A DNA stretch of 60,325 nt, counting the filler. It is 3 parts of 3 records of this genome, joined end to end, with 100 filler letters (N's around TTAATTAATTAA, not from the genome) between each part and the next. Parts side by side here need not be neighbours in the genome. Positions count along the whole stretch, not along the records: positions 17,471 to 44,059 come from DRR378314_1554; 2 more parts are not named here. One strand, given 5' to 3'. The notes below the pieces were generated by a model, which made no database searches, was not told where the DNA came from, and was given only the letters and a program-made list of their open reading frames with translations. The position numbers and the translations under genes are program-made. Of the stretch, positions 1 to 60,325 are shown in pieces. Within the stretch, counting starts at the first letter, position 1; every line of letters starts with the position of its first letter.

Positions 1-395
1 CATGGCTGCGATGATTGACCGTTGCTGATTCGGCGGTGCGATGGGGCGAATGGTTGGCCGGAGCGGACCTGGCGCGGTCGCAACGCGAGTCACCTCTGCA
101 CTGGGAAAAGTTGTCCTGCTATACGCGCAAGCGACGAGGCTGCGAGTGTGATACACCTCGTTCGGCTACATAATCACACTGAATGTGTACTGTGTTGTGG
201 AGATGAACCCCCTAACCCCTTTTCTGATGCGCACGGTGCGGAGAATTGACCATTTGCGAGCGAAACGCGCTTCGATACGAGTGGGGGAATGTATTCCCAC
301 CGCACACCGCCCGGCATCGTGTTGCTTTCATCCCCAAGACGCCGCTCCCGTTCCACTTCTTTATTTGCGCGGCGTATTCTCCTCTGCGTTTGTAG

Positions 396-2232
396 GTACG
401 AGATCAAGGACATTGTTCCTCCGGAGCGCGTGCAGGAGTTTATGGATATGCAAGCTGAGGCGCTGCGGCGCAAGCGCGCGCACGTCCTCGACTCGGAAGG
501 CGAACGTCTCTCGGCGATCAACGTTGCTGACGGCAAGAAACAGGCCGCAGTGTATGCATCAGAGGTACGCGGTATATCCTCTTTTGTGATAAAACGTATG
601 AAGCACGTGTCGGGGCTACTTTGTCTGCCGTTTGCGTGTTTCTTTGTGTGTTGCAAGGCGCCCAACCGCGAATGGCGACGGGCTGGTGCGCATGCAGAGC
701 CGCGCCCGGCTCGTTCCTCGCTTGTAGCAGGCGAATCGACCGCGTCGAAGCCCGCAAGTATACGATGTACGTACCATGATGCGCTTTTGACGATCCTTGT
801 TTTGCTTGTCACCCTTTCCCAGGCTGCGTACATTGAGATTGTCAACAAGGCTCGTGCAGACGCGGAAGCGATTCTGACCGCGGCGCGCTCCAGCGCTGCC
901 TCGATTGAAATTCTCGCAAACGCGATCAACACCAAGGTAAGTATGGGGTAGAAAAAAGTGTAGCGCACCGTTTTATCGTACGTATTTGTTCGAGGTGCAT
1001 GCGTGAGTGATGAATGCGCGATATGGTCAGCTCCCCCGAAGATCTTATTGACGAGCGACCAAGAGGAAGCGGCGAGAGTCGAAAAAGAAGTACATACGAA
1101 AATTGCGGTCCTGCCTTTGCGGTTTGCAGAATGCGTGTACGTGTTCTCGTTTTGGACATTTTGTATCGACGGTCTGGTACCGTTGTTGACGCGTCGGTGT
1201 ACCTGTTTCTTCCGTTCTCTTGCGTTTTGGCGCCCGCTCGCACGCGCAGGGCGGACGCGAGGCAGTCGGCATGCGCATTGCAGAGCAGTATGTGAAGAGC
1301 TTTGGCGAGATCGCGAAAAAGTCATCGACAGTCGTTGTGCCAGCCGACGCAAACGATGTCGTGAAGAGCGTCACGCAGGCAATGGGAATTTTCCAGCATC
1401 TGGTCGGGAATTCGGTGCGTCATATTCCTTTTCCCGCGCAAGACGCTTTCCACGCGCGCCGGCGCTCAGCTTCCTGCGCTGGTATTGTACAACCGTGTTT
1501 CCCATTCTCTCTATAGGTTAAAATTGAGCGCCTACGAAGCGGCGAAAGGCAATACTGGGGTGCTTCGCGTCGTTGTATGTATCAGGTGCAGTGGTGGATT
1601 GGTTCTCTCGATCGACATCGCTCCAATAGGGTTTGTGAGCCGCGTCTTCCCTGCATAATCGCTGCGCTTCTGCTCCGTGCTACTCGTTACTGCAGTCGGA
1701 CCAGGACAAGCTGCGCGCGCCGAGCAAGCTGTCGGATATCAGCTTCACCGCAATGAAACCGGCTTCCGGGGAAGAGAAAAAGTCTGACTTTGAAAGCGAT
1801 CACAACCGCCCGCTGAGCCACGATGCGGATAATGTGCGTACTGTGTGTGAATGCGGGGCATTACCCCTGTGCGCGCGAGTGCCCAAAGGCGCCGCCTCCG
1901 CATGTACCGCGACTGCATTCAGAAGGAACGTACTTCTGGTGAACGAAAGAATACGTTTCTCTTTGACTCTTGTTATACTGATTTTACTTTATGAGACGTT
2001 TTCGTCCACAGCCGCACTGCTCGGTGGTGGTTTGTCGCGCTTGTGCGTGTTGGAGCTGCTGCGGCGACGAGCATGGCGGGACCGCTCGTACAAGAGTGCG
2101 TTGGTTCCCAAAATTTGTGCCTGTTTTTGATTGTTTCTCACTCTGTGCACTATGTACTTTTTTTCTTCCTATCAGGCCGACTGGCGAGAGGAGCTGGAGT
2201 CGCTTGCGAGAGAGGACAGCAGGCGCCCGTAA
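396..2232 (+). CDS. STOML2: Stomatin-like protein 2 (SPFH/Band-7), spliced, 5'-incomplete
   Basis: GT-AG exons 396-564, 823-936, 1250-1414, 1696-1833 and 2176-2232 join in frame. They encode RYEIKDI..VQEFMDMQAEALRRKRAHVLDSEGERLSAINVADGKKQA and RIAEQYVKSFGEIAKKSSTVVVP, typical SLP-2 motifs. The last two exons are less certain. Confidence 0.85.
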
Positions 2233-3070
2233 GCGGCACGCAGGGCGGCGCTCGGCGGCTCGTCGTACCCCCGCGCGCGCGGGTCCCAGCGCACCGCTTT
2301 TAGGAATAAATTGAAATGTAGTGAATACTACCGTGCCACAGAAGGTGCGCGTTGTTCACAATGGCTGTGTGGGACATCGCATGCTGTGAATAGGCAGCGA
2401 AGCGCTTTGTGCTCCGCGGGTTCTCGCGGTGGCCGCGGACCTCGCGCTTTCGTGGGTTGCTCGCCCCTCTAGAAGCAAGGATCCGAGACGAAGTGGTGCA
2501 AATCGCTACCCGTAACACTGTCGCTTCGTACTCGTTCATAAGAAACTTTCACGTTCTCCTCCCCTTTGTTCAAGGGAAGCGGAAGGGTTAAGAAATTGCC
2601 CTTCCTTGCGGACATTTCCATGTGCATCGCTTTATTCGTCCGTGTATCCACAAAGCGGAAAAATGCAGCTGTGCCGTCTGAAAGCGCAGCAAGGCAGTTG
2701 TAGAAAAGCAATTTTTTTTTCGTTTACCGAGAAAACCGTTTCATAAAGAGTGAATATGATAATTCTATGCCAAACATCACTCAATAGCGGTTGTGTCCTG
2801 GTGCAGACCGTAATACATGGGAAAGATCCGCGCCGAAATTTGGACGCACTCGCAGGATGAAAACTGAGCAAAACAGCGAACTAAACCATGGAGGACATGG
2901 AGAAAGGGATTGTAAGGGAACTTGTATACAATCATCAGGGAAAAAGTTCTTCTTTCAAGCACACTTGCGTCAATTGTTAACCGATGAAGCGGCACGCATG
3001 GTCTGCGAAGCCTTGTTTCGTTTGCGGTGGCAAACGCCGTCATCACGGCCGTGTGTGGCAACGTTGTTTG

Positions 3071-5254
3071 CTACGGTCGACCAATCCGGAGTTTCGCCAT
3101 CTTGGATGCAAAGCGAAGCGGGTCGGTTTCCATCGGGTTCATACTATTATCGAAAGGAACGCCAAACTTTTTCAGAGCACTGGTTCCCCGCTTCCACATC
3201 AGAAACCCTTTCGCCGATATCGCACTTATATCTAAAATATCTTTGGCGCGGTTGGCGAGGTTGGCGGGAACACGTACGCTGCCAACTTCGCAAGCAGGTT
3301 CAGACTCGATTTCTAGCGATCGGTCACCGTCAGCGGCAACTTTATCTCCCACGGACTGCGGCGAGCCGTCCATGACGCTCAAATCTTCTGCAAGCGCTGG
3401 GGCCGCGGTAGCAATAAAGGATAGGCGCAATCTGTACATACATAGAATACAATAGCTCCGCAAAATCGTGCTTGCCGCAACGCCGACGTCGTTTTTCGCC
3501 TCTGCAAAGCCGGAGCCTGCTGCCGCTGCCAGTTTTTCGAGACGGCTGTAAAATTTCACTGCGCAATCGGTGTTGGCATGCTTCGGTCGCGACTTATTCT
3601 CTCGAGAATAATAGATCGAAAATCGTACAAAAAGGAGAGCGGACTGGAAGAGTTTCACAGCATATTGCGACGAAATAGGGCTTGCCGCCTTTTCCTGCTG
3701 CGCGGAGCGCTTCAGCCTCTTCCCCTCTTCGAACAGAAGGAAGAGCTCTTCGCCGGACACTGAGGTTGCATCACATGTTTGGTCCAGCTGCATTACCGCT
3801 CGCGAAACTCCTCTTCGCGCGCTCGGACTTGAGCTTCCCGAGGGCCGAGTGACAAAAGAAGACTCGTCTATTTTGCGAGACGAGTGCGTGCTGCGTGAAG
3901 GAGGCAGCACCGCCTGCTCTTGCTCCATGATGGGCCCGTCCGCAGGCGAAGTGAGGATCCGTGGATGCTTTGCTTGGTGAGGGTTGCATTGCTTGGTCTG
4001 TCCGAAAAGTTCCGTCGCGAGCACATCAGGCTCGTAGCTCGGTGTCTCGTCTGTTTCGGTGCTGAGCTTCCGCTTTTTCCCACCCAAACTGTCGGACTCG
4101 TCATTCCAGCTAGCTGTACAGGAGGACGGCCCATTCGATGTATCGGACGGTGTTCGTCGTACGGAACGAGGCTGTGATGCCGTTGCAGGCGACTCGGATA
4201 GCACGGGCTTTGGATTCACGCACACGACTTGCGGCTGCGGCGAACCAGTATGGTTCGTCGAGTCGGAAGGGTCATTTCGTTGCTCCAAATTTGTGCGCAG
4301 AGACGACCACAGGCTTTCCGGCTCCGGCAAGTCACGCGCTGCCTGACTTTGTGATGCGGGGCGAATCATCAAGGACGCTAACTCAAGAGCGGGACTGGCG
4401 CTTGCTTGCTGCATTCTTGGTGATACGGAAGCATGCTTGGGGAGTAAGTGCAACACCCTCTCAATGCCCGCGCCCTCCGGAGGGCTGGATCCAGGCAGGT
4501 GCAGCGCCCTCGCTTTCTCGATCTGCACGTGCGCGTACTCGTGCATAGCGCTGCGCGCAGCAGCGCGTGGCCTTTGCGCTACCGGCTGGTGCGAGGAATG
4601 CCCGTTCTTGGGTAGGACTATAGTCCCATCATGAGTTGTTGCCTGCTTTGGTTTGGGGTGGAAAGGTGCGTCTGTAGAGGAGGTGGCGCACGCCTTCTGT
4701 GAAGCTCGTACGCCGTCGCTCGGCTCACGAGGCTGCGGCTGCGGCTCGGCGTGTGCGTCCGATTTTGTCTCACCGGGGGCACCCGACCTTCCACACCTCT
4801 CATGCGTCTGCTCCTTTCGATTTCCGCTCGTATCTTTGACGATATGCTTCTCCACTTGGTAGTCAGCGTCATGAATATCTCGCTTAAGGCTTGTAGATGA
4901 TGGGAGAGTACGCTGATGTGATTTCTTACCACCAAAGCTTGGCGAATCTCTCCGCTTTAGCACTGATTTTGCCAACAATGAGGAAGTCGGAGCATTATCT
5001 GGCCCTGAACGGCGAGATCCCCGATCTCGTCGCCTCTCCTCGAGTGCCGAGGACGGCTGCAAAAGGTCCACAGAGGGACCCTCTTGGCGTGTACTGGCAC
5101 CAGGCGCATCCTTCCGCTCGACTTCTCCTGCTTCTTGTGCGCCGTGCTCTACATTCGATGTAGAGTTCGAGTCTTCGGATGTGGAAAGAGGATTTTCAGA
5201 TAGAAAACTTCGGAGTAAATCAGCATAGCGCATGCGCCGATCCATGTGGAGCAA
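3071..5254 (-). CDS. Large exon of an S/P/R-rich disordered protein with a helical C-terminal domain (possibly AF4/FMR2/Ebp1-like)
   Basis: 2.2-kb open frame with basic NLS-like patches (GGKKRK). The helical C-terminus reads EEGKRLKRSA..AVKLFQSALLFV..ILRSYCILCMYRLR. Upstream exons were not resolved. Confidence 0.6.
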   Translation of the reverse strand: MLHMDRRMRYADLLRSFLSENPLSTSEDSNSTSNVEHGAQEAGEVERKDAPGASTRQEGPSVDLLQPSSALEERRRDRGSRRSGPDNAPTSSLLAKSVLKRRDSPSFGGKKSHQRTLPSSTSLKRDIHDADYQVEKHIVKDTSGNRKEQTHERCGRSGAPGETKSDAHAEPQPQPREPSDGVRASQKACATSSTDAPFHPKPKQATTHDGTIVLPKNGHSSHQPVAQRPRAAARSAMHEYAHVQIEKARALHLPGSSPPEGAGIERVLHLLPKHASVSPRMQQASASPALELASLMIRPASQSQAARDLPEPESLWSSLRTNLEQRNDPSDSTNHTGSPQPQVVCVNPKPVLSESPATASQPRSVRRTPSDTSNGPSSCTASWNDESDSLGGKKRKLSTETDETPSYEPDVLATELFGQTKQCNPHQAKHPRILTSPADGPIMEQEQAVLPPSRSTHSSRKIDESSFVTRPSGSSSPSARRGVSRAVMQLDQTCDATSVSGEELFLLFEEGKRLKRSAQQEKAASPISSQYAVKLFQSALLFVRFSIYYSRENKSRPKHANTDCAVKFYSRLEKLAAAAGSGFAEAKNDVGVAASTILRSYCILCMYRLRLSFIATAAPALAEDLSVMDGSPQSVGDKVAADGDRSLEIESEPACEVGSVRVPANLANRAKDILDISAISAKGFLMWKRGTSALKKFGVPFDNSMNPMETDPLRFASKMAKLRIGRP

Positions 5255-6828
5255 GTCGTATACCTCCAGCGGATGTTAGCGGAAGAGTTACTGGCGCCGG
5301 GAGAGTCTGGACCTTTCTGTTCGTGTCCAAGGCTAGAAGGAACACTAGCGCGAGCGACTTCCTATCCCTCGGGCCGCGATGCCTGTACGACAAAGCACAG
5401 AGAGAAAGATCAGAATCGTGTACTACGCGCAGGCCAATCGGCAATCACTTCTTCCACGCTTAAAGAATAAGATATACAAATTATCTTGTACAAGTTGTAT
5501 TGGGTGCCTATCGTTGCAGCAGCAGCCGATCTTGTCGACAAAGGGAAGCCCTTGTAGGCTGCGTACTCCTAGGAAAGAGGAAATGAATTCTGCTTTACGC
5601 CGCGCAGGCGCGACAACAACACGGTTGCCTCGAGCGTATGAAATTGATCATATGTACTTGAGACTTGCTTGTGTGACCAATTTTACCAGGAGAAAAATAA
5701 AAGAAGCATAGGTTAGCGAGAAATGGGGCTGCTTTCGCTGTATCTGCTGCAAGGTTCGCTGTGGTTTCGGCTGCCAAGATGGTCTTGGAATATAGGGCGC
5801 AACGTCGCGAGAATAGACTTCCAGAAATAGCTTGCTGCCTTCGCCGGATGATCCAATGGGGCGCAAGCTATCGAGTTCTCGCGAGCGATGCAGGGAGGCT
5901 CTGCTGTCACAGCGACATCTGTACTGGGGTCCTGTGTTCTAGAATAACCCCCGATTCTACTCCTCTGGGAAAAATGATGCAGGTACCCCCCGATCTCTGG
6001 ATAGGGTTGGGTCAGAGTAGGGTTTCTTTCGGTATGCTCTTTTGGAAGTCCAGTGCCTGCGCCTTCAGCCTAGAGATCAACCGGGAAACGTTCCTACGAT
6101 ATTTTTGAAGGAGCCGCCAAGAGAATTTGTGAGGGATTGCCTTTTTCACGTACCCCTGGCGCAATTGCATGGTACTTGCGTTGTACGCAAGAAGGCTGAT
6201 TAACACTCGCTACTTTAGGAGCAGCAATGCGATGTGGGTTCCAACGCAGATGAAAACCCACGAGACCGCTTCCTTGGGCTGCCCGCGCTTGAACGATGCG
6301 TTGACGCGATGCACCATAGAGGGGGTATTTCGTTCGCTGTGAACCGCCATCCATCGCTTTCTTCTCCTTCGTACTGGACATAGGAGGCGTGCCAGAGAAC
6401 GGCAGGTTCGCATGGTATTCGCAGAAGAGGGCGATTCGGATCAAGGTACTATCCCTCCGTACCCTTGGAGCCACTGACGATGCCACCCGACAGCCTTGTC
6501 CCTTGTCACTGGATTCCATCCGCAAAGGCTCTACGAGAAGACGGCGGGACTGTTGCCTTTTCGCCTGTGAGAACTCGTTCGTCTCCGTTGCAGCTGTAAT
6601 CCCGCCCGCTCCTCCAGCTTTCATAGTTTCTGAACGTTTTGACTGCACTAACGAACGAACACCGAAAAAGTCGCGTGCGATTTCACCCATGGCTCTCACT
6701 GCTGCGTAAGAAAAGTTACTTACAATTTCTGCTTATATTATGAATTTATTGTTAACTATGTGGTGAAAAGGGAGCATGGAGGGGTAGAGAGCGTGGCCGA
6801 TACGCACACGATTGAACTCGCCGAGCAA

Positions 6829-8166
6829 ATGGCGCACGGCCTTGAGATCGTTGTCGTCGTAGGAGCGGCGTTGTCTGGCAAGACCACCCTTCTTCGAGGC
6901 CTAGAGGCGTTACATGATAAGAAATGGAGTACAAAGCATGCCTCACAGACCGATCAAGAACGAAATTTTTTGCTTTCGCGCCTACAGCAGAAGCCGACGG
7001 TATGTTTTGATGCTACCTTGCCGCGCTCTCCGCCATTGCGCCGCTCGCAGTTTGCCAGCGCAAGGTGTGGCGCAAGCGCGCGCAACTGCATTCCAATATC
7101 GCCATATGATTCGAGCGTAAATATCACAAAGGTTCGAAAATTAAACGTAAGAACTGTGTCACTTTCTCCTTGTCTCTTTTTCTGCGTAGGTAGGGGTAGA
7201 CGTAGTCACAGTTCGCGGGACTCGCCAGCGTCCCCCACGAAGATACTTGGAAGTAGGCGGCGCGATTTCAGCCTTGTGGGATAAATACACTTCTGAAGCA
7301 GACCTCATTGTGGTACGTTCCCGTATGATTTGAACTATAATGGGGAAACCAATGTATTACGTAACGCATCCGTTTTCATATAAAGCAGGCGCAAAGGGAC
7401 AGTGCGACGCAAGGTCGTAAAGAGAGCTTGCTGTCGCGTGCGCTAGTGTACGCTGTCGACGTGAACACGGGAAAAGAAGTGGCTTCTGTGTATTGCAAAG
7501 GAGGCGGAGTAGACTCTCTTCCTGAAAATAACCACCTTCCTCTGTACCTGATGGGACATTGCAAATAAAATTTCGAATGAAAAGTTTGTTGTCAATGCGA
7601 ACACAAGATCGCTGTTGTGCGAAAGTGCGACCTACTTGTCTCGCGTTTTGGCGTCCCCGCAAACCCCGGCAGTTGTCGTGCTTGTGAACTCGTGCGACGT
7701 GGAACGCGATACGGAGCTGTTTCAAACGTTTTTTATTCCAATTTTAGGAAATCTTTTCAAGGTTCGTTTATAGCTGCCCCTTCCGTTTTGTTGGCTGCGT
7801 ATCAACCGTGCAATCTGTGTTTTGAAGCAAGGCGACGTCGCGCGGATACAAAGTTGCAGCACTGGCTGATTCACGACGGCAACTCACTGGCTACCGCCCG
7901 CGCGTTCTGTGCATTCCGTGGCTTCCCTGTACATCGCATGGAATATGAAGCGGGTATGCCACGTTGATTTCTGTAATATTGGTACACTTCCTGGAGTAAG
8001 AGATGCGGAAAAGACCGTCGGTGCGGCTCTTGAAGGAGCAGGTGCTACTGAGTAGTCGGCGCTCGTATAGACCGTGACTGCCAGGAAAGCTCCCATTCTT
8101 GCGGAGCACGGAAACTGGCACGCTGCGCTTGAAAGCGAGTGGTTTCTACTCCTTTCGGAGTCGTGA
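6829..8166 (+). CDS. ARL16: ARL16-like Arf-family small GTPase, spliced (188 aa)
   Basis: Exons 6829-6999, 7190-7312, 7585-7761 and 8071-8166, all phase 0. They give P-loop GAALSGKT, switch I PTVG, the ARL16-type G3 LEVGG..ALWDKY, and G4 as VLVNSCD. The last exon is less certain. Confidence 0.7.
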
Positions 8167-8602
8167 CGACAGCGATCCGGTTCTAATTTTTAATCCTTTT
8201 TCACAATAGATATGGGCGCGAAGCTGGCTAAAAACTGGCTATCGGGTGATGGAATGAATGTGAACGCCTTTGTTTGCGCGAAAGGCCAAGGGCTGGTTAT
8301 GTGCGGAGCGTTCTCTTGCGGCAGTAGCGCCAGCATGCAGCCGTAGCTGGCGCAAGAGGCGTGATCCAGATAATTCGTATTTGTGTGACGCGCACAGCAC
8401 ACTTTGCATTTTTACAGGAGCGGACGCATTCATTCACAGACGCTTCCCACCTGGGGAAGCACGGCGAAAGCTGGGCCATGAATTGCAGGCGGAAGTGGAG
8501 TGCGCCGAGAAGAAGCGCGTACGCACGACCGCGCTAATGGCGCCTTAATTACCACCGCTCTTCTTGATTACATTCTCTGCAACCGTCTGGAAATACACGG
8601 CT

Positions 8603-11034
8603 TTAGCTTCTCCGACGACTTTCTTTCTTCTTCAGTCGTTTCTCTTGCGCTTTCGAACGCTGCGGGCCATCCGTCATCAGCCCACTTGTGTATGCCCACA
8701 CGCCAAAAGCGATCAGCGCGCCGACGACGATAAGGACGAAAAGGACGAGGCCGCTGTGACAACAGTGAACAACAAGTAGTTTCCAAAGAGCAGTGGGCAA
8801 GCACGTGACCGTCGTCAGAGCGATATTCCTGTTCGTCGAGGGCCCCGCCCCCTTTGCCATTCAAACGAATAGAATGACTGTTGTTCGAGAAGAAGCTCGC
8901 AGTTTCGATCGATATCCCACGATCACAGCGGCACAGCAGGCGGAAGCAGAGGGTCTACTCACGGTCTAGTCAAGCAGGCTGCGATGCGAGAGCTGCGCAG
9001 GTTATCAGAGGCAAACTCTCCGTCGTCTATGAAGGCCCCTTTCCCCAGCACAGTGGGGGATCCGGACAGCAAAGAGCTGTGCAATACCGTAAGGAATGAA
9101 ATAAAATAAGATAATGCTACTGTGTAAGATCACGAGCTTCTCCACTCCGGGAGGGTTCGTCGGCAAGCCACACGATCGGGACACGCAACATGGCAAGGCG
9201 TGGCTTCACACGCATAGACTTGCTCATCGAAAGGCACGCGCAGCAAGGCAACCTGTCCGCCAACTCGCTCTCGCGCGGAGCTGGCGCCAGCTAGCCACAC
9301 CAAGATACTCTTCTGTGTGTTCCCACGAGTCAGCACATAATCACAGAAGCAGAAGGGATATAGTATACCACGCGTGGCGAGTTTCTATCAGCGTCAGTGC
9401 TCAAAAAGCCCAGACATCCGCAAGAGGGACCTCGCACACCGAGGGCCGGTCTTGCGCAAAGCTGTTCAGGTGCGCAGCAGTGCTGACGAGGATCGCTGCT
9501 TCGCCTGCACCCTTCGGCCGGAAAGTAACAGAGCTGTCTTTGTCGCAGGAAAACGACGGCGCCTCTGGTCACAACGCAGAGCACCTTTCTCTTCATTCAT
9601 ATTCTTTCAAAACAGCGCCGCTAAAGGGAGTACCGGCCAAACTACTGGGAAGAGTGAGTGCTAGCAGAGTACCTCCGGGGGGGTTGCAGCGAGTCATCGC
9701 GCAGCGTGCAGCTGCGCACCACCGCGCCGAGCCGGCCCGCTTGGCGACAGAGCGGCGAGACGCCGCGCGGGTTCGGAGGCCAAGCGCACCCTCGGCGTCC
9801 AGCAGAGTTCACGCTTGGTCCACAGCCCGCGCATCAGCATAAACTATCCTATAGAACATATGGGAATGGGTTACCTGTTTTGCAAACTGTCAGTGCGGCA
9901 CGGGAGCTTTCGTCAAACAGCGACGGGGTTGGCGAGGCTGTGGAAACCTGTGACGATCGCGAACGCGGCGTCGGTACATTGGACAGGCGCACTGCGCAGG
10001 AACAGCGCCCCACAGCAGCGAGCGAGTATGCCCCATGGGCGCACGAGCGACGAGCAGGAATCGCAAAATAATAATAATACTATTGCACGGGCGCGCCTCG
10101 TACATTTCGCCATGCCGATGCATACGAAAAGTATTATCCAAAAATCTTGCACATTCAACTGTGTAAAAACTAGAAGCAAACACCCGTCACAAAGCGAAAG
10201 GTGAAGTCACCAGCAGCCGCAAAGCACAAGCCACGAAGACCCGCAGCGTCCGCAACGTCCGTGCATCATTGGGGACATGTGCAGCGGCAGGCGCATGAAC
10301 GAACGGAAGCGCTCGCAGCGCTGCCAGGGGCGAACGCCAGGAATGGCGTAGGAGCCAGCCTGCCGCACAAAAGAGACGCACTGGAACGAAGAAACTTACA
10401 ATGGGAATCCCTGAGGATCCTTTGTCGCGTCCTGCGCTTCAGCAGCAAGGGCGGTGAACATCATCGTGTAGAGGCGGGAGGAATATAAGGTGCGAAAGAA
10501 AACGCTCGAGCAGCGGAAGAGAGCCGGTCTCGCAGTGCTCGCGTGTGGCGGAAGTTTCGTGCGCTACGGCAACGACGCAGCACGTGCGGGCACAAACTGC
10601 GATCGAACTGGTGTTGCCAACGCCGCAAGGACAAGGCTAGAGGTGGTTCTGTTTCTAGGGGTACGATACCAAGATGATTTCACTTCCGGTTCGCAAGGGC
10701 TTCCCAACGTTTTCCCCTTCACGATCGCAACGTGCTGCCGGTGCTCTCCTCAGCACTGTGCACGCAATTATTACGAAAAACAAAACAAAACAAACAAACA
10801 CAACGTTGTACCCGGACTGGTGCGTTCAGAATTGCATGCCGATTACGTATGTGGTCACATAGGAATGAAAAGATGGTTTAGCTCATCGCCATACATCGCG
10901 AGAGGATTCCAGCATCAGCGCAGCACGTAGCGCGGGTCCCGGTCGCACGCCGTTTTCTGTCGCGGTGCAAAGCCAGATGCTACGCGACTTACCTATGCCT
11001 TAGCCCGCTTCAGTAGCAGCGCTTTCTTACCCAT
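8603..11034 (-). CDS. Spliced gene for a hypothetical protein with a C-terminal transmembrane helix and basic tail
   Basis: Exons 9076-8963 and 8753-8603 join in frame (phase 2) to give GLVLFVLIVVGALIAFGVWAY..KRLKKKESRRRS*. Further minus-strand splice signals lie upstream, with a candidate ATGG|GTAAGA at 11034. The 5' structure is unresolved. Confidence 0.4.
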
Positions 11035-11300
11035 TTTGTTACATTGTGTGAACGCACTTTCGAAGGGAATGCATCGCACGAGTGGTAGAACATGGGATAG
11101 AGCGGAGCTGCTTTGCCGTGGTGCACGCCAAACTGCTTCTTGTCAGCTGGCGAGGGTTAGGGAAAGTTTCTGGCAGACGAAATGGGAGGGAAAGCGTCTG
11201 AGAATTGATGGACGCGCTGGACCAACGTCGCGGGACCGTTTGCAAATCTTCGCCGTGTGGTCGGTCTTTCGAGCGGGAAATCGCCAACTCCATCACCGAA

Positions 11301-13448
<2,148 letters not shown>

Positions 13449-14092
13449 ACTGGTTCGTATGCGGCAACCGTATCAATGGCCGTCTTGTGTGTGAAAGAAA
13501 CGCCGCGTTCTGCCCAGGGCGGCCAAACCACGCCGCCATACTCGCTTCCGTCTAACGAACACATGCGCGGGAACCATTTCGAAACACATCATCCTATTGG
13601 CTTGATCCTACATATTCCACCTTTATCGCACATATTCTGCAGTACCTCTATATGCATTTGTGCAAATAAGGCAGCTCCTTTGGTATGGAGAACTGCCGTA
13701 CGAGTAGTCGTCGGCAGAGACCCGCAGCAGCGGACTGTGCGCCATGTCACACACAAACACAACACAGCGCCTCCCGCTGCTGCTCCAAAGCCCTCGCTCG
13801 CAAATAAACTAAAGAGATAGTGGAATATATGCGATGTTGAAGCTACTCCAATGGGTTCAGATGGAATGATGCCTGGCGTGGTGCCCCGCCTGCTTCCCCT
13901 GGCTCTCCGGAAGCGAGCGCGCGCGCCCATGTGTGCTGTACGGGCCGTGTCCCCGGCACGTTGTGCGGCGCGGGTTCTGCACTGCGTTTCCCGCGAATGA
14001 CAAAACATGACACAACGCAAGCAATGATCTTATGTATCCAATTCATTCATGAACATTGAATTTCCCACGTTGGAGGTGCTCAGAAAAGGAGC

Positions 14093-17000
14093 CTATGAAG
14101 CGGCGGATTCTGCCGCTTGTAGAGCCTCGCGCACTCTCGCGCGCGCCCCTGGGGAAAAGAACGCTATAATCTCTGCTCGCAAAAAACTTGCATCCTCATG
14201 CAATCGTTTTACGAGACTCTGTCGAGAACATATGCCGCACTGCTTCAAGCTTGATATCAGCTGTACAGCTTTCTTTGAAGACGTTGCATGTCTGGAGAGA
14301 GTGCACGCGATCACGCACAGGTGAGTACGACACCGCGAGACACTCCGCCTATCGCAGCACCGTCGTCTCGCGCAAAGCGTTCCAGCGTGCGGACGGTCGA
14401 AAGGCAAAGGGCACGCGACCGGCTTGTGCGCGTGTATATGAGGCACAGTACACACACTTTGCATAGACGAAAACAAGAAGACTGGGTCTCGTCGCACTCG
14501 GTGAGGGCAAGGTCGCCCACGCCCGGCTCACTCGCACTTCATTGCGTGTTGCGGAAAGAAAGAACCCGTGGAGCGCAACAGCACACTCTCTCGGTGCAAT
14601 ATAGCATGTAAAAATCAACAACCTCCTGTACACCGAAAACACACGAGAACGGTTCTTGCTAATATTTAAATTACAACAGTAGCTTGTGCGCGCCAAATTA
14701 CGGAGAAAAAAATCACGTACTTGATTACGGTATCTGGCTTTGTCTTCAGGGCCTCTGCGCAGTCCTTGAGCGAAGGAATCACTTTGCCGACAAGGATCGC
14801 ATACGCGAAATACCTGCAAGTACACCATCCCCCACAGCAGCGCAGCCACACACGAGATTCACGCATATTGCGAAAGTTGCAAATTTCAAGTAAATGTATT
14901 ATTCTCCACCGTAAGTGCGCGTGCGGCTCACTCATCTCCCCCGTCTGTCTACCGCTGCAGCGTACTCCGCGGAGCGCACCGGAGAGCAGCAAGAAATTTC
15001 GAGAAAGACACGCACCTGTATACGACGCGGTCGGATTCTCGCAGCGGGATTTTTGCCGGTGGCAATTCCCACTGGTAATTGCCGAAACGAGCGCGCACAC
15101 GCGCAATCACCGCGTCGCGTGTGGCGCTATATGAAGGCGGCGGATCTTCCACGATCGTCTCGCCCGTCATGAGCGGCGTTCCGCGCGCGTACTCAAAGAT
15201 CCATTTCGGGTCCACCCTCGTGCAGCCGCGCAGGAACGCTACTTCGTTCCTGCGCGATAGTACAACGTCGGCAAACGCCACGTATTCCGCGTCGGACAGC
15301 GGGGAAGAGCGGTGGACCGCACAGCGCTGCACGGCGCCGCCGCTCACACCTCCGCCCGCGACCGCACAGTCCTCCCCGCGATCGCACATGTAGTAGTGTG
15401 CGCCGCGGCGACGCGCAATACGGTCCACGAGACCCGCAGTGAGCGCACGGCAGAGCGTGTCCGCGCGCGCATCGTCGAGCGGTCGTCGGAGCTGTCGTAT
15501 AGCGTCCGCACCGCCGCGGAGACCAGCGAGTTCGCACGCGTTTGCGAGCTGTTCAACGAGCTGCGCCGCCTCACGCAGCGTCTTCAGCCGTAATCCGTGC
15601 GATTTACACCACGATCCAAGCGACTCGGAGCGCAAATCTGCACATTGAGAACGACAGGGCGATCACAAAAAAGGACACGGTTGTGCGCGCGGTCGAGAGC
15701 TTACGAGGGCGAAATTGCAAGAAATAGACGACAATAGAGTCACAATACGAGACCTCGAGCGCCGAGTTTTCCAGACGAAGATTCCACGAGCATACCTTTC
15801 GAGCGATCACGCTCGAACAGAAACGCTCCCAAAGCCTTCACATCACCGATGAGTTCGGAGCGTGAATCGCGCCAGAGGTCGCGCAGGCGATCGCGCCGGT
15901 CGCTCGCGCTCAGGAGCTCCGCGGTTTCCTCGTCACTGGAACTCGACGAAGAACCGGAATCACCGGACGAAGCTGCAAAACACATACCAAACGCACAACG
16001 CAATTTCTTTTTGATTTCCTGATGTGGGTGTGGCGGCAATAGCGAAACAAAGTCGGTTTCTGCCCATCGTATTGTATCGGACAGTCAACGCTGGGAAAAC
16101 GCAAAGAGAGTCGCAGGACGACGAGACTCGCGTGCTGTGATTCTCGCAGACACAACCAGCGATCACGACGATGCTCCCCCGACCGTTACACGGAGCTGTT
16201 GCGCGTGGCGAGTCCGCGCCCACTCCACCGAGGACACGCGCGTCATACCGTTCCCCTCTTTTGTGTATGCGGCTAAGATGCGCGGGTCGATTGGCGAACC
16301 GACACTGAGGACTGATACTGCTGCGAGTCCGTACGGAAGAATCCCCGTCGAGGCGCACACGGCGAGAACGCGCCCAAAACGCGGAGAAATCGGTATTCGG
16401 GCAAGTCTTCGACGTTTACGAGCGTTCATATCCACACACACGAACCAGGGTTGCCACGTAAAAAAGGAAAACGAGGTACAGAGGAACGAAGCGGTTTCGA
16501 GTGAGAAGCAGGACAGTACGGAAAGAACAAAAACGAGGGAAAGGCAGCGACTCACTATCACTTGTGCGGAGACGCGGCAGTTCGTGTTTGCGCTTCTCCC
16601 GAGGAAAAGGAAGAACCTGCACAATCCAAACAAGAACCTTGCTTGTACACAGCAGAGAATCTACGCCTCTTTCAATCGACACAGGACTCATACACTTTGT
16701 ATTAGTGTCCTGCATACTTGTTTTCTATCGTGGAGCAATGAGGAGAAAGAAGCGAGTGTGTACGTACTGGACGGGGAGCACGTCTTCGCTGTTACTTCCA
16801 GGTGCAGAACGAGCGCGCAGCGGTCGTGCGGCGTTCATTATCCGTACCTTTTCCCGGCGTCGGTAACGTAGAGAGTATCCTCTTCCCCTGCCAAGCATTG
16901 TAGGCATTGTAAGGCTCGTGTGGCTGCTTTGAGCTCATCCGGCGGCGGCGGCGACGGGAACGGGAAGCGCGACACTGCAGCGATACCCATCGCGCGCAGC

Positions 17001-17167
17001 TGCAGCACGAGACCGTCGAGCGGGACACGCTGGATCTCCGGCGGTTCAAACTGCTCGAATTCGCGCTGGAACACAGCTGACGAGTACAAACGGTAGCAGT
17101 GGCCAGGGCCCGTTCTTCCCGCTCGCCCTGCGCGCTGATCCGCAGAGGCCTTTGAAATCCAAGAAAC
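14093..17167 (-). CDS. DHX37: DEAH-box RNA helicase DHX37/Dhr1, 3' half, spliced
   Basis: Exons 17167-16848, 16406-16249, 15972-15796, 15637-15016, 14813-14721 and 14291-14093 join with consistent phases. Motif VI region [41 protein letters not shown]2 [11 protein letters not shown] and C-terminal WELP are present. Confidence 0.9.
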
Positions 17168-17370
17168 CTGCGACGCAGCGAGTGAGTGCGAATCATTCGG
17201 AGTGAGCAGTGATGCGAAAGACACTACAGAAGCGACTTTTTGTTCGCCGCACAGTGCGTCAGTGTCTCGATTAACACACGCATCTCTGCTCCTGCTGGAC
17301 GGCGTCGAAGCGCCTCGATTAGCTATTGATTCTCTTTCTCAGTCACCTACTGCAATTAACTCTCTCTCTC

Positions 17371-17470
17371 NNNNNNNNNNNNNNNNNNNNNNNNNNNNNN
17401 NNNNNNNNNNNNNNTTAATTAATTAANNNNNNNNNNNNNNNNNNNNNNNNNNNNNNNNNNNNNNNNNNNN
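17371..17470. other. Artificial contig junction (N run with TTAATTAATTAA all-frame stop linker)
   Basis: 100-nt block with linker at 17415-17426. Intron-containing genes lie to the left and bacterial operons to the right. Confidence 0.97.
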
Positions 17471-17472
17471 AG

Positions 17473-17730
17473 CGTATTATACGAACCCGTACGTATATCA
17501 AGCGTTCGTATAACTCCAAACGCCCTCCCGAACATGGCTCAAAAAAACCAATATAGTTCATAAACTTAAATCGCGCACCCAAGGTACTGGATTCGGTGTT
17601 TTACGAACGCGTTCGTATAACTCCATTTTCGCCAAGCCGTATAACACCTGGCGCTTTTTCAAAAAGCCTAGTTATTTCAACAACCTGTAATCGGGCTTTT
17701 GGAGTTATACGCCCTAGTTCGTATAACTCC
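17473..17730. repeat. Array of CGTATAACTCC-type half-sites including two 11-8-11 palindromes
   Basis: Half-sites at 17473-17483 (degenerate), 17507-17517, 17595-17605, 17614-17624, 17638-17648, 17701-17711 and 17720-17730. Confidence 0.85.
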
Positions 17731-17742
17731 GGCCCACATCGG

Positions 17743-18246
17743 TCAATGCCCGGAATGATCCATCCCATCCCCTTCCATCTTCATCTCCCCATCCAGCGGC
17801 GCAACCTTCAGTTCAATCTCCATGGCTTCGGCGCCCTCAAAGGTTACCGTCAGCGGTATGCTCTCCCCTTCTTTCAAAGGCGCCTCCAGCTTTTCCAGCA
17901 TCAGGTGGTAGCTGTGGGGCTTCAATTCCACGGTGTCACCGGCTGGGATGGTCAGTCCGTCTTTCAGCGGGCGCATGGTCATGGTGCCGTCTTTCATCGC
18001 GCTTTCGTGAATGGAGACGTTCTTCGCCCTGGGTGTGGTGGCGCTGGTGAAGGTGATGTCTTTGTCGCTGTGGTTGGTGATGGCCATGTAGCCGACGCCC
18101 ACGGGTACGCCGGGGGGTGTTGGGCGGCTCCAGGGGTGGTCGATGGTGACGGTGTCATTAGAGTAGTCGTGGGCGAGAGCGGGTGTGGCAATCAGGGTGC
18201 TGCAGGCGATCAGGGCGCTGGCGGCCAGTTTTTTGAGTGGGTTCAC
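17743..18246 (-). CDS. Periplasmic copper chaperone PCu(A)C
   Basis: Signal peptide, then HPWSRPT, GYMAITN, IHES..M.MRP, LKPHSYHLML and a His/Met-rich tail. Confidence 0.92.
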   Translation of the reverse strand: MNPLKKLAASALIACSTLIATPALAHDYSNDTVTIDHPWSRPTPPGVPVGVGYMAITNHSDKDITFTSATTPRAKNVSIHESAMKDGTMTMRPLKDGLTIPAGDTVELKPHSYHLMLEKLEAPLKEGESIPLTVTFEGAEAMEIELKVAPLDGEMKMEGDGMDHSGH

Positions 18247-18273
18247 GGTGTTTCTGCCTCTTCAATGGTTGTT

Positions 18274-20244
18274 TTAATGGGAATAGTCGTCGGAGCCATG
18301 GCGTTCCGATTTCAGGAACCGTGTGCCGCCAGAGCGTGAATTCAGTTGCCGGATGTTGGTCGGCGCGCCAGTGTCATCCAGCTCCACCACGCCAATACCG
18401 GCGTTGTTCCATAGCCGTTCGCCAGCGTCTCGCCCTTCGGGCAGCCTGGGGCTTACGCGCATGCGCCGGCGCTTGGTAAACCAGTTCAGCGGGGACCAGG
18501 GCGCGTACAGCCAGCGGTTGAGTCTGTCCAGCCACTCCATAAGGGTGTGGGGGAATTCGTTCTTGATGCCGCTGCTGGTGATCTGCCAGATTCGGGGCCG
18601 CTCGGGCCGGTGGCGCAGTCGAACATCGTAGACGAAGGAGTAATGCACGTCACCTGAGAGGATCACGAAGGTTTCCGGCGTGCGGGAGTGTCGAAAGATG
18701 TTCAGCAGCACGTTGGCGGCGCCCCGGTGGGCCATCCAGTTTTCGGCGTCCACCACCAAGGGTTTGCCAAAGAAGGTGAACACGCTCTGGATGGCTTCGA
18801 TCAGTTTCACGCCGAACATGGGCGCGGGCGACACCACGATCACGGCTTTTTCGCCCATCACGTCCTGCTGGAACTCGGTCAGCGCTTCCCAGTCCAGCAG
18901 GCCGGACGGCCGGGCGCGGTTGAGTTCGCTGCGCCAGCGCCGGGTGCGGGTGTCCAGCACCACGATTTTCGGTGAGGTGTTCAGCGTATAGTGCCATTGC
19001 TGGAACTGCAGCAGGGTATCAATCAGTTGGTCCTGCCCGGTTTGGTCGAGCACGCCGCCCTGCTCCGCCGAGCCGGCCAGGTCCTTGATGGCCGGCATGA
19101 TGTCCTCGAAGGCGTCAGGGTTGTTGCCCCATCCCTGGCACAGCAGGTAGGCCACCAGCGCATTGCCAACGATGCGCCGGGAGAACGGGTGTTCGTAGGT
19201 GGTGGCTTCCCACAGGGCTGACAGGTTCCAGTCGTCCGTCACGTCGTGGTCGTCAAAGATCATGTAGGTGGGCAGATGCGCCAGCGCTCGTGAGGCGCGG
19301 GGCAAGCCGGCTACGAACTCGTCGATGGCGGCTTGCTGGTCCTGATAAGCCGTGGCGTCTTCGGCGTTCAGCTCGGGTTGGTCCTGCCGCAACAGCTCCC
19401 AGCACACCGGTGACCATACCAGCAGGTACATGGCCGTGACTTCGCTGAGGGAAATCAGGTGGTTGTGGGCACTGGCGGTGGTGAACACCGGTTTGCGTAC
19501 GCCGCCGAAGAATCGTTCAATCAGCGCTTCGTTGCTGCGCACATCCGGGAGCAGTTTTTCCCTGTGGAAGTAGGTGTCGGCGCTTTCCCGCAAGGTTTTG
19601 CTGTCGCTGACAGAACCGCCGGTGAGCGTTTCCTCGTACAGGCCCAGGCGGTCAATCAGTTGGTGTATGGCCCGCAGCATGGGGCCGGCCACATCGTCGG
19701 CGTAGATCTGGTCGCCGGTCATCAGCAGCAAGGCCGGCCGCTGGGCGATATCACTCTGGGCCTCCAACAGGGATTCGTCCACCCTCACCAACCCGTCAGC
19801 GGCGGTCGAATGGGGCCGCCGGCAGGAACCGTGGGCCAGGCGGTCCAGCCGTTCCCGGAGGGTAAAATCGGGGCGGTCGGCATCCGGCAGGCACAGGTGT
19901 GGTGCCCACTCCCGTATCCAGGATTCCTTCCTGCCATTGGAATCCGATGCTTCAGCGGACACGCCCAGGTCGTAGCCGATGCGGGTGTTGGCCGGTAGGG
20001 CATCATCCGTTTCCACGTCGATCAAATACAGGTAGGCGGAGGCACCGAACCGCACTCGGGTGACGTCTCTCTCAGTCAGTACCCGATCCTGCCACGGCTC
20101 GCCGGATTCCGGCAAATAAAGCCGCAACCTCAGAGTAAGCGCGCAGGAACCCACCAGCCAAAGAGTAAGCCGGCTTGCCGTTGTGTGCCGGAGAATCGGC
20201 CCGGCCAACACCGGCGGCAGGGACTGCGAAGACGGCTCACTCAT
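18274..20244 (-). CDS. PhoD-like alkaline phosphatase D family metallophosphoesterase
   Basis: Motifs HGSCR, MTGDQIYADDV, MIFDDHDVTDDWN, LDTRT and LSGDVHYS. ATG at 20244 has a GGAGGA RBS. Confidence 0.88.
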   Translation of the reverse strand: MSEPSSQSLPPVLAGPILRHTTASRLTLWLVGSCALTLRLRLYLPESGEPWQDRVLTERDVTRVRFGASAYLYLIDVETDDALPANTRIGYDLGVSAEASDSNGRKESWIREWAPHLCLPDADRPDFTLRERLDRLAHGSCRRPHSTAADGLVRVDESLLEAQSDIAQRPALLLMTGDQIYADDVAGPMLRAIHQLIDRLGLYEETLTGGSVSDSKTLRESADTYFHREKLLPDVRSNEALIERFFGGVRKPVFTTASAHNHLISLSEVTAMYLLVWSPVCWELLRQDQPELNAEDATAYQDQQAAIDEFVAGLPRASRALAHLPTYMIFDDHDVTDDWNLSALWEATTYEHPFSRRIVGNALVAYLLCQGWGNNPDAFEDIMPAIKDLAGSAEQGGVLDQTGQDQLIDTLLQFQQWHYTLNTSPKIVVLDTRTRRWRSELNRARPSGLLDWEALTEFQQDVMGEKAVIVVSPAPMFGVKLIEAIQSVFTFFGKPLVVDAENWMAHRGAANVLLNIFRHSRTPETFVILSGDVHYSFVYDVRLRHRPERPRIWQITSSGIKNEFPHTLMEWLDRLNRWLYAPWSPLNWFTKRRRMRVSPRLPEGRDAGERLWNNAGIGVVELDDTGAPTNIRQLNSRSGGTRFLKSERHGSDDYSH

Positions 20245-20349
20245 TTCATCCTCCTGACACACTTCGATGTTTTATTGATGTTTACCAGACATTTCCTTGA
20301 ACCTTGCCCGCTTCGGTAGGGGCGTCTCAACCAACGTCCGGTGACAACA

Positions 20350-21354
20350 ATGCGAGTCGGTGACAATTTTTCGAAGAACCTGCACAAACTGGGTTACTAC
20401 TCTGGGAACGCAGTACGCTCCCTGGTTCCCCGAGCTTACTGGCAACGCCAGTGCGACCTGCTGATGGCAGCGTACGAGGCCGAAATACCTGCACGCAAGG
20501 CCGCGATCGACGCCCGGGTTGCCTACTACAATCGAATGTCGTCCCCTTTCTCACTGCCTGTGTCGGCAGAACGCGCCGGCGACTTTACCTTTGCCGGTAA
20601 GAGTAGCGCGTACTGTTTCGATTTTCGCAACCTTATCCAGTGTTTCCCCCGTGACCGAAAAGTGGATTACCAGTTCGGAGACGTCACGGAAATTCCCGAT
20701 GAGCCACGCTTTGTGAAGAGCCGGCCCATTCGCCGCGATGCCACCAATCGCAACTCAGTATTACTCAAACTCAACTCGGTTCGGCATTACCAATTTGTTG
20801 AGGACCTCACCCCGTTCCGCGAAAAGAAGCCCATGGCGGTGTGGCGCGGCAAGTCCAACCGCCAACACCGTATCGATTTTGCCAACCGGTTTACGGACCA
20901 CCCGCTGTGCGATATTGGCTGCACTCAGCACAAGGAACCCGAGGCCCAGCCCTACCACAAGGACTTCATGAGCATTGAGGAACAGCTGCAACATCAGTTC
21001 GTGGTGAGCGTGGAAGGCATTGATGTAGCGACGAACCTGAAGTGGATCATGGCCTCCAACTCCCTGTGCCTGATGCGCCGGCCCCGTTTCGAAACCTGGT
21101 TTATGGAGGGCGCGCTGGTGCCCGGTTACCACTACGTGGAACTGGCCGACGACCATTCCGACCTGCCCGAGAAAATCCGCTACTACCAGAACCACCCCGA
21201 TGAGGCGGAGGCGATCATCGCCAACGCCAACCGGTACGTTACAAAGTTTTATGATCAACAAATGGAACAGACTATTGCACTGTTGGTGATTCAGAAATAC
21301 CTTCAACTGAGCGGACAGGAGGTGTACGACCTCCCACGTCTAAAGGCCAGTTGA
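20350..21354 (+). CDS. Glycosyltransferase family 90 (LpsA/CAP10-like LPS modification protein)
   Basis: Motifs AVWRG, SVEGIDVATNLKWIMASNSL, ETWFMEG.LVPGYHYV and AEAIIANA. Confidence 0.85.
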   Translation: MRVGDNFSKNLHKLGYYSGNAVRSLVPRAYWQRQCDLLMAAYEAEIPARKAAIDARVAYYNRMSSPFSLPVSAERAGDFTFAGKSSAYCFDFRNLIQCFPRDRKVDYQFGDVTEIPDEPRFVKSRPIRRDATNRNSVLLKLNSVRHYQFVEDLTPFREKKPMAVWRGKSNRQHRIDFANRFTDHPLCDIGCTQHKEPEAQPYHKDFMSIEEQLQHQFVVSVEGIDVATNLKWIMASNSLCLMRRPRFETWFMEGALVPGYHYVELADDHSDLPEKIRYYQNHPDEAEAIIANANRYVTKFYDQQMEQTIALLVIQKYLQLSGQEVYDLPRLKAS

Positions 21355-21405
21355 ACAGGTCAACGGTTGTTTGCGGTTTTTTACAACCGGACCAGGAGTG
21401 AACAG

Positions 21406-22146
21406 ATGAACGCCATGAACATTCTCAACCAGTTGATGAAGCAGGCCTCGGGCGGCCAGGGCCAGCCCGGCAAGAGTGGGGGAACCGACGTCAACCGCAT
21501 GGTTGGCGAGCTGGCGTCGCAGTTCAAGGGCGGCGGTTCCAAAGGCTCTGGCAGCGGCGGCATTGATGTTAAGAGCCTGCTCGGCGGTGGTGCCCTTGGG
21601 CTGATGGTGGGTTCGAAACGCGGCCGGAAAATGGGTGGAACAGCGTTGAAATACGGCGCCCTGGCCGGTGTTGGCGTGCTGGCCTGGAAGGCCTACCAGA
21701 ACTACCAGTCGCAATCGTCCAGCCAGGCTGCAGCCCCGGCAAACAACGCCCAGGAAGGCCAGCCACTGGAACAACTTCAGGGCAGCGCCCAGGAGCAGCG
21801 CGGGCTGGAGATACTCCAGGCCATGATCATGGCGGCCAGGGCCGATGGCCATGTCGACGCCAACGAACGTGCGATGCTGACCCAGGAAATCGAAAACCTC
21901 GGCCCGGACGACGAACTCCATGCCTGGATACAGCAGCAATTCGACGCTCCGCTGGATGCCACCGCCCTAGCCCGCAACGCGGATTCCCCCCAGGCCAGCC
22001 GGGAGATCTACGTCGTCAGCGTTGCCATGATTGACGACCAGAACCCTATGGAGCGCGCCTGGTTGGACCAATTGGCCAGCGCCTTGAAGCTCGAACCTCC
22101 CCTCGCGGCTGAGCTGGAGCACCAGGTGCTGAACGCGAACCGCTAA
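21406..22146 (+). CDS. DUF533/YebE family (TerB-like) protein
   Basis: Gly-rich N-terminus, LAWKAYQNY, AMIMAARADGHVDANER and ERAWLDQLASAL. GGAG RBS precedes the ATG. Confidence 0.88.
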   Translation: MNAMNILNQLMKQASGGQGQPGKSGGTDVNRMVGELASQFKGGGSKGSGSGGIDVKSLLGGGALGLMVGSKRGRKMGGTALKYGALAGVGVLAWKAYQNYQSQSSSQAAAPANNAQEGQPLEQLQGSAQEQRGLEILQAMIMAARADGHVDANERAMLTQEIENLGPDDELHAWIQQQFDAPLDATALARNADSPQASREIYVVSVAMIDDQNPMERAWLDQLASALKLEPPLAAELEHQVLNANR

Positions 22147-22150
22147 ACGA

Positions 22151-22756
22151 CTAATCGGTCGGCGACACTCTCGCCAGTATCGTCGGGTTATCCGACAACG
22201 GCAGCGCAATCACCACCCCCTCGTTTGACGAGGGGGATATACCGGTCAATGCTGTGATATTGACCTGATGTGATACCAGCACTATCGGCGGCCTGGGCTC
22301 CATGCTGTTCACAATGGCGATGGTCTGCTCGGTCTGCATGTCCGCCTTGCCTCGATTCCGAAAGAATGAATTTAGCGACAGCATCTCCTCCACCGGCCCC
22401 ACATCCATTTCATGCGCGGTGTCCATGCAACGGCACCACTGGCTGCTGAAGACCCTCGCTTCATCAATACCGTGTTCCGCCAGATAGGGCTTCCACGCCC
22501 TCGCCTGCTCGCGCCCCTCGGCATTCAGGTTTCGCTGCGTGCTGCAATCGTCGACATCAAAGTTGGCAGGGTCGCCGGTTCCCGGTGCCAGAGCGTGTCG
22601 CAACATTAACACTGCCCGCCCCTCGCGGAGGGCGTGCCAGGCCTCTGACTCATTGTCAGCGGCAATTACCGGCGATGACAGAAACACGCTCAGCATCGCT
22701 ATCAGAAGAAACCGACCGGTTATGACCAACGCCTCCCTAGTCCAATACAGAAACAT
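22151..22756 (-). CDS. Histidine phosphatase (phosphoglycerate mutase-like), probably exported; start uncertain
   Basis: Motifs LRHALAPG.GDP, CSTQRNL, SSQWCRC and VSHQVNI. Hydrophobic N-terminal segment. Confidence 0.85.
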   Translation of the reverse strand: MFLYWTREALVITGRFLLIAMLSVFLSSPVIAADNESEAWHALREGRAVLMLRHALAPGTGDPANFDVDDCSTQRNLNAEGREQARAWKPYLAEHGIDEARVFSSQWCRCMDTAHEMDVGPVEEMLSLNSFFRNRGKADMQTEQTIAIVNSMEPRPPIVLVSHQVNITALTGISPSSNEGVVIALPLSDNPTILARVSPTD

Positions 22757-22843
22757 ACCAAGTCATACGTGATTGAAGCCTACCGGGCTCACCGCAACAG
22801 AAGGTAAACTTCCATCAGAACCGAACCAACCAAGGAACCTGCT

Positions 22844-23296
22844 ATGCCAATCTGGGTCGACGCCGACGCCTGCCCCGTCCCCATCCGGGAAATTCTCTGC
22901 CGCGCCGCCACCCGCTGGCAGGTCGAAACCACGTTCATCGCCAACCATGCCATCAACCTGCCCCCAAGCCCCTACATCAAACGCCGGCAGGTTCCCCAGG
23001 GTTTCGACGTGGCCGACAACGACATTATCGACCAGATGGAAAAAGGCGACCTGGTGATCACCCAGGACATCCCCCTGGCTGCCGAAGCCATCGAAAAAGG
23101 CGCGGACGTGTTCAACCCTCGCGGCCAGGCCTTTACCAAAGAAAACATCCGCCAGCGCCTGGCCATGCGCAACTTCATGGAGGAAATGCGCAACGCCGGC
23201 CAGGTTACAGGCGGCCCCGCACCGTTCAGCCAGACCGACCGCAAGGAATTCGCCGACAAGCTCGACCGCTGGCTGCAACAGAATAAAAAACGGTAA
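22844..23296 (+). CDS. yaiI: YaiI/YqxD (UPF0178, DUF188) protein
   Basis: Motifs IWVDADACPV, DVADNDI, DLVITQDIPLA, NPRG and TGGPAPF. Confidence 0.92.
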   Translation: MPIWVDADACPVPIREILCRAATRWQVETTFIANHAINLPPSPYIKRRQVPQGFDVADNDIIDQMEKGDLVITQDIPLAAEAIEKGADVFNPRGQAFTKENIRQRLAMRNFMEEMRNAGQVTGGPAPFSQTDRKEFADKLDRWLQQNKKR

Positions 23297-23372
23297 TCGG
23301 CCGGGCTGGCAATAACGCAGACAGTCGTCCAAGGTACGAATGAGCCCTCAATTCCAAGCAGGGAGGACGACC

Positions 23373-24335
23373 ATGAGCCAGAAACCCGCCGATTTGGCAC
23401 GCCTGGAGCGCTACGGGCCGGGAACCACTGAATACACCCTCGCCATCATCACCGACGAGGACCACGCCTCCCAGGTGGAGCTGGAGGATGGCCAGACCGC
23501 CTGGCAGTCCACCCTCCGCTACGACAAGCTCTATCGTGACGTGGACCCGGACACCGGAAAAGTCCGTTATCGCCTGGAAGAAATCCCGGAGGATCACGGC
23601 GGTGAGCACCACCTGATCAGCCTGATTGCCGAAGGCGGCCGTGGCGCGGAGTTCTCCGAGCTGGTGCAGTTTGGCCAGCGGTTGGTCACCTTCGATGATC
23701 GCACTGGCCTGGTGTGTGAAATCCGCAATGAAAACCAGCTTGTTCCCCGCCATATTCTGATGACCGGCAGCGGAGACGAGAAGTTCAAGGGCTTCAAAAG
23801 CGAGTGGGCCACCCTGAAAGGCGACGACATGATTGTCGGCAGCCATGGCAAAAAGCCCCAGGAAGAATGGATCAAGGTGCTGGACCGGCACTACGCACTG
23901 AGCAGTGTCGACTGGCGCGAGAACTACCAGCGCATCCGCGATGCCTTGGAGGTTGGGCCCGACGGCTACGTGATCCACGAGGCTGCGGAATGGCACCCCT
24001 ATCGCAAGGAATGGCTGTTCTTCCCCCGCAAGATTTCGACAGAGCCCTTCGACGAACCCATTGATGAACGGGAGCGCGGCGCCAATACCCTGATCATCAC
24101 CGACGAGGATTTCAGCAACATACGCACCCTCACCATCGGCGAACGGGTACCGGAGCGGGGGATCTCCTCGTTCAAGGTCATTCCGGGCTACCCCAACGAA
24201 TGCGTGGGCCTGAAGAGTGTTGAAATCGGCGACCATACGGAAACCTGGCTGTTCTGCTTCAACCTGGACGGAGAGGTTTTGCAGGAAGACACGCTTGTTG
24301 GCCGCTACAAATGTGAGGGCGTGGAGATCCTGTAG
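23373..24335 (+). CDS. Apyrase of the Ca2+-activated nucleotidase (CANT1/Cimex) beta-propeller family
   Basis: Ordered motifs IITDED, GRGAEFSEL, DDRTG, FKSEW, GYVIHEA, FFPRKIS, GISSFKVIP, LKSVE and KCEGVE. GGAGG RBS precedes the ATG. Confidence 0.88.
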   Translation: MSQKPADLARLERYGPGTTEYTLAIITDEDHASQVELEDGQTAWQSTLRYDKLYRDVDPDTGKVRYRLEEIPEDHGGEHHLISLIAEGGRGAEFSELVQFGQRLVTFDDRTGLVCEIRNENQLVPRHILMTGSGDEKFKGFKSEWATLKGDDMIVGSHGKKPQEEWIKVLDRHYALSSVDWRENYQRIRDALEVGPDGYVIHEAAEWHPYRKEWLFFPRKISTEPFDEPIDERERGANTLIITDEDFSNIRTLTIGERVPERGISSFKVIPGYPNECVGLKSVEIGDHTETWLFCFNLDGEVLQEDTLVGRYKCEGVEIL

Positions 24336-24440
24336 CCACCGAGTCCCCGCGCTTGGGCGGGGTTTTATGATAATGATTCTCTTTGAACCGACGCTCAAAT
24401 CCGCTACCCTTGCCGCTTTCTGGCGCAAGCGGAGCGAACC

Positions 24441-26231
24441 ATGACAGAGTCTTCCCCCCATACCACCAGCAGCTTTGCCGCCCTGGGCCGACTGCTGAAA
24501 TACGCTCGCGGCTACCGCCGCCAGATCATTGCCGCCACGACCTGTTCCATCATCAACAAGCTGTTCGACATTGCGCCGGAGATCCTGATCGGTATCGCCA
24601 TCGATGTGGTGGTGAACAAGGAAGAAAGCTTTGTGGCCAGCCTGGGCTTTGAGACCGCCCAGGAGCAGATCACCATCCTTGCGGTTCTAACCTTTTTCAT
24701 CTGGGCCGGCGAATCCATATTCGAGTACCTGTTCCAGATCCTCTGGCGCAACCTGGCCCAGCGCCTGCAGTCCGACCTGCGCCAAGACGCCTACGAGCAC
24801 GCGCAGAAACTGGACATGAGCTTCTTTGAGGCTCGCAGCTCCGGGCAGCTGGTCGCTACCATGAACGACGACGTCAACCAGCTGGAGCGTTTCCTGGATG
24901 GCGGCGCCAACGCCATGATTCAGGTGGTGGTGACGGTCGTTGCCGTGGGCGCTGTGTTTTTCGTGTTGTCACCGCTCATCGCGCTGCTGGCGTTTACTCC
25001 GATTCCGCTGATTATCTGGGGAGCGTTCTACTTCCAGCGTAAGGCTGGCCCGCTGTATGCCGACGTGCGTGAGAAAGTGGGGGACCTGTCCAGCCGGTTG
25101 GCCAACAACCTGGGTGGCATTGCCACCATCAAGAGCTTCACGGCCGAAAACCGGGAAGCCGAGCGGCTGAAAGCCAGCAGTGAAGCCTATGTGGACGCAA
25201 ACCGCCGGGCCATTCGCATCAGCTCCGCCTTTATTCCGGTCATCCGTATGGCCATCCTGGCGGGCTTTCTGGCCACCTTTACCGTGGGCGGCATGATGGC
25301 CCTGGAGGGCACGCTGAATGTGGGCGCCTATGGTGTTTTGGTGTTCCTGACCCAGCGCCTGCTGTGGCCTTTGACCGGCCTTGCGGAAGTGATCGACCTG
25401 TTTGAACGGGCCATGGCCAGTACCCGCCGCATCCTCGATCTGTTGGCAGAGCCGGTGCACGTTCGGGACGAGTCCGGCAAGTCGCTGGAGCAGCCGGTGA
25501 AAGGCGAAGTTACTTTCGACGGTGTGAGCTTCCACTACCCGTCCAGCGGTGCCGGTATCGATGATATTTCTGTGGCGGTACCGGCCGGAAACACCCTGGC
25601 GCTGGTCGGGGCGACCGGTTCCGGTAAATCCACACTGATCAAGCTGTTGCTGCGCTTCTATGATCCTACCGGCGGCCAGATCCGCATCGACGGCCAGCCC
25701 ATCCAGTCCGTCAGCCTGAAGTCCCTGCGGGAGGCCATCGGCCTGGTCAGCCAGGACGTGTACCTGTTCGAGGGCAGCATCCGCGAGAATCTTGCCTACG
25801 GCTCCCCCGGCGCCAGTGACGAACAGATTATCGAAGCCGCCAAGACGGCCGAGGCCTGGTCCTTCATTGAGGCGCTGCCCGAGGGGCTTGCCACCGCCGT
25901 GGGCGAACGCGGGGTGCGGCTTTCCGGTGGCCAGCGCCAGCGTCTGTCACTGGCCCGTGCACTGCTGAAAGACCCGCCCATCCTGGTGCTCGACGAAGCC
26001 ACCAGTGCCGTGGACAACGAGACCGAGGCGGCTATCCAGCGTTCACTCAAGCGGATCGGCCACAATCGCACGGTGATCATGATCGCGCATCGGCTGTCCA
26101 CCATAGTGGATGCGGATACCATTGCGGTGGTAGCCGGTGGGCGCATTCTGGAGTCCGGCCGCCATGAGGAACTGCTGGAGAATAACGGCCCCTATTCCGC
26201 ACAATGGCGCGTGCAGACCGGTCAGGCGTGA
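24441..26231 (+). CDS. ABC exporter, fused TMD-NBD (MsbA/MdlB-like)
   Basis: N-terminal TM domain, Walker A GATGSGKS, signature LSGGQRQR, Walker B LDEATSAVD and AHRLST. Confidence 0.93.
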   Translation: MTESSPHTTSSFAALGRLLKYARGYRRQIIAATTCSIINKLFDIAPEILIGIAIDVVVNKEESFVASLGFETAQEQITILAVLTFFIWAGESIFEYLFQILWRNLAQRLQSDLRQDAYEHAQKLDMSFFEARSSGQLVATMNDDVNQLERFLDGGANAMIQVVVTVVAVGAVFFVLSPLIALLAFTPIPLIIWGAFYFQRKAGPLYADVREKVGDLSSRLANNLGGIATIKSFTAENREAERLKASSEAYVDANRRAIRISSAFIPVIRMAILAGFLATFTVGGMMALEGTLNVGAYGVLVFLTQRLLWPLTGLAEVIDLFERAMASTRRILDLLAEPVHVRDESGKSLEQPVKGEVTFDGVSFHYPSSGAGIDDISVAVPAGNTLALVGATGSGKSTLIKLLLRFYDPTGGQIRIDGQPIQSVSLKSLREAIGLVSQDVYLFEGSIRENLAYGSPGASDEQIIEAAKTAEAWSFIEALPEGLATAVGERGVRLSGGQRQRLSLARALLKDPPILVLDEATSAVDNETEAAIQRSLKRIGHNRTVIMIAHRLSTIVDADTIAVVAGGRILESGRHEELLENNGPYSAQWRVQTGQA

Positions 26232-26247
26232 CAGCACGCCATACATT

Positions 26248-26266
26248 GATAGTAATTCGCATTTAG
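26248..26266. promoter_or_regulatory. Probable Fur box upstream of fhuCDB
   Basis: Reverse strand CTAAATGCGAATTACTATC matches 12/19 of GATAATGATAATCATTATC and lies directly upstream of siderophore uptake genes. Confidence 0.55.
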
Positions 26267-26302
26267 ATTATTCTGCAGGCCCTCAGAATTACGGGAGCCT
26301 GC

Positions 26303-27076
26303 ATGTCTGCGTTCTTTGAAGTATCCAGCCTGGGCGTGCACATTGGTGACGCTGCCATCCTTAACGACATCAACATTGCGTTTCGTGAAGGCGAGGTCAC
26401 TGCCCTGCTCGGTCATAATGGCTCCGGTAAATCCACGTTATTGAAAGTACTGGCCCGCCAGCTGTCCCCCTCGGCGGGCGATGCAAGCCTGCTGGGCAGC
26501 TCGTTCCGGACCACCGGTGCGCGGGAATTCGCCCGCACGGTCGGTTATCTGCCGCAACATCCGCCGGGCACAGACGGCCTGACCGTCCGTGAACTCGTCG
26601 CCCTGGGGCGCTATCCCTGGCGCGGGCCACTTGGTCGCTACAACAGCGAAGACCATCGGCTGATCGATCAGGCCATTCACGACACAGGGCTTGGCCACTT
26701 CCAGCACCGTTCCGTGGACACACTCTCCGGTGGCGAACGCCAGCGCGCCTGGATTGCCATGCTGCTGGCGCAACAGACTCGCTGCCTGCTGCTGGACGAG
26801 CCGATTTCCGCCCTGGATGTGAAGCATCAGGTGGAAACCCTCCGCCTGGTGCACCGCCTGGCCGAAGAACGGGAACTGACCGTGATTGTGGTGCTGCACG
26901 ATGTCGACCTGGCCGCCCGCTTCTGCGACCGGCTGGTGGCCCTCAAAGGCGGTCGGTTGATCGCAGACGGCAGCCCCCGCGACATCATGGACTCGGGAAC
27001 TCTGGAATCCATCTATGGCGTGCCAATGGGGGTGATGGAGCGGGCACCGGGCCAATGGGTCTCGTATGTACACTGA
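26303..27076 (+). CDS. fhuC: Ferric hydroxamate ABC transporter ATPase
   Basis: Motifs GHNGSGKST, LGRYPW, LSGGERQRAWIAMLLAQ and LLDEPISALD. Confidence 0.9.
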   Translation: MSAFFEVSSLGVHIGDAAILNDINIAFREGEVTALLGHNGSGKSTLLKVLARQLSPSAGDASLLGSSFRTTGAREFARTVGYLPQHPPGTDGLTVRELVALGRYPWRGPLGRYNSEDHRLIDQAIHDTGLGHFQHRSVDTLSGGERQRAWIAMLLAQQTRCLLLDEPISALDVKHQVETLRLVHRLAEERELTVIVVLHDVDLAARFCDRLVALKGGRLIADGSPRDIMDSGTLESIYGVPMGVMERAPGQWVSYVH

Positions 27077-27998
27077 GCGTGTCTCCGGAACCCTGATGGC
27101 ATTGATACTCTTTGTTGCCCTGTCTCTGCCCGCCAGCGCCGGCACCTGGCAACATGAGGCCGGCACCCTCACCCTGGATGAGCAACCCGAGCGGGTTGTC
27201 GCGCTGAACTGGGCTGCCACAGAGGCGTTGCTATTGCTGGGCGTAACGCCCGTGGGCGTTGCTGACCGGGATGGCTACGACGTGTGGGTGAACGAACCGG
27301 AGCTTCCCGAGCACGTTCCCAACATCGGTACCCGCGTCGCGCCTAGCCTGGAAGCCATCGCAGAACTGAAACCGGACCTGATCGTTACCAGCGCGGAAAT
27401 GGCACCCGCCGCAAAGCTGCTCGAACAGATCGCCCCCACGTACGTCATCAGTGTGTACAAAGAAGGCAGCCAACCCTTCGAAAAAGCCAGTGACATGCTG
27501 ACCACTCTCGGCGAGATGCTGGGGCGTGAGGCCCGCGCCGAATCGATTCTGGCGGACATTAACGCCACCCTGGAAACGCAGCGCCGCCGGCTGGAAGCGG
27601 CGGAACTGACAGACCGGCCCGTTGCACTGGTCAATTTCATGGATGCCCGTCACGTGCGGATATACGCCCCCAACGGTCTTTACCAGAGTGCCCTGAACGC
27701 CCTTGGCCTGGAAAACGCCTGGCCCCGTCAAGGCAACTTCTGGGGCTTCTCGGTGGTGGGCCTGGAGTCCATTGCCCCCTATCAGGACAGCCGCATCGTG
27801 GTGATTGCGCCCACCGCCCCCGGGCTTTCAGACACCCTGGCCCACAGTCCGTTCTGGACGTACCTGCCGGCAGTTAACCGCAACCAGGTCTACGAGATCG
27901 GCGCCATCTGGCCGTTTGGCGGTGTTTATCCTGTGAAACGGCTGGCCACCATGCTGACAGACAGCCTGCTGGCCGGGGGCTCCGACAATGTACGCTAG
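27066..27998 (+). CDS. fhuD: Ferric hydroxamate periplasmic binding protein
   Basis: Signal peptide, then PERVVALNW, LGVTPVGVAD, PSLEAIAELKPDLI and NFWGF. Confidence 0.88.
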   Translation: MYTERVSGTLMALILFVALSLPASAGTWQHEAGTLTLDEQPERVVALNWAATEALLLLGVTPVGVADRDGYDVWVNEPELPEHVPNIGTRVAPSLEAIAELKPDLIVTSAEMAPAAKLLEQIAPTYVISVYKEGSQPFEKASDMLTTLGEMLGREARAESILADINATLETQRRRLEAAELTDRPVALVNFMDARHVRIYAPNGLYQSALNALGLENAWPRQGNFWGFSVVGLESIAPYQDSRIVVIAPTAPGLSDTLAHSPFWTYLPAVNRNQVYEIGAIWPFGGVYPVKRLATMLTDSLLAGGSDNVR

Positions 27999-30018
27999 CG
28001 CCTCCGGCATGCCTGCTTCCCGCCCGGTTGTGGCCGCCAGGCTGCCCATTGCAGCCATTCTGCTCTGGCTGGGCGCCTTGCTTGCCAGCGCGGCTCCCTG
28101 GCTCAACCAACTGGATGCCTGGGCCGTCTTGTCATCGTTCTGGGCCTTTAATCCGGACAATTATTCATCAGTTCTGGCTCATTTCAGTTGGGCGCCGCGA
28201 GTATCCATCGCCATTCTGATCGGCTGCGGCCTGGGCCTGGCCGGGGCCGTCACCCAACAGGTGCTGGGGAATCCACTGGCATCGCCTACCACACTCGGTG
28301 TGGAAGCGGGTGGCCAATTCGGGGTGACCGTCGCCACACTGTTCGCACCCGGACTGCTGGCCTTTAGCCCGGATCTGGTCGCCATTGCGGGCGGCCTGAT
28401 CGCGATCGGCATGGTCATCGCCCTGACCTGGCGACTGGGCTTCTCACCCGTGACGGTGATTCTTGCCGGCCTTGTCATCACCTTCTTTCTCGGTGCTCTT
28501 AACATGGCATTTTTGCTGCTCAAAGGTGAGTGGCTGGGCAATCTCTTCATCTGGGGCGCCGGCTCTCTGGTACAGAACAACTGGGGGCCGTTCATGGAGC
28601 TCTGGCCTCGCGTACTGGTCATCTCGGTGCTGATATTGCTGCTGATGCGACCATTGCAGGTGCTGCAACTGGGGCAGTCGTCTGCCAGTTCGCTGGGTGC
28701 CAGGGTCGGGCTTATTCGGGCTCTGGCGCTGTTCCTGGTGGTACTGATGACGGCAACGGTTGTCAGCCGGGTTGGTGTGGTGGCCTTTGTGGGACTGGCT
28801 GCGCCGGTACTGGCACGCCTGCTGGGCGCACGTACATTGGCCAGTCGCATTCTGTGGAGCACGCTCATGGGCGGCGGGCTATTACTTCTTGCGGACACCC
28901 TGGCGCATTGGGCGTCTACCTGGGGCGACGGCTCCCTGGTGCCCACGGGAACCACCACGGCTCTGATTGGTGGCCCGATTATCCTGCTGGCGTTGCAGGG
29001 TTTCAGAAATACCCATCACATGCCCGGACAGGAATCCAACCCGGCAGGCTTCCAGCCCAGGCGGCGCGCGCCTTTGCTGGTCAGCGGTATCGTGACCGGG
29101 CTGATCGCGATCACCGTGGCCGTTTCCATGGGCTGGTCCCCGGGCCTGGATGGCTGGAACTGGACGCCCGCCACTCAATGGGGCGACGCCTGGGTATGGC
29201 GTGGCCCGCGCCTGTTGGCCGCGATGCTGGCCGGGGTCGCATTGGGCCTCGCCGGCACGCTGATTCAGCGAATGACGGGCAATCCGATGGGCAGCCCGGA
29301 AATGCTGGGCATCAGTGGTGGTGCTGCCCTGGCCATGGTGCTGATCGTGCTCACTGGCGCAGACGTGGGGCGGGCTGGACAGCTTGGTGCTGCGACACTC
29401 GGCGCTGCCGGCGCGCTTGGGTTGCTAATTCTACTGGCCCGCAAACATCGTTTCGCCGGCAACCAGCTGCTACTCGGCGGCCTGGCCCTGTATGTCTTCA
29501 TGGATGCAGGGCTGAGGTTGGTCATGGCCTCCGGTGGGACCGTCGCGTCGCAACTGCTGAACTGGATGTACGGTTCCACCTGGCTGGTTTCCGAAACCGA
29601 GGCGTTTGGGCTGCTGGGATTCATCCTCCTCATCTGCGGCCTGCTGGTGCTGATCGTGCGCCCCCTGACGCTGCTGCCTCTGGGAGATACGTCGGCATCG
29701 TCCCTCGGGCTTCCGGTCACCAAAGCTCGCCTGCTGTTGCTGCTGCTTGCGGCGGTTCTAACGGCGTCGGCAACCGTAGTGATTGGCCCTCTGAGTTTCG
29801 TGGGGCTCATCGCACCGCACTTGGCCAGGGTACTGGGGCAGCAAACCGTTGGCAGGCAATTGATTGTGGCCGCGTTGGTGGGCGGGCTTCTGTTGGCCCT
29901 GGCAGACTATCTGGCGCGCGTTGTCGTCTTCCCCAACCAGTTGCCAGCAGGCTTGCTGGCTGCGCTGGTCGGCGGCGTCTATTTCTTGTGGGGACTAAGC
30001 CGGCACGGCAAAGCGTGA
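27988..30018 (+). CDS. fhuB: Ferric hydroxamate ABC permease (double FecCD domain)
   Basis: Two FecCD repeats (NPLASPTTLG and NPMGSPEMLG), FVGLAAP/FVGLIAPH, 676 aa, very hydrophobic. Confidence 0.92.
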   Translation: MYASASGMPASRPVVAARLPIAAILLWLGALLASAAPWLNQLDAWAVLSSFWAFNPDNYSSVLAHFSWAPRVSIAILIGCGLGLAGAVTQQVLGNPLASPTTLGVEAGGQFGVTVATLFAPGLLAFSPDLVAIAGGLIAIGMVIALTWRLGFSPVTVILAGLVITFFLGALNMAFLLLKGEWLGNLFIWGAGSLVQNNWGPFMELWPRVLVISVLILLLMRPLQVLQLGQSSASSLGARVGLIRALALFLVVLMTATVVSRVGVVAFVGLAAPVLARLLGARTLASRILWSTLMGGGLLLLADTLAHWASTWGDGSLVPTGTTTALIGGPIILLALQGFRNTHHMPGQESNPAGFQPRRRAPLLVSGIVTGLIAITVAVSMGWSPGLDGWNWTPATQWGDAWVWRGPRLLAAMLAGVALGLAGTLIQRMTGNPMGSPEMLGISGGAALAMVLIVLTGADVGRAGQLGAATLGAAGALGLLILLARKHRFAGNQLLLGGLALYVFMDAGLRLVMASGGTVASQLLNWMYGSTWLVSETEAFGLLGFILLICGLLVLIVRPLTLLPLGDTSASSLGLPVTKARLLLLLLAAVLTASATVVIGPLSFVGLIAPHLARVLGQQTVGRQLIVAALVGGLLLALADYLARVVVFPNQLPAGLLAALVGGVYFLWGLSRHGKA

Positions 30019-30032
30019 CGGCAGGGCTGTCG

Positions 30033-30128
30033 TCACCAAAGCACCAGGAGGCTGGCCACGACCAGAATAAACACACCGGCGCCGGCGGCCAGTTTCAATC
30101 CTTCAATCGCTTCCTCTTCCGGTGTCAT
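30033..30128 (-). CDS. 31-aa small membrane protein MTPEEEAIEGLKLAAGAGVFILVVASLLVLW
   Basis: AGGAGG RBS at 30140-30135, ATG at 30128, TGA at 30035-30033, one TM helix, dedicated promoter upstream. Below the size cut-off of the ORF track. Confidence 0.75.
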   Translation of the reverse strand: MTPEEEAIEGLKLAAGAGVFILVVASLLVLW

Positions 30129-30180
30129 TGCTCGCCTCCTTGGTTGCTGTCACCTGAAATGATCGTGTGGACACGTTGCT

Positions 30181-30223
30181 AATCTACATCAAACCACTCT
30201 AAATGTTAATGTTTCTCATTAAC
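30181..30223 (-). promoter_or_regulatory. Sigma70 promoter (TTAACA-17-TAGATT) overlapped by a Fur box
   Basis: -35 at 30209-30204 and -10 at 30186-30181. Box GTTAATGAGAAACATTAAC (30223-30205) matches 15/19 of the Fur consensus, within the palindrome AAATGTTAAT-N7-ATTAACATTT. Confidence 0.8.
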
Positions 30224-30333
30224 ATTTTTGTAATCGAACATTTTGAAACCGCTCGACGTTCCGTTCGTATCCGATGCTAGACTTGCCCGATCATCAAAGC
30301 TTCGGCCGCAACCCAGCTGGGAGAGACTGTTTT

Positions 30334-31461
30334 ATGAACCGAATCGGCAGATTGACCACACTACTGACGTTCGCCGGCATGGCAGTCACCGGCCTTGCCT
30401 CGGCGCAGACGTTCAGCTCCGACAAGGCGGATTTTCGCCTGGAAACCGTTGTCGAAGGGCTGGAACACCCCTGGAGCCTCGCCTTCCTGACGGACGGCTC
30501 GCAACTGGTCACCGAGCGGGAAGGCCGCCTGCGCCGTATTGAAAACGGGTCCTTGCAGGATCGCCCCATTGCGGGCCTACCCGAACTGGTGGTCTCCGGC
30601 CAGGGCGGTCTGCTTGACGTGATCCTGCACCCGGACTTTGAGAACAACCGCATCCTGTTCCTCAGTTACGCCCACAAGATCAGCCGCGAGGGACTGACCA
30701 CGCGTGTCGCCAGGGCAACCCTGGACGGCAACCGCCTGTCGGACGTCGACGTGATTTTCGAAGCCCTCCCAAGAAGCAACACCAGCCGCCATTTCGCCGG
30801 CCGCATGGAGTTTGATCGCGAAGGCAATCTCTACGTCGCTGTGGGTGACCGGGGTGAAATGGATCGCGCGCAGGCGACTGACGACGATGCTGGCGGGGTT
30901 CACCGCCTGACGGTCAACGGGGAACCTGCCCCGGGCAATCCGTTTCTCGACAACCCGTCCGTCAATGACACCTTCTTTACCTATGGAAACCGCAACATTC
31001 AGGGTATGACCATCCACCCGAAAACGGGCGAGATATGGAGCCATGAACACGGCCCCAGGGGTGGCGATGAAGTCAATATCCTCCAGGCCGGCAACAATTA
31101 CGGCTGGCCGGACGTGACCTACGGCATCGATTACTCCGGTGTGCCGATTACCAGCAAGACCACCATGGCGGGTGTCACCGACCCGCTGCACTACTGGGAT
31201 CCGTCCATTGCCCCCTCGGGTATGGCGTTCTACACCGGTGACACGTTTCCGGACTGGCAGGGCGACCTGTTCGTAGGCGCGCTGAAAATGCAGAAACTCG
31301 TGCGTCTGAGGTTTGAAAACGGGACCGTGACGGAAGAAGAGGACCTGCTGGAAGATCTGGGTGAACGCATCCGCGATGTAAGAATGGGGCCCGACGGCGT
31401 GCTATGGCTGCTGACGGACGCCGACAACGGCAAGGTGTATCGGGTGGTACCCGTTGAATAG
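30334..31461 (+). CDS. PQQ-dependent soluble aldose sugar dehydrogenase (YliI/GSDH family)
   Basis: Signal peptide, then GLEHPWSLAFL, GQGGLLDV, YGNRNIQG, EHGPRGGDEVN, GNNYGWP and RIRDV. Confidence 0.92.
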   Translation: MNRIGRLTTLLTFAGMAVTGLASAQTFSSDKADFRLETVVEGLEHPWSLAFLTDGSQLVTEREGRLRRIENGSLQDRPIAGLPELVVSGQGGLLDVILHPDFENNRILFLSYAHKISREGLTTRVARATLDGNRLSDVDVIFEALPRSNTSRHFAGRMEFDREGNLYVAVGDRGEMDRAQATDDDAGGVHRLTVNGEPAPGNPFLDNPSVNDTFFTYGNRNIQGMTIHPKTGEIWSHEHGPRGGDEVNILQAGNNYGWPDVTYGIDYSGVPITSKTTMAGVTDPLHYWDPSIAPSGMAFYTGDTFPDWQGDLFVGALKMQKLVRLRFENGTVTEEEDLLEDLGERIRDVRMGPDGVLWLLTDADNGKVYRVVPVE

Positions 31462-31488
31462 TGCCGACAAGCGAGGTACACAAGAGCC

Positions 31489-31902
31489 TCAGTGAGGATC
31501 GTTGGTTCTCTCGGTTTTATCAAACTGCGGGGTATCGTCGGTGATGGTGAACCAGTCCGACTTTGACCCCACGTAAACGTGTGAGGCCGGGCCCTTTTCA
31601 AGGGGCTCATTGATCAGGCCGACGCGCAGGCGCAGAATACCGGGAATAGCATCCACTCGGCTGTAGAGCTGGCTGCCGCACCTTGGACAGAATCCACGAT
31701 ATTTCCCCGGCCGGGATTCGTATTCACGGATCAGGGCCTCACCCGCTGTGAAACGGATGCGAATGTTCTGAACCGGCGCACTGGCGGAAAACGCGCTGCC
31801 GTGAGCACGACGACACTGACTGCAGTGGCACAGGGCAATCGGTCCCAGTGGGCCGTGGTACTCCAGTTTAATATCGCCACACAGGCATTGCCCTGTCAGC
31901 AT
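31489..31902 (-). CDS. GFA/CENP-V family zinc protein
   Basis: Motifs GQCLCG, CHCSQCRR and FCPRCGSQL. Confidence 0.92.
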   Translation of the reverse strand: MLTGQCLCGDIKLEYHGPLGPIALCHCSQCRRAHGSAFSASAPVQNIRIRFTAGEALIREYESRPGKYRGFCPRCGSQLYSRVDAIPGILRLRVGLINEPLEKGPASHVYVGSKSDWFTITDDTPQFDKTERTNDPH

Positions 31903-32025
31903 AACGTGACCTCAACCATAGTTTCGCTTGTGGGTTCCGAAGGCCGGTATGATAACCACCCGCCACTTGAAGAACCAGCCGGCGGGCACCACATATAAGT
32001 CACAGCGTTCGCAAAGGAGGACACT

Positions 32026-32838
32026 ATGGCATTCAGCACACTTCCGAACATCGGTATGGGCACATTCCGCCTGAAGGGCAATGACGCGCGAGACGCCGTC
32101 AAGAGCGCCCTTTCCCTTGGCTACCGGCATATCGATACCGCCCAGATGTACGGGAATGAGGCTGAAGTGGGCGATGGCATTACCTCAAGCGGTATTCCGC
32201 GACGTGAGATTTTCCTGACCACCAAGGTCTGGCACGACCAGCTCCAACGCAGCGATCTGATCAACAGCCTGCACGACAGCCTGTCGCGCCTGAAGACCGA
32301 CCATGTCGATCTCACACTGATCCACTGGCCATCGCCGGGCGATGCCATCCCCATGGAGGAGTACCTGGGTGCCCTGCGGGATGCCCAGCGGGAGGGACTG
32401 ACCACTCACATCGGGCTGTCCAATTTCACCTGTGACCAAATGGACCGGGCCAAGGAGATACTGGGAGACACACCGATTTTCACCAATCAGGTGGAAGTGC
32501 ATCCGTTCCTGGCGAACCGCAAGGTGGTAGAGCATGCCCGCGCGCTGGGCATTACCGTAACCGGTTACATGCCACTGGCCGTGGGCAAGGTAATGGACGA
32601 TGAAACTCTGGCCCGTATCGGCGCCGAGCACAACGCCTCTGCAGCACAGGTTGCCATCGCCTGGGTAGCATCGCGCGGTGTGGTACCGATTCCATCGTCA
32701 ACCCGACCCACGCACCAGAAGTCCAACCTGGACGCACTGAACCTGACGCTCAGCAAGGAAGAGATTGCCGAGATTGATGGCCTCGATCGTGGCGAGCGAA
32801 TCGCTAATCCGGACTTCGCCCCCACCTGGGACTGGTAA
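32026..32838 (+). CDS. dkgB: Aldo/keto reductase, DkgB-like
   Basis: Motifs GMGTFRL, GYRHIDTAQMYGNE, LIHWPSP, TNQVEVHPFL and IPSST. Confidence 0.85.
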   Translation: MAFSTLPNIGMGTFRLKGNDARDAVKSALSLGYRHIDTAQMYGNEAEVGDGITSSGIPRREIFLTTKVWHDQLQRSDLINSLHDSLSRLKTDHVDLTLIHWPSPGDAIPMEEYLGALRDAQREGLTTHIGLSNFTCDQMDRAKEILGDTPIFTNQVEVHPFLANRKVVEHARALGITVTGYMPLAVGKVMDDETLARIGAEHNASAAQVAIAWVASRGVVPIPSSTRPTHQKSNLDALNLTLSKEEIAEIDGLDRGERIANPDFAPTWDW

Positions 32839-33490
32839 CGCAGGCCATCACTGCCAATACCAGCGTGACACCCGGAATGATCGACAGCACGCGAGTGCCC
32901 AATGTCCAAAGGGTGGTCACGCTGAACAACGCCCACAGCAGCGGCAGGAGCAGAAACAGCCACCGCACCCGACGAGGGAACAGCAGCATGCAGGGCACGG
33001 CCCCCAACGCCGTCACGTCCGGCGTCATGGCGAACAGAGCCGCGGCCCGCTCATCTCCCGTTTGTGCGACCGCCAAGAGCGGTGCCAGTCCCATCAACGC
33101 GATCCAGCCAACTCCCATCGACCAACGCAACCATGCCGTCCGGCGGCTGCCCTCATCCCAGGGCCAGAGCAGTGCCGCCACCGTCAGCAATGCGCCCTGC
33201 AGGACAAAGGCCCAGCCGAACCAGACCGCCGGCAGATTGATCGGGCCGTAGTAATGCACCAGGAAACCGGCACCGCTCCAAAGCCAGGCCGCGGCTAACA
33301 GCAGCAATACACAACGCCTCGCCATTGTGTCCCCGCGCACCAGCAAGGCGCCGATGGCAATCACCATCATCACCGCAACCCCCTGCCATGGCCACACGTC
33401 CTGATTGATGCGAACAAAGAGCCTGAGGAACACCTCAGGACCGAACATCAGGAAATCCGACAGGGAATAGCTGAGCCAGTTCGCACCCAT
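32804..33490 (-). CDS. DUF6064-like integral membrane protein
   Basis: WLSYSLSDFLMFGPEVFLRLF, WPWQ, several TM helices, PDVTA. Start overlaps the stop of the upstream AKR. Confidence 0.7.
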   Translation of the reverse strand: MGANWLSYSLSDFLMFGPEVFLRLFVRINQDVWPWQGVAVMMVIAIGALLVRGDTMARRCVLLLLAAAWLWSGAGFLVHYYGPINLPAVWFGWAFVLQGALLTVAALLWPWDEGSRRTAWLRWSMGVGWIALMGLAPLLAVAQTGDERAAALFAMTPDVTALGAVPCMLLFPRRVRWLFLLLPLLWALFSVTTLWTLGTRVLSIIPGVTLVLAVMACVTSPRWGRSPD

Positions 33491-34413
33491 CAAAGCCCCG
33501 CCACGTAGCCGGCCATTCGACGGCGTTGTTGCTCGTTGGGCAGAGCACCATAAAGGGCGCCCATGTTTTCCCGCATATGCTCGACGCTGGAGGTGGCCGG
33601 TATGGCACAGGTAACCGCAGGGTGGGAAAGAATGTACTTCAGGAAAAATTCCGCCCAGTTGCGGCAGCCCACGTCATCCATCCAGGGTGGCAGCGCTTCA
33701 GACTGAAAACGTTGGAACAGGCGACCACCCTGGAAAGGCCGGTTCACAATCACGGCGATACCCCGTTCCCTGGCCAGTGGCAATAACCGGTCTTCCGCTT
33801 CCCTGTCCAACACGTTGTATGTCAGTTGCACAAAATCCAGCGACTCGGTCTTCATGATGCGTTCGAAGTCCCCATGCCTGCGGCCATGGGAGGTGGTGAT
33901 GCCAATGTAGCGAACGTCGCCATCGGCTTTCATTTGTTGCAGGGTTGCCAGGTGTTGCGGCCAGGCCACCAGGTTGTGTACCTGCTGCAGGTCGAAGCGT
34001 TCAACGCCCCACTTGCTGCGTGATTCCCGATCCTGTTGCCGTGTCGCACTACCGTCCCCGGTCCAGATCTTGGTGGCGGCAAACAGCCTATCGCGGGCGT
34101 TGAGGGTGTCGAGCGCCTCACCCATCACCGTCGCCGCAGACCCATACATGGGCGAGCAGTCCACCAGGGTGCCACCGAGGTCGAAGAACGTTTTGAGCAC
34201 CTCGGTACGCTGATCAATCAGGTATTGGTCACCGCCGACATTGAACGTGCGCCAGGTACCCATGCCAACGGCTGGCAACGGTTCACCGGAGGACGGAATG
34301 GGATTCGTGATCACATTGCCTCTCGGAGCGCCCATCAGCGATGGCATTCGACATGAAAGGCCCGCCGCCGCCATAACGACCAGGAATCGCCGTCGAGTCA
34401 GTTCGCTCGCCAT
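33490..34413 (-). CDS. Aldo/keto reductase with twin-arginine (Tat)-like N-terminus
   Basis: TRRRFL plus hydrophobic stretch, then GMGTWRTF, DCSPMYG, ATKIW, QVHNL and IPATS. GGAGG RBS. Confidence 0.88.
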   Translation of the reverse strand: MASELTRRRFLVVMAAAGLSCRMPSLMGAPRGNVITNPIPSSGEPLPAVGMGTWRTFNVGGDQYLIDQRTEVLKTFFDLGGTLVDCSPMYGSAATVMGEALDTLNARDRLFAATKIWTGDGSATRQQDRESRSKWGVERFDLQQVHNLVAWPQHLATLQQMKADGDVRYIGITTSHGRRHGDFERIMKTESLDFVQLTYNVLDREAEDRLLPLARERGIAVIVNRPFQGGRLFQRFQSEALPPWMDDVGCRNWAEFFLKYILSHPAVTCAIPATSSVEHMRENMGALYGALPNEQQRRRMAGYVAGL

Positions 34414-34626
34414 ACGCCCTCCAGTTTCTGTTTCCATCATACTAATCAAGAGGTTGTGCAAAAGCTAACCAATTGATTAGCATAGGCGCTTACATCCCTT
34501 AACAAAAACGCAATATAAACAACGCCCCTACTGGCATTTTTTAACGTCATGTAGAGCCTTTCCACATAGTACACGCGTAAAATATGGGCTATTGTTAATG
34601 CACCTGAAATCGATGAGCGTCACACC

Positions 34627-36204
34627 ATGTTGCTGAAGGCACGAAGCCACCCGAACACGCCCCGTTATGGAACTTTCCGCCAGCATGGTCGAGTCGCTCG
34701 TGGCATGGTGGTTTCCACCATGGCCGCAGTCCTGTCTGTTGCCTCTGCCTGCGCCTTCTCCTCGGAGCCGGCCGACGCTGGCGGCACCACAAAAACCTGG
34801 AGCAACCAGGTACGGGATTACGCCACCAAGTCCCTGAACGATGAACAAGCGCTGAGCCTGGCCGCCATTCCCATGAACGGGCCTGGTATCGAGCAATACA
34901 TTAATGCTGATGCATTGATGAGCCCCGGTTCTATTATGAAGCTGGTCACCACCTACGCCGCGCTTGAAATCCTTGGGCCGACCTATCATTGGGACACCAG
35001 CTTCTACACCGATGGCGAGCTGGTAGGCGATACGCTCAACGGCAATTTTTACGTGGATATGGGCGGCGACCCCAAACTGACCATTGAGCGTCTCTGGAGC
35101 ATCCTGAACGAATTGCGCGGCATGGGCATCGGTGCCATCAACGGCAATTTGGTTTTGGATGGCGATGTCTTTCGGCTGGCCAACGGTCAACCGGCTTTTG
35201 ACGACAACGGCGACAATCCCCATGCACCCTTCCTGGTACAACCGTCGCCGTACCTGACCAATCTCAACCTGGTGCATTTCCAGGTGCGTGCGGATGAGCG
35301 CGGTACCCAGGCATGGAGTGCGCCCTCGCTCAACGACGTGGTGATCGACAACCGGGTTACCGCCACTGCAGACGCGCCCTGCCCGGCCCGCAGCCACTTC
35401 ACCTGGGAGCCGTTTTTCCACGAGGATCACCGGGTCACCGTAAGGGTGTCTGGCGAGCTGCCCCAGGGCTGCCGCACCACGGCCTACCTGTCGCTTCTGC
35501 CCCATGAGCAGTACACAGCCTCGCTGATACGTTCGCTGCTTTCCGATATGGGCATCACCATCAACGGCAAGAGCCTGTTGGCCAAGACACCGGATAACGC
35601 TCGCCTGCTGTTGCGAACCACCTCACCGGATCTGGTTACCATGGTGCGGGATATCAATAAATGGAGCAGCAATGTGATGGCCCGGCAGTTGCTGCTGACG
35701 CTCGGTGCGGAACATAGGCTCGAAGACGAAGAGGACGACCGCGTTGCCGGCATTCGTGTGATCGAGGAATGGCTTCAGGACAAGGGTGTTAACACCGCCG
35801 GCCTGGTGATTGAAAACGGAGCCGGCCTGACCCGCGAAGCCCGGATAACCGCCCGTCAGGGAGCGCAGATACTGCAGCACGCCTGGAACAGCCCGTTCTC
35901 TTCGGACCTGATGGCGTCAATGCCCCTGATCGCAATGGATGGAACCATGGCCAGGCGGCTGCGTAACTCCGGCCTGGATGGCCAGGGGCGTATCAAGACC
36001 GGTTACCTGGAAAACGTACGCTCCATTGCCGGTTTCACACGGGATGACACCAACACCACCTGGGCTATCGTGGGCATGATCAACAACGACCCGGCCTGGA
36101 ATGGTCAGGCGGTGCTGGATCGGATTATCTATTCCCTGCACTATCGCCCACCGACAGGTACAACCCTCTCCAGAGCCCAATCGAGCGGCACTGAGATACG
36201 CTGA
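34627..36204 (+). CDS. dacB: D-Ala-D-Ala carboxypeptidase/endopeptidase PBP4; start uncertain
   Basis: SxxK (PGSIMKL), SxN (WSSN), KTG (IKTG) and GGDP. Confidence 0.92.
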   Translation: MLLKARSHPNTPRYGTFRQHGRVARGMVVSTMAAVLSVASACAFSSEPADAGGTTKTWSNQVRDYATKSLNDEQALSLAAIPMNGPGIEQYINADALMSPGSIMKLVTTYAALEILGPTYHWDTSFYTDGELVGDTLNGNFYVDMGGDPKLTIERLWSILNELRGMGIGAINGNLVLDGDVFRLANGQPAFDDNGDNPHAPFLVQPSPYLTNLNLVHFQVRADERGTQAWSAPSLNDVVIDNRVTATADAPCPARSHFTWEPFFHEDHRVTVRVSGELPQGCRTTAYLSLLPHEQYTASLIRSLLSDMGITINGKSLLAKTPDNARLLLRTTSPDLVTMVRDINKWSSNVMARQLLLTLGAEHRLEDEEDDRVAGIRVIEEWLQDKGVNTAGLVIENGAGLTREARITARQGAQILQHAWNSPFSSDLMASMPLIAMDGTMARRLRNSGLDGQGRIKTGYLENVRSIAGFTRDDTNTTWAIVGMINNDPAWNGQAVLDRIIYSLHYRPPTGTTLSRAQSSGTEIR

Positions 36205-36516
36205 GCGATACCGATAAACGGTAGCTGACGGGGTCCCGTAGTTACCGTTCTGTCATTGACCGCCTCATAGCTCAACGCCCTCAGCCGCCACCTTGTGTGG
36301 CGCATCCGGCAACAGATGCGCCACAGCAACACCTACACCCGCAAAGTTTATTTCAATACCTTCATGCTGGCATTCAATCCCACTGCTAATCTTATGCGTA
36401 GCAGTGGTAGGTACTTTAGGTCGGCGCACGCCCTAAGAGGCGGCGCGTCAGGTGAGTACCAACAAGAGTCTGGACGGGGCATATCGCCCACGTTCCTCAC
36501 TGGAAGGAGATCGTGC

Positions 36517-36891
36517 ATGAGCAAGCATACTTCGATGTTGGGTACTGCAGGTGTCATAAGCATCGCTGTCATTGCCGGAGGCTGCGCCAGTTCGGTGGAG
36601 CGGCCGGATGGTGAACTCCGGTCCGCTGAGTCTGCCGTACAGCAGGCGGTGTCGTCCGATGCCAGGGATTTTGAACCGGTACTCCTGAACCAGGCTCAAA
36701 ACCGGGTTGCCGATGCCGAGGAGTTGATCAACCAGGAAAAATACCTTGAAGCAAGGCGCCTTCTGGAAAAGGCAGCCGTGGATGCGCAACTGGCCGGAGC
36801 TCGCTCCGAAACCGCAAAAGCCAGACACGCGGTTGAGGAGATCAATAGCAATATTGAGTCTCTTCGCAAGCGAATCGACGAACGCCAGTAA
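36517..36891 (+). CDS. DUF4398 lipoprotein
   Basis: Lipobox-like AGGC, helical A.LLEKAAVDAQLA. GGAG RBS. Paired with an OmpA-domain gene. Confidence 0.82.
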   Translation: MSKHTSMLGTAGVISIAVIAGGCASSVERPDGELRSAESAVQQAVSSDARDFEPVLLNQAQNRVADAEELINQEKYLEARRLLEKAAVDAQLAGARSETAKARHAVEEINSNIESLRKRIDERQ

Positions 36892-36912
36892 AGGCCACAT
36901 CGGAAACGGGAG

Positions 36913-37734
36913 ATGGTTATGAACAAGCGCAACATGACTTTGGGTATGGCTGTGAGCTTTTCTGTCCTCGTGGCAGGGTGCGCCAGCACGCCCCAGGATA
37001 ACGCAAAGGTTGATGAAGCACGGGCCGCCTATGACGAAATCAGCAACGACCCGAACGTTGCCCGCAGTGGCGATCGCCAGTTAAGAAGCGCGAGTGAGCA
37101 GTTGTCACGCGCTGAGAGCCTGCTTGCAGACGGTGCGGACGTTGTCGAGATTGAGCACGCCGCTTATCTTGCCAACCGGCATGCACAAATAGCCAGCCAG
37201 CAGGGAGAGCGCGCGGAGCTGCAGCAGGAGATTGATTCCGCCGAAGAGCGCCGCAAGGAACTGGAATTGCAGATGCGCGCCGACGAAGCCGAACAGGCCA
37301 GACTGGAAGCTAAGGAGCTTCGTCTGCAAATGGAAGCGATGCAGGCAGAGCAAACCGATCGGGGAATGGTATTAACCCTCGGCGATGTACTGTTCGATCT
37401 GAACAGGGCCGAATTGAAGTCTTCCGGTGAAGCGACTGTCAGACGGCTGGCCGAGTTCATGGCCGAGTACGAAAACCGGCGTGTGCGGGTGGAAGGCTAC
37501 ACCGACAGCACCGGCGAAGCGTCCTATAACCAGGGCCTGTCTGAGCGTCGTGCAGAAGCTGTTCGCGATACCCTGGTCGACATGGGCATCAGCCGTAACC
37601 GTGTTGAAATAAAAGGCTTTGGTGAAGAGTTCCCGGTCGCCAGCAATGACACGTCTGGCGGACGGCAGCAGAATCGCCGGGTAGAGATTGTCATCTCTGA
37701 TGAAGACGGCAATATCGAAGCACGGGAAAATTGA
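36913..37734 (+). CDS. DUF4398-OmpA C-like peptidoglycan-binding lipoprotein
   Basis: Lipobox VAGC, then GDVLFD, EGYTDSTG, NQGLSERRA and NRRVEI. Confidence 0.92.
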   Translation: MVMNKRNMTLGMAVSFSVLVAGCASTPQDNAKVDEARAAYDEISNDPNVARSGDRQLRSASEQLSRAESLLADGADVVEIEHAAYLANRHAQIASQQGERAELQQEIDSAEERRKELELQMRADEAEQARLEAKELRLQMEAMQAEQTDRGMVLTLGDVLFDLNRAELKSSGEATVRRLAEFMAEYENRRVRVEGYTDSTGEASYNQGLSERRAEAVRDTLVDMGISRNRVEIKGFGEEFPVASNDTSGGRQQNRRVEIVISDEDGNIEAREN

Positions 37735-37756
37735 TCGCCGCACTGACACTGGCCCA

Positions 37757-37790
37757 TAAAAAGCCCCGGTTTAACCGGGGCAACTTTTTT
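37757..37790 (+). terminator. Rho-independent terminator, possibly bidirectional
   Basis: AAAAA-GCCCCGGTT-T-AACCGGGGC-AAC-TTTTTT between convergent genes. Confidence 0.75.
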
Positions 37791-37857
37791 CTTCGATGCA
37801 AAGAATCAACGCTTCCAACTGATTCTACTGAGTTGTACGTTACTCCTCACCTGTGGA

Positions 37858-39282
37858 TCAATCCGGCAATTGAATAAAGTCATCCAGCAACGTTACCGTC
37901 GCGGTGCTTGCAGGATCGGTGTTTAGACGCGCCACCGCGCTGTACACACCACCTGCTTCCAATGTCAGACTGCCGGATTTGAACAGCTCGTTGCCGCTGG
38001 TATCCGTAATGAACGCAACATAATCGTCCGGTGCAACCTGAAGGTACCCGGAGGACTCCCCGTATTCGAAATCATCCAGAGCGGGCTCGGCGTTTCCTAT
38101 CACCGTGTCCCCGGCACCGGTATCCGCCGTTGGCACCAGGTACACATCAACCACCTGCGCTTCGACGGCACCATGAATGACCCGGAGTTTCGCCGCAGTG
38201 GCAATGCGCCGATTGTCATCCGGGAACACCAGAGGCTCTATGGTGGTGCCGGTTGAACCTGCCGCCAGGATGGTCAGCAACTGCCCGTTGGCAAAATCGA
38301 TCGTTTCGTCGATAACGGCAGTCGTGTCGCCGGTTGCGGTTATGGCCAAGCGGTTATCACCCACATCCAGGCCCACGTAGGAACCTGTCGTCGCGACCTC
38401 CGGTACCGTTTCACCAAACGCCAGGCCGGTGACAGCGGCGGAGGTTCCATCCGGTTCAGTGTTCAGGTACACGTCCACTTCTCCCGCATCGGCGGAATTG
38501 TGGGCCGCACGCAGGCCGGCTCCGGTATCAGCATCCAGGATTTCCGTGGTCTCTCCGCCGTTTACCACCAGCAGGCTCACGGGCGAATCCCCGTATACAG
38601 TGTTGTCGATGGCGCCGATCAGCAGATCCGCACCGGCAGGCAGTGGTACCTCACCGCTATCATAGACAACGGTATCACTGTTTTCGGGTGTTACCCGGAT
38701 GCGGTAGGTGTCCGCGCCCACTTCCAGGGGGCCAACGTCCTCCCCGAACGAGAAGGTGAAGCTTGGGTCCGCCGGCAACGCGTCTCCGGCGCTCGCAGCG
38801 CTGAGATAGACGTCAACCGCGCCCCCTGCAGCCTGTTGGGCCACGGGCGACATATGCACAACCCTCAACCTGACGGAATCAGGGTCATTGCGCGCACCGT
38901 CGTCTTCGAGGATAACCGGGGCAACCGTGTCCGCGCCGACGCTGCCTGTCGCAATCACATCGTAGTTGATACCTTCCTCAAACGTCAGATCAGCTGGTCC
39001 AATCACCGTTGTCGTGGTGTCACCGGGAAGTTGGCCATCAACGGTCACGGAATACGTACCCACAGACGGGTTCAATACCGCCGCCTGTTTGAAATCCGCG
39101 CCCGGAACGGCCACATCGCCGTCAATACCAACGTTGACGGCTGGTGCATCGGATACCCCATGAACCACACGCACCTGAGTCGTCACAGGCTCAGGGTCTG
39201 AGGAACTGCTGGAACCATCGAAACAACCTGCGAGCATTACAGAACCCGCTATTACGATCGGTAATGCGTATCTATTTGTCAT
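37858..39282 (-). CDS. DUF4397-repeat lipoprotein
   Basis: Lipobox LAGC with four repeats of [VL]R[VA].H...(A)..V[DN]V; highly acidic. Confidence 0.85.
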   Translation of the reverse strand: MTNRYALPIVIAGSVMLAGCFDGSSSSSDPEPVTTQVRVVHGVSDAPAVNVGIDGDVAVPGADFKQAAVLNPSVGTYSVTVDGQLPGDTTTTVIGPADLTFEEGINYDVIATGSVGADTVAPVILEDDGARNDPDSVRLRVVHMSPVAQQAAGGAVDVYLSAASAGDALPADPSFTFSFGEDVGPLEVGADTYRIRVTPENSDTVVYDSGEVPLPAGADLLIGAIDNTVYGDSPVSLLVVNGGETTEILDADTGAGLRAAHNSADAGEVDVYLNTEPDGTSAAVTGLAFGETVPEVATTGSYVGLDVGDNRLAITATGDTTAVIDETIDFANGQLLTILAAGSTGTTIEPLVFPDDNRRIATAAKLRVIHGAVEAQVVDVYLVPTADTGAGDTVIGNAEPALDDFEYGESSGYLQVAPDDYVAFITDTSGNELFKSGSLTLEAGGVYSAVARLNTDPASTATVTLLDDFIQLPD

Positions 39283-39374
39283 TGTGTGCTCCTTCAATGC
39301 AGATGAGTCTTAACTGCGATGACATGGTTCGAACCTGCACAGATTCAGTCCCTGATCTATGTGTCAAAACTCAT

Positions 39375-39462
39375 TACGGGGAGGATCTGGAAACGGATTT
39401 ACAGAATTTGACATTCATGTTTAAAGTGAAGAACCGCCATCCAAACCCGGAATGCCGGCGTA
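39375..39462. promoter_or_regulatory. Two divergent ECF-sigma-like promoters (ATCC-N16-CGTA)
   Basis: Minus strand: ATCC at 39398-39395 and CGTA at 39378-39375. Plus strand: ATCC at 39439-39442 and CGTA at 39459-39462. Confidence 0.55.
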
Positions 39463-39514
39463 TAGACCAGGTCGGGCTACCCCAATTTCGCTGCAACCCG
39501 CGAGAGGACCTTCC

Positions 39515-40384
39515 ATGAATCGGACCGTTTCCATTGCGCTGCTCAGCCTCGTACTCCTGGCCGGCTGCAGTTCCACCAAGATGGCGTATCGTTATGCAGA
39601 TTGGGGCATCGTTTGGTGGGTGGAGGACTACATTCCCATGACGTCCGAGCAGGAATCCCGGCTTGAGCAGGACATCCGCGATATCCGCCAGTGGCATTGT
39701 GCCACTGAGTTGCCACGTTATTCCGAGTGGCTTACCCAGTTGAAAAGCGATGTTCGGTCTGGTGATTTAAGCCAGCCCACGGTTGTCCACCACCAGGAAC
39801 AACTGCTTTCCTTTTTTCCCCCTCTTATGGAACGCGCGAGGCCAGCCGCCACACGCCTGCTATCAAGCCTTAGCGATGAGCAGGTCCAACAGTTAGCCAG
39901 CAACATGGCGGAGAGCCAAAAGGACCTGGAGGAAGAGCTCCTGGCGGACGATCCAGAACAAACCCGGGAAGCCAGGGCCGACCGCACGATGGAACGGGTC
40001 GAACGTTGGCTCGGCACCCTCAATGATCGCCAGCGAGACACCGTCAGTGCCTGGTCGGAAAACCGTGGTAAGCAGACGGAAATCTGGCTGGAGGGACGTC
40101 GTAACTGGCAGCAGGCGTTAATCGATGCGCTGGAAACACGCAACAGCGATGGCTTTTCGGAGCGGGTTCGTTACCTGATGAACAACTACGAGGAAGTTCG
40201 GGGGGAAAGATACCAACGCATGATGTCAGACAGCCGAGCCGCCATGGCGAGCCTGATGACCGACCTGTTACAACAGGCCGACCAGCGCCACCTGGATCAC
40301 CTGCTGGAACGGGCGGAAAGCATGCGGGGAGATTTCGATACCCTCGCCTGTAACGGCGAGGATACCGGAAGCCTTAGCGGCTAG
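39515..40384 (+). CDS. DUF6279 family lipoprotein
   Basis: Lipobox LAGC, AYRYADW, WH..ELPRY, LSDEQV and W.G.L...Q. GAGG RBS. Confidence 0.8.
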   Translation: MNRTVSIALLSLVLLAGCSSTKMAYRYADWGIVWWVEDYIPMTSEQESRLEQDIRDIRQWHCATELPRYSEWLTQLKSDVRSGDLSQPTVVHHQEQLLSFFPPLMERARPAATRLLSSLSDEQVQQLASNMAESQKDLEEELLADDPEQTREARADRTMERVERWLGTLNDRQRDTVSAWSENRGKQTEIWLEGRRNWQQALIDALETRNSDGFSERVRYLMNNYEEVRGERYQRMMSDSRAAMASLMTDLLQQADQRHLDHLLERAESMRGDFDTLACNGEDTGSLSG

Positions 40385-40404
40385 GTCGTTACGGGGTACC
40401 CGGC

Positions 40405-41175
40405 TCAGATGGTCAGGTAGCCTCCGTCCACATTAATACAGGTGCCCGTGGTGTAGCTGGACGCGCCTGACGCCAGGTACAGGACGGTACCGGCCATTTC
40501 ATCAGGATCTGCCACCCGTTTCATCGGAATATGGGCCATAGCCTGTTTTTTGATGGCGTCGTTGGAGGTCAGTGCACTGGCGAACTTGGTGTCGGTGAGC
40601 CCTGGCAGCAGAGCGTTTACTCTCACCTTTTGCTGCCCCAGTTCCATGGCGAAGGACTTGGTCATGGAAATCACCGCCGCCTTGGTGACGGAATAGATAC
40701 CCTGGAAATGGCCCGGGTTGACGCCATTTACAGAGGCCACGTTGATAATAGACCCGCCACCATTCTTCTTCATGATCTGCGCGCCGCGGGCACACATGAA
40801 GAAGTAGCCGCGAATGTTCACGTCCACAGTCTTGTGGTACGCGCCCAGATCCGTGTCTTCGATAGGGCCGAAATAGGGATTGGCAGCGGCATTGTTCACC
40901 AGAACATCCAGCTTGCCGTGTTTCGATTCGATGTGCTGCCAGATATCTTCGATCTGATCCATTTCACCAATGTGGCAGGCATAGGCTTCTGCACTGCCGC
41001 CAGCCTCACGAATGCTACTGGCAACAGCCTCGCAACCATCAATCTTGCGGCTGCTGACAATCACGTGGGCGCCGTAACTGGCCAGGGTGCGGGCGATGCT
41101 CTCGCCGATACCACGGCTGGCGCCGGTAATCAGGGCCACTTTTCCACTCAGATCAAACAGGTCTTGCTTGCTCAT
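40405..41175 (-). CDS. Short-chain dehydrogenase/reductase (DHRS4-like)
   Basis: Motifs TGASRGIG, SSRK, NNAAANP and YSVTK. Confidence 0.92.
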   Translation of the reverse strand: MSKQDLFDLSGKVALITGASRGIGESIARTLASYGAHVIVSSRKIDGCEAVASSIREAGGSAEAYACHIGEMDQIEDIWQHIESKHGKLDVLVNNAAANPYFGPIEDTDLGAYHKTVDVNIRGYFFMCARGAQIMKKNGGGSIINVASVNGVNPGHFQGIYSVTKAAVISMTKSFAMELGQQKVRVNALLPGLTDTKFASALTSNDAIKKQAMAHIPMKRVADPDEMAGTVLYLASGASSYTTGTCINVDGGYLTI

Positions 41176-41191
41176 TCCTCACCTCAATTCG

Positions 41192-41881
41192 TTATCGGAA
41201 GGTCACCAGGGAGGGGTCTTCCGCTTCCAGATGGCTGTAATTGTTGAACACCGCCAGGCTGCGCCGGGCTCCGGAATGCAGAACCCGGGTAACGCTGGTG
41301 TTGGCAATCACGGAATTCATGTCCAGGGCCTTGCGATCACTCAGTTCCAGCAGATGCTGGGCGATCACCGCAATCGGGCCGCCGGATGTGGAGACCAGGG
41401 TCTCGCCACCGTCGGCGTATTCAATCAGTTGATCCAGCGACGTAATCACCCGCTGACGGAATGCTTCCCAGGTTTCGGTGTACTCATGATCGTGTCCGCC
41501 GTTAACCCAACGTTGCATGGCTTCCTCGAACACGTGCTGGAACGCCCTTGCCGGCTTGGGAAAGGCCGCCAGATCCCGCGCCATACGTTCGCGGTCTTCC
41601 CATTCGGGACGCAAACGCTCCACCACCTGGGTATGGTCAAACTCGTTGAACCCCTCCACCGCCTGCATGTCTGGCAGTGCTTCACCGTACCCGCTGGTGA
41701 TGGCCTCAACGGTTTCCCGATGGCGTTCCATGTTGCCGCCAAAGACGGCGTTGGGCGTCACCTTGCCCGCAAGCCACCGACCGAGGACTCGCCCCTGCTC
41801 CCAGCCACGGGGCGAGAGCTGGTCGTAGTTTTCCTTGCCGAAACTGGCCTGCCCATGGCGAATCAGATAGATGGTTGCCAT
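41192..41881 (-). CDS. Histidine phosphatase family protein
   Basis: Motifs LIRHGQASFG..YDQLS, TSGGPI and FNNYSHL. Confidence 0.9.
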   Translation of the reverse strand: MATIYLIRHGQASFGKENYDQLSPRGWEQGRVLGRWLAGKVTPNAVFGGNMERHRETVEAITSGYGEALPDMQAVEGFNEFDHTQVVERLRPEWEDRERMARDLAAFPKPARAFQHVFEEAMQRWVNGGHDHEYTETWEAFRQRVITSLDQLIEYADGGETLVSTSGGPIAVIAQHLLELSDRKALDMNSVIANTSVTRVLHSGARRSLAVFNNYSHLEAEDPSLVTFR

Positions 41882-42945
41882 TACAGGTCACTCGCCTCGA
41901 TAAGTCGCTGACAGCGTTTTTCCAGGTAGTTGGCAGCATGGCCAAAGGCGGCAAAGCGCTTATCCTTGGTCTGACCATGGTAGTAGCGGTAGTAAATCTG
42001 CTGGACGATCACCGCCAGCCGGAACAGGCCATAGATTTCATAGAAATCGAAGTTGTCGATTTTGCGGCCGGATTTCTCGGCGTAGTAAGCAACCACTTCC
42101 TTGCGGGTCAGCATGCCCGGCTGGTGGGTGGGCTGGCGACGCAACATCTGGAACGGGCCTTCGTCGTCGGCCTGGATCCAATAAGCCAGGCTGTTGCCCA
42201 GATCCATCAATGGGTCGCCAATGGTGGCCATTTCCCAGTCCAGTACACCGATGACCTCGAACGGGTTGTCCTGGTTGAGCACGACGTTGTCGAAGCGAAA
42301 GTCGTTGTGGATGACCACCTGGGCGACATCGTCCGGCATCTTGTCATCCAGCCAGCCCATCACCGCTTCAAAGTCGCCGACATCGTCGGTCTTGGCCTTG
42401 CGGAAACGGTCGCTCCAGCCGCCAATCTGCCGCTGCACGTAACCGGCACCCTTGCCCAACTTATCCAGGCCGGTGGCCTTGGCGTCGACATTGTGGAGGT
42501 CCACCAGCTTGTCGATCACATTCAGGCACAGCTTGCGGGTATCGCCCTCACTAAGCTCGAAGTCCTTGGGAAAGTCCTGGCGCAGAATGATGCCTTTCAA
42601 GCGCTCCATGACATAGAAATCGCAACCCAGAACGTCGTGATCGTCGCAGATGGCGACAATGTTCGGCACATACGGGAATTCGGGCTTGAGAGCCCGCATT
42701 ACCTTGGCTTCCCGCAGCATGTCGTGTGCAGACTTGGCAATATGGCCAAACGGCGGGCGCCGCAATACGTAGGAACGATCGCCGTAATCCACCTGATACG
42801 TCAGATTGGACGCACCACCGGGGTACTGTTTAATCTGCGGCTGGCCTTCCAGATCCGGAATGGCCTGCTTCATAAAGCGGTCGACGGCCGCAACATCCAG
42901 CTCTTCGCCTTCGCGGATATCAACAGCCTGGTCAATCTGGGTCAT
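41881..42945 (-). CDS. APH-family phosphotransferase (ACAD10/11 N-terminal-like, LvaA-like)
   Basis: Motifs GGASNLTY, LRRPP, AHDMLRE, HNDFRFDN and LDWEMATIGDPLMDL. Confidence 0.9.
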   Translation of the reverse strand: MTQIDQAVDIREGEELDVAAVDRFMKQAIPDLEGQPQIKQYPGGASNLTYQVDYGDRSYVLRRPPFGHIAKSAHDMLREAKVMRALKPEFPYVPNIVAICDDHDVLGCDFYVMERLKGIILRQDFPKDFELSEGDTRKLCLNVIDKLVDLHNVDAKATGLDKLGKGAGYVQRQIGGWSDRFRKAKTDDVGDFEAVMGWLDDKMPDDVAQVVIHNDFRFDNVVLNQDNPFEVIGVLDWEMATIGDPLMDLGNSLAYWIQADDEGPFQMLRRQPTHQPGMLTRKEVVAYYAEKSGRKIDNFDFYEIYGLFRLAVIVQQIYYRYYHGQTKDKRFAAFGHAANYLEKRCQRLIEASDL

Positions 42946-42989
42946 TCGGCTCTCCTCTGTTTAAACGATGGCGGTCAATAGCGCCAGTC

Positions 42990-43095
42990 AGCAAGGCGGC
43001 AGGTCTCTTCAGAACACGCTGTAAATACGTCCCTGTACGCTCGTCCTCCGCCATCCATGGCTCCGGACGGTTCTGAAGAGACCTGCCGCCTTGCT
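42990..43095. repeat. MITE/REP-like palindromic intergenic element
   Basis: Perfect 26-bp inverted repeats (42990-43015 and 43070-43095) flank a core containing CTCCGCCATCCATGGCTCCG. Confidence 0.85.
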
Positions 43096-43120
43096 TCCTT
43101 ATCTCGCAGTAGACTGATAC

Positions 43121-43948
43121 CTAGGCCTTGCCACCCATTTTCTTCATCCAGCGCTTGCTTTCCTGGTGCATCAACCAGTCAAACGCCTTGGGCGCGTGGC
43201 GTTTGAGCACCCACATACGGCGCTCTTTGGCGTGTGGCAGCACCCAGAAGTCTTTCTTTTCCACCGAGCGGACAATATCGTCAGCCACGTTTTCGGCAGT
43301 AATGGTGGAACGCTTCATCAGCTTGTTGACGTTCTGCTGGATGCCCGGAATATCCGACCGCATGCTGTTGGTCAGATTGGTCTGGAAAAACGCCGGGCAC
43401 ACACAGCTGACGTGTATACCGGCGTCTCTCAGTTCCTGGCTGAGGGTTTCCGAGAGCGCAATCACACCCGCTTTGGAGACATTGTAGCTGTCCATCAGCG
43501 GCGCAAGCATAAGCCCGGCCATGGAAGCGATGTTCACGAACGCACCGGAGCCCTGTTTCTTGAACTGCGGCGTAAAGGCCTTGCAGCCGCGAACCACGCC
43601 CAGCACGTTGATGTCCATGATCCATTCCCAATCGGCCATGGTGGTGTCTTCGATGGAGCCTGCGGAGGCAACGCCGGCGTTATTCACCACCACGTCTACC
43701 CCACCCCATTTGCCGGTGAGGTCGTCGCAGATTTTCTCCAGATCGGTCAGCCGGCGCACATCACACTCAACGAAGTAGCCTTCGCCACCGGCATTGTTGA
43801 TCTCCTGCTCTACCGCAATGCCCTGCTCCGGATTGATATCACCAATACAGACCTTCGCACCCTGTTTCGCATACCGCAATGCAATCGCCCGGCCCAGGCC
43901 ACTCGCCCCGCCGGTTATAAATACTCGCTGTGTCATCTGTGTTTTCAC
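43121..43948 (-). CDS. Short-chain dehydrogenase/reductase
   Basis: Motifs TGGASGLG, NNAGVA, YNVSK and CPAFFQTNL. Confidence 0.92.
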   Translation of the reverse strand: MKTQMTQRVFITGGASGLGRAIALRYAKQGAKVCIGDINPEQGIAVEQEINNAGGEGYFVECDVRRLTDLEKICDDLTGKWGGVDVVVNNAGVASAGSIEDTTMADWEWIMDINVLGVVRGCKAFTPQFKKQGSGAFVNIASMAGLMLAPLMDSYNVSKAGVIALSETLSQELRDAGIHVSCVCPAFFQTNLTNSMRSDIPGIQQNVNKLMKRSTITAENVADDIVRSVEKKDFWVLPHAKERRMWVLKRHAPKAFDWLMHQESKRWMKKMGGKA

Positions 43949-44026
43949 CGTTGTCTTGGTTCGTTGAGTTTTTGTGAGTGCTTCCAGGCCGACTCCGTGG
44001 TTAGCAGGAGCCGGCGGTAGGGTGTG

Positions 44027-44059
44027 TCAGAAACTGTACGGAGCCATGGATGGCGGAGT
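44027..44059. repeat. Truncated second copy of the palindromic element at the contig end
   Basis: CGGAGCCATGGATGGCGGAG is the exact reverse complement of the core at 43046-43065. Confidence 0.8.
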
Positions 44060-44159
44060 NNNNNNNNNNNNNNNNNNNNNNNNNNNNNNNNNNNNNNNNN
44101 NNNTTAATTAATTAANNNNNNNNNNNNNNNNNNNNNNNNNNNNNNNNNNNNNNNNNNNN
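44060..44159. other. Artificial contig junction (N run with TTAATTAATTAA linker)
   Basis: Linker at 44104-44115. Gene content switches from gamma- to alphaproteobacterial style. Confidence 0.97.
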
Positions 44160-45162
44160 AAATAGCTGCCGCATGTTGATCGCCCAGCCCAAGGGCAGTG
44201 GCTTCCATGTGGTCGACAGTTTCTCCAAGTCGGTGCAGTTGGGCGCCGGTCTGGAACGCACCGGACGCCTGTCGCGGGCGTCGATGGCCCGTACGGTACA
44301 GGCCCTTCGTATTTGCCAGCAAAAGCTGAAACGCAACAAGGTCAAGCGCATGCGCCTGATCGCGACCGAGGCGTGCCGACGCGCCAAGAACTCGCGCGAT
44401 TTCATCCGGCAAGTGAAACGCGAAACCGGTCTGACGCTAGATATCATCCAGCCCGAGGAAGAAGCGCGTCTGGCCGTCATCTCGTGCGCACCACTGGTCT
44501 CGACCAAGACCGAGCAATTGCTGGTCGTCGATATCGGCGGTGGCTCGACCGAGCTGGTTTGGATCGACATCTCGTCTGTACCGCGCCGGGATCGCCCTGC
44601 ATCGATCATGCGGCTGCATAACGGGTTCCACACCGCCGACAGCCCATTTCCTGCGGCCAAAGTTGTCGACTGGATCAGCGTACCTCTGGGCGTCGCCACA
44701 TTGCGGGACCAGTTCAACGATGTCGAAGACGATGCCGCGCGCTTTGCGCTTATGAGTTGGTTTTTTGAGGAAAACCTGGCCGATTTCGCACCCTACAAAG
44801 ACGAACAAGCCCGCGAAGGATTCCAGATTGTTGGTACAAGCGGCACGGTTACCACCGTGGCGGCCTCGCATCTGGGGCTAAAACGCTATGACCGGACCAA
44901 GGTGGACGGGCTGCGCATGACCAGCGATCAGATTGACAAGGTTATACGAGGCTATTTAGAACTCGGCCCTCGTGGGCGCCGCCGAGATCCTCGGATCGGA
45001 GATGATCGGCAGGCCCTGATCATGTCCGGTTCGGCCATATTGCAGGCATTGCTACGCTGCTGGCCCACTGATCGCCTTTCTGTGGCGGATCGGGGGCTGC
45101 GCGAAGGTTTGCTTTATGCACAGATGAGCGCGGACGGTGTACTGGAAGACGGACCGTTCTGA
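44160..45162 (+). CDS. ppx: Ppx/GppA exopolyphosphatase family, 5'-truncated by the contig edge
   Basis: NSCRMLIA at the edge, then ATEACR, EEEARLA, DIGGGSTE, GTSGTVTT and DRGLREG. Confidence 0.92.
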
Positions 45163-45168
45163 TTTCTC

Positions 45169-45489
45169 GTGAATAATTACACGACCATAGCACTTGCATA
45201 TCGCTCCAGTACGGCTGCCACGACAATCTGTTCTCTGGAAGCCGCCGGGTTCGACGTATTCTGCCCTGGATACAACATTGTTAACATGGTCCCTCATTGG
45301 GCTTTGGCGATTGGCGGCATTCAAATTGCTGTGCCAGAACAGCAGGCATCGGATGCACGGGATCTGTTGCATACTTTTGAAACCACGTCGCGGAAAAGGA
45401 CGCCCTGCATCTCGCATGTAGTGAACGGCGTAGGTTATTGGATGTTTGGTGTTTCGTCTCCGTGGCCGGACCTGATAGTAAGGGACTAG
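45169..45489 (+). CDS. Small hypothetical protein (DUF2007-like)
   Basis: SLEAAGF..ALAIGGIQIAVPEQQASDARDLL pattern. Fills the ppx-rlmE gap on the same strand. Confidence 0.6.
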   Translation: MNNYTTIALAYRSSTAATTICSLEAAGFDVFCPGYNIVNMVPHWALAIGGIQIAVPEQQASDARDLLHTFETTSRKRTPCISHVVNGVGYWMFGVSSPWPDLIVRD

Positions 45490-45552
45490 GCCCTTCTTGA
45501 TACGCTTCGCGCAAGACGGTAGGGACCGATCAGCTTTCAGGAGATCAATTGC

Positions 45553-46269
45553 ATGGGCAAAACCCCGAGCGGCAAAAACAATTCAGGCCGCGGGCAGCGC
45601 GACCTGAAGGTCAAGGTCAAAACCGCACGCGGACGCAAGCTTAGTTCGACCCGTTGGTTAGAGCGGCAATTGAACGATCCGTATGTAAAACGTGCCCAAG
45701 TCGAAGGGTATCGTGGTCGTGCTGCGTTCAAGATATTGGAACTGGACGAAAAGTACCGGTTTTTGGTTCCGGGTGCGCGCGTCGTTGATCTGGGTTGTGC
45801 GCCCGGTGGTTGGTTGCAAGTGGCAGTGAAACGCGTCAACGCGCTGGGCGAACGGTCGGGAAAGCGGATCGGCACTGTTCTGGGGGTCGATTTGCAAGAG
45901 GTCGAGCCTGTTGCAGGGGCCACTGCACATGTGTTGGATTTCATGGAAGATGACGCCGACCAGCAGGTCAAGGATTGGCTGGGGGGTAAAGCAGATGTGG
46001 TGATGTCCGATATGGCCGCTTCGGCCTCGGGGCATAAGCAGACTGATCACCTGCGGATCATGGCGTTGTGTGAGACGGCGGCTTATTTCGCATTCGATGT
46101 TCTTGAAGAAGGCGGGACCTTCGTCGCCAAGGTGCTGGCCGGCGGGGCTGAAGGGGACCTTCAAAAACTGCTTAAGCAGAAATTCGAGAAAGTCGCCAAC
46201 GTGAAGCCACCCGCGTCACGTTCGGACAGTTCTGAAAAATTCGTGGTCGCCACCGGCTTCCGGGGTTAG
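45553..46269 (+). CDS. rlmE: 23S rRNA Um2552 methyltransferase RlmE/FtsJ
   Basis: Motifs [32 protein letters not shown] and [11 protein letters not shown]. Confidence 0.95.
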
Positions 46270-46275
46270 GCGGAA

Positions 46276-46467
46276 TTAGTCCAGATCGATCTTGGCCTGC
46301 GCAATACATTGTTTTCTTAGCGAGGCCGCTGCGGTGCCCTGCAACAAGATCGCCTCGCCGTGATTGATGTAAACAGGCCCGCGCATGCGCAGCTCTTCGA
46401 TGCGCTGATCCAGCGTCGATTTTTGGGTGGCCGATAGCGGCTTTGCGATTGTTGCAGAACGATCCAT
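46276..46467 (-). CDS. Small hypothetical protein (63 aa)
   Basis: Fills an intergenic gap, has an AGGTGA RBS-like sequence and is co-oriented with the upstream genes. No recognised motif. Confidence 0.45.
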   Translation of the reverse strand: MDRSATIAKPLSATQKSTLDQRIEELRMRGPVYINHGEAILLQGTAAASLRKQCIAQAKIDLD

Positions 46468-46560
46468 GCGTCACCTGTTGGCAATCTGAGTGCTTGCTTA
46501 GGTGAGTCTAGTCAGAAATTTGGCCGGGAACGTGGCGCAAATCTGCCGGATTGGTGCCAG

Positions 46561-48468
46561 TCAACGGCCGAGATCCCGCGCCATTTGCCTGAGGTTCGGG
46601 TCATTTGGAAGAACGGACAGGGCCTCGTCCAATGTTGCCACTGCTGCCTCTGGCCCGCGATTGATATGGGCCAGTTGCACCAGCATCGGCCATGCCTCAG
46701 CCCGTTGCGGATCCAGTGTAACAACCTCGCGGAACGCCCCTTCTGCCGCTTCCGCGTTTCTAAGCGTCAGCGCCCAGCCCCCCAGCACCATGTGAGTTTC
46801 GGGAAAGTCCAATCGATGCGAGATGCTGCGCTGCCAGTCTGACATACCTTGCTGAGCGCTTGCTCGTTGTTCCTGCGTCATAGCCTGCGCGGGAATCGCA
46901 AGAAACTCTTTAGCCGTCGAAACACGAACATTACGTATTGGGTCTGCTAACAAAGGCTCAAGCCGTGCGACGCGTTCGGGCATAGGTGCCTGCCGTTGCA
47001 GAACCGGTCCATTCGCCCGTACAAGCGGGTCTGGATCGGACAAGAGCGGTGCCACCCGCTCTGCCAAATCCGCAGTGGCGAATGGCTGAAGCAAATACAA
47101 GGCGGTTGCACGAACAATGCCGGGCTGCGCTTTGTCCAATGCGATCGCGGTCAGCGTTTCAGGATCGTCCAACTGACCACTGCCTGCAGCTGCAAATGCT
47201 GTTCCGTAATGTGCGGTCCTGCGGGTGGCGTCAGGATACCAGCCTGCGATCTGCTGGGCAGCCCATGGCTGCCCCTCTTCCGCATGACAATCGGTGCAGG
47301 CATCTGTTCCAAGCCCGAGATCAGGACGGGGAATGCGAAAGCTGTGATCGCGCCTGCCATCAACACCCATATAAGTCCTCTCGATCATGTGGCAGTTCTT
47401 GCACTGGGCACCCTCGGAGTTCTCGGCATGGTGGTGATGTGTCGGCGTGTCATAACTGGCCTGCCGAAGCGTTGGAAAATCCGGGTTTCCTGCAGGTGAA
47501 TGGCACTGAGTACACAGTCCATTGCCTTCAGCCTTCACATCGGCCCGGTGCGAATCATGGCAATCCATGCACCCAACCCCTGCGGCATACATGCGCGATT
47601 GCAGGAACGATCCATAAACATAGACCTCATCCAGAATCTGGCCATCCGGGTGGTAAAGGCCCGGTCGCAGCACGGCCAGATTATAGGCATCATGATAGGG
47701 CTTTCCGGGGATTGGATTGCCATCTTCCAACGCCTCACGACGGGAATGGCAGCCCGCGCATTGCTGTATCTCTGCTTCGGTCTGGCCCCTGCCCCAATCG
47801 ATTGGAAAACCAAACTCACCCAAACCATCGTCCAGTGCCGTCCCGGTCGTCCACTCCAGATGCGGAGACCCCGGTCCGTGACACGCCTCGCAACCCACAC
47901 CGATTTCGGCCTGCGTCGAAGCATAGGTTTTTGCCTCGGCGTCGTAGTTCTTTACGTAGCCGGTCGCATGACACTCGGCACAGCGCGCATTCCAGTTCTT
48001 GTATGGCCCTGTCCAGTGCAGCCCATCATTCGGCGGTAAATCCTGTTCGGGATACAGGTGATACCAACGGTCTTTCTCAGTGTCCCAAACGACATCGAAA
48101 CTCTGCAATCTGCCCGGCTCGGTTTCGAAAAGGTATTGCTGCAGCGGTGCAATGCCGACCACCGAATGAACCGGGTAATCGGTGGTGACACCATCCTTTT
48201 CGGTGACCCTCGCCGACAGAATGCCGTTTTGGTCCGCGAAAGAAACGCTCATCCCATCATGCGAAAAACTGCTGCCGTCGAAATCGGCCTGTACGTGGCC
48301 GTCTGCCACCTCGGTCCAGGCAAGCGCGTGGTGAGAGTTCTGCCAGGCTTCGGTCTGTTCCTGATGACAATCGGAACATGTCTCAGACCCGACATACTCC
48401 TGCGCCCGACCCTCGTGGGCCACCACCCACAGCGTCGCAGTTAGCATCAACATTCGAAGATATGTCAT
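46561..48468 (-). CDS. Periplasmic multiheme c-type cytochrome (8 CxxCH) with C-terminal HEAT/TPR repeats
   Basis: Signal peptide from ATG 48468 and YVGSETC. Heme motifs CSDCH, CAECH, CEACH, CAGCH, CMDCH, CTQCH, CKNCH and CTDCH. Also DHSFRIPRPD, DPDPLVR and a TPR tail. Confidence 0.9.
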   Translation of the reverse strand: MTYLRMLMLTATLWVVAHEGRAQEYVGSETCSDCHQEQTEAWQNSHHALAWTEVADGHVQADFDGSSFSHDGMSVSFADQNGILSARVTEKDGVTTDYPVHSVVGIAPLQQYLFETEPGRLQSFDVVWDTEKDRWYHLYPEQDLPPNDGLHWTGPYKNWNARCAECHATGYVKNYDAEAKTYASTQAEIGVGCEACHGPGSPHLEWTTGTALDDGLGEFGFPIDWGRGQTEAEIQQCAGCHSRREALEDGNPIPGKPYHDAYNLAVLRPGLYHPDGQILDEVYVYGSFLQSRMYAAGVGCMDCHDSHRADVKAEGNGLCTQCHSPAGNPDFPTLRQASYDTPTHHHHAENSEGAQCKNCHMIERTYMGVDGRRDHSFRIPRPDLGLGTDACTDCHAEEGQPWAAQQIAGWYPDATRRTAHYGTAFAAAGSGQLDDPETLTAIALDKAQPGIVRATALYLLQPFATADLAERVAPLLSDPDPLVRANGPVLQRQAPMPERVARLEPLLADPIRNVRVSTAKEFLAIPAQAMTQEQRASAQQGMSDWQRSISHRLDFPETHMVLGGWALTLRNAEAAEGAFREVVTLDPQRAEAWPMLVQLAHINRGPEAAVATLDEALSVLPNDPNLRQMARDLGR

Positions 48469-49322
48469 TTGTTTTCCGCGTTTTTCAGGTCGATCAAGGC
48501 GCCATTGTATTCTGCCCCGAGGATCAGCATCGCAGAGCACAGGTAAAGGAAGATCAGAGCCGCCATCGCGCCGGCAAGTCCCGCATATGTCGCGCTGTAG
48601 GTGGCAAACTGCGCGATGTAGATCGAGAACCCCCATCCGCCTGCAGCCCACAACGCCAGAGTCAAAATCACGCCTGGAAGGATTTGTATCAGGCGGTGCC
48701 GCCGGGTGGGCAGGATCAGGTGAGCCAGCACGACAGTGCCAGCAGGCACCGCAACCGTGAAGGTCCACCGCAATCGATCAACCGACAGCCAATTGTCGAC
48801 ATCCACGGCCGTCTTTTCTGAAACCAACCGAGTGTAGACCGGCAGAACCACCTCTACCGCGGCGATGGCCAGAATGGCTGCACCGCCAATGATAACCAAC
48901 GCGAAACACAACAATCGGGTCTTCCAAAATGGCCAATTGTCCTTGTCATGATAAGCCTGCGTCATGGCGCGGCGCACGGCAGCAACTCCGTTAGAGGCAA
49001 AGTAGATGGCCAACAAACCACCCAGAGTAATCACACCCGATCCTGCCCCGGCCAGTACGGATCGCAGTTCTGAGACGATCGGATCAGCCACGTCTTTGGG
49101 CCATGCACCAAAAATCAGCTCGATCAGTTCATCTGTCACGTATCCTTGCGACAACGCCCCTGCCAATGCCACCGTGAACAGAACAAACGGAAACAAAGCC
49201 ATCATCAATGACATCGCCACGTGGCTGCTCATGACAAAACCGTCCTTGTCGTTGAACCGACGCACGGCAAGCCAGAGGGCGCGCAGGAATTGATTGGATG
49301 AGAGAATCGAAACGCGTGACAT
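48465..49322 (-). CDS. YihY/virulence factor BrkB family membrane protein
   Basis: Motifs MALFPF, PG..L, YSATYAGLAG and LILGAEYN. Confidence 0.9.
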   Translation of the reverse strand: MSRVSILSSNQFLRALWLAVRRFNDKDGFVMSSHVAMSLMMALFPFVLFTVALAGALSQGYVTDELIELIFGAWPKDVADPIVSELRSVLAGAGSGVITLGGLLAIYFASNGVAAVRRAMTQAYHDKDNWPFWKTRLLCFALVIIGGAAILAIAAVEVVLPVYTRLVSEKTAVDVDNWLSVDRLRWTFTVAVPAGTVVLAHLILPTRRHRLIQILPGVILTLALWAAGGWGFSIYIAQFATYSATYAGLAGAMAALIFLYLCSAMLILGAEYNGALIDLKNAENK

Positions 49323-49490
49323 TGCCCAAGCCTAACGCGCCTTTTACCCCTGCAGAACCGCCAATCGGCCGAAGGTACGGAATTCCTGCGCATAACCTTC
49401 TGTATGGATTGCATAAACCGTCAAGCCTGTGCAGGATCAACCTGAACGTCCTCAAACGCTATCAGTCTGCACCCATACCGAGGCCATCGC

Positions 49491-50582
49491 ATGACTTCTG
49501 ACCCTCAAAACAGCCAATCCGGGGCCCGCCCGCAACTGAGCGTGTTGCGAGACGTCGCGATCGTGGCCACGTTGGTGGTACTCGGCCTTTATGCAGGGTC
49601 GAACTTTTTAGTGCCGCTGACAATGGCGCTGCTCGTCAATGTGCTGATTCTGGCCCTCAGCGATCGGGTTATCGCGGTGACGCGTGCGCCGATCTGGCTG
49701 GCAAATATCGCCGGAGTCACAGTGGTTTTGGCTGGTTTGTTCATGATAATGTACATCTTGGGCAGCCAAGCCACGCAATTTGCACGCTCGATCAACACCT
49801 ATGAAAGCCAATTCGACGGAGCGGTCCACCGGATTACCGGGCTGGTCGGTAACGACGTCACCAGTTTTATCCGAGATAATCTGGTCAGCATCGACATGTC
49901 CTACGTTGCGCGGATTTTGCTGGGCAGCGCGACCTCGCTTCTGAACCAGTTTTTCCTGATCAGCCTGTATGTCGCTTTTCTGATGGCCGAGCGGTTGGCA
50001 TTCCGCAAGAAAATCCAACTTGCCGCTGGTAATCCACAACTTGGGGCCGACCTTGCCTCGGTTTTGGATGCGATCTCTGACAGCCTGCAGCGCTATGTCG
50101 GAGTGAAGACGTTGATCAGTTTGATCACCGCTCTTATCAGCTACTCAATTTTCAAGCTCCTCGGGCTTGAATATGCCGAGACATGGGCCGTGCTGACATT
50201 TGCTCTGAATTTCATCCCGTCGATCGGTTCGATAATTGCGGTGATCTTTCCATCGATGATCGCTTTGGTTCAGTTTGAAACCATTGGGCCATTTCTGATG
50301 ATTGTTCTTGGCTGCGGCACCCTACAATTTATGATCGGCAATTTCCTGGACCCCGCCATGTTGGGCCGGTCACTGAATATGTCGACCTTCCTTGTTATAT
50401 TGGCTCTGACTTTCTGGACCACTGTCTGGGGCCTGATCGGAGCGTTCCTCAGCGTTCCGTTGACCGTGTGTATCCTGATTATCTTCAGCCATATCCCAGC
50501 GCTGCGCCCGGTGGCGATCCTGATGTCATTGGACGGGCGATTGGGCGAGGATGACCAATCTGCAAGCACCCATTCCTCGTGA
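49491..50582 (+). CDS. AI-2E (UPF0118/PerM) family transporter
   Basis: Motifs LNFIPSIGS, GNFLDP..G.SLNMS and WGLIGAFLSVPLT. Confidence 0.9.
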   Translation: MTSDPQNSQSGARPQLSVLRDVAIVATLVVLGLYAGSNFLVPLTMALLVNVLILALSDRVIAVTRAPIWLANIAGVTVVLAGLFMIMYILGSQATQFARSINTYESQFDGAVHRITGLVGNDVTSFIRDNLVSIDMSYVARILLGSATSLLNQFFLISLYVAFLMAERLAFRKKIQLAAGNPQLGADLASVLDAISDSLQRYVGVKTLISLITALISYSIFKLLGLEYAETWAVLTFALNFIPSIGSIIAVIFPSMIALVQFETIGPFLMIVLGCGTLQFMIGNFLDPAMLGRSLNMSTFLVILALTFWTTVWGLIGAFLSVPLTVCILIIFSHIPALRPVAILMSLDGRLGEDDQSASTHSS

Positions 50583-50590
50583 TCTCTGGG

Positions 50591-51271
50591 CTAGCTTTGG
50601 CAGCTTGAAATCAGCGCGCGGCGATCTTTCAGCCGCAGTCGACCATAACCGCCTTCTATCAAATTCAAGTCGATAAGCCGGTGCAATGCTCGGTGCAGAG
50701 ACGGCGGAGAGACCGCAATCATGGCGGCCAGTTCCTCTTGTGAAACAGGAATCCAACCTGCAGCATCGGATGCAACCTCGTCCAAATGCAGCAATCGCAG
50801 AACCAGGCGTTTCTCTGTCCCTGTCACCGCAAGGTTGGCGACGATGCGCAAGGCTTTTTGCATGTTCTCATGTGACAGTGCATAGAAATCCCGAATGTAA
50901 TCAGGCGTTTCCTGCACCAAACGTTCCAACCTTGAGGCTGGAAAGAAAAGCGTGTCAGTTGATCGTGTCGTCACCACGCTGACCAATCGGCGCGCCGTGG
51001 CGAATAATGCGAGGTCACCGATCCAAAAGCCCCGCCCTTCCTGATGCATAACAAAATCCTGCCCGTCATCTGCCGGCACGGTTATCTTCACGCTGCCCTC
51101 CAAAACGGCGTGGATGCCATTCGCGGGATCCCCCTGTAGGTACAAAGCCTCATCAGTGCCATATGTCCGGCGTATTGCGCAGCTCATCAGCGCATTCTGA
51201 AATGCGGAGGACCGGGCTTTGAACCAAGTACTTTCCCTTAACGCCTTCTGATCAGTCTCAATTTTTGTCAT
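50591..51271 (-). CDS. Crp/Fnr family transcriptional regulator
   Basis: QGDP..GIHAVLEGSV, WIGDLAL and HTH SQEELAAMIAVS. Divergent from the sulfatase gene. Confidence 0.88.
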   Translation of the reverse strand: MTKIETDQKALRESTWFKARSSAFQNALMSCAIRRTYGTDEALYLQGDPANGIHAVLEGSVKITVPADDGQDFVMHQEGRGFWIGDLALFATARRLVSVVTTRSTDTLFFPASRLERLVQETPDYIRDFYALSHENMQKALRIVANLAVTGTEKRLVLRLLHLDEVASDAAGWIPVSQEELAAMIAVSPPSLHRALHRLIDLNLIEGGYGRLRLKDRRALISSCQS

Positions 51272-51462
51272 CTATATATTTAAACTTCATCATATGATAA
51301 TTTTCAATTGGCTGCACTCGCCTACATTACCGGCAGAGGATTCCCAGTTCCCGTTTTTTTGGTCGGGATATCCGCAGTTTACAACCTGTAACTAACCCCT
51401 TTCTGTTCGCAGAATCCAGTTATTTCGTATGGGCAAATTGTCCGCAAGTTCAGGAGCAAATC

Positions 51463-53070
51463 ATGTTACCAACCCGGTTCTTAGAAAGCTGGCGTATCGG
51501 ATTGCGCCGAACAGCAACCGCATCGATTGCGGTTCTGTTGGCGCTTCCAGCGTTGGCGCAAGATCAGAAACCAAACATTCTGGTCATCTGGGGCGACGAT
51601 ATCGGTCAGTCCAACATTTCAGCTTATACGATGGGCTTGATGGGGTACCAAACCCCGAATATCGACCGTGTCGCTGACGAAGGCATGATCTTCACTGATT
51701 ATTACGGCGAACAGTCCTGCACCGCGGGGCGGTCGTCTTACATCATGGGGCAGTCAGTATTCCGTACCGGCCTGTCGAAAGTAGGTTTGCCTGGCGCCAA
51801 GGAAGGGATGCAGATCGAAGACCCCACGATCGCGGGGCTGCTTAAGGACCATGGTTATGCCACCGGTCAGTTTGGCAAGAACCATCTGGGTGACCGAGAT
51901 GAACATTTGCCAACAAACCACGGATTTGATGAGTTTTTTGGGAATCTTTACCACCTTAACGCTGAAGAAGAGCCCGAGCATGAGGATTATCCCGGGGACG
52001 CCATTCTGCCCGATGGACGCACCTTCCGCGAGGCTTTCGGCCCCCGTGGCGTGATCAAATCCAGCGCAGGCGGTGAGATCGAAGACACCGGCCCACTGAC
52101 CCGGAAACGCATGGAGACGGTTGATCAGGAAACGCTGGAAGCCGCCGTTGAGTTCATCCGTGAAGCCAATCAGAACGGAACGCCATTTTATGTTTGGTGG
52201 AACGGTACCCGAATGCACTTCCGCACCCATGTCGGGGACGAAATGCGCGAAAAGGCCAATGAAATTGTCGGCAGCCCTGCCGATGAATACACCGCCGGGA
52301 TGATCGAACATGACATTCAAGTCGGTCAACTGCTTGATCTGTTGGATGAATTGGGCATCGCCGACAATACCATTGTGCATTACTCAACCGATAACGGTCC
52401 GCATTACAATACGTGGCCAGATGCTGCCTCGACCCCGTTCTGGGGCGAGAAGAATACAAACTGGGAAGGCGGCTGGCGCGTGCCATCCATGGTGCGCTGG
52501 CCCGGCAAGATCGAGGCGGGCTCAATCTCGAACGAGATCGTTCATCATATGGATTGGCTGCCGACCTATCTGGCAGTTGCCGGAGATACCGAGATCAAGG
52601 ACAAGCTGAAAGCCGGATATTCCTCGCCCACAATGGGCCGCGACTACAAGGTGCATCTGGACGGTTACAACATCTTGCCATTGCTGACAGGTGAGGCCGC
52701 TGAAAGCCCCCGTCGTGAAATCTTTTATTTCACCGATGATGGCGACCTGTCCGCGCTGCGCTTTGATGATTGGAAGCTGATCTTTCTGGAGCAGAAAGCA
52801 TGGGCCACGTTCCGCGCCTGGATGGAGCCGTTCACGGAACTGCGCGTGCCAATCATCGTGAACCTGCGTCGTGATCCGTATGAGCGGGGTTATCGCACTT
52901 CGAACACCTACTACGACTGGATACTGGACCGCGCATATTTCCTAGTGCCTGCCCAGCAATACGTTGGCAACTTCCTGACAACGTTCCAGGAATTTCCTCC
53001 CCGGCAAGAGGCCGCAAGCTTTAGCCTGGATCAGGTGATGAAAAAGCTTTCGTCACCAACGTCGAACTAA
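51463..53070 (+). CDS. Cys-type (FGly-dependent) arylsulfatase; start uncertain
   Basis: Signal peptide, KPNILVIWGDDIG, SCTAGRS (CxxxR), GKNHLG, STDNG and WEGGWRVP. Confidence 0.93.
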   Translation: MLPTRFLESWRIGLRRTATASIAVLLALPALAQDQKPNILVIWGDDIGQSNISAYTMGLMGYQTPNIDRVADEGMIFTDYYGEQSCTAGRSSYIMGQSVFRTGLSKVGLPGAKEGMQIEDPTIAGLLKDHGYATGQFGKNHLGDRDEHLPTNHGFDEFFGNLYHLNAEEEPEHEDYPGDAILPDGRTFREAFGPRGVIKSSAGGEIEDTGPLTRKRMETVDQETLEAAVEFIREANQNGTPFYVWWNGTRMHFRTHVGDEMREKANEIVGSPADEYTAGMIEHDIQVGQLLDLLDELGIADNTIVHYSTDNGPHYNTWPDAASTPFWGEKNTNWEGGWRVPSMVRWPGKIEAGSISNEIVHHMDWLPTYLAVAGDTEIKDKLKAGYSSPTMGRDYKVHLDGYNILPLLTGEAAESPRREIFYFTDDGDLSALRFDDWKLIFLEQKAWATFRAWMEPFTELRVPIIVNLRRDPYERGYRTSNTYYDWILDRAYFLVPAQQYVGNFLTTFQEFPPRQEAASFSLDQVMKKLSSPTSN

Positions 53071-53082
53071 AACCAACCTCAG

Positions 53083-53109
53083 GGGCCGCATGAAGATGCG
53101 GCCCTTTTT
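53083..53109 (+). terminator. Rho-independent terminator-like hairpin after the sulfatase
   Basis: GGGCCGCAT-GAAG-ATGCGGCCC-TTTTT. Confidence 0.75.
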
Positions 53110-53130
53110 CCCTAATGTTAGAGGCTTTTC

Positions 53131-54105
53131 ATGAAATTTCTCAGACTTGCCGCATTCATGGCCGCAACCCCCTTTGCGGCATTTTCCGATCCCCTGCCCA
53201 GTTGGACAGACTCGGCCTCAAAACAACAGATCATTGAATTTGTCGATGCCGTGACAAACTCGTCGGGAGAAAGCTATGTCACGCCTGCCGATCGGATTGC
53301 CGTGTTTGACAATGACGGCACTCTTTGGGCTGAACAGCCCGTCTATTTACAATTTATCTTTGCCATGGACCGGCTGACCACGCTTGCCGAACAAGATCCA
53401 TCAATCCTTTCAACTCCTGCACTGAAGGCCGCGGCAGAGGGCGATTTACAAACCATACTGCAGGGCGGGCATGAGGCACTGATTGAGGTGGTAAATGCGT
53501 CGCATTCAGGCAGCAGCGTCGAGGAATTCCAAGATGCAGTGGCCACGTGGCTGGAAACGTCGCGACATCCAGAAACCAATCTGCCCTACGACCAGATGAC
53601 CTATCAACCGATGGTCGAACTGTTGCGCTATCTACGGGACGAGGATTTCAAAACCTATATCGTCTCGGGCGGGGGGCTGCATTTCATGCGTGTTTTTGCG
53701 GAAGACGCATATGGTATTCCACCTGAACAAGTTTTGGGCACCTATGGCGAGACGACCTATGACCTCTCTGACGGCGTGCCTGTAATCAACAAGGCCCCCG
53801 GCATCGCCTTTATCGACGATAAGGAAGGTAAACCGATCAACATCGAACGTACCATCGGAAAGCGCCCCATTTTTGCCGGAGGAAACTCGGACGGGGATTT
53901 TGCGATGCTTGAATGGACCACAGCGGGCGACGGACCACGGATGGGCATTCTGATCCATCATACGGATGCAAATCGCGAATGGGCGTATGATCGAGAAAGC
54001 CCGATAGGGCGGTTGGTCGATGGTCTGGACAAAGGACCCGATATGGGCTGGGTCATCGTTGATATGGCCAACGACTGGTCACGCATCTACACTGGGGCAA
54101 ACTAA
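53131..54105 (+). CDS. Exported HAD-family phosphatase (sulfatase-associated type)
   Basis: Signal peptide, PLPSW, FDNDGTLWAEQP, IVSGGG, GNSDGD and HHTD..REWAYD. Confidence 0.9.
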   Translation: MKFLRLAAFMAATPFAAFSDPLPSWTDSASKQQIIEFVDAVTNSSGESYVTPADRIAVFDNDGTLWAEQPVYLQFIFAMDRLTTLAEQDPSILSTPALKAAAEGDLQTILQGGHEALIEVVNASHSGSSVEEFQDAVATWLETSRHPETNLPYDQMTYQPMVELLRYLRDEDFKTYIVSGGGLHFMRVFAEDAYGIPPEQVLGTYGETTYDLSDGVPVINKAPGIAFIDDKEGKPINIERTIGKRPIFAGGNSDGDFAMLEWTTAGDGPRMGILIHHTDANREWAYDRESPIGRLVDGLDKGPDMGWVIVDMANDWSRIYTGAN

Positions 54106-54128
54106 GCAACCCGGATCACTGCGCGCCC

Positions 54129-55541
54129 ATGTGGACATTGCTCGTCTCGTTTTTTCTGTTTGGTCTCTATTGCGTAGCGGTCTTCTTCTCTGTTCGCGCG
54201 GCGCAGACTGCGCGCACGCCACAAGGTGCGGTAGGTTGGGTCGTGTTCCTTTTGACCGCGCCCGTGTTTGGCGTACCGCTCTATCTGTTTCTTGGGCACC
54301 ATCGCTTTAAGGGTTACCGCATTGCGCGGCAGGAAAGTGAACGCGTGGTCGAGGGGATTAAGACCTTTGCGGATTTCTCGAAACCTGATCCAAAGACGAT
54401 GCGGATCAATCCCCGACCGTTCGAGGCACTGGCCCATTTGCCAGTGTCACGCGGGAACGGTGCCGAGTTGCTGATCGACGGGAATGCCACGTTCGAAGCC
54501 ATTCTTGACGCCATTGATGAGGCGAAAAACTATGTCCTGATCCAGTTTTACATCGTCAGGGATGATGATCTTGGCCGCAAGGTTCAGGAACGGCTGATTG
54601 CGGCTGTAAATCGTGGCGTACATGTTCGGTTCATGACCGATGCTGTGGGTAGCTATGGCCTGCCCTCAAGCTATCTGGATACTCTGCGCGAGGCCGGTGT
54701 CGACGTGGCCGATCCACGCGAACAGCGTGGACCCAATTTTCGCTTTCAGCTGAATTATCGCAATCACCGAAAGACCGTGATTGTGGATGGCGAGACCGGT
54801 TTTATCGGTGGCCACAACATCGGGGTCGAGTATCTGGGGCAGAGCCCTCGTTTCGGCCGCTGGCGTGATACGCATATCAAAATGACCGGTCATGTCGTTC
54901 GGCAATTACAACTGATTTTTTCCGAAGATTGGCACTGGGCCCGCAACGAAGACCTGATTGATCAGCTCGATTGGGCCGGCAGTGAATCTGATCAGGATAT
55001 GAACGCCTTGCTAGTAGCAACTGGTCCGGGCGACGACACTGAAACGGGAGCGATGATGTTCTTTTCGGCCATTGCCGAGGCCAAGGAGCGGCTGTGGATC
55101 GCATCACCCTATTTTGTGCCCGATATCGACATCATGACCGCGTTGCAGCACGCGGCATTGCGTGGTGTGGATGTGCGCATACTTGTGCCGGATGTCATCG
55201 ACCACCGTCTGCCTTGGTTGGCTGCCTTTGCATATTTCGATGAAATCCGCGACTGCGGTGCCCGCGTGTTTCGTTATACGGATGGCTTCATGCATCAGAA
55301 GGTGTTTGTCGTCGATGACACACTGGCCGCGGTCGGCACCACAAATCTGGATAACCGATCCTTTCGCCTGAACTTTGAAGCGATGGCTCTGTTCTTTGAT
55401 TCCCGCGCAGCTGAAGCGGCAGCCACAATGCTAGAGACCGATCTCGCCGCAAGTTATGAGTTGATGCGCGCCCTGCCCCAGCAACCGTTCCATATCCGAT
55501 TTGGCGCGCCGCTCGCACGACTGTTTGCACCAATCCTCTAG
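54129..55541 (+). CDS. cls: Cardiolipin synthase
   Basis: Two N-terminal TM helices. PLD motifs NHRKTVIVDG and MHQKVFVVDD; NLDNRSFRLNFE. Confidence 0.93.
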   Translation: MWTLLVSFFLFGLYCVAVFFSVRAAQTARTPQGAVGWVVFLLTAPVFGVPLYLFLGHHRFKGYRIARQESERVVEGIKTFADFSKPDPKTMRINPRPFEALAHLPVSRGNGAELLIDGNATFEAILDAIDEAKNYVLIQFYIVRDDDLGRKVQERLIAAVNRGVHVRFMTDAVGSYGLPSSYLDTLREAGVDVADPREQRGPNFRFQLNYRNHRKTVIVDGETGFIGGHNIGVEYLGQSPRFGRWRDTHIKMTGHVVRQLQLIFSEDWHWARNEDLIDQLDWAGSESDQDMNALLVATGPGDDTETGAMMFFSAIAEAKERLWIASPYFVPDIDIMTALQHAALRGVDVRILVPDVIDHRLPWLAAFAYFDEIRDCGARVFRYTDGFMHQKVFVVDDTLAAVGTTNLDNRSFRLNFEAMALFFDSRAAEAAATMLETDLAASYELMRALPQQPFHIRFGAPLARLFAPIL

Positions 55542-55972
55542 TTCAGAAATCGCTCTTGAAACACTCGCGTCATGAGGGCCACCAGGAATGCGGTAGACAG
55601 CCCAAAGGACAACAGACCAGTGACCGACGCAAATGCACCAAATATGCGCAAACCTTCACCCAACACGATGTCGCCGTAGCCCAATGTCGTGAAGGTCACC
55701 AACGAGAAGTAAAGGGCCGAGTTCCAATCTGGCAGCACATCCCCCCACACCCAGACGATCGCCCAGATCCAGACCTGAACCGTATGGGTCAGAACGATAA
55801 ACATAAGCGCCACGCTGATCGGGCCCGCAGTCGCGAGGATAGTGCTGCGTGTTTCCCAATTCGCGACCAGCTTGCGAATGACCAGAACGCACCATGTCAG
55901 CAGCATGATTTCGATCAGAAAACAAATGCCAAGATAGAAGCTGCCCCAAATGATCTGTTGCGACAATGTCAT
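55538..55972 (-). CDS. Small potassium-channel-family (Ion_trans_2) protein
   Basis: ALYFSLVTFTTLGYGDI selectivity filter flanked by TM helices. Confidence 0.88.
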   Translation of the reverse strand: MTLSQQIIWGSFYLGICFLIEIMLLTWCVLVIRKLVANWETRSTILATAGPISVALMFIVLTHTVQVWIWAIVWVWGDVLPDWNSALYFSLVTFTTLGYGDIVLGEGLRIFGAFASVTGLLSFGLSTAFLVALMTRVFQERFLN

Positions 55973-56130
55973 GAAAACGGCCTTTACTCTGATCACGGCC
56001 AGCATGGGGCTTTCGCGCGCTCTGGACAACCCCGCGCCCAAGTGGACGGCTGCGGCGAATAGAACCAATCTCTGCTCTGGACACTGGCGTGCTGCGTTGC
56101 ACATTGTGACGGAGCCAGTTGAGAGGTCGC

Positions 56131-56778
56131 ATGCTGCTATCGATTGATCACGTTCGAAAATCCTATCCCGGCGGGCGGCCTGTCCTAAATGACGTGTCGC
56201 TGGCTTTGAAACAGGGCCAGACCTTGGCGCTGACCGGTGAAAGCGGCAGTGGCAAAAGCACGCTGCTGCACCTTGTGGCAGCTTTGGACGGTTTCGACGG
56301 CGGCGAGATCACGCTGGACGGAAGCCCCATGTCCCGGTTGAACGATGTTGAGCGGGCAGCATTGCGCCGTAGCACACTGTCGTTGGTCTTTCAGCAATTC
56401 AACTTGATCCCGTCGCTAACCGTTGATCAGAATCTTTCAATCCACGCGCGACTTGCAGGGCGGGAAGATCCGGAATGGACTGCACACCTGACTGAGCGTC
56501 TAGGCCTGTCCGATCTAATAGACCGCTACCCCGAAAGCCTTTCGGGCGGCCAGCAGCAGCGGGTGGCCATTGGGCGCGCCATGGCAATCCGGCCTCGATT
56601 ATTGTTGGCGGATGAACCCACAGGCAATCTGGATGAAACGGCCAGCGCGGTGGTGCTGGACCTGATGCTCTCTTTGGTTGCTGACACCGGTGCCGCGCTC
56701 TTGCTGGTCACCCACTCGATTGAAATTGCCGCCCGACTTGATCACCGGGCGCACCTGACGGGTGGGCGCATTGAATGA
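56131..56778 (+). CDS. ABC ATPase (LolD/MacB-like)
   Basis: Motifs GESGSGKST, VFQQFNL, LSGGQQQRVA, ADEPTGNLD and VTH. Confidence 0.92.
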   Translation: MLLSIDHVRKSYPGGRPVLNDVSLALKQGQTLALTGESGSGKSTLLHLVAALDGFDGGEITLDGSPMSRLNDVERAALRRSTLSLVFQQFNLIPSLTVDQNLSIHARLAGREDPEWTAHLTERLGLSDLIDRYPESLSGGQQQRVAIGRAMAIRPRLLLADEPTGNLDETASAVVLDLMLSLVADTGAALLLVTHSIEIAARLDHRAHLTGGRIE

Positions 56779-59189
56779 ACCGTCCTGCGGTCCATGCGCT
56801 ACTGTCGCATTGGCGAGCGCACCCTTTGCAATTGATGACCCTTTTGACGGGTATCGCCTTGGCAACCTGTCTCTGGTCGGCCGTACAGGCCATCAACACC
56901 GAGGCCCGCGCCAGCTATGACCGCGCGAACGCCCAGCTTGCCATCGGACAATTCGACGAACTTCGCGCATCAGGTTCGCTGATCCCGTTGTCGCGCTATT
57001 CAGAACTCAGGCGCGCGGGCTGGCAGGTGGCCGCCATCCTAGAAGGCAGGTTGCGTGCAGATGGCCGTTCGGTGCGCCTGATGGGGGTGGACATGGTCGC
57101 CTATCCCGCCCTGCCCGCCATCTCACAGATCGAGCAAAGCGCGGATGCCCCAAACCCGGCTGATATGCTGACAGCGCCGGGGCGGTTACTGATGTCGCCC
57201 AAGCTTGCGCCGCTGTTTCAATCGGCAGACGGATTTCCACCGGTTATCACCAGCACAGCGCTGCCGCCTGATCTGGTGCTGACCGATATCGGCGTGGCCG
57301 AGAATCTGTTGAACCAACCCGGTCAGATTTCCCGGCTGGTCATCCTGCCGGATCAGCCCCGTGGCGTTCCGCCCCTTTCAGAAATCGCGCCAGACCTTCA
57401 ACGCATCACACCGTCAACGCAGCTGGATACCGCGCAGCTCACCGATAGTTTTCACTTGAACCTATCAGCCTTCGGCCTGCTCTCGTTCGCGGTTGGTCTG
57501 TTCATCGTTCACGGCACCGTAGGCCTCGCCTTTGCGCAAAGGCGCGGCACCATCCGCACGCTACGTGCGTTGGGTCTGCCCATGCGAAACCTGATCTGGA
57601 TCGGCCTGAGTGAACTGCTGCTGTTGGCCCTGATCGGAGGTGTGTTCGGGCTTGTTCTGGGATATTTCCTTGCGGGCGCATTAATACCAGATGTAGCCGC
57701 CACCTTACGCGGTCTCTACGGCGCGCCGATAGATGGCCAAATGTCGTTGCGCCCGCGATGGGTTGCTGCAGGTCTTGCGATGGCAACGGGCGGCACACTG
57801 GCGGCCAGCGGGCACGCGCTTTGGCGGCTTTCGCGCATGCCCATCCTTGCCGGACCGGGATTACAAGCCTGGGGCGGAGGTAAAGCATCCGCTTTGATCA
57901 CAGGCATGTGCGGCCTTGCCCTGCTTGCTGCAGGTGCCATCGCATATTTTACTTTCGGCGGGTTGATCGCGGGATTTGCACTGCTCGCCGGAGTGTTGAC
58001 CGGGGCTGCATTGTTGCTGCCCCTTTTGCTGTCGGCTGTATTGGCGCTGCTTATTCAGCGGGCAAAAACTCCGGTTTCACAGTGGGTTCTGGCCGATATG
58101 CGCGCGCAATTGCCCGGTCTTTCGCTGGCGCTGATGGCCTTGCTGCTGGCACTAGCCGCAAATATCGGAGTAGGAACAATGGTTTCAAGCTTCCGCCTAA
58201 CCTTCACCGGCTGGCTGGATCAACGCCTGACTTCCGAGCTTTATGTGACCGCTGCGGATGATACACAAGCGGCAGACATAACCGAATGGCTGGCGCCACG
58301 GGTGTCAGCGATCCTCCCCATACGAAGCACTGAGTTGGCCCATGAAACCGGGCCTTTGTTTCTGTACGGGATCGTTGATCACGAAAGCTATCGTCTCAAT
58401 TGGCCCCTTATCGCTGAAGGGCCAGACGTTTGGGATAACGTCCTGAACCACGGTGCAGTCCTGATCAACGAACAACTTGCCCGTCGCGCGGATTTGTGGC
58501 CCGGAGACACCGTAGCGATCACACCCGAGCACACTTTGCCAATCGCAGGCGTCTATTCCGACTATGGAAACCCAACCGGTCAGGCGATCGTTTCTATGCC
58601 ACTGCTCGATCATATTGCCCCGAATACAGAAACACGCCGCTTTGGCGTCCGTGTCGCACCGGATCAGGCTTCGGATTTGGCGCAGAGTTTACGCGCCCAG
58701 TTTGAGATGCCTTCTTCGGCAGTGGTGCAACAAGCGGCCATGAAGGCGCGATCGATGGCCATCTTCGAGAAAACCTTCGTAATCACCGCGGCGCTGAACG
58801 TGCTGACCCTTGGTGTCGCGGGCTTTGCGATCCTGACCAGTTTGCTGACACTGTGGACTCAGCGCCTGCCCCAAGTTGCCCCGGTCTGGGCGTTGGGCCT
58901 GACCCGCGCGCAGCTTGCCCGGCTGGAGGTTTTGCGCAGCGTCCTGCTTGCCGCGTTAACTGCATGCCTGGCTCTGCCACTGGGATTGATCCTCGCCTGG
59001 GTATTGCTGACGATAATTAACGTGCAGGCATTCGGCTGGCGTCTGCCCATGCAGCTGTTCCCGGGTGATTGGCTTGCTCTGCTCCTTCTGACTTTGGTCG
59101 CCGCTGTTTTGGCGGCAGCCTTGCCCGCCCTGCGATTGCTCCGGTTGCCGCCTGCCGCTTTGTTGAGGGTTTTCGCCAATGAGAGTTAG
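56775..59189 (+). CDS. FtsX/MacB-type double-domain ABC permease
   Basis: LLSHWR..PLQ, SFHLNLSA, LRALG, MVSSFR.TF..WL.QRL and AFGW. Translationally coupled to the ATPase. Confidence 0.88.
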   Translation: MNRPAVHALLSHWRAHPLQLMTLLTGIALATCLWSAVQAINTEARASYDRANAQLAIGQFDELRASGSLIPLSRYSELRRAGWQVAAILEGRLRADGRSVRLMGVDMVAYPALPAISQIEQSADAPNPADMLTAPGRLLMSPKLAPLFQSADGFPPVITSTALPPDLVLTDIGVAENLLNQPGQISRLVILPDQPRGVPPLSEIAPDLQRITPSTQLDTAQLTDSFHLNLSAFGLLSFAVGLFIVHGTVGLAFAQRRGTIRTLRALGLPMRNLIWIGLSELLLLALIGGVFGLVLGYFLAGALIPDVAATLRGLYGAPIDGQMSLRPRWVAAGLAMATGGTLAASGHALWRLSRMPILAGPGLQAWGGGKASALITGMCGLALLAAGAIAYFTFGGLIAGFALLAGVLTGAALLLPLLLSAVLALLIQRAKTPVSQWVLADMRAQLPGLSLALMALLLALAANIGVGTMVSSFRLTFTGWLDQRLTSELYVTAADDTQAADITEWLAPRVSAILPIRSTELAHETGPLFLYGIVDHESYRLNWPLIAEGPDVWDNVLNHGAVLINEQLARRADLWPGDTVAITPEHTLPIAGVYSDYGNPTGQAIVSMPLLDHIAPNTETRRFGVRVAPDQASDLAQSLRAQFEMPSSAVVQQAAMKARSMAIFEKTFVITAALNVLTLGVAGFAILTSLLTLWTQRLPQVAPVWALGLTRAQLARLEVLRSVLLAALTACLALPLGLILAWVLLTIINVQAFGWRLPMQLFPGDWLALLLLTLVAAVLAAALPALRLLRLPPAALLRVFANES

Positions 59190-60213
59190 AGCATTCATCA
59201 TATTTGTCCTGCTCCCGATAACCAGCTGGGCGCAGGGCTATGCAGGGCTTGGTGGCAGCGCAGAAGGATTCACGCAACCTGTTCAGGGCTACAGCTTTCA
59301 GTTCCCCCTCGATCACGGACCGCATCCATCCTACCGAATCGAATGGTGGTATCTGACTGCAAACCTCAAAGATGCCGAGGGCCGCGACTATGGCATTCAG
59401 TGGACCTTGTTCCGATCCGCCCTGAAACCATCCGAAGCGGAGGGTTGGCAAAGCCCGCAGATTTGGATGGGGCACGCTGCGGTGACCACGCCGGAGAACC
59501 ATTATTTCGCGGAACGGTTATCCCGCGGCGGTATCAGACAAGCCGGTGTCACAGCAGATCCGTTCGAGGCCTGGATCGACGAGTGGCACATGCGCGGCGA
59601 CGATTTGAATACCCTGAACCTCACCGCCAATGGATCAGACTTTGGTTATGATCTCAAATTGGCGGCGCAGGGCCCCTTGGTGTTCCATGGCGATGCGGGA
59701 TACTCGGTGAAATCCGCAGATGGTCAGGCCAGTTACTATTACTCACAGCCATTCTTTGCGGTCGAAGGCATCCTGCACTTGCCTGACCAAGACGTCGAAG
59801 TCACCGGCAAAGGCTGGTTGGATCGTGAGTGGTCGTCGCAACCGCTTGCCCAAGATCAAAGCGGCTGGGACTGGTTCTCGCTCAGCTTTGATAGCGGCGA
59901 CAAACTGATGGCATTCCGGTTGCGCGGAGATCGTGGGGATTTCACCGCCGCGACGTGGATTGATTCGAACGGGCAAACCATGCCCCTGCCCGATGGTTCT
60001 GTTATGTTAGATCCACTTGAATCCACCCGGGTGGCACAACGTGATGTTCCAACCCGATGGCGTGTTTCATTGCTGGATCATAACGTCGATGTCGAAGTAT
60101 CTGCCCTGACACCCAAGGCCTGGATGGGGACTCGATTCGAATACTGGGAAGGCCCAGTTACCGTCTCAGGCAGCCATGCAGGACGCGGGTATCTTGAGAT
60201 GACCGGATACTGA
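59179..60213 (+). CDS. AttH/CrtC-like lipocalin-fold exported protein
   Basis: Motifs FP.DHGPHP.YRIEWWYLTANL, SYYYSQP, WLDREWSSQ, GWDWF, YWEGP and GYLEMTGY. Confidence 0.9.
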   Translation: MRVRAFIIFVLLPITSWAQGYAGLGGSAEGFTQPVQGYSFQFPLDHGPHPSYRIEWWYLTANLKDAEGRDYGIQWTLFRSALKPSEAEGWQSPQIWMGHAAVTTPENHYFAERLSRGGIRQAGVTADPFEAWIDEWHMRGDDLNTLNLTANGSDFGYDLKLAAQGPLVFHGDAGYSVKSADGQASYYYSQPFFAVEGILHLPDQDVEVTGKGWLDREWSSQPLAQDQSGWDWFSLSFDSGDKLMAFRLRGDRGDFTAATWIDSNGQTMPLPDGSVMLDPLESTRVAQRDVPTRWRVSLLDHNVDVEVSALTPKAWMGTRFEYWEGPVTVSGSHAGRGYLEMTGY

Positions 60214-60255
60214 ACCCAGCTAATTGGTGTGAGCAAACATAATTGTCAAAAAGAA

Positions 60256-60291
60256 AAAACAGAGAGCAGGTTCCCCTAACCCTCTGTTTTT
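60256..60291. terminator. Probable bidirectional terminator between the attH-like gene and the tRNA
   Basis: AAAAACAGAG...CTCTGTTTTT inverted repeat between convergent units. Confidence 0.6.
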
Positions 60292-60295
60292 ACTT

Positions 60296-60325
60296 TGGTA
60301 CCCAAGGCCGGACTCGAACCGGCAC
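60296..60325 (-). tRNA. 3' end of a tRNA, probably tRNA-Leu, truncated by the window end
   Basis: Minus strand GTGCCGGTTCGAGTCCGGCCTTGGGTACCA shows a T-arm (CCGG-TTCGAGT-CCGG), acceptor strand, discriminator A and CCA. The anticodon is not in the window. Confidence 0.85.

Follow-up and report, generated by a model that had tools for sequence, protein, structure and literature searches.

A candidate cytoplasmic, Ca2+-dependent nucleotidase of the CANT1/apyrase family in a Marinobacter-type bacterium

Introduction

The CANT1/Cimex apyrase family has so far been treated as eukaryote-only, with its members placed in eukaryotic secretory pathways and insect saliva. A first-pass annotation of the DNA studied here proposed a homolog of this family in a bacterial contig, without a leader peptide. 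This raises two questions: (i) how such a gene came to reside in a bacterium; and (ii) what a leaderless member of the family could do there. In the cited part of a 2012 paper, the family is described as apparently absent from bacteria (PMC3280346). Our own literature searches on bacterial CANT1/Cimex apyrases found nothing; bacterial members are already auto-named in databases.

Results

The apyrase gene is intact and under strong purifying selection

The window, by which we mean the whole stretch of DNA analysed (60,325 nt), consists of three contigs with N-linkers between them. The apyrase locus lies entirely inside the middle contig (17471-44059), which comes from a Marinobacter-type marine bacterium. 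Features are collected in Table 1. An open reading frame spans 23340-24335 on the plus strand, and its likely start, the ATG at 23373, gives a protein of 320 aa, which is also the length of most relatives among the 120 matches listed. The uninterrupted frame and the GGGAGGA 5' of this ATG bear out the earlier call of a 320-aa ORF with a ribosome-binding site in a bacterial contig. The protein is acidic (pI 4.8). The terminator-like hairpin behind the stop codon is a pattern match only, of six GC pairs followed by TTTT. Against the closest relatives (loci L007, L006, and L008), the apyrase gene has a dN/dS of 0.053-0.061 at dS 0.64-1.3; copies are intact in 54 of 60 loci and disrupted in 4. The gene is under strong purifying selection.

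Table 1. Features of the apyrase locus and the limits of its contig (window coordinates).
Feature	Coordinates	Strand	Basis or remark
Contig linker, artificial (44 N, 12 nt, 44 N)	17371..17470	.	Left end of apyrase-bearing contig
PhoD-like (alkaline phosphatase D family) gene, leaderless, 662 aa	18274..20262	-	PF09423; candidate partner
Glyco_transf_90 gene	20341-21354		E 5.9e-21; 2 kb upstream of apyrase
yaiI/DUF188 gene	22844..23296	+	E 9.5e-51; NCBIfam YaiI equivalog 197 bits vs 139; incidental upstream neighbour
Shine-Dalgarno-like GGGAGGA	23361..23367	+	5 nt 5' of ATG 23373; read from sequence
CANT1/apyrase-family gene, leaderless, 320 aa	23373..24335	+	PF06079, PDB matches, AF2/Foldseek, dN/dS
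Terminator-like GC hairpin + T run	24345..24366	+	Directly 3' of stop codon; consensus scan
MsbA-like ABC exporter gene (ABC_membrane+ABC_tran)	24441..26231	+	Under every NCBIfam cut-off; incidental downstream neighbour
Contig linker, artificial	44060..44159	.	Right end of apyrase-bearing contig

Two candidate signals of a genomic island were dropped, the window being three contigs joined by N-linkers: a GC step at 18-34 kb, and a comparison with kin of genome G001, in which none of 41 relatives and none of 70 genus genomes had a PF06079 match. The control in the 41-relative comparison was positive in no genome. G001 matches contig C only (98%), so its tallies are uninformative on the lineage of the apyrase contig.

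Near the gene, no Pho-box-like site was found, and the window as a whole held 5 such sites against 4.55 expected. We found no upstream motif common across lineages, only a Marinobacter-specific CCAAGGTAC stretch. In two RNA-Seq runs from one study (X18 and X19), contigs of a relative about 92-93% identical cover 23141-24268 and 24397-26999, and the metatranscriptome X21 holds a 151-nt piece within the apyrase gene. These pieces were set aside as evidence of expression, as the same libraries also hold 80-kb contigs, which makes DNA carry-over possible.

Fold and key residues place the protein in the CANT1/apyrase family

The protein matches the Pfam Apyrase model PF06079 at E 9.7e-78 (261.8 bits against a cut-off of 27) over profile positions 5-290 of 291. 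A phmmer search of the PDB matched human apyrase/SCAN (1s18, 2h2n, and 2h2u) at E 2.5e-46 to 2.8e-47. The AF2 model is of high confidence (pLDDT 96.5, pTM 0.93), and its four best Foldseek matches are human apyrase/SCAN chains (E ~1e-32, TM 0.85-0.87 with 0.86 to 1s18, rmsd 1.8-2.0 A over 312 columns), with the fifth far weaker at E 1.4e-07. A search of the ESM Atlas returned the apyrase family itself and nothing else. The model was compared by whole-fold match; the five blades of the CANT1 propeller are a literature figure.

For human CANT1, the cited part of PMC10228885 gives S168, E284, S345, and E396 as Ca2+ residues and D181 as essential. In the phmmer alignment these correspond to S95, E203, S265, E315, and D108, all present. 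The same source lists, for the sand-fly enzyme, the two further essential residues D38 and R86; mapped by motif, our D30 and R90, as well as the other Ca2+ positions E96 and E144, fit its sand-fly list (PMC10228885, cited part). The equivalence of E96 and E144 to human D169 and E215 is deduced from that list and motif position. On this mapping, all six Ca2+-ligand positions and all three activity-essential positions are kept. Across 85 family members, D30, E93, S95, D109, E203, R219, K313, and E315 are invariant, and R90 is conserved in at least 90%. With a full-length profile match, fold, and key residues in agreement, the proposed homology to CANT1 and Cimex apyrase stands.

The clade also has features of its own. 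The first-pass annotation had remarked on a missing loop after the GK motif, and the alignment with human CANT1 has a gap of 10-11 residues there; the peptide GSHGKKPQEEW is found in the window protein, and most bacterial clade members carry an 11-aa deletion beside the GK motif. An insertion of about 8 aa is common to all rows of the bacterial clade and absent from eukaryote-like rows. These changes, like the 4 of 60 broken copies, could suggest that nucleotidase function has been lost and that the protein now acts as a propeller for Ca2+ binding or scaffolding, or is what remains of a transferred gene in decay. We regard this as highly improbable: the Ca2+-ligand and essential positions are all retained, dN/dS is ~0.05 with 54 of 60 copies intact, and the high-confidence model superposes on human CANT1 at 2 A.

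A single bacterial clade of likely eukaryotic origin

Fifty-five bacterial rows and protein P0121 form one clan in the FastTree phylogeny (support 100, stem 0.89), which recurs in a quick IQ-TREE tree (SH-aLRT 100); both trees are unrooted. The clan is shallow, with a median tip depth of 0.44 against 2.4 for other representatives, and its long stem parts it from a much deeper set in which all labelled members are protists. The nearest labelled relatives, too, are all protists, at 37-45% identity. We looked up the 20 nearest representatives: 10 are labelled as coming from eukaryotes, 9 are metagenome proteins without a label, and P0121 is the one of bacterial type.

By motif scan, the clan is present in 60 of 185,579 species genomes, complete chromosomes among them; this count is a lower bound because the scan relied on one peptide pattern, and several of the taxon labels are metagenome bins. 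The hosts are mostly Gammaproteobacteria and, from record titles, marine or hypersaline. The distribution is patchy, which, with the single shallow clan and the protist relatives, upholds the horizontal-transfer aspect of the earlier proposal.

We set aside a root inside the bacterial clade. In the quick IQ-TREE tree, a long branch (~2 changes per column) leads to the outgroup, and members with the loop are not basal; the 8 loop-bearing rows lie together on one side of a starred branch (97). Transfer from a eukaryote to a bacterium is the likeliest origin, its direction being inferred from unrooted trees.

The protein has no export signal and its yaiI/exporter setting is incidental

The window apyrase lacks a signal peptide, a Tat motif, and any hydrophobic segment, and its N-terminus is polar; the maximum Kyte-Doolittle value (window 15) is 0.15 in residues 1-50 and 0.58 over the whole protein. 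We inspected 22 bacterial N-termini, that of the window protein and 21 others. All start about 15-20 residues before the first propeller strand, and all lack the N-terminal extension of full-length eukaryotic relatives. Hydropathy and the 22 N-termini therefore agree with the earlier reading that a leader is missing, and a cytoplasmic location is most likely, judging from the N-terminal sequences. We note that absence of a leader alone is no proof of cytoplasmic location.

The genes flanking the apyrase are, as previously described, yaiI and an ABC exporter, co-oriented with it and confirmed by profile matches; the exporter gene begins 105 nt downstream. Their linkage to the apyrase is confined to some Marinobacter (6-7 of 60 loci). 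Three Marinobacter genomes with an apyrase elsewhere have the site empty: yaiI directly adjoins the exporter in two (L075 and L077), and the third (L076) has the order yaiI-BOF-exporter. The yaiI-exporter site is an insertion site of the apyrase, not an operon. With the hairpin after the apyrase gene, this leaves the setting without functional meaning.

The protein might nonetheless leave the cell without a classical signal, by vesicles, lysis, or the neighbouring exporter, and hydrolyse extracellular nucleotides for phosphate scavenging or removal of the ATP signals of a eukaryotic host. A Ca2+-activated enzyme would be well served by the Ca2+ of seawater, and the taxa that carry the gene are marine or hypersaline. 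To our knowledge, the characterised members of the family all act outside the cytosol. One of them, Cryptosporidium CApy, has a signal peptide according to the cited part of PMC3280346. The exporter gene is close at hand, but its adjacency is limited to those 6-7 loci and arose by insertion, and the terminator-like hairpin lies between the two genes. The exporter also scored below the cut-offs of type_I_sec models (368 vs 725); no HlyD-type/membrane-fusion or outer-membrane gene was found near it, the next genes being an iron/B12-type ABC importer. None of the 22 apyrase N-termini has a signal peptide, Tat motif, or hydrophobic segment, and the PhoD-like partner described below likewise lacks the signal of exported PhoD enzymes. 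We consider export unlikely, and quenching of extracellular ATP in particular is disfavoured by the lack of an export signal.

A PhoD-like phosphatase and a CaCA antiporter recur beside the apyrase

Two neighbours recur across families, often in operon-like arrangements: a PhoD-like gene and a CaCA Na+/Ca2+ antiporter. The remaining neighbour families reflect lineage-specific synteny. In the window, the PhoD-like gene lies ~3 kb upstream of the apyrase. Its PF09423 match is weak (34 bits against a cut-off of 27, over only profile positions 227-293 of 343), and its translation contains GDQIYAD, DDHD, and GDVH, which we take to be metallophosphatase-like motifs. Relatives, of which there are at least 7426, are named 'alkaline phosphatase D family protein' in their sources. 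Ten of the 60 apyrase loci have a homologue no more than 7 kb away, and in nine it is the immediate neighbour, in 5 families and three arrangements; in Idiomarina the homologue touches the start of the apyrase gene or overlaps with it. Two of five genomes without the adjacency, Arhodomonas and Rhodovibrio sodomensis, had no PhoD-like match. Because the PhoD-like family extends far beyond the apyrase clade, the two are not an obligate pair. Hydropathy revealed no Tat or Sec signal in any of 11 PhoD-like N-termini. Sequence and profile searches of the PDB with the PhoD-like protein found no relative, and its AF2 model (pLDDT 59) is too poor for a fold search.

Ten of the 60 loci, from 7 lineages, have the antiporter (PF01699, E 7e-51) near the apyrase, and in four of these (L026, L030, L045, and L055) the two genes share a strand and are 70-170 nt apart. 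Antiporters beside apyrases share 63-70% identity between phyla; only distant CaCA relatives (at most 33% identity) were found in three of five genomes (S. stutzeri JZ20, Halomonas garicola, and Idiomarina aquatica). Each partner thus accompanies the apyrase in a minority of loci.

Two further roles can be weighed against these neighbourhoods. The first is clearance of UDP or GDP left by glycosyltransferases, a cytoplasmic counterpart of the Golgi role of CANT1, for instance on behalf of the upstream GT90 enzyme. UDP is the preferred CANT1 substrate in the cited parts of PMC7262921 and PMC6598859. Outside the window, though, just one of the 60 loci (L007) has a GT90 gene close to the apyrase, and glycosyltransferases do not recur from one lineage to another (Glycos_transf_1 was seen once among 109 neighbours). 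Cytosolic NDPs are moreover normally re-phosphorylated, not hydrolysed, and we find this role improbable.

The second is a part in anti-phage defence or abortive infection, in which the enzyme would deplete nucleotides once Ca2+ comes in across a membrane that is damaged or perforated by phage. Depletion of nucleotides is an established principle of defence, the distribution is patchy and driven by horizontal transfer, 4 of 60 copies are disrupted, and an integrase, an IS481 transposase, and McrBC occur near a few loci, in one member each. Against this, PADLOC returned no family for the apyrase, yaiI, PhoD-like, GT90, DUF533, or His-phosphatase genes, and only generic ABC/P-loop matches for the exporter; there was no PHROG match either. 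The neighbours are mostly housekeeping genes or lineage synteny (e.g. DUF1615 and AraC in Stutzerimonas), with no recurring defence-type sensor or partner, and purifying selection on the gene is strong. The anti-phage role once floated for this gene thus finds no echo in these searches, and we judge it quite improbable.

Discussion

We think it reasonably probable that the protein is a soluble, cytoplasmic, Ca2+-dependent NDP/NTP hydrolase, one of a single eukaryote-derived clade with a role in Ca2+, phosphate, and nucleotide turnover. We infer its enzymatic activity, Ca2+ dependence, location, and physiological role, as well as the direction of transfer. The propeller enzyme would convert NDP or NTP to NMP and Pi in the cytoplasm in a Ca2+-dependent manner. 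The clade most likely goes back to a single eukaryote-to-bacterium transfer, after which the gene, a small accessory one, spread through marine and hypersaline bacteria. The PhoD-like and CaCA partners point to intracellular, Ca2+-linked nucleotide breakdown and phosphate release, with the antiporter setting the Ca2+ level.

Free resting Ca2+ in the bacterial cytoplasm is sub-micromolar, and the human enzyme requires far more. A Ca2+-activated enzyme there would therefore be mostly off, unless its affinity differs. A more specific proposal, which we hold to be unlikely but worth stating, is that the clade is a cytoplasmic effector of bacterial Ca2+ transients, a nucleotidase silent at resting Ca2+. 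Influx from Ca2+-rich brine upon membrane stress, osmotic shock, or phage perforation would switch it on; it would then rapidly convert NDP and NTP to NMP and Pi, jointly with the leaderless PhoD-like enzyme, with a co-transferred Na+/Ca2+ antiporter to reset the signal. If true, this would be a eukaryote-derived and directly assayable output of bacterial Ca2+ signalling.

Returning to the broader reading, a cytoplasmic hydrolase in Ca2+, phosphate, and nucleotide turnover, the leaderless bacterial form would put a Ca2+-activated nucleotidase where Ca2+ is normally scarce. The repeated antiporter linkage offers a testable handle on the debated Ca2+ regulation of bacterial metabolism, and the clade is a clean candidate case of eukaryote-to-bacterium transfer followed by spread among halophiles. 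Soluble, acidic enzymes of this kind, which need no glycosylation or disulfide-dependent secretion, might be produced more readily than their human counterpart for work on structure and mechanism.

Among known systems, human CANT1/SCAN-1 (PDB 1S18, 1S1D, 2H2N, and 2H2U) shares the Pfam family and propeller (TM 0.86, rmsd 2.0 A, 34-35% identity) and has the same residues at the Ca2+ and essential positions, save that D169 is E96 here. In contrast to human CANT1, the window protein is bacterial, lacks an N-terminal membrane anchor or secretory targeting, is 10-11 residues shorter after GK, has about 8 extra residues in the first-blade region, and has a pI of 4.8. Legionella Lpg1905, an ecto-NTPDase of the CD39/GDA1 family, is another eukaryote-like bacterial nucleotidase and is usually explained by eukaryotic gene transfer. 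It is of unrelated fold and family and is secreted by an intracellular pathogen, whereas ours is a leaderless propeller from free-living marine or halophilic hosts. As for the partner, the Bacillus PhoD-type alkaline phosphatase/phosphodiesterase has a PF09423 match above cut-off in common with the PhoD-like product, which differs in its length of 662 aa, its lack of a Tat or Sec signal, and its lack of a sequence relative in the PDB.

The salivary apyrases of Cimex and Phlebotomus belong to the same family, and both sand-fly apyrases in Table 3 of PMC10228885 have E at the human D169 position, like E96. They are secreted with signal peptides and act on blood ADP and ATP, as described in the cited part of that paper, whereas the window protein has no such signal. 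Cryptosporidium CApy, a microbial member, has SCAN-1-like Ca2+-dependent activity (PMC3280346, cited part). CApy is eukaryotic and, by the same account, has a signal peptide and acts at the cell surface; the window protein is its bacterial, leaderless relative.

Family assignment of the apyrase product

The 320-aa product of the apyrase gene covers the whole Pfam Apyrase profile (PF06079; E 9.7e-78, 261.8 bits, cut-off 27), and a sequence search of the PDB matched three distinct human apyrase/SCAN sequences (E 2.5e-46 to 2.8e-47). No NCBIfam model was found for it. We built an AlphaFold2 model from an 85-sequence family alignment (mean pLDDT 96.5, pTM 0.93) and compared it with the PDB by Foldseek. 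The top four matches were human apyrase/SCAN chains (E ~1e-32, TM 0.85-0.87; rmsd 1.8-2.0 A over 312 columns), and the fifth reached only 1.4e-07. The first-pass annotation had placed the protein in this family, and the placement holds, since both an HMM and a structural match were found.

We next compared the functional residues. PMC10228885 describes six Ca2+-binding residues in human CANT1, of which S168, E284, S345 and E396 are four, and three activity-essential residues that include D181; for the sand-fly enzyme it gives S91, E92, E139, E206, S269 and E320 for Ca2+ and D38, D104 and R86 for activity. With human numbering taken as the 1s18_A chain index plus 70 in the PDB alignment (our own arithmetic, which fits all five named residues), the window protein has S95, E203, S265, E315 and D108 at the places of human S168, E284, S345, E396 and D181. 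E96, E144, D30 and R90 take the remaining Ca2+ and activity positions, assigned by motif position, and every Ca2+-ligand and activity-essential position named in that paper is kept. Across 85 family members D30, E93, S95, D109, G112, E203, P218, R219 and G263 are invariant, as are E284, K313, E315 and G316 toward the C terminus, and conservation reaches 90% or more at D28, R90, E144 and S265; the 13 human nucleotide-binding residues were compared in part only. The gene product is almost certainly a CANT1-type, Ca2+-dependent hydrolase of NDPs and NTPs, as judged from sequence and predicted fold.

The protein is acidic (pI 4.82) and has no hydrophobic stretch (the 15-residue Kyte-Doolittle value peaks at 0.58 for the whole protein and at 0.15 within its first 50 residues). 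The 22 bacterial N-termini that we inspected start 15-20 residues ahead of the first strand, and eukaryotic relatives carry an N-terminal extension of 30-100 more residues. Hydropathy and the bacterial N-termini thus agree with the earlier remark that a leader peptide is lacking. Coordinates are collected in the table.

Features of the window, with positions along the joined stretch
Feature	Position	Strand	Remarks
First contig	1-17370		
OB_NTP_bind fragment	14949-15635		lone Pfam match of the first contig
Linkers	17371-17470; 44060-44159		each 44 N + 12 nt + 44 N; 12-nt spacer stop-rich
Apyrase contig	17471-44059		
PhoD-like gene	18274-20262	-	3 kb upstream of apyrase
Glyco_transf_90 gene (CAP10/POGLUT-type)	20341-21354	+	E 5.9e-21; between PhoD-like gene and apyrase
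Histidine-phosphatase-family gene	22151-22756	-	clear N-terminal signal-like hydrophobic segment
yaiI	22844-23296	+	
Apyrase ORF	23340-24335	+	ATG at 23373 gives 320 aa
Ribosome-binding-site sequence	23361-23367	+	GGGAGGA; precedes ATG at 23373
GC-rich hairpin and T run	24345-24366	+	directly 3' of apyrase stop; pattern match only
ABC exporter	24441-26231	+	
FecCD-family permease	27988-30018	+	676 aa; two FecCD stretches, a fused double permease
~100-nt repeat	42991-43094; 44027-44058; ~56539-56634		perfect 25-nt terminal inverted repeats
Third contig	44160-60325		Ppx/GppA, FtsJ-type methyltransferase, multihaem cytochrome, sulfatase, PLD-type cardiolipin synthase, FtsX/MacB permease, CrtC

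Distribution and intactness of bacterial apyrases

A word-indexed search returned 241 relatives of the window protein. The 120 of these that were listed are 304-374 aa long (320 aa in most) and 68-93% identical, and their named sources are Marinobacter, Hydrocarboniclastica, Stutzerimonas, Halomonas, Pseudomonas, Chromatocurvus and similar genera. Some bear the database auto-name 'soluble calcium-activated nucleotidase 1'; bacterial members are in this way already annotated by automatic naming. An exhaustive HMMER search of 1.84 billion cluster representatives gave 973 matches at E <= 0.001, among which P0121 was the only full-length representative of bacterial type (61% identity, 428 bits); beyond it, scores were at most 212 bits and identities at most 45%. 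Of the 20 nearest representatives looked up, none was labelled bacterial: 10 carried eukaryotic labels (Pygsuia, Paradermamoeba, Arcella, two Anaeramoeba, Vermistella, Trimastix, one EukProt transcriptome and two MMETSP entries), nine were metagenome proteins without a label, and one was P0121.

We also scanned one genome per species, across 185,579 species, with a single peptide pattern (GRG[AM]E[FL]SEL). The 112 stretches matched included 60 apyrase relatives, a lower bound in which bin labels may be wrong. These loci (L-numbers below) lie mostly in marine or hypersaline Gammaproteobacteria, including Marinobacter, Stutzerimonas, Halopseudomonas, Halomonas, Arhodomonas, Idiomarina, Rheinheimera, Cellvibrio, Chromatocurvus, Thiohalorhabdus and Halofilum; other carriers are Rhodovibrio and bins labelled Geitlerinema, Halothece, Planctomycetaceae and Bipolaricaulia. 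S. stutzeri JZ20 and Pseudomonas sp. YJ42 are carriers with complete chromosomes.

The gene is intact and full-length in 54 of the 60 loci, and dN/dS against the closest relatives is 0.053 (L007), 0.061 (L006) and 0.058 (L008), at dS of 0.64-1.3. Two copies are truncated by contig ends (L046, L062) and four are disrupted, by frameshifts (L053, L061), an internal deletion (L063) or a spread over several frames (L065); gene decay and draft-assembly error are both possible causes. The frameshifted copies belong to S. stutzeri CLN100 and S. xanthomarina DSM 18231, the deleted copy to a Cellvibrionaceae bin and the multi-frame copy to a Halofilum bin. That the product has lost its nucleotidase function is a weaker rival to an active enzyme: disrupted copies do occur, set against the retained catalytic positions and the low dN/dS. 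Contigs of a relative in RNA libraries cover the gene and are indistinguishable from DNA carry-over. In a ~92-93% identical relative (RNA-Seq runs X18 and X19, one study), 123 unrelated letters replace the last ~65 nt of apyrase and the spacer, corresponding to window positions 24268-24397; the 3' end and terminator region differ among close relatives.

Phylogeny and origin

We built a FastTree phylogeny of 163 rows (55 bacterial, P0121 and 107 other representatives), leaving out L046, L053, L061, L062 and L063 (short or split), L065 (no intact ORF), and representatives covering <270 residues or >560 aa long. The bacterial rows and P0121 formed one clan with support of 100 on a stem of 0.89 changes per column. 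Tips within the clan had a median depth of 0.44, and the median distance from the clan node to other rows was 2.4. A quick IQ-TREE search (LG+C20+F+G4 PMSF, 76 rows) recovered the identical split (SH-aLRT 100); both trees are unrooted. An insertion of ~8 residues (IPEDHGGEH in the window) is present in every bacterial row and missing from eukaryote-like rows. The loop after GK, whose columns were excluded from the tree, has its eukaryotic length in eight bacterial rows (L047, L050, L051, L052, L055, L058, L059 and P0121), which together make up one side of a branch (starred; support 97), and 11 residues are missing there in the other 48 rows. The window protein is among the latter, as the first-pass annotation had noted.

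Because one shallow bacterial clan stands beside a deep pan-eukaryotic family, transfer from a eukaryote to a bacterium would be the most economical origin. The horizontal transfer raised earlier is favored by the single clan and its patchy carriers. An Amoebozoa-like sister group in the FastTree phylogeny is weakly supported (73) and calls for caution. Families are mixed within the clan, with Halomonas nested in Marinobacter and Rheinheimera paired with Cellvibrio in the quick IQ-TREE search, which fits onward transfer among bacteria.

Genomic neighborhood

The first-pass annotation had drawn attention to yaiI and the ABC exporter on either side of the gene. This arrangement is real and confined to some Marinobacter: the order yaiI-apyrase-(YgiW-like)-exporter occurs in six of 60 loci (L006, L007, L009, L011, L012, L023) and in L015, which is truncated by its contig end, and all are Marinobacter. 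Three Marinobacter genomes with apyrase elsewhere lack any apyrase remnant at the junction. In L075 and L077 yaiI directly adjoins the same exporter (81-87% identical), ~100-130 nt apart, and in M. persicus (L076) a YgiW-like gene is all that separates the two. Apyrase was thus inserted into a pre-existing yaiI/exporter pair, and this neighborhood is incidental. The window exporter scored below every NCBIfam cut-off, and 3' of it we found an iron/B12-type ABC importer and no membrane-fusion protein. Export of the apyrase product, for which the adjacent exporter speaks, is a weaker rival to a cytoplasmic site given this gene order and the missing leader. The fused FecCD permease belongs to an ABC importer operon that also encodes an ATPase and a periplasmic binding protein.

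We compared all ORFs within 7 kb of apyrase, all against all, across the 60 loci. Most neighbor families track lineage synteny (in Stutzerimonas, apyrase is flanked by DUF1615 and an AraC regulator), and three recur across lineages. The first is a leaderless PhoD-like protein of ~650 aa (PF09423 above cut-off; source name 'alkaline phosphatase D family protein'), found in 10 of 60 loci, directly adjacent in nine, in five families and three arrangements: upstream and divergent in Marinobacter (L008, L013, L016); co-oriented and downstream in Halopseudomonas (L017), Chromatocurvus and Cellvibrio (L042, L057, with L017 in one group of three); and, in Idiomarina (L048, L049, L064), a co-oriented upstream gene that abuts or overlaps the start of apyrase. 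Neither a Tat nor a Sec signal was present in any of 11 sequences, those of the window and these nine loci among them. The family is much broader than apyrase (at least 7426 relatives); no PDB relative was found by sequence or profile, and an AF2 model from 10 sequences folds poorly. The protein represents a widespread, uncharacterised and probably cytoplasmic PhoD-like subfamily.

The second is a CaCA Na+/Ca2+ antiporter (PF01699, E 7e-51; TIGR00367 under its cut-off), near apyrase in 10 of 60 loci and seven lineages, and on the apyrase strand 70-170 nt away in L026, L030, L045 and L055. Antiporters are 63-70% identical across contigs labelled Planctomycetaceae, Rhodovibrio and Marinobacter, which suggests co-transfer with apyrase; three Marinobacter loci hold antiporter, PhoD-like gene and apyrase together. 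The third, a YgiW/BOF-type OB-fold protein (8 of 60 loci), is a weaker link, because a YgiW-like gene also occupies the yaiI/exporter junction without apyrase. Among five genomes without the adjacency, a PhoD-like gene lies elsewhere in three and none was found in two; the specific antiporter subfamily is present in two of five genomes checked.

Three phosphohydrolase genes (histidine phosphatase, PhoD-like and apyrase) lie within 6 kb in the window. The Glyco_transf_90 family is best known from eukaryotes, and its gene is common to the window and M. iranensis only, among the 60 loci. A glycosylation-support role for the apyrase product, suggested by this neighbor, is by the same restriction a weaker rival to nucleotide breakdown.

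Contig context

The window is made up of three contigs joined by artificial linkers, and synteny or GC arguments that span the joins are meaningless. At 82-86% nucleotide identity, the apyrase contig is collinear with contigs of M. iranensis 71-i and of Marinobacter sp. CI.60. G001, recorded as the nearest genome, matches the third contig only, 98% identical to G001:C3 over its full length, and the genes there are ordinary chromosomal ones. GC in the first contig is 0.51-0.565 (bins up to 18 kb). Ten of its ORFs were tested against Pfam and seven against PHROG, with no match. Window positions 1-14000 gave no DNA match to G001, and the first contig matched the Marinobacter genomes G092 and G095 only in a ~50-nt repeat beside the linker. 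Because no close orthologue of the exporter was found in G001 and four genomes of its genus, and no apyrase in 70 genomes of that genus, the contigs may come from more than one organism. The ~100-nt element, which recurs dozens of times (75-100% identity) in G092 and G095, looks like a REP/MITE-type repeat.

Discussion

The apyrase most likely works in the cytoplasm, because it has no export signal and its commonest partner phosphatase is equally leaderless, and the antiporter link would tie it to Ca2+ handling. We therefore lean, with some reserve, toward a role in Ca2+-linked intracellular nucleotide breakdown with phosphate release. Within this reading, the enzymology and the origin stand on much firmer ground than the physiology. 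No Pho box was found near the gene, nor an upstream motif shared across lineages. Anti-phage defence, which the first-pass annotation had raised for a cytoplasmic nucleotide-depleting enzyme, is a weaker rival and lost ground, as PADLOC and PHROG searches gave no match.

We found no published account of bacterial PF06079/CANT1 members in a search that covered subscription journals thinly. What appears new here is a known enzyme family in another domain of life, in another, predicted compartment, and with another genomic association.
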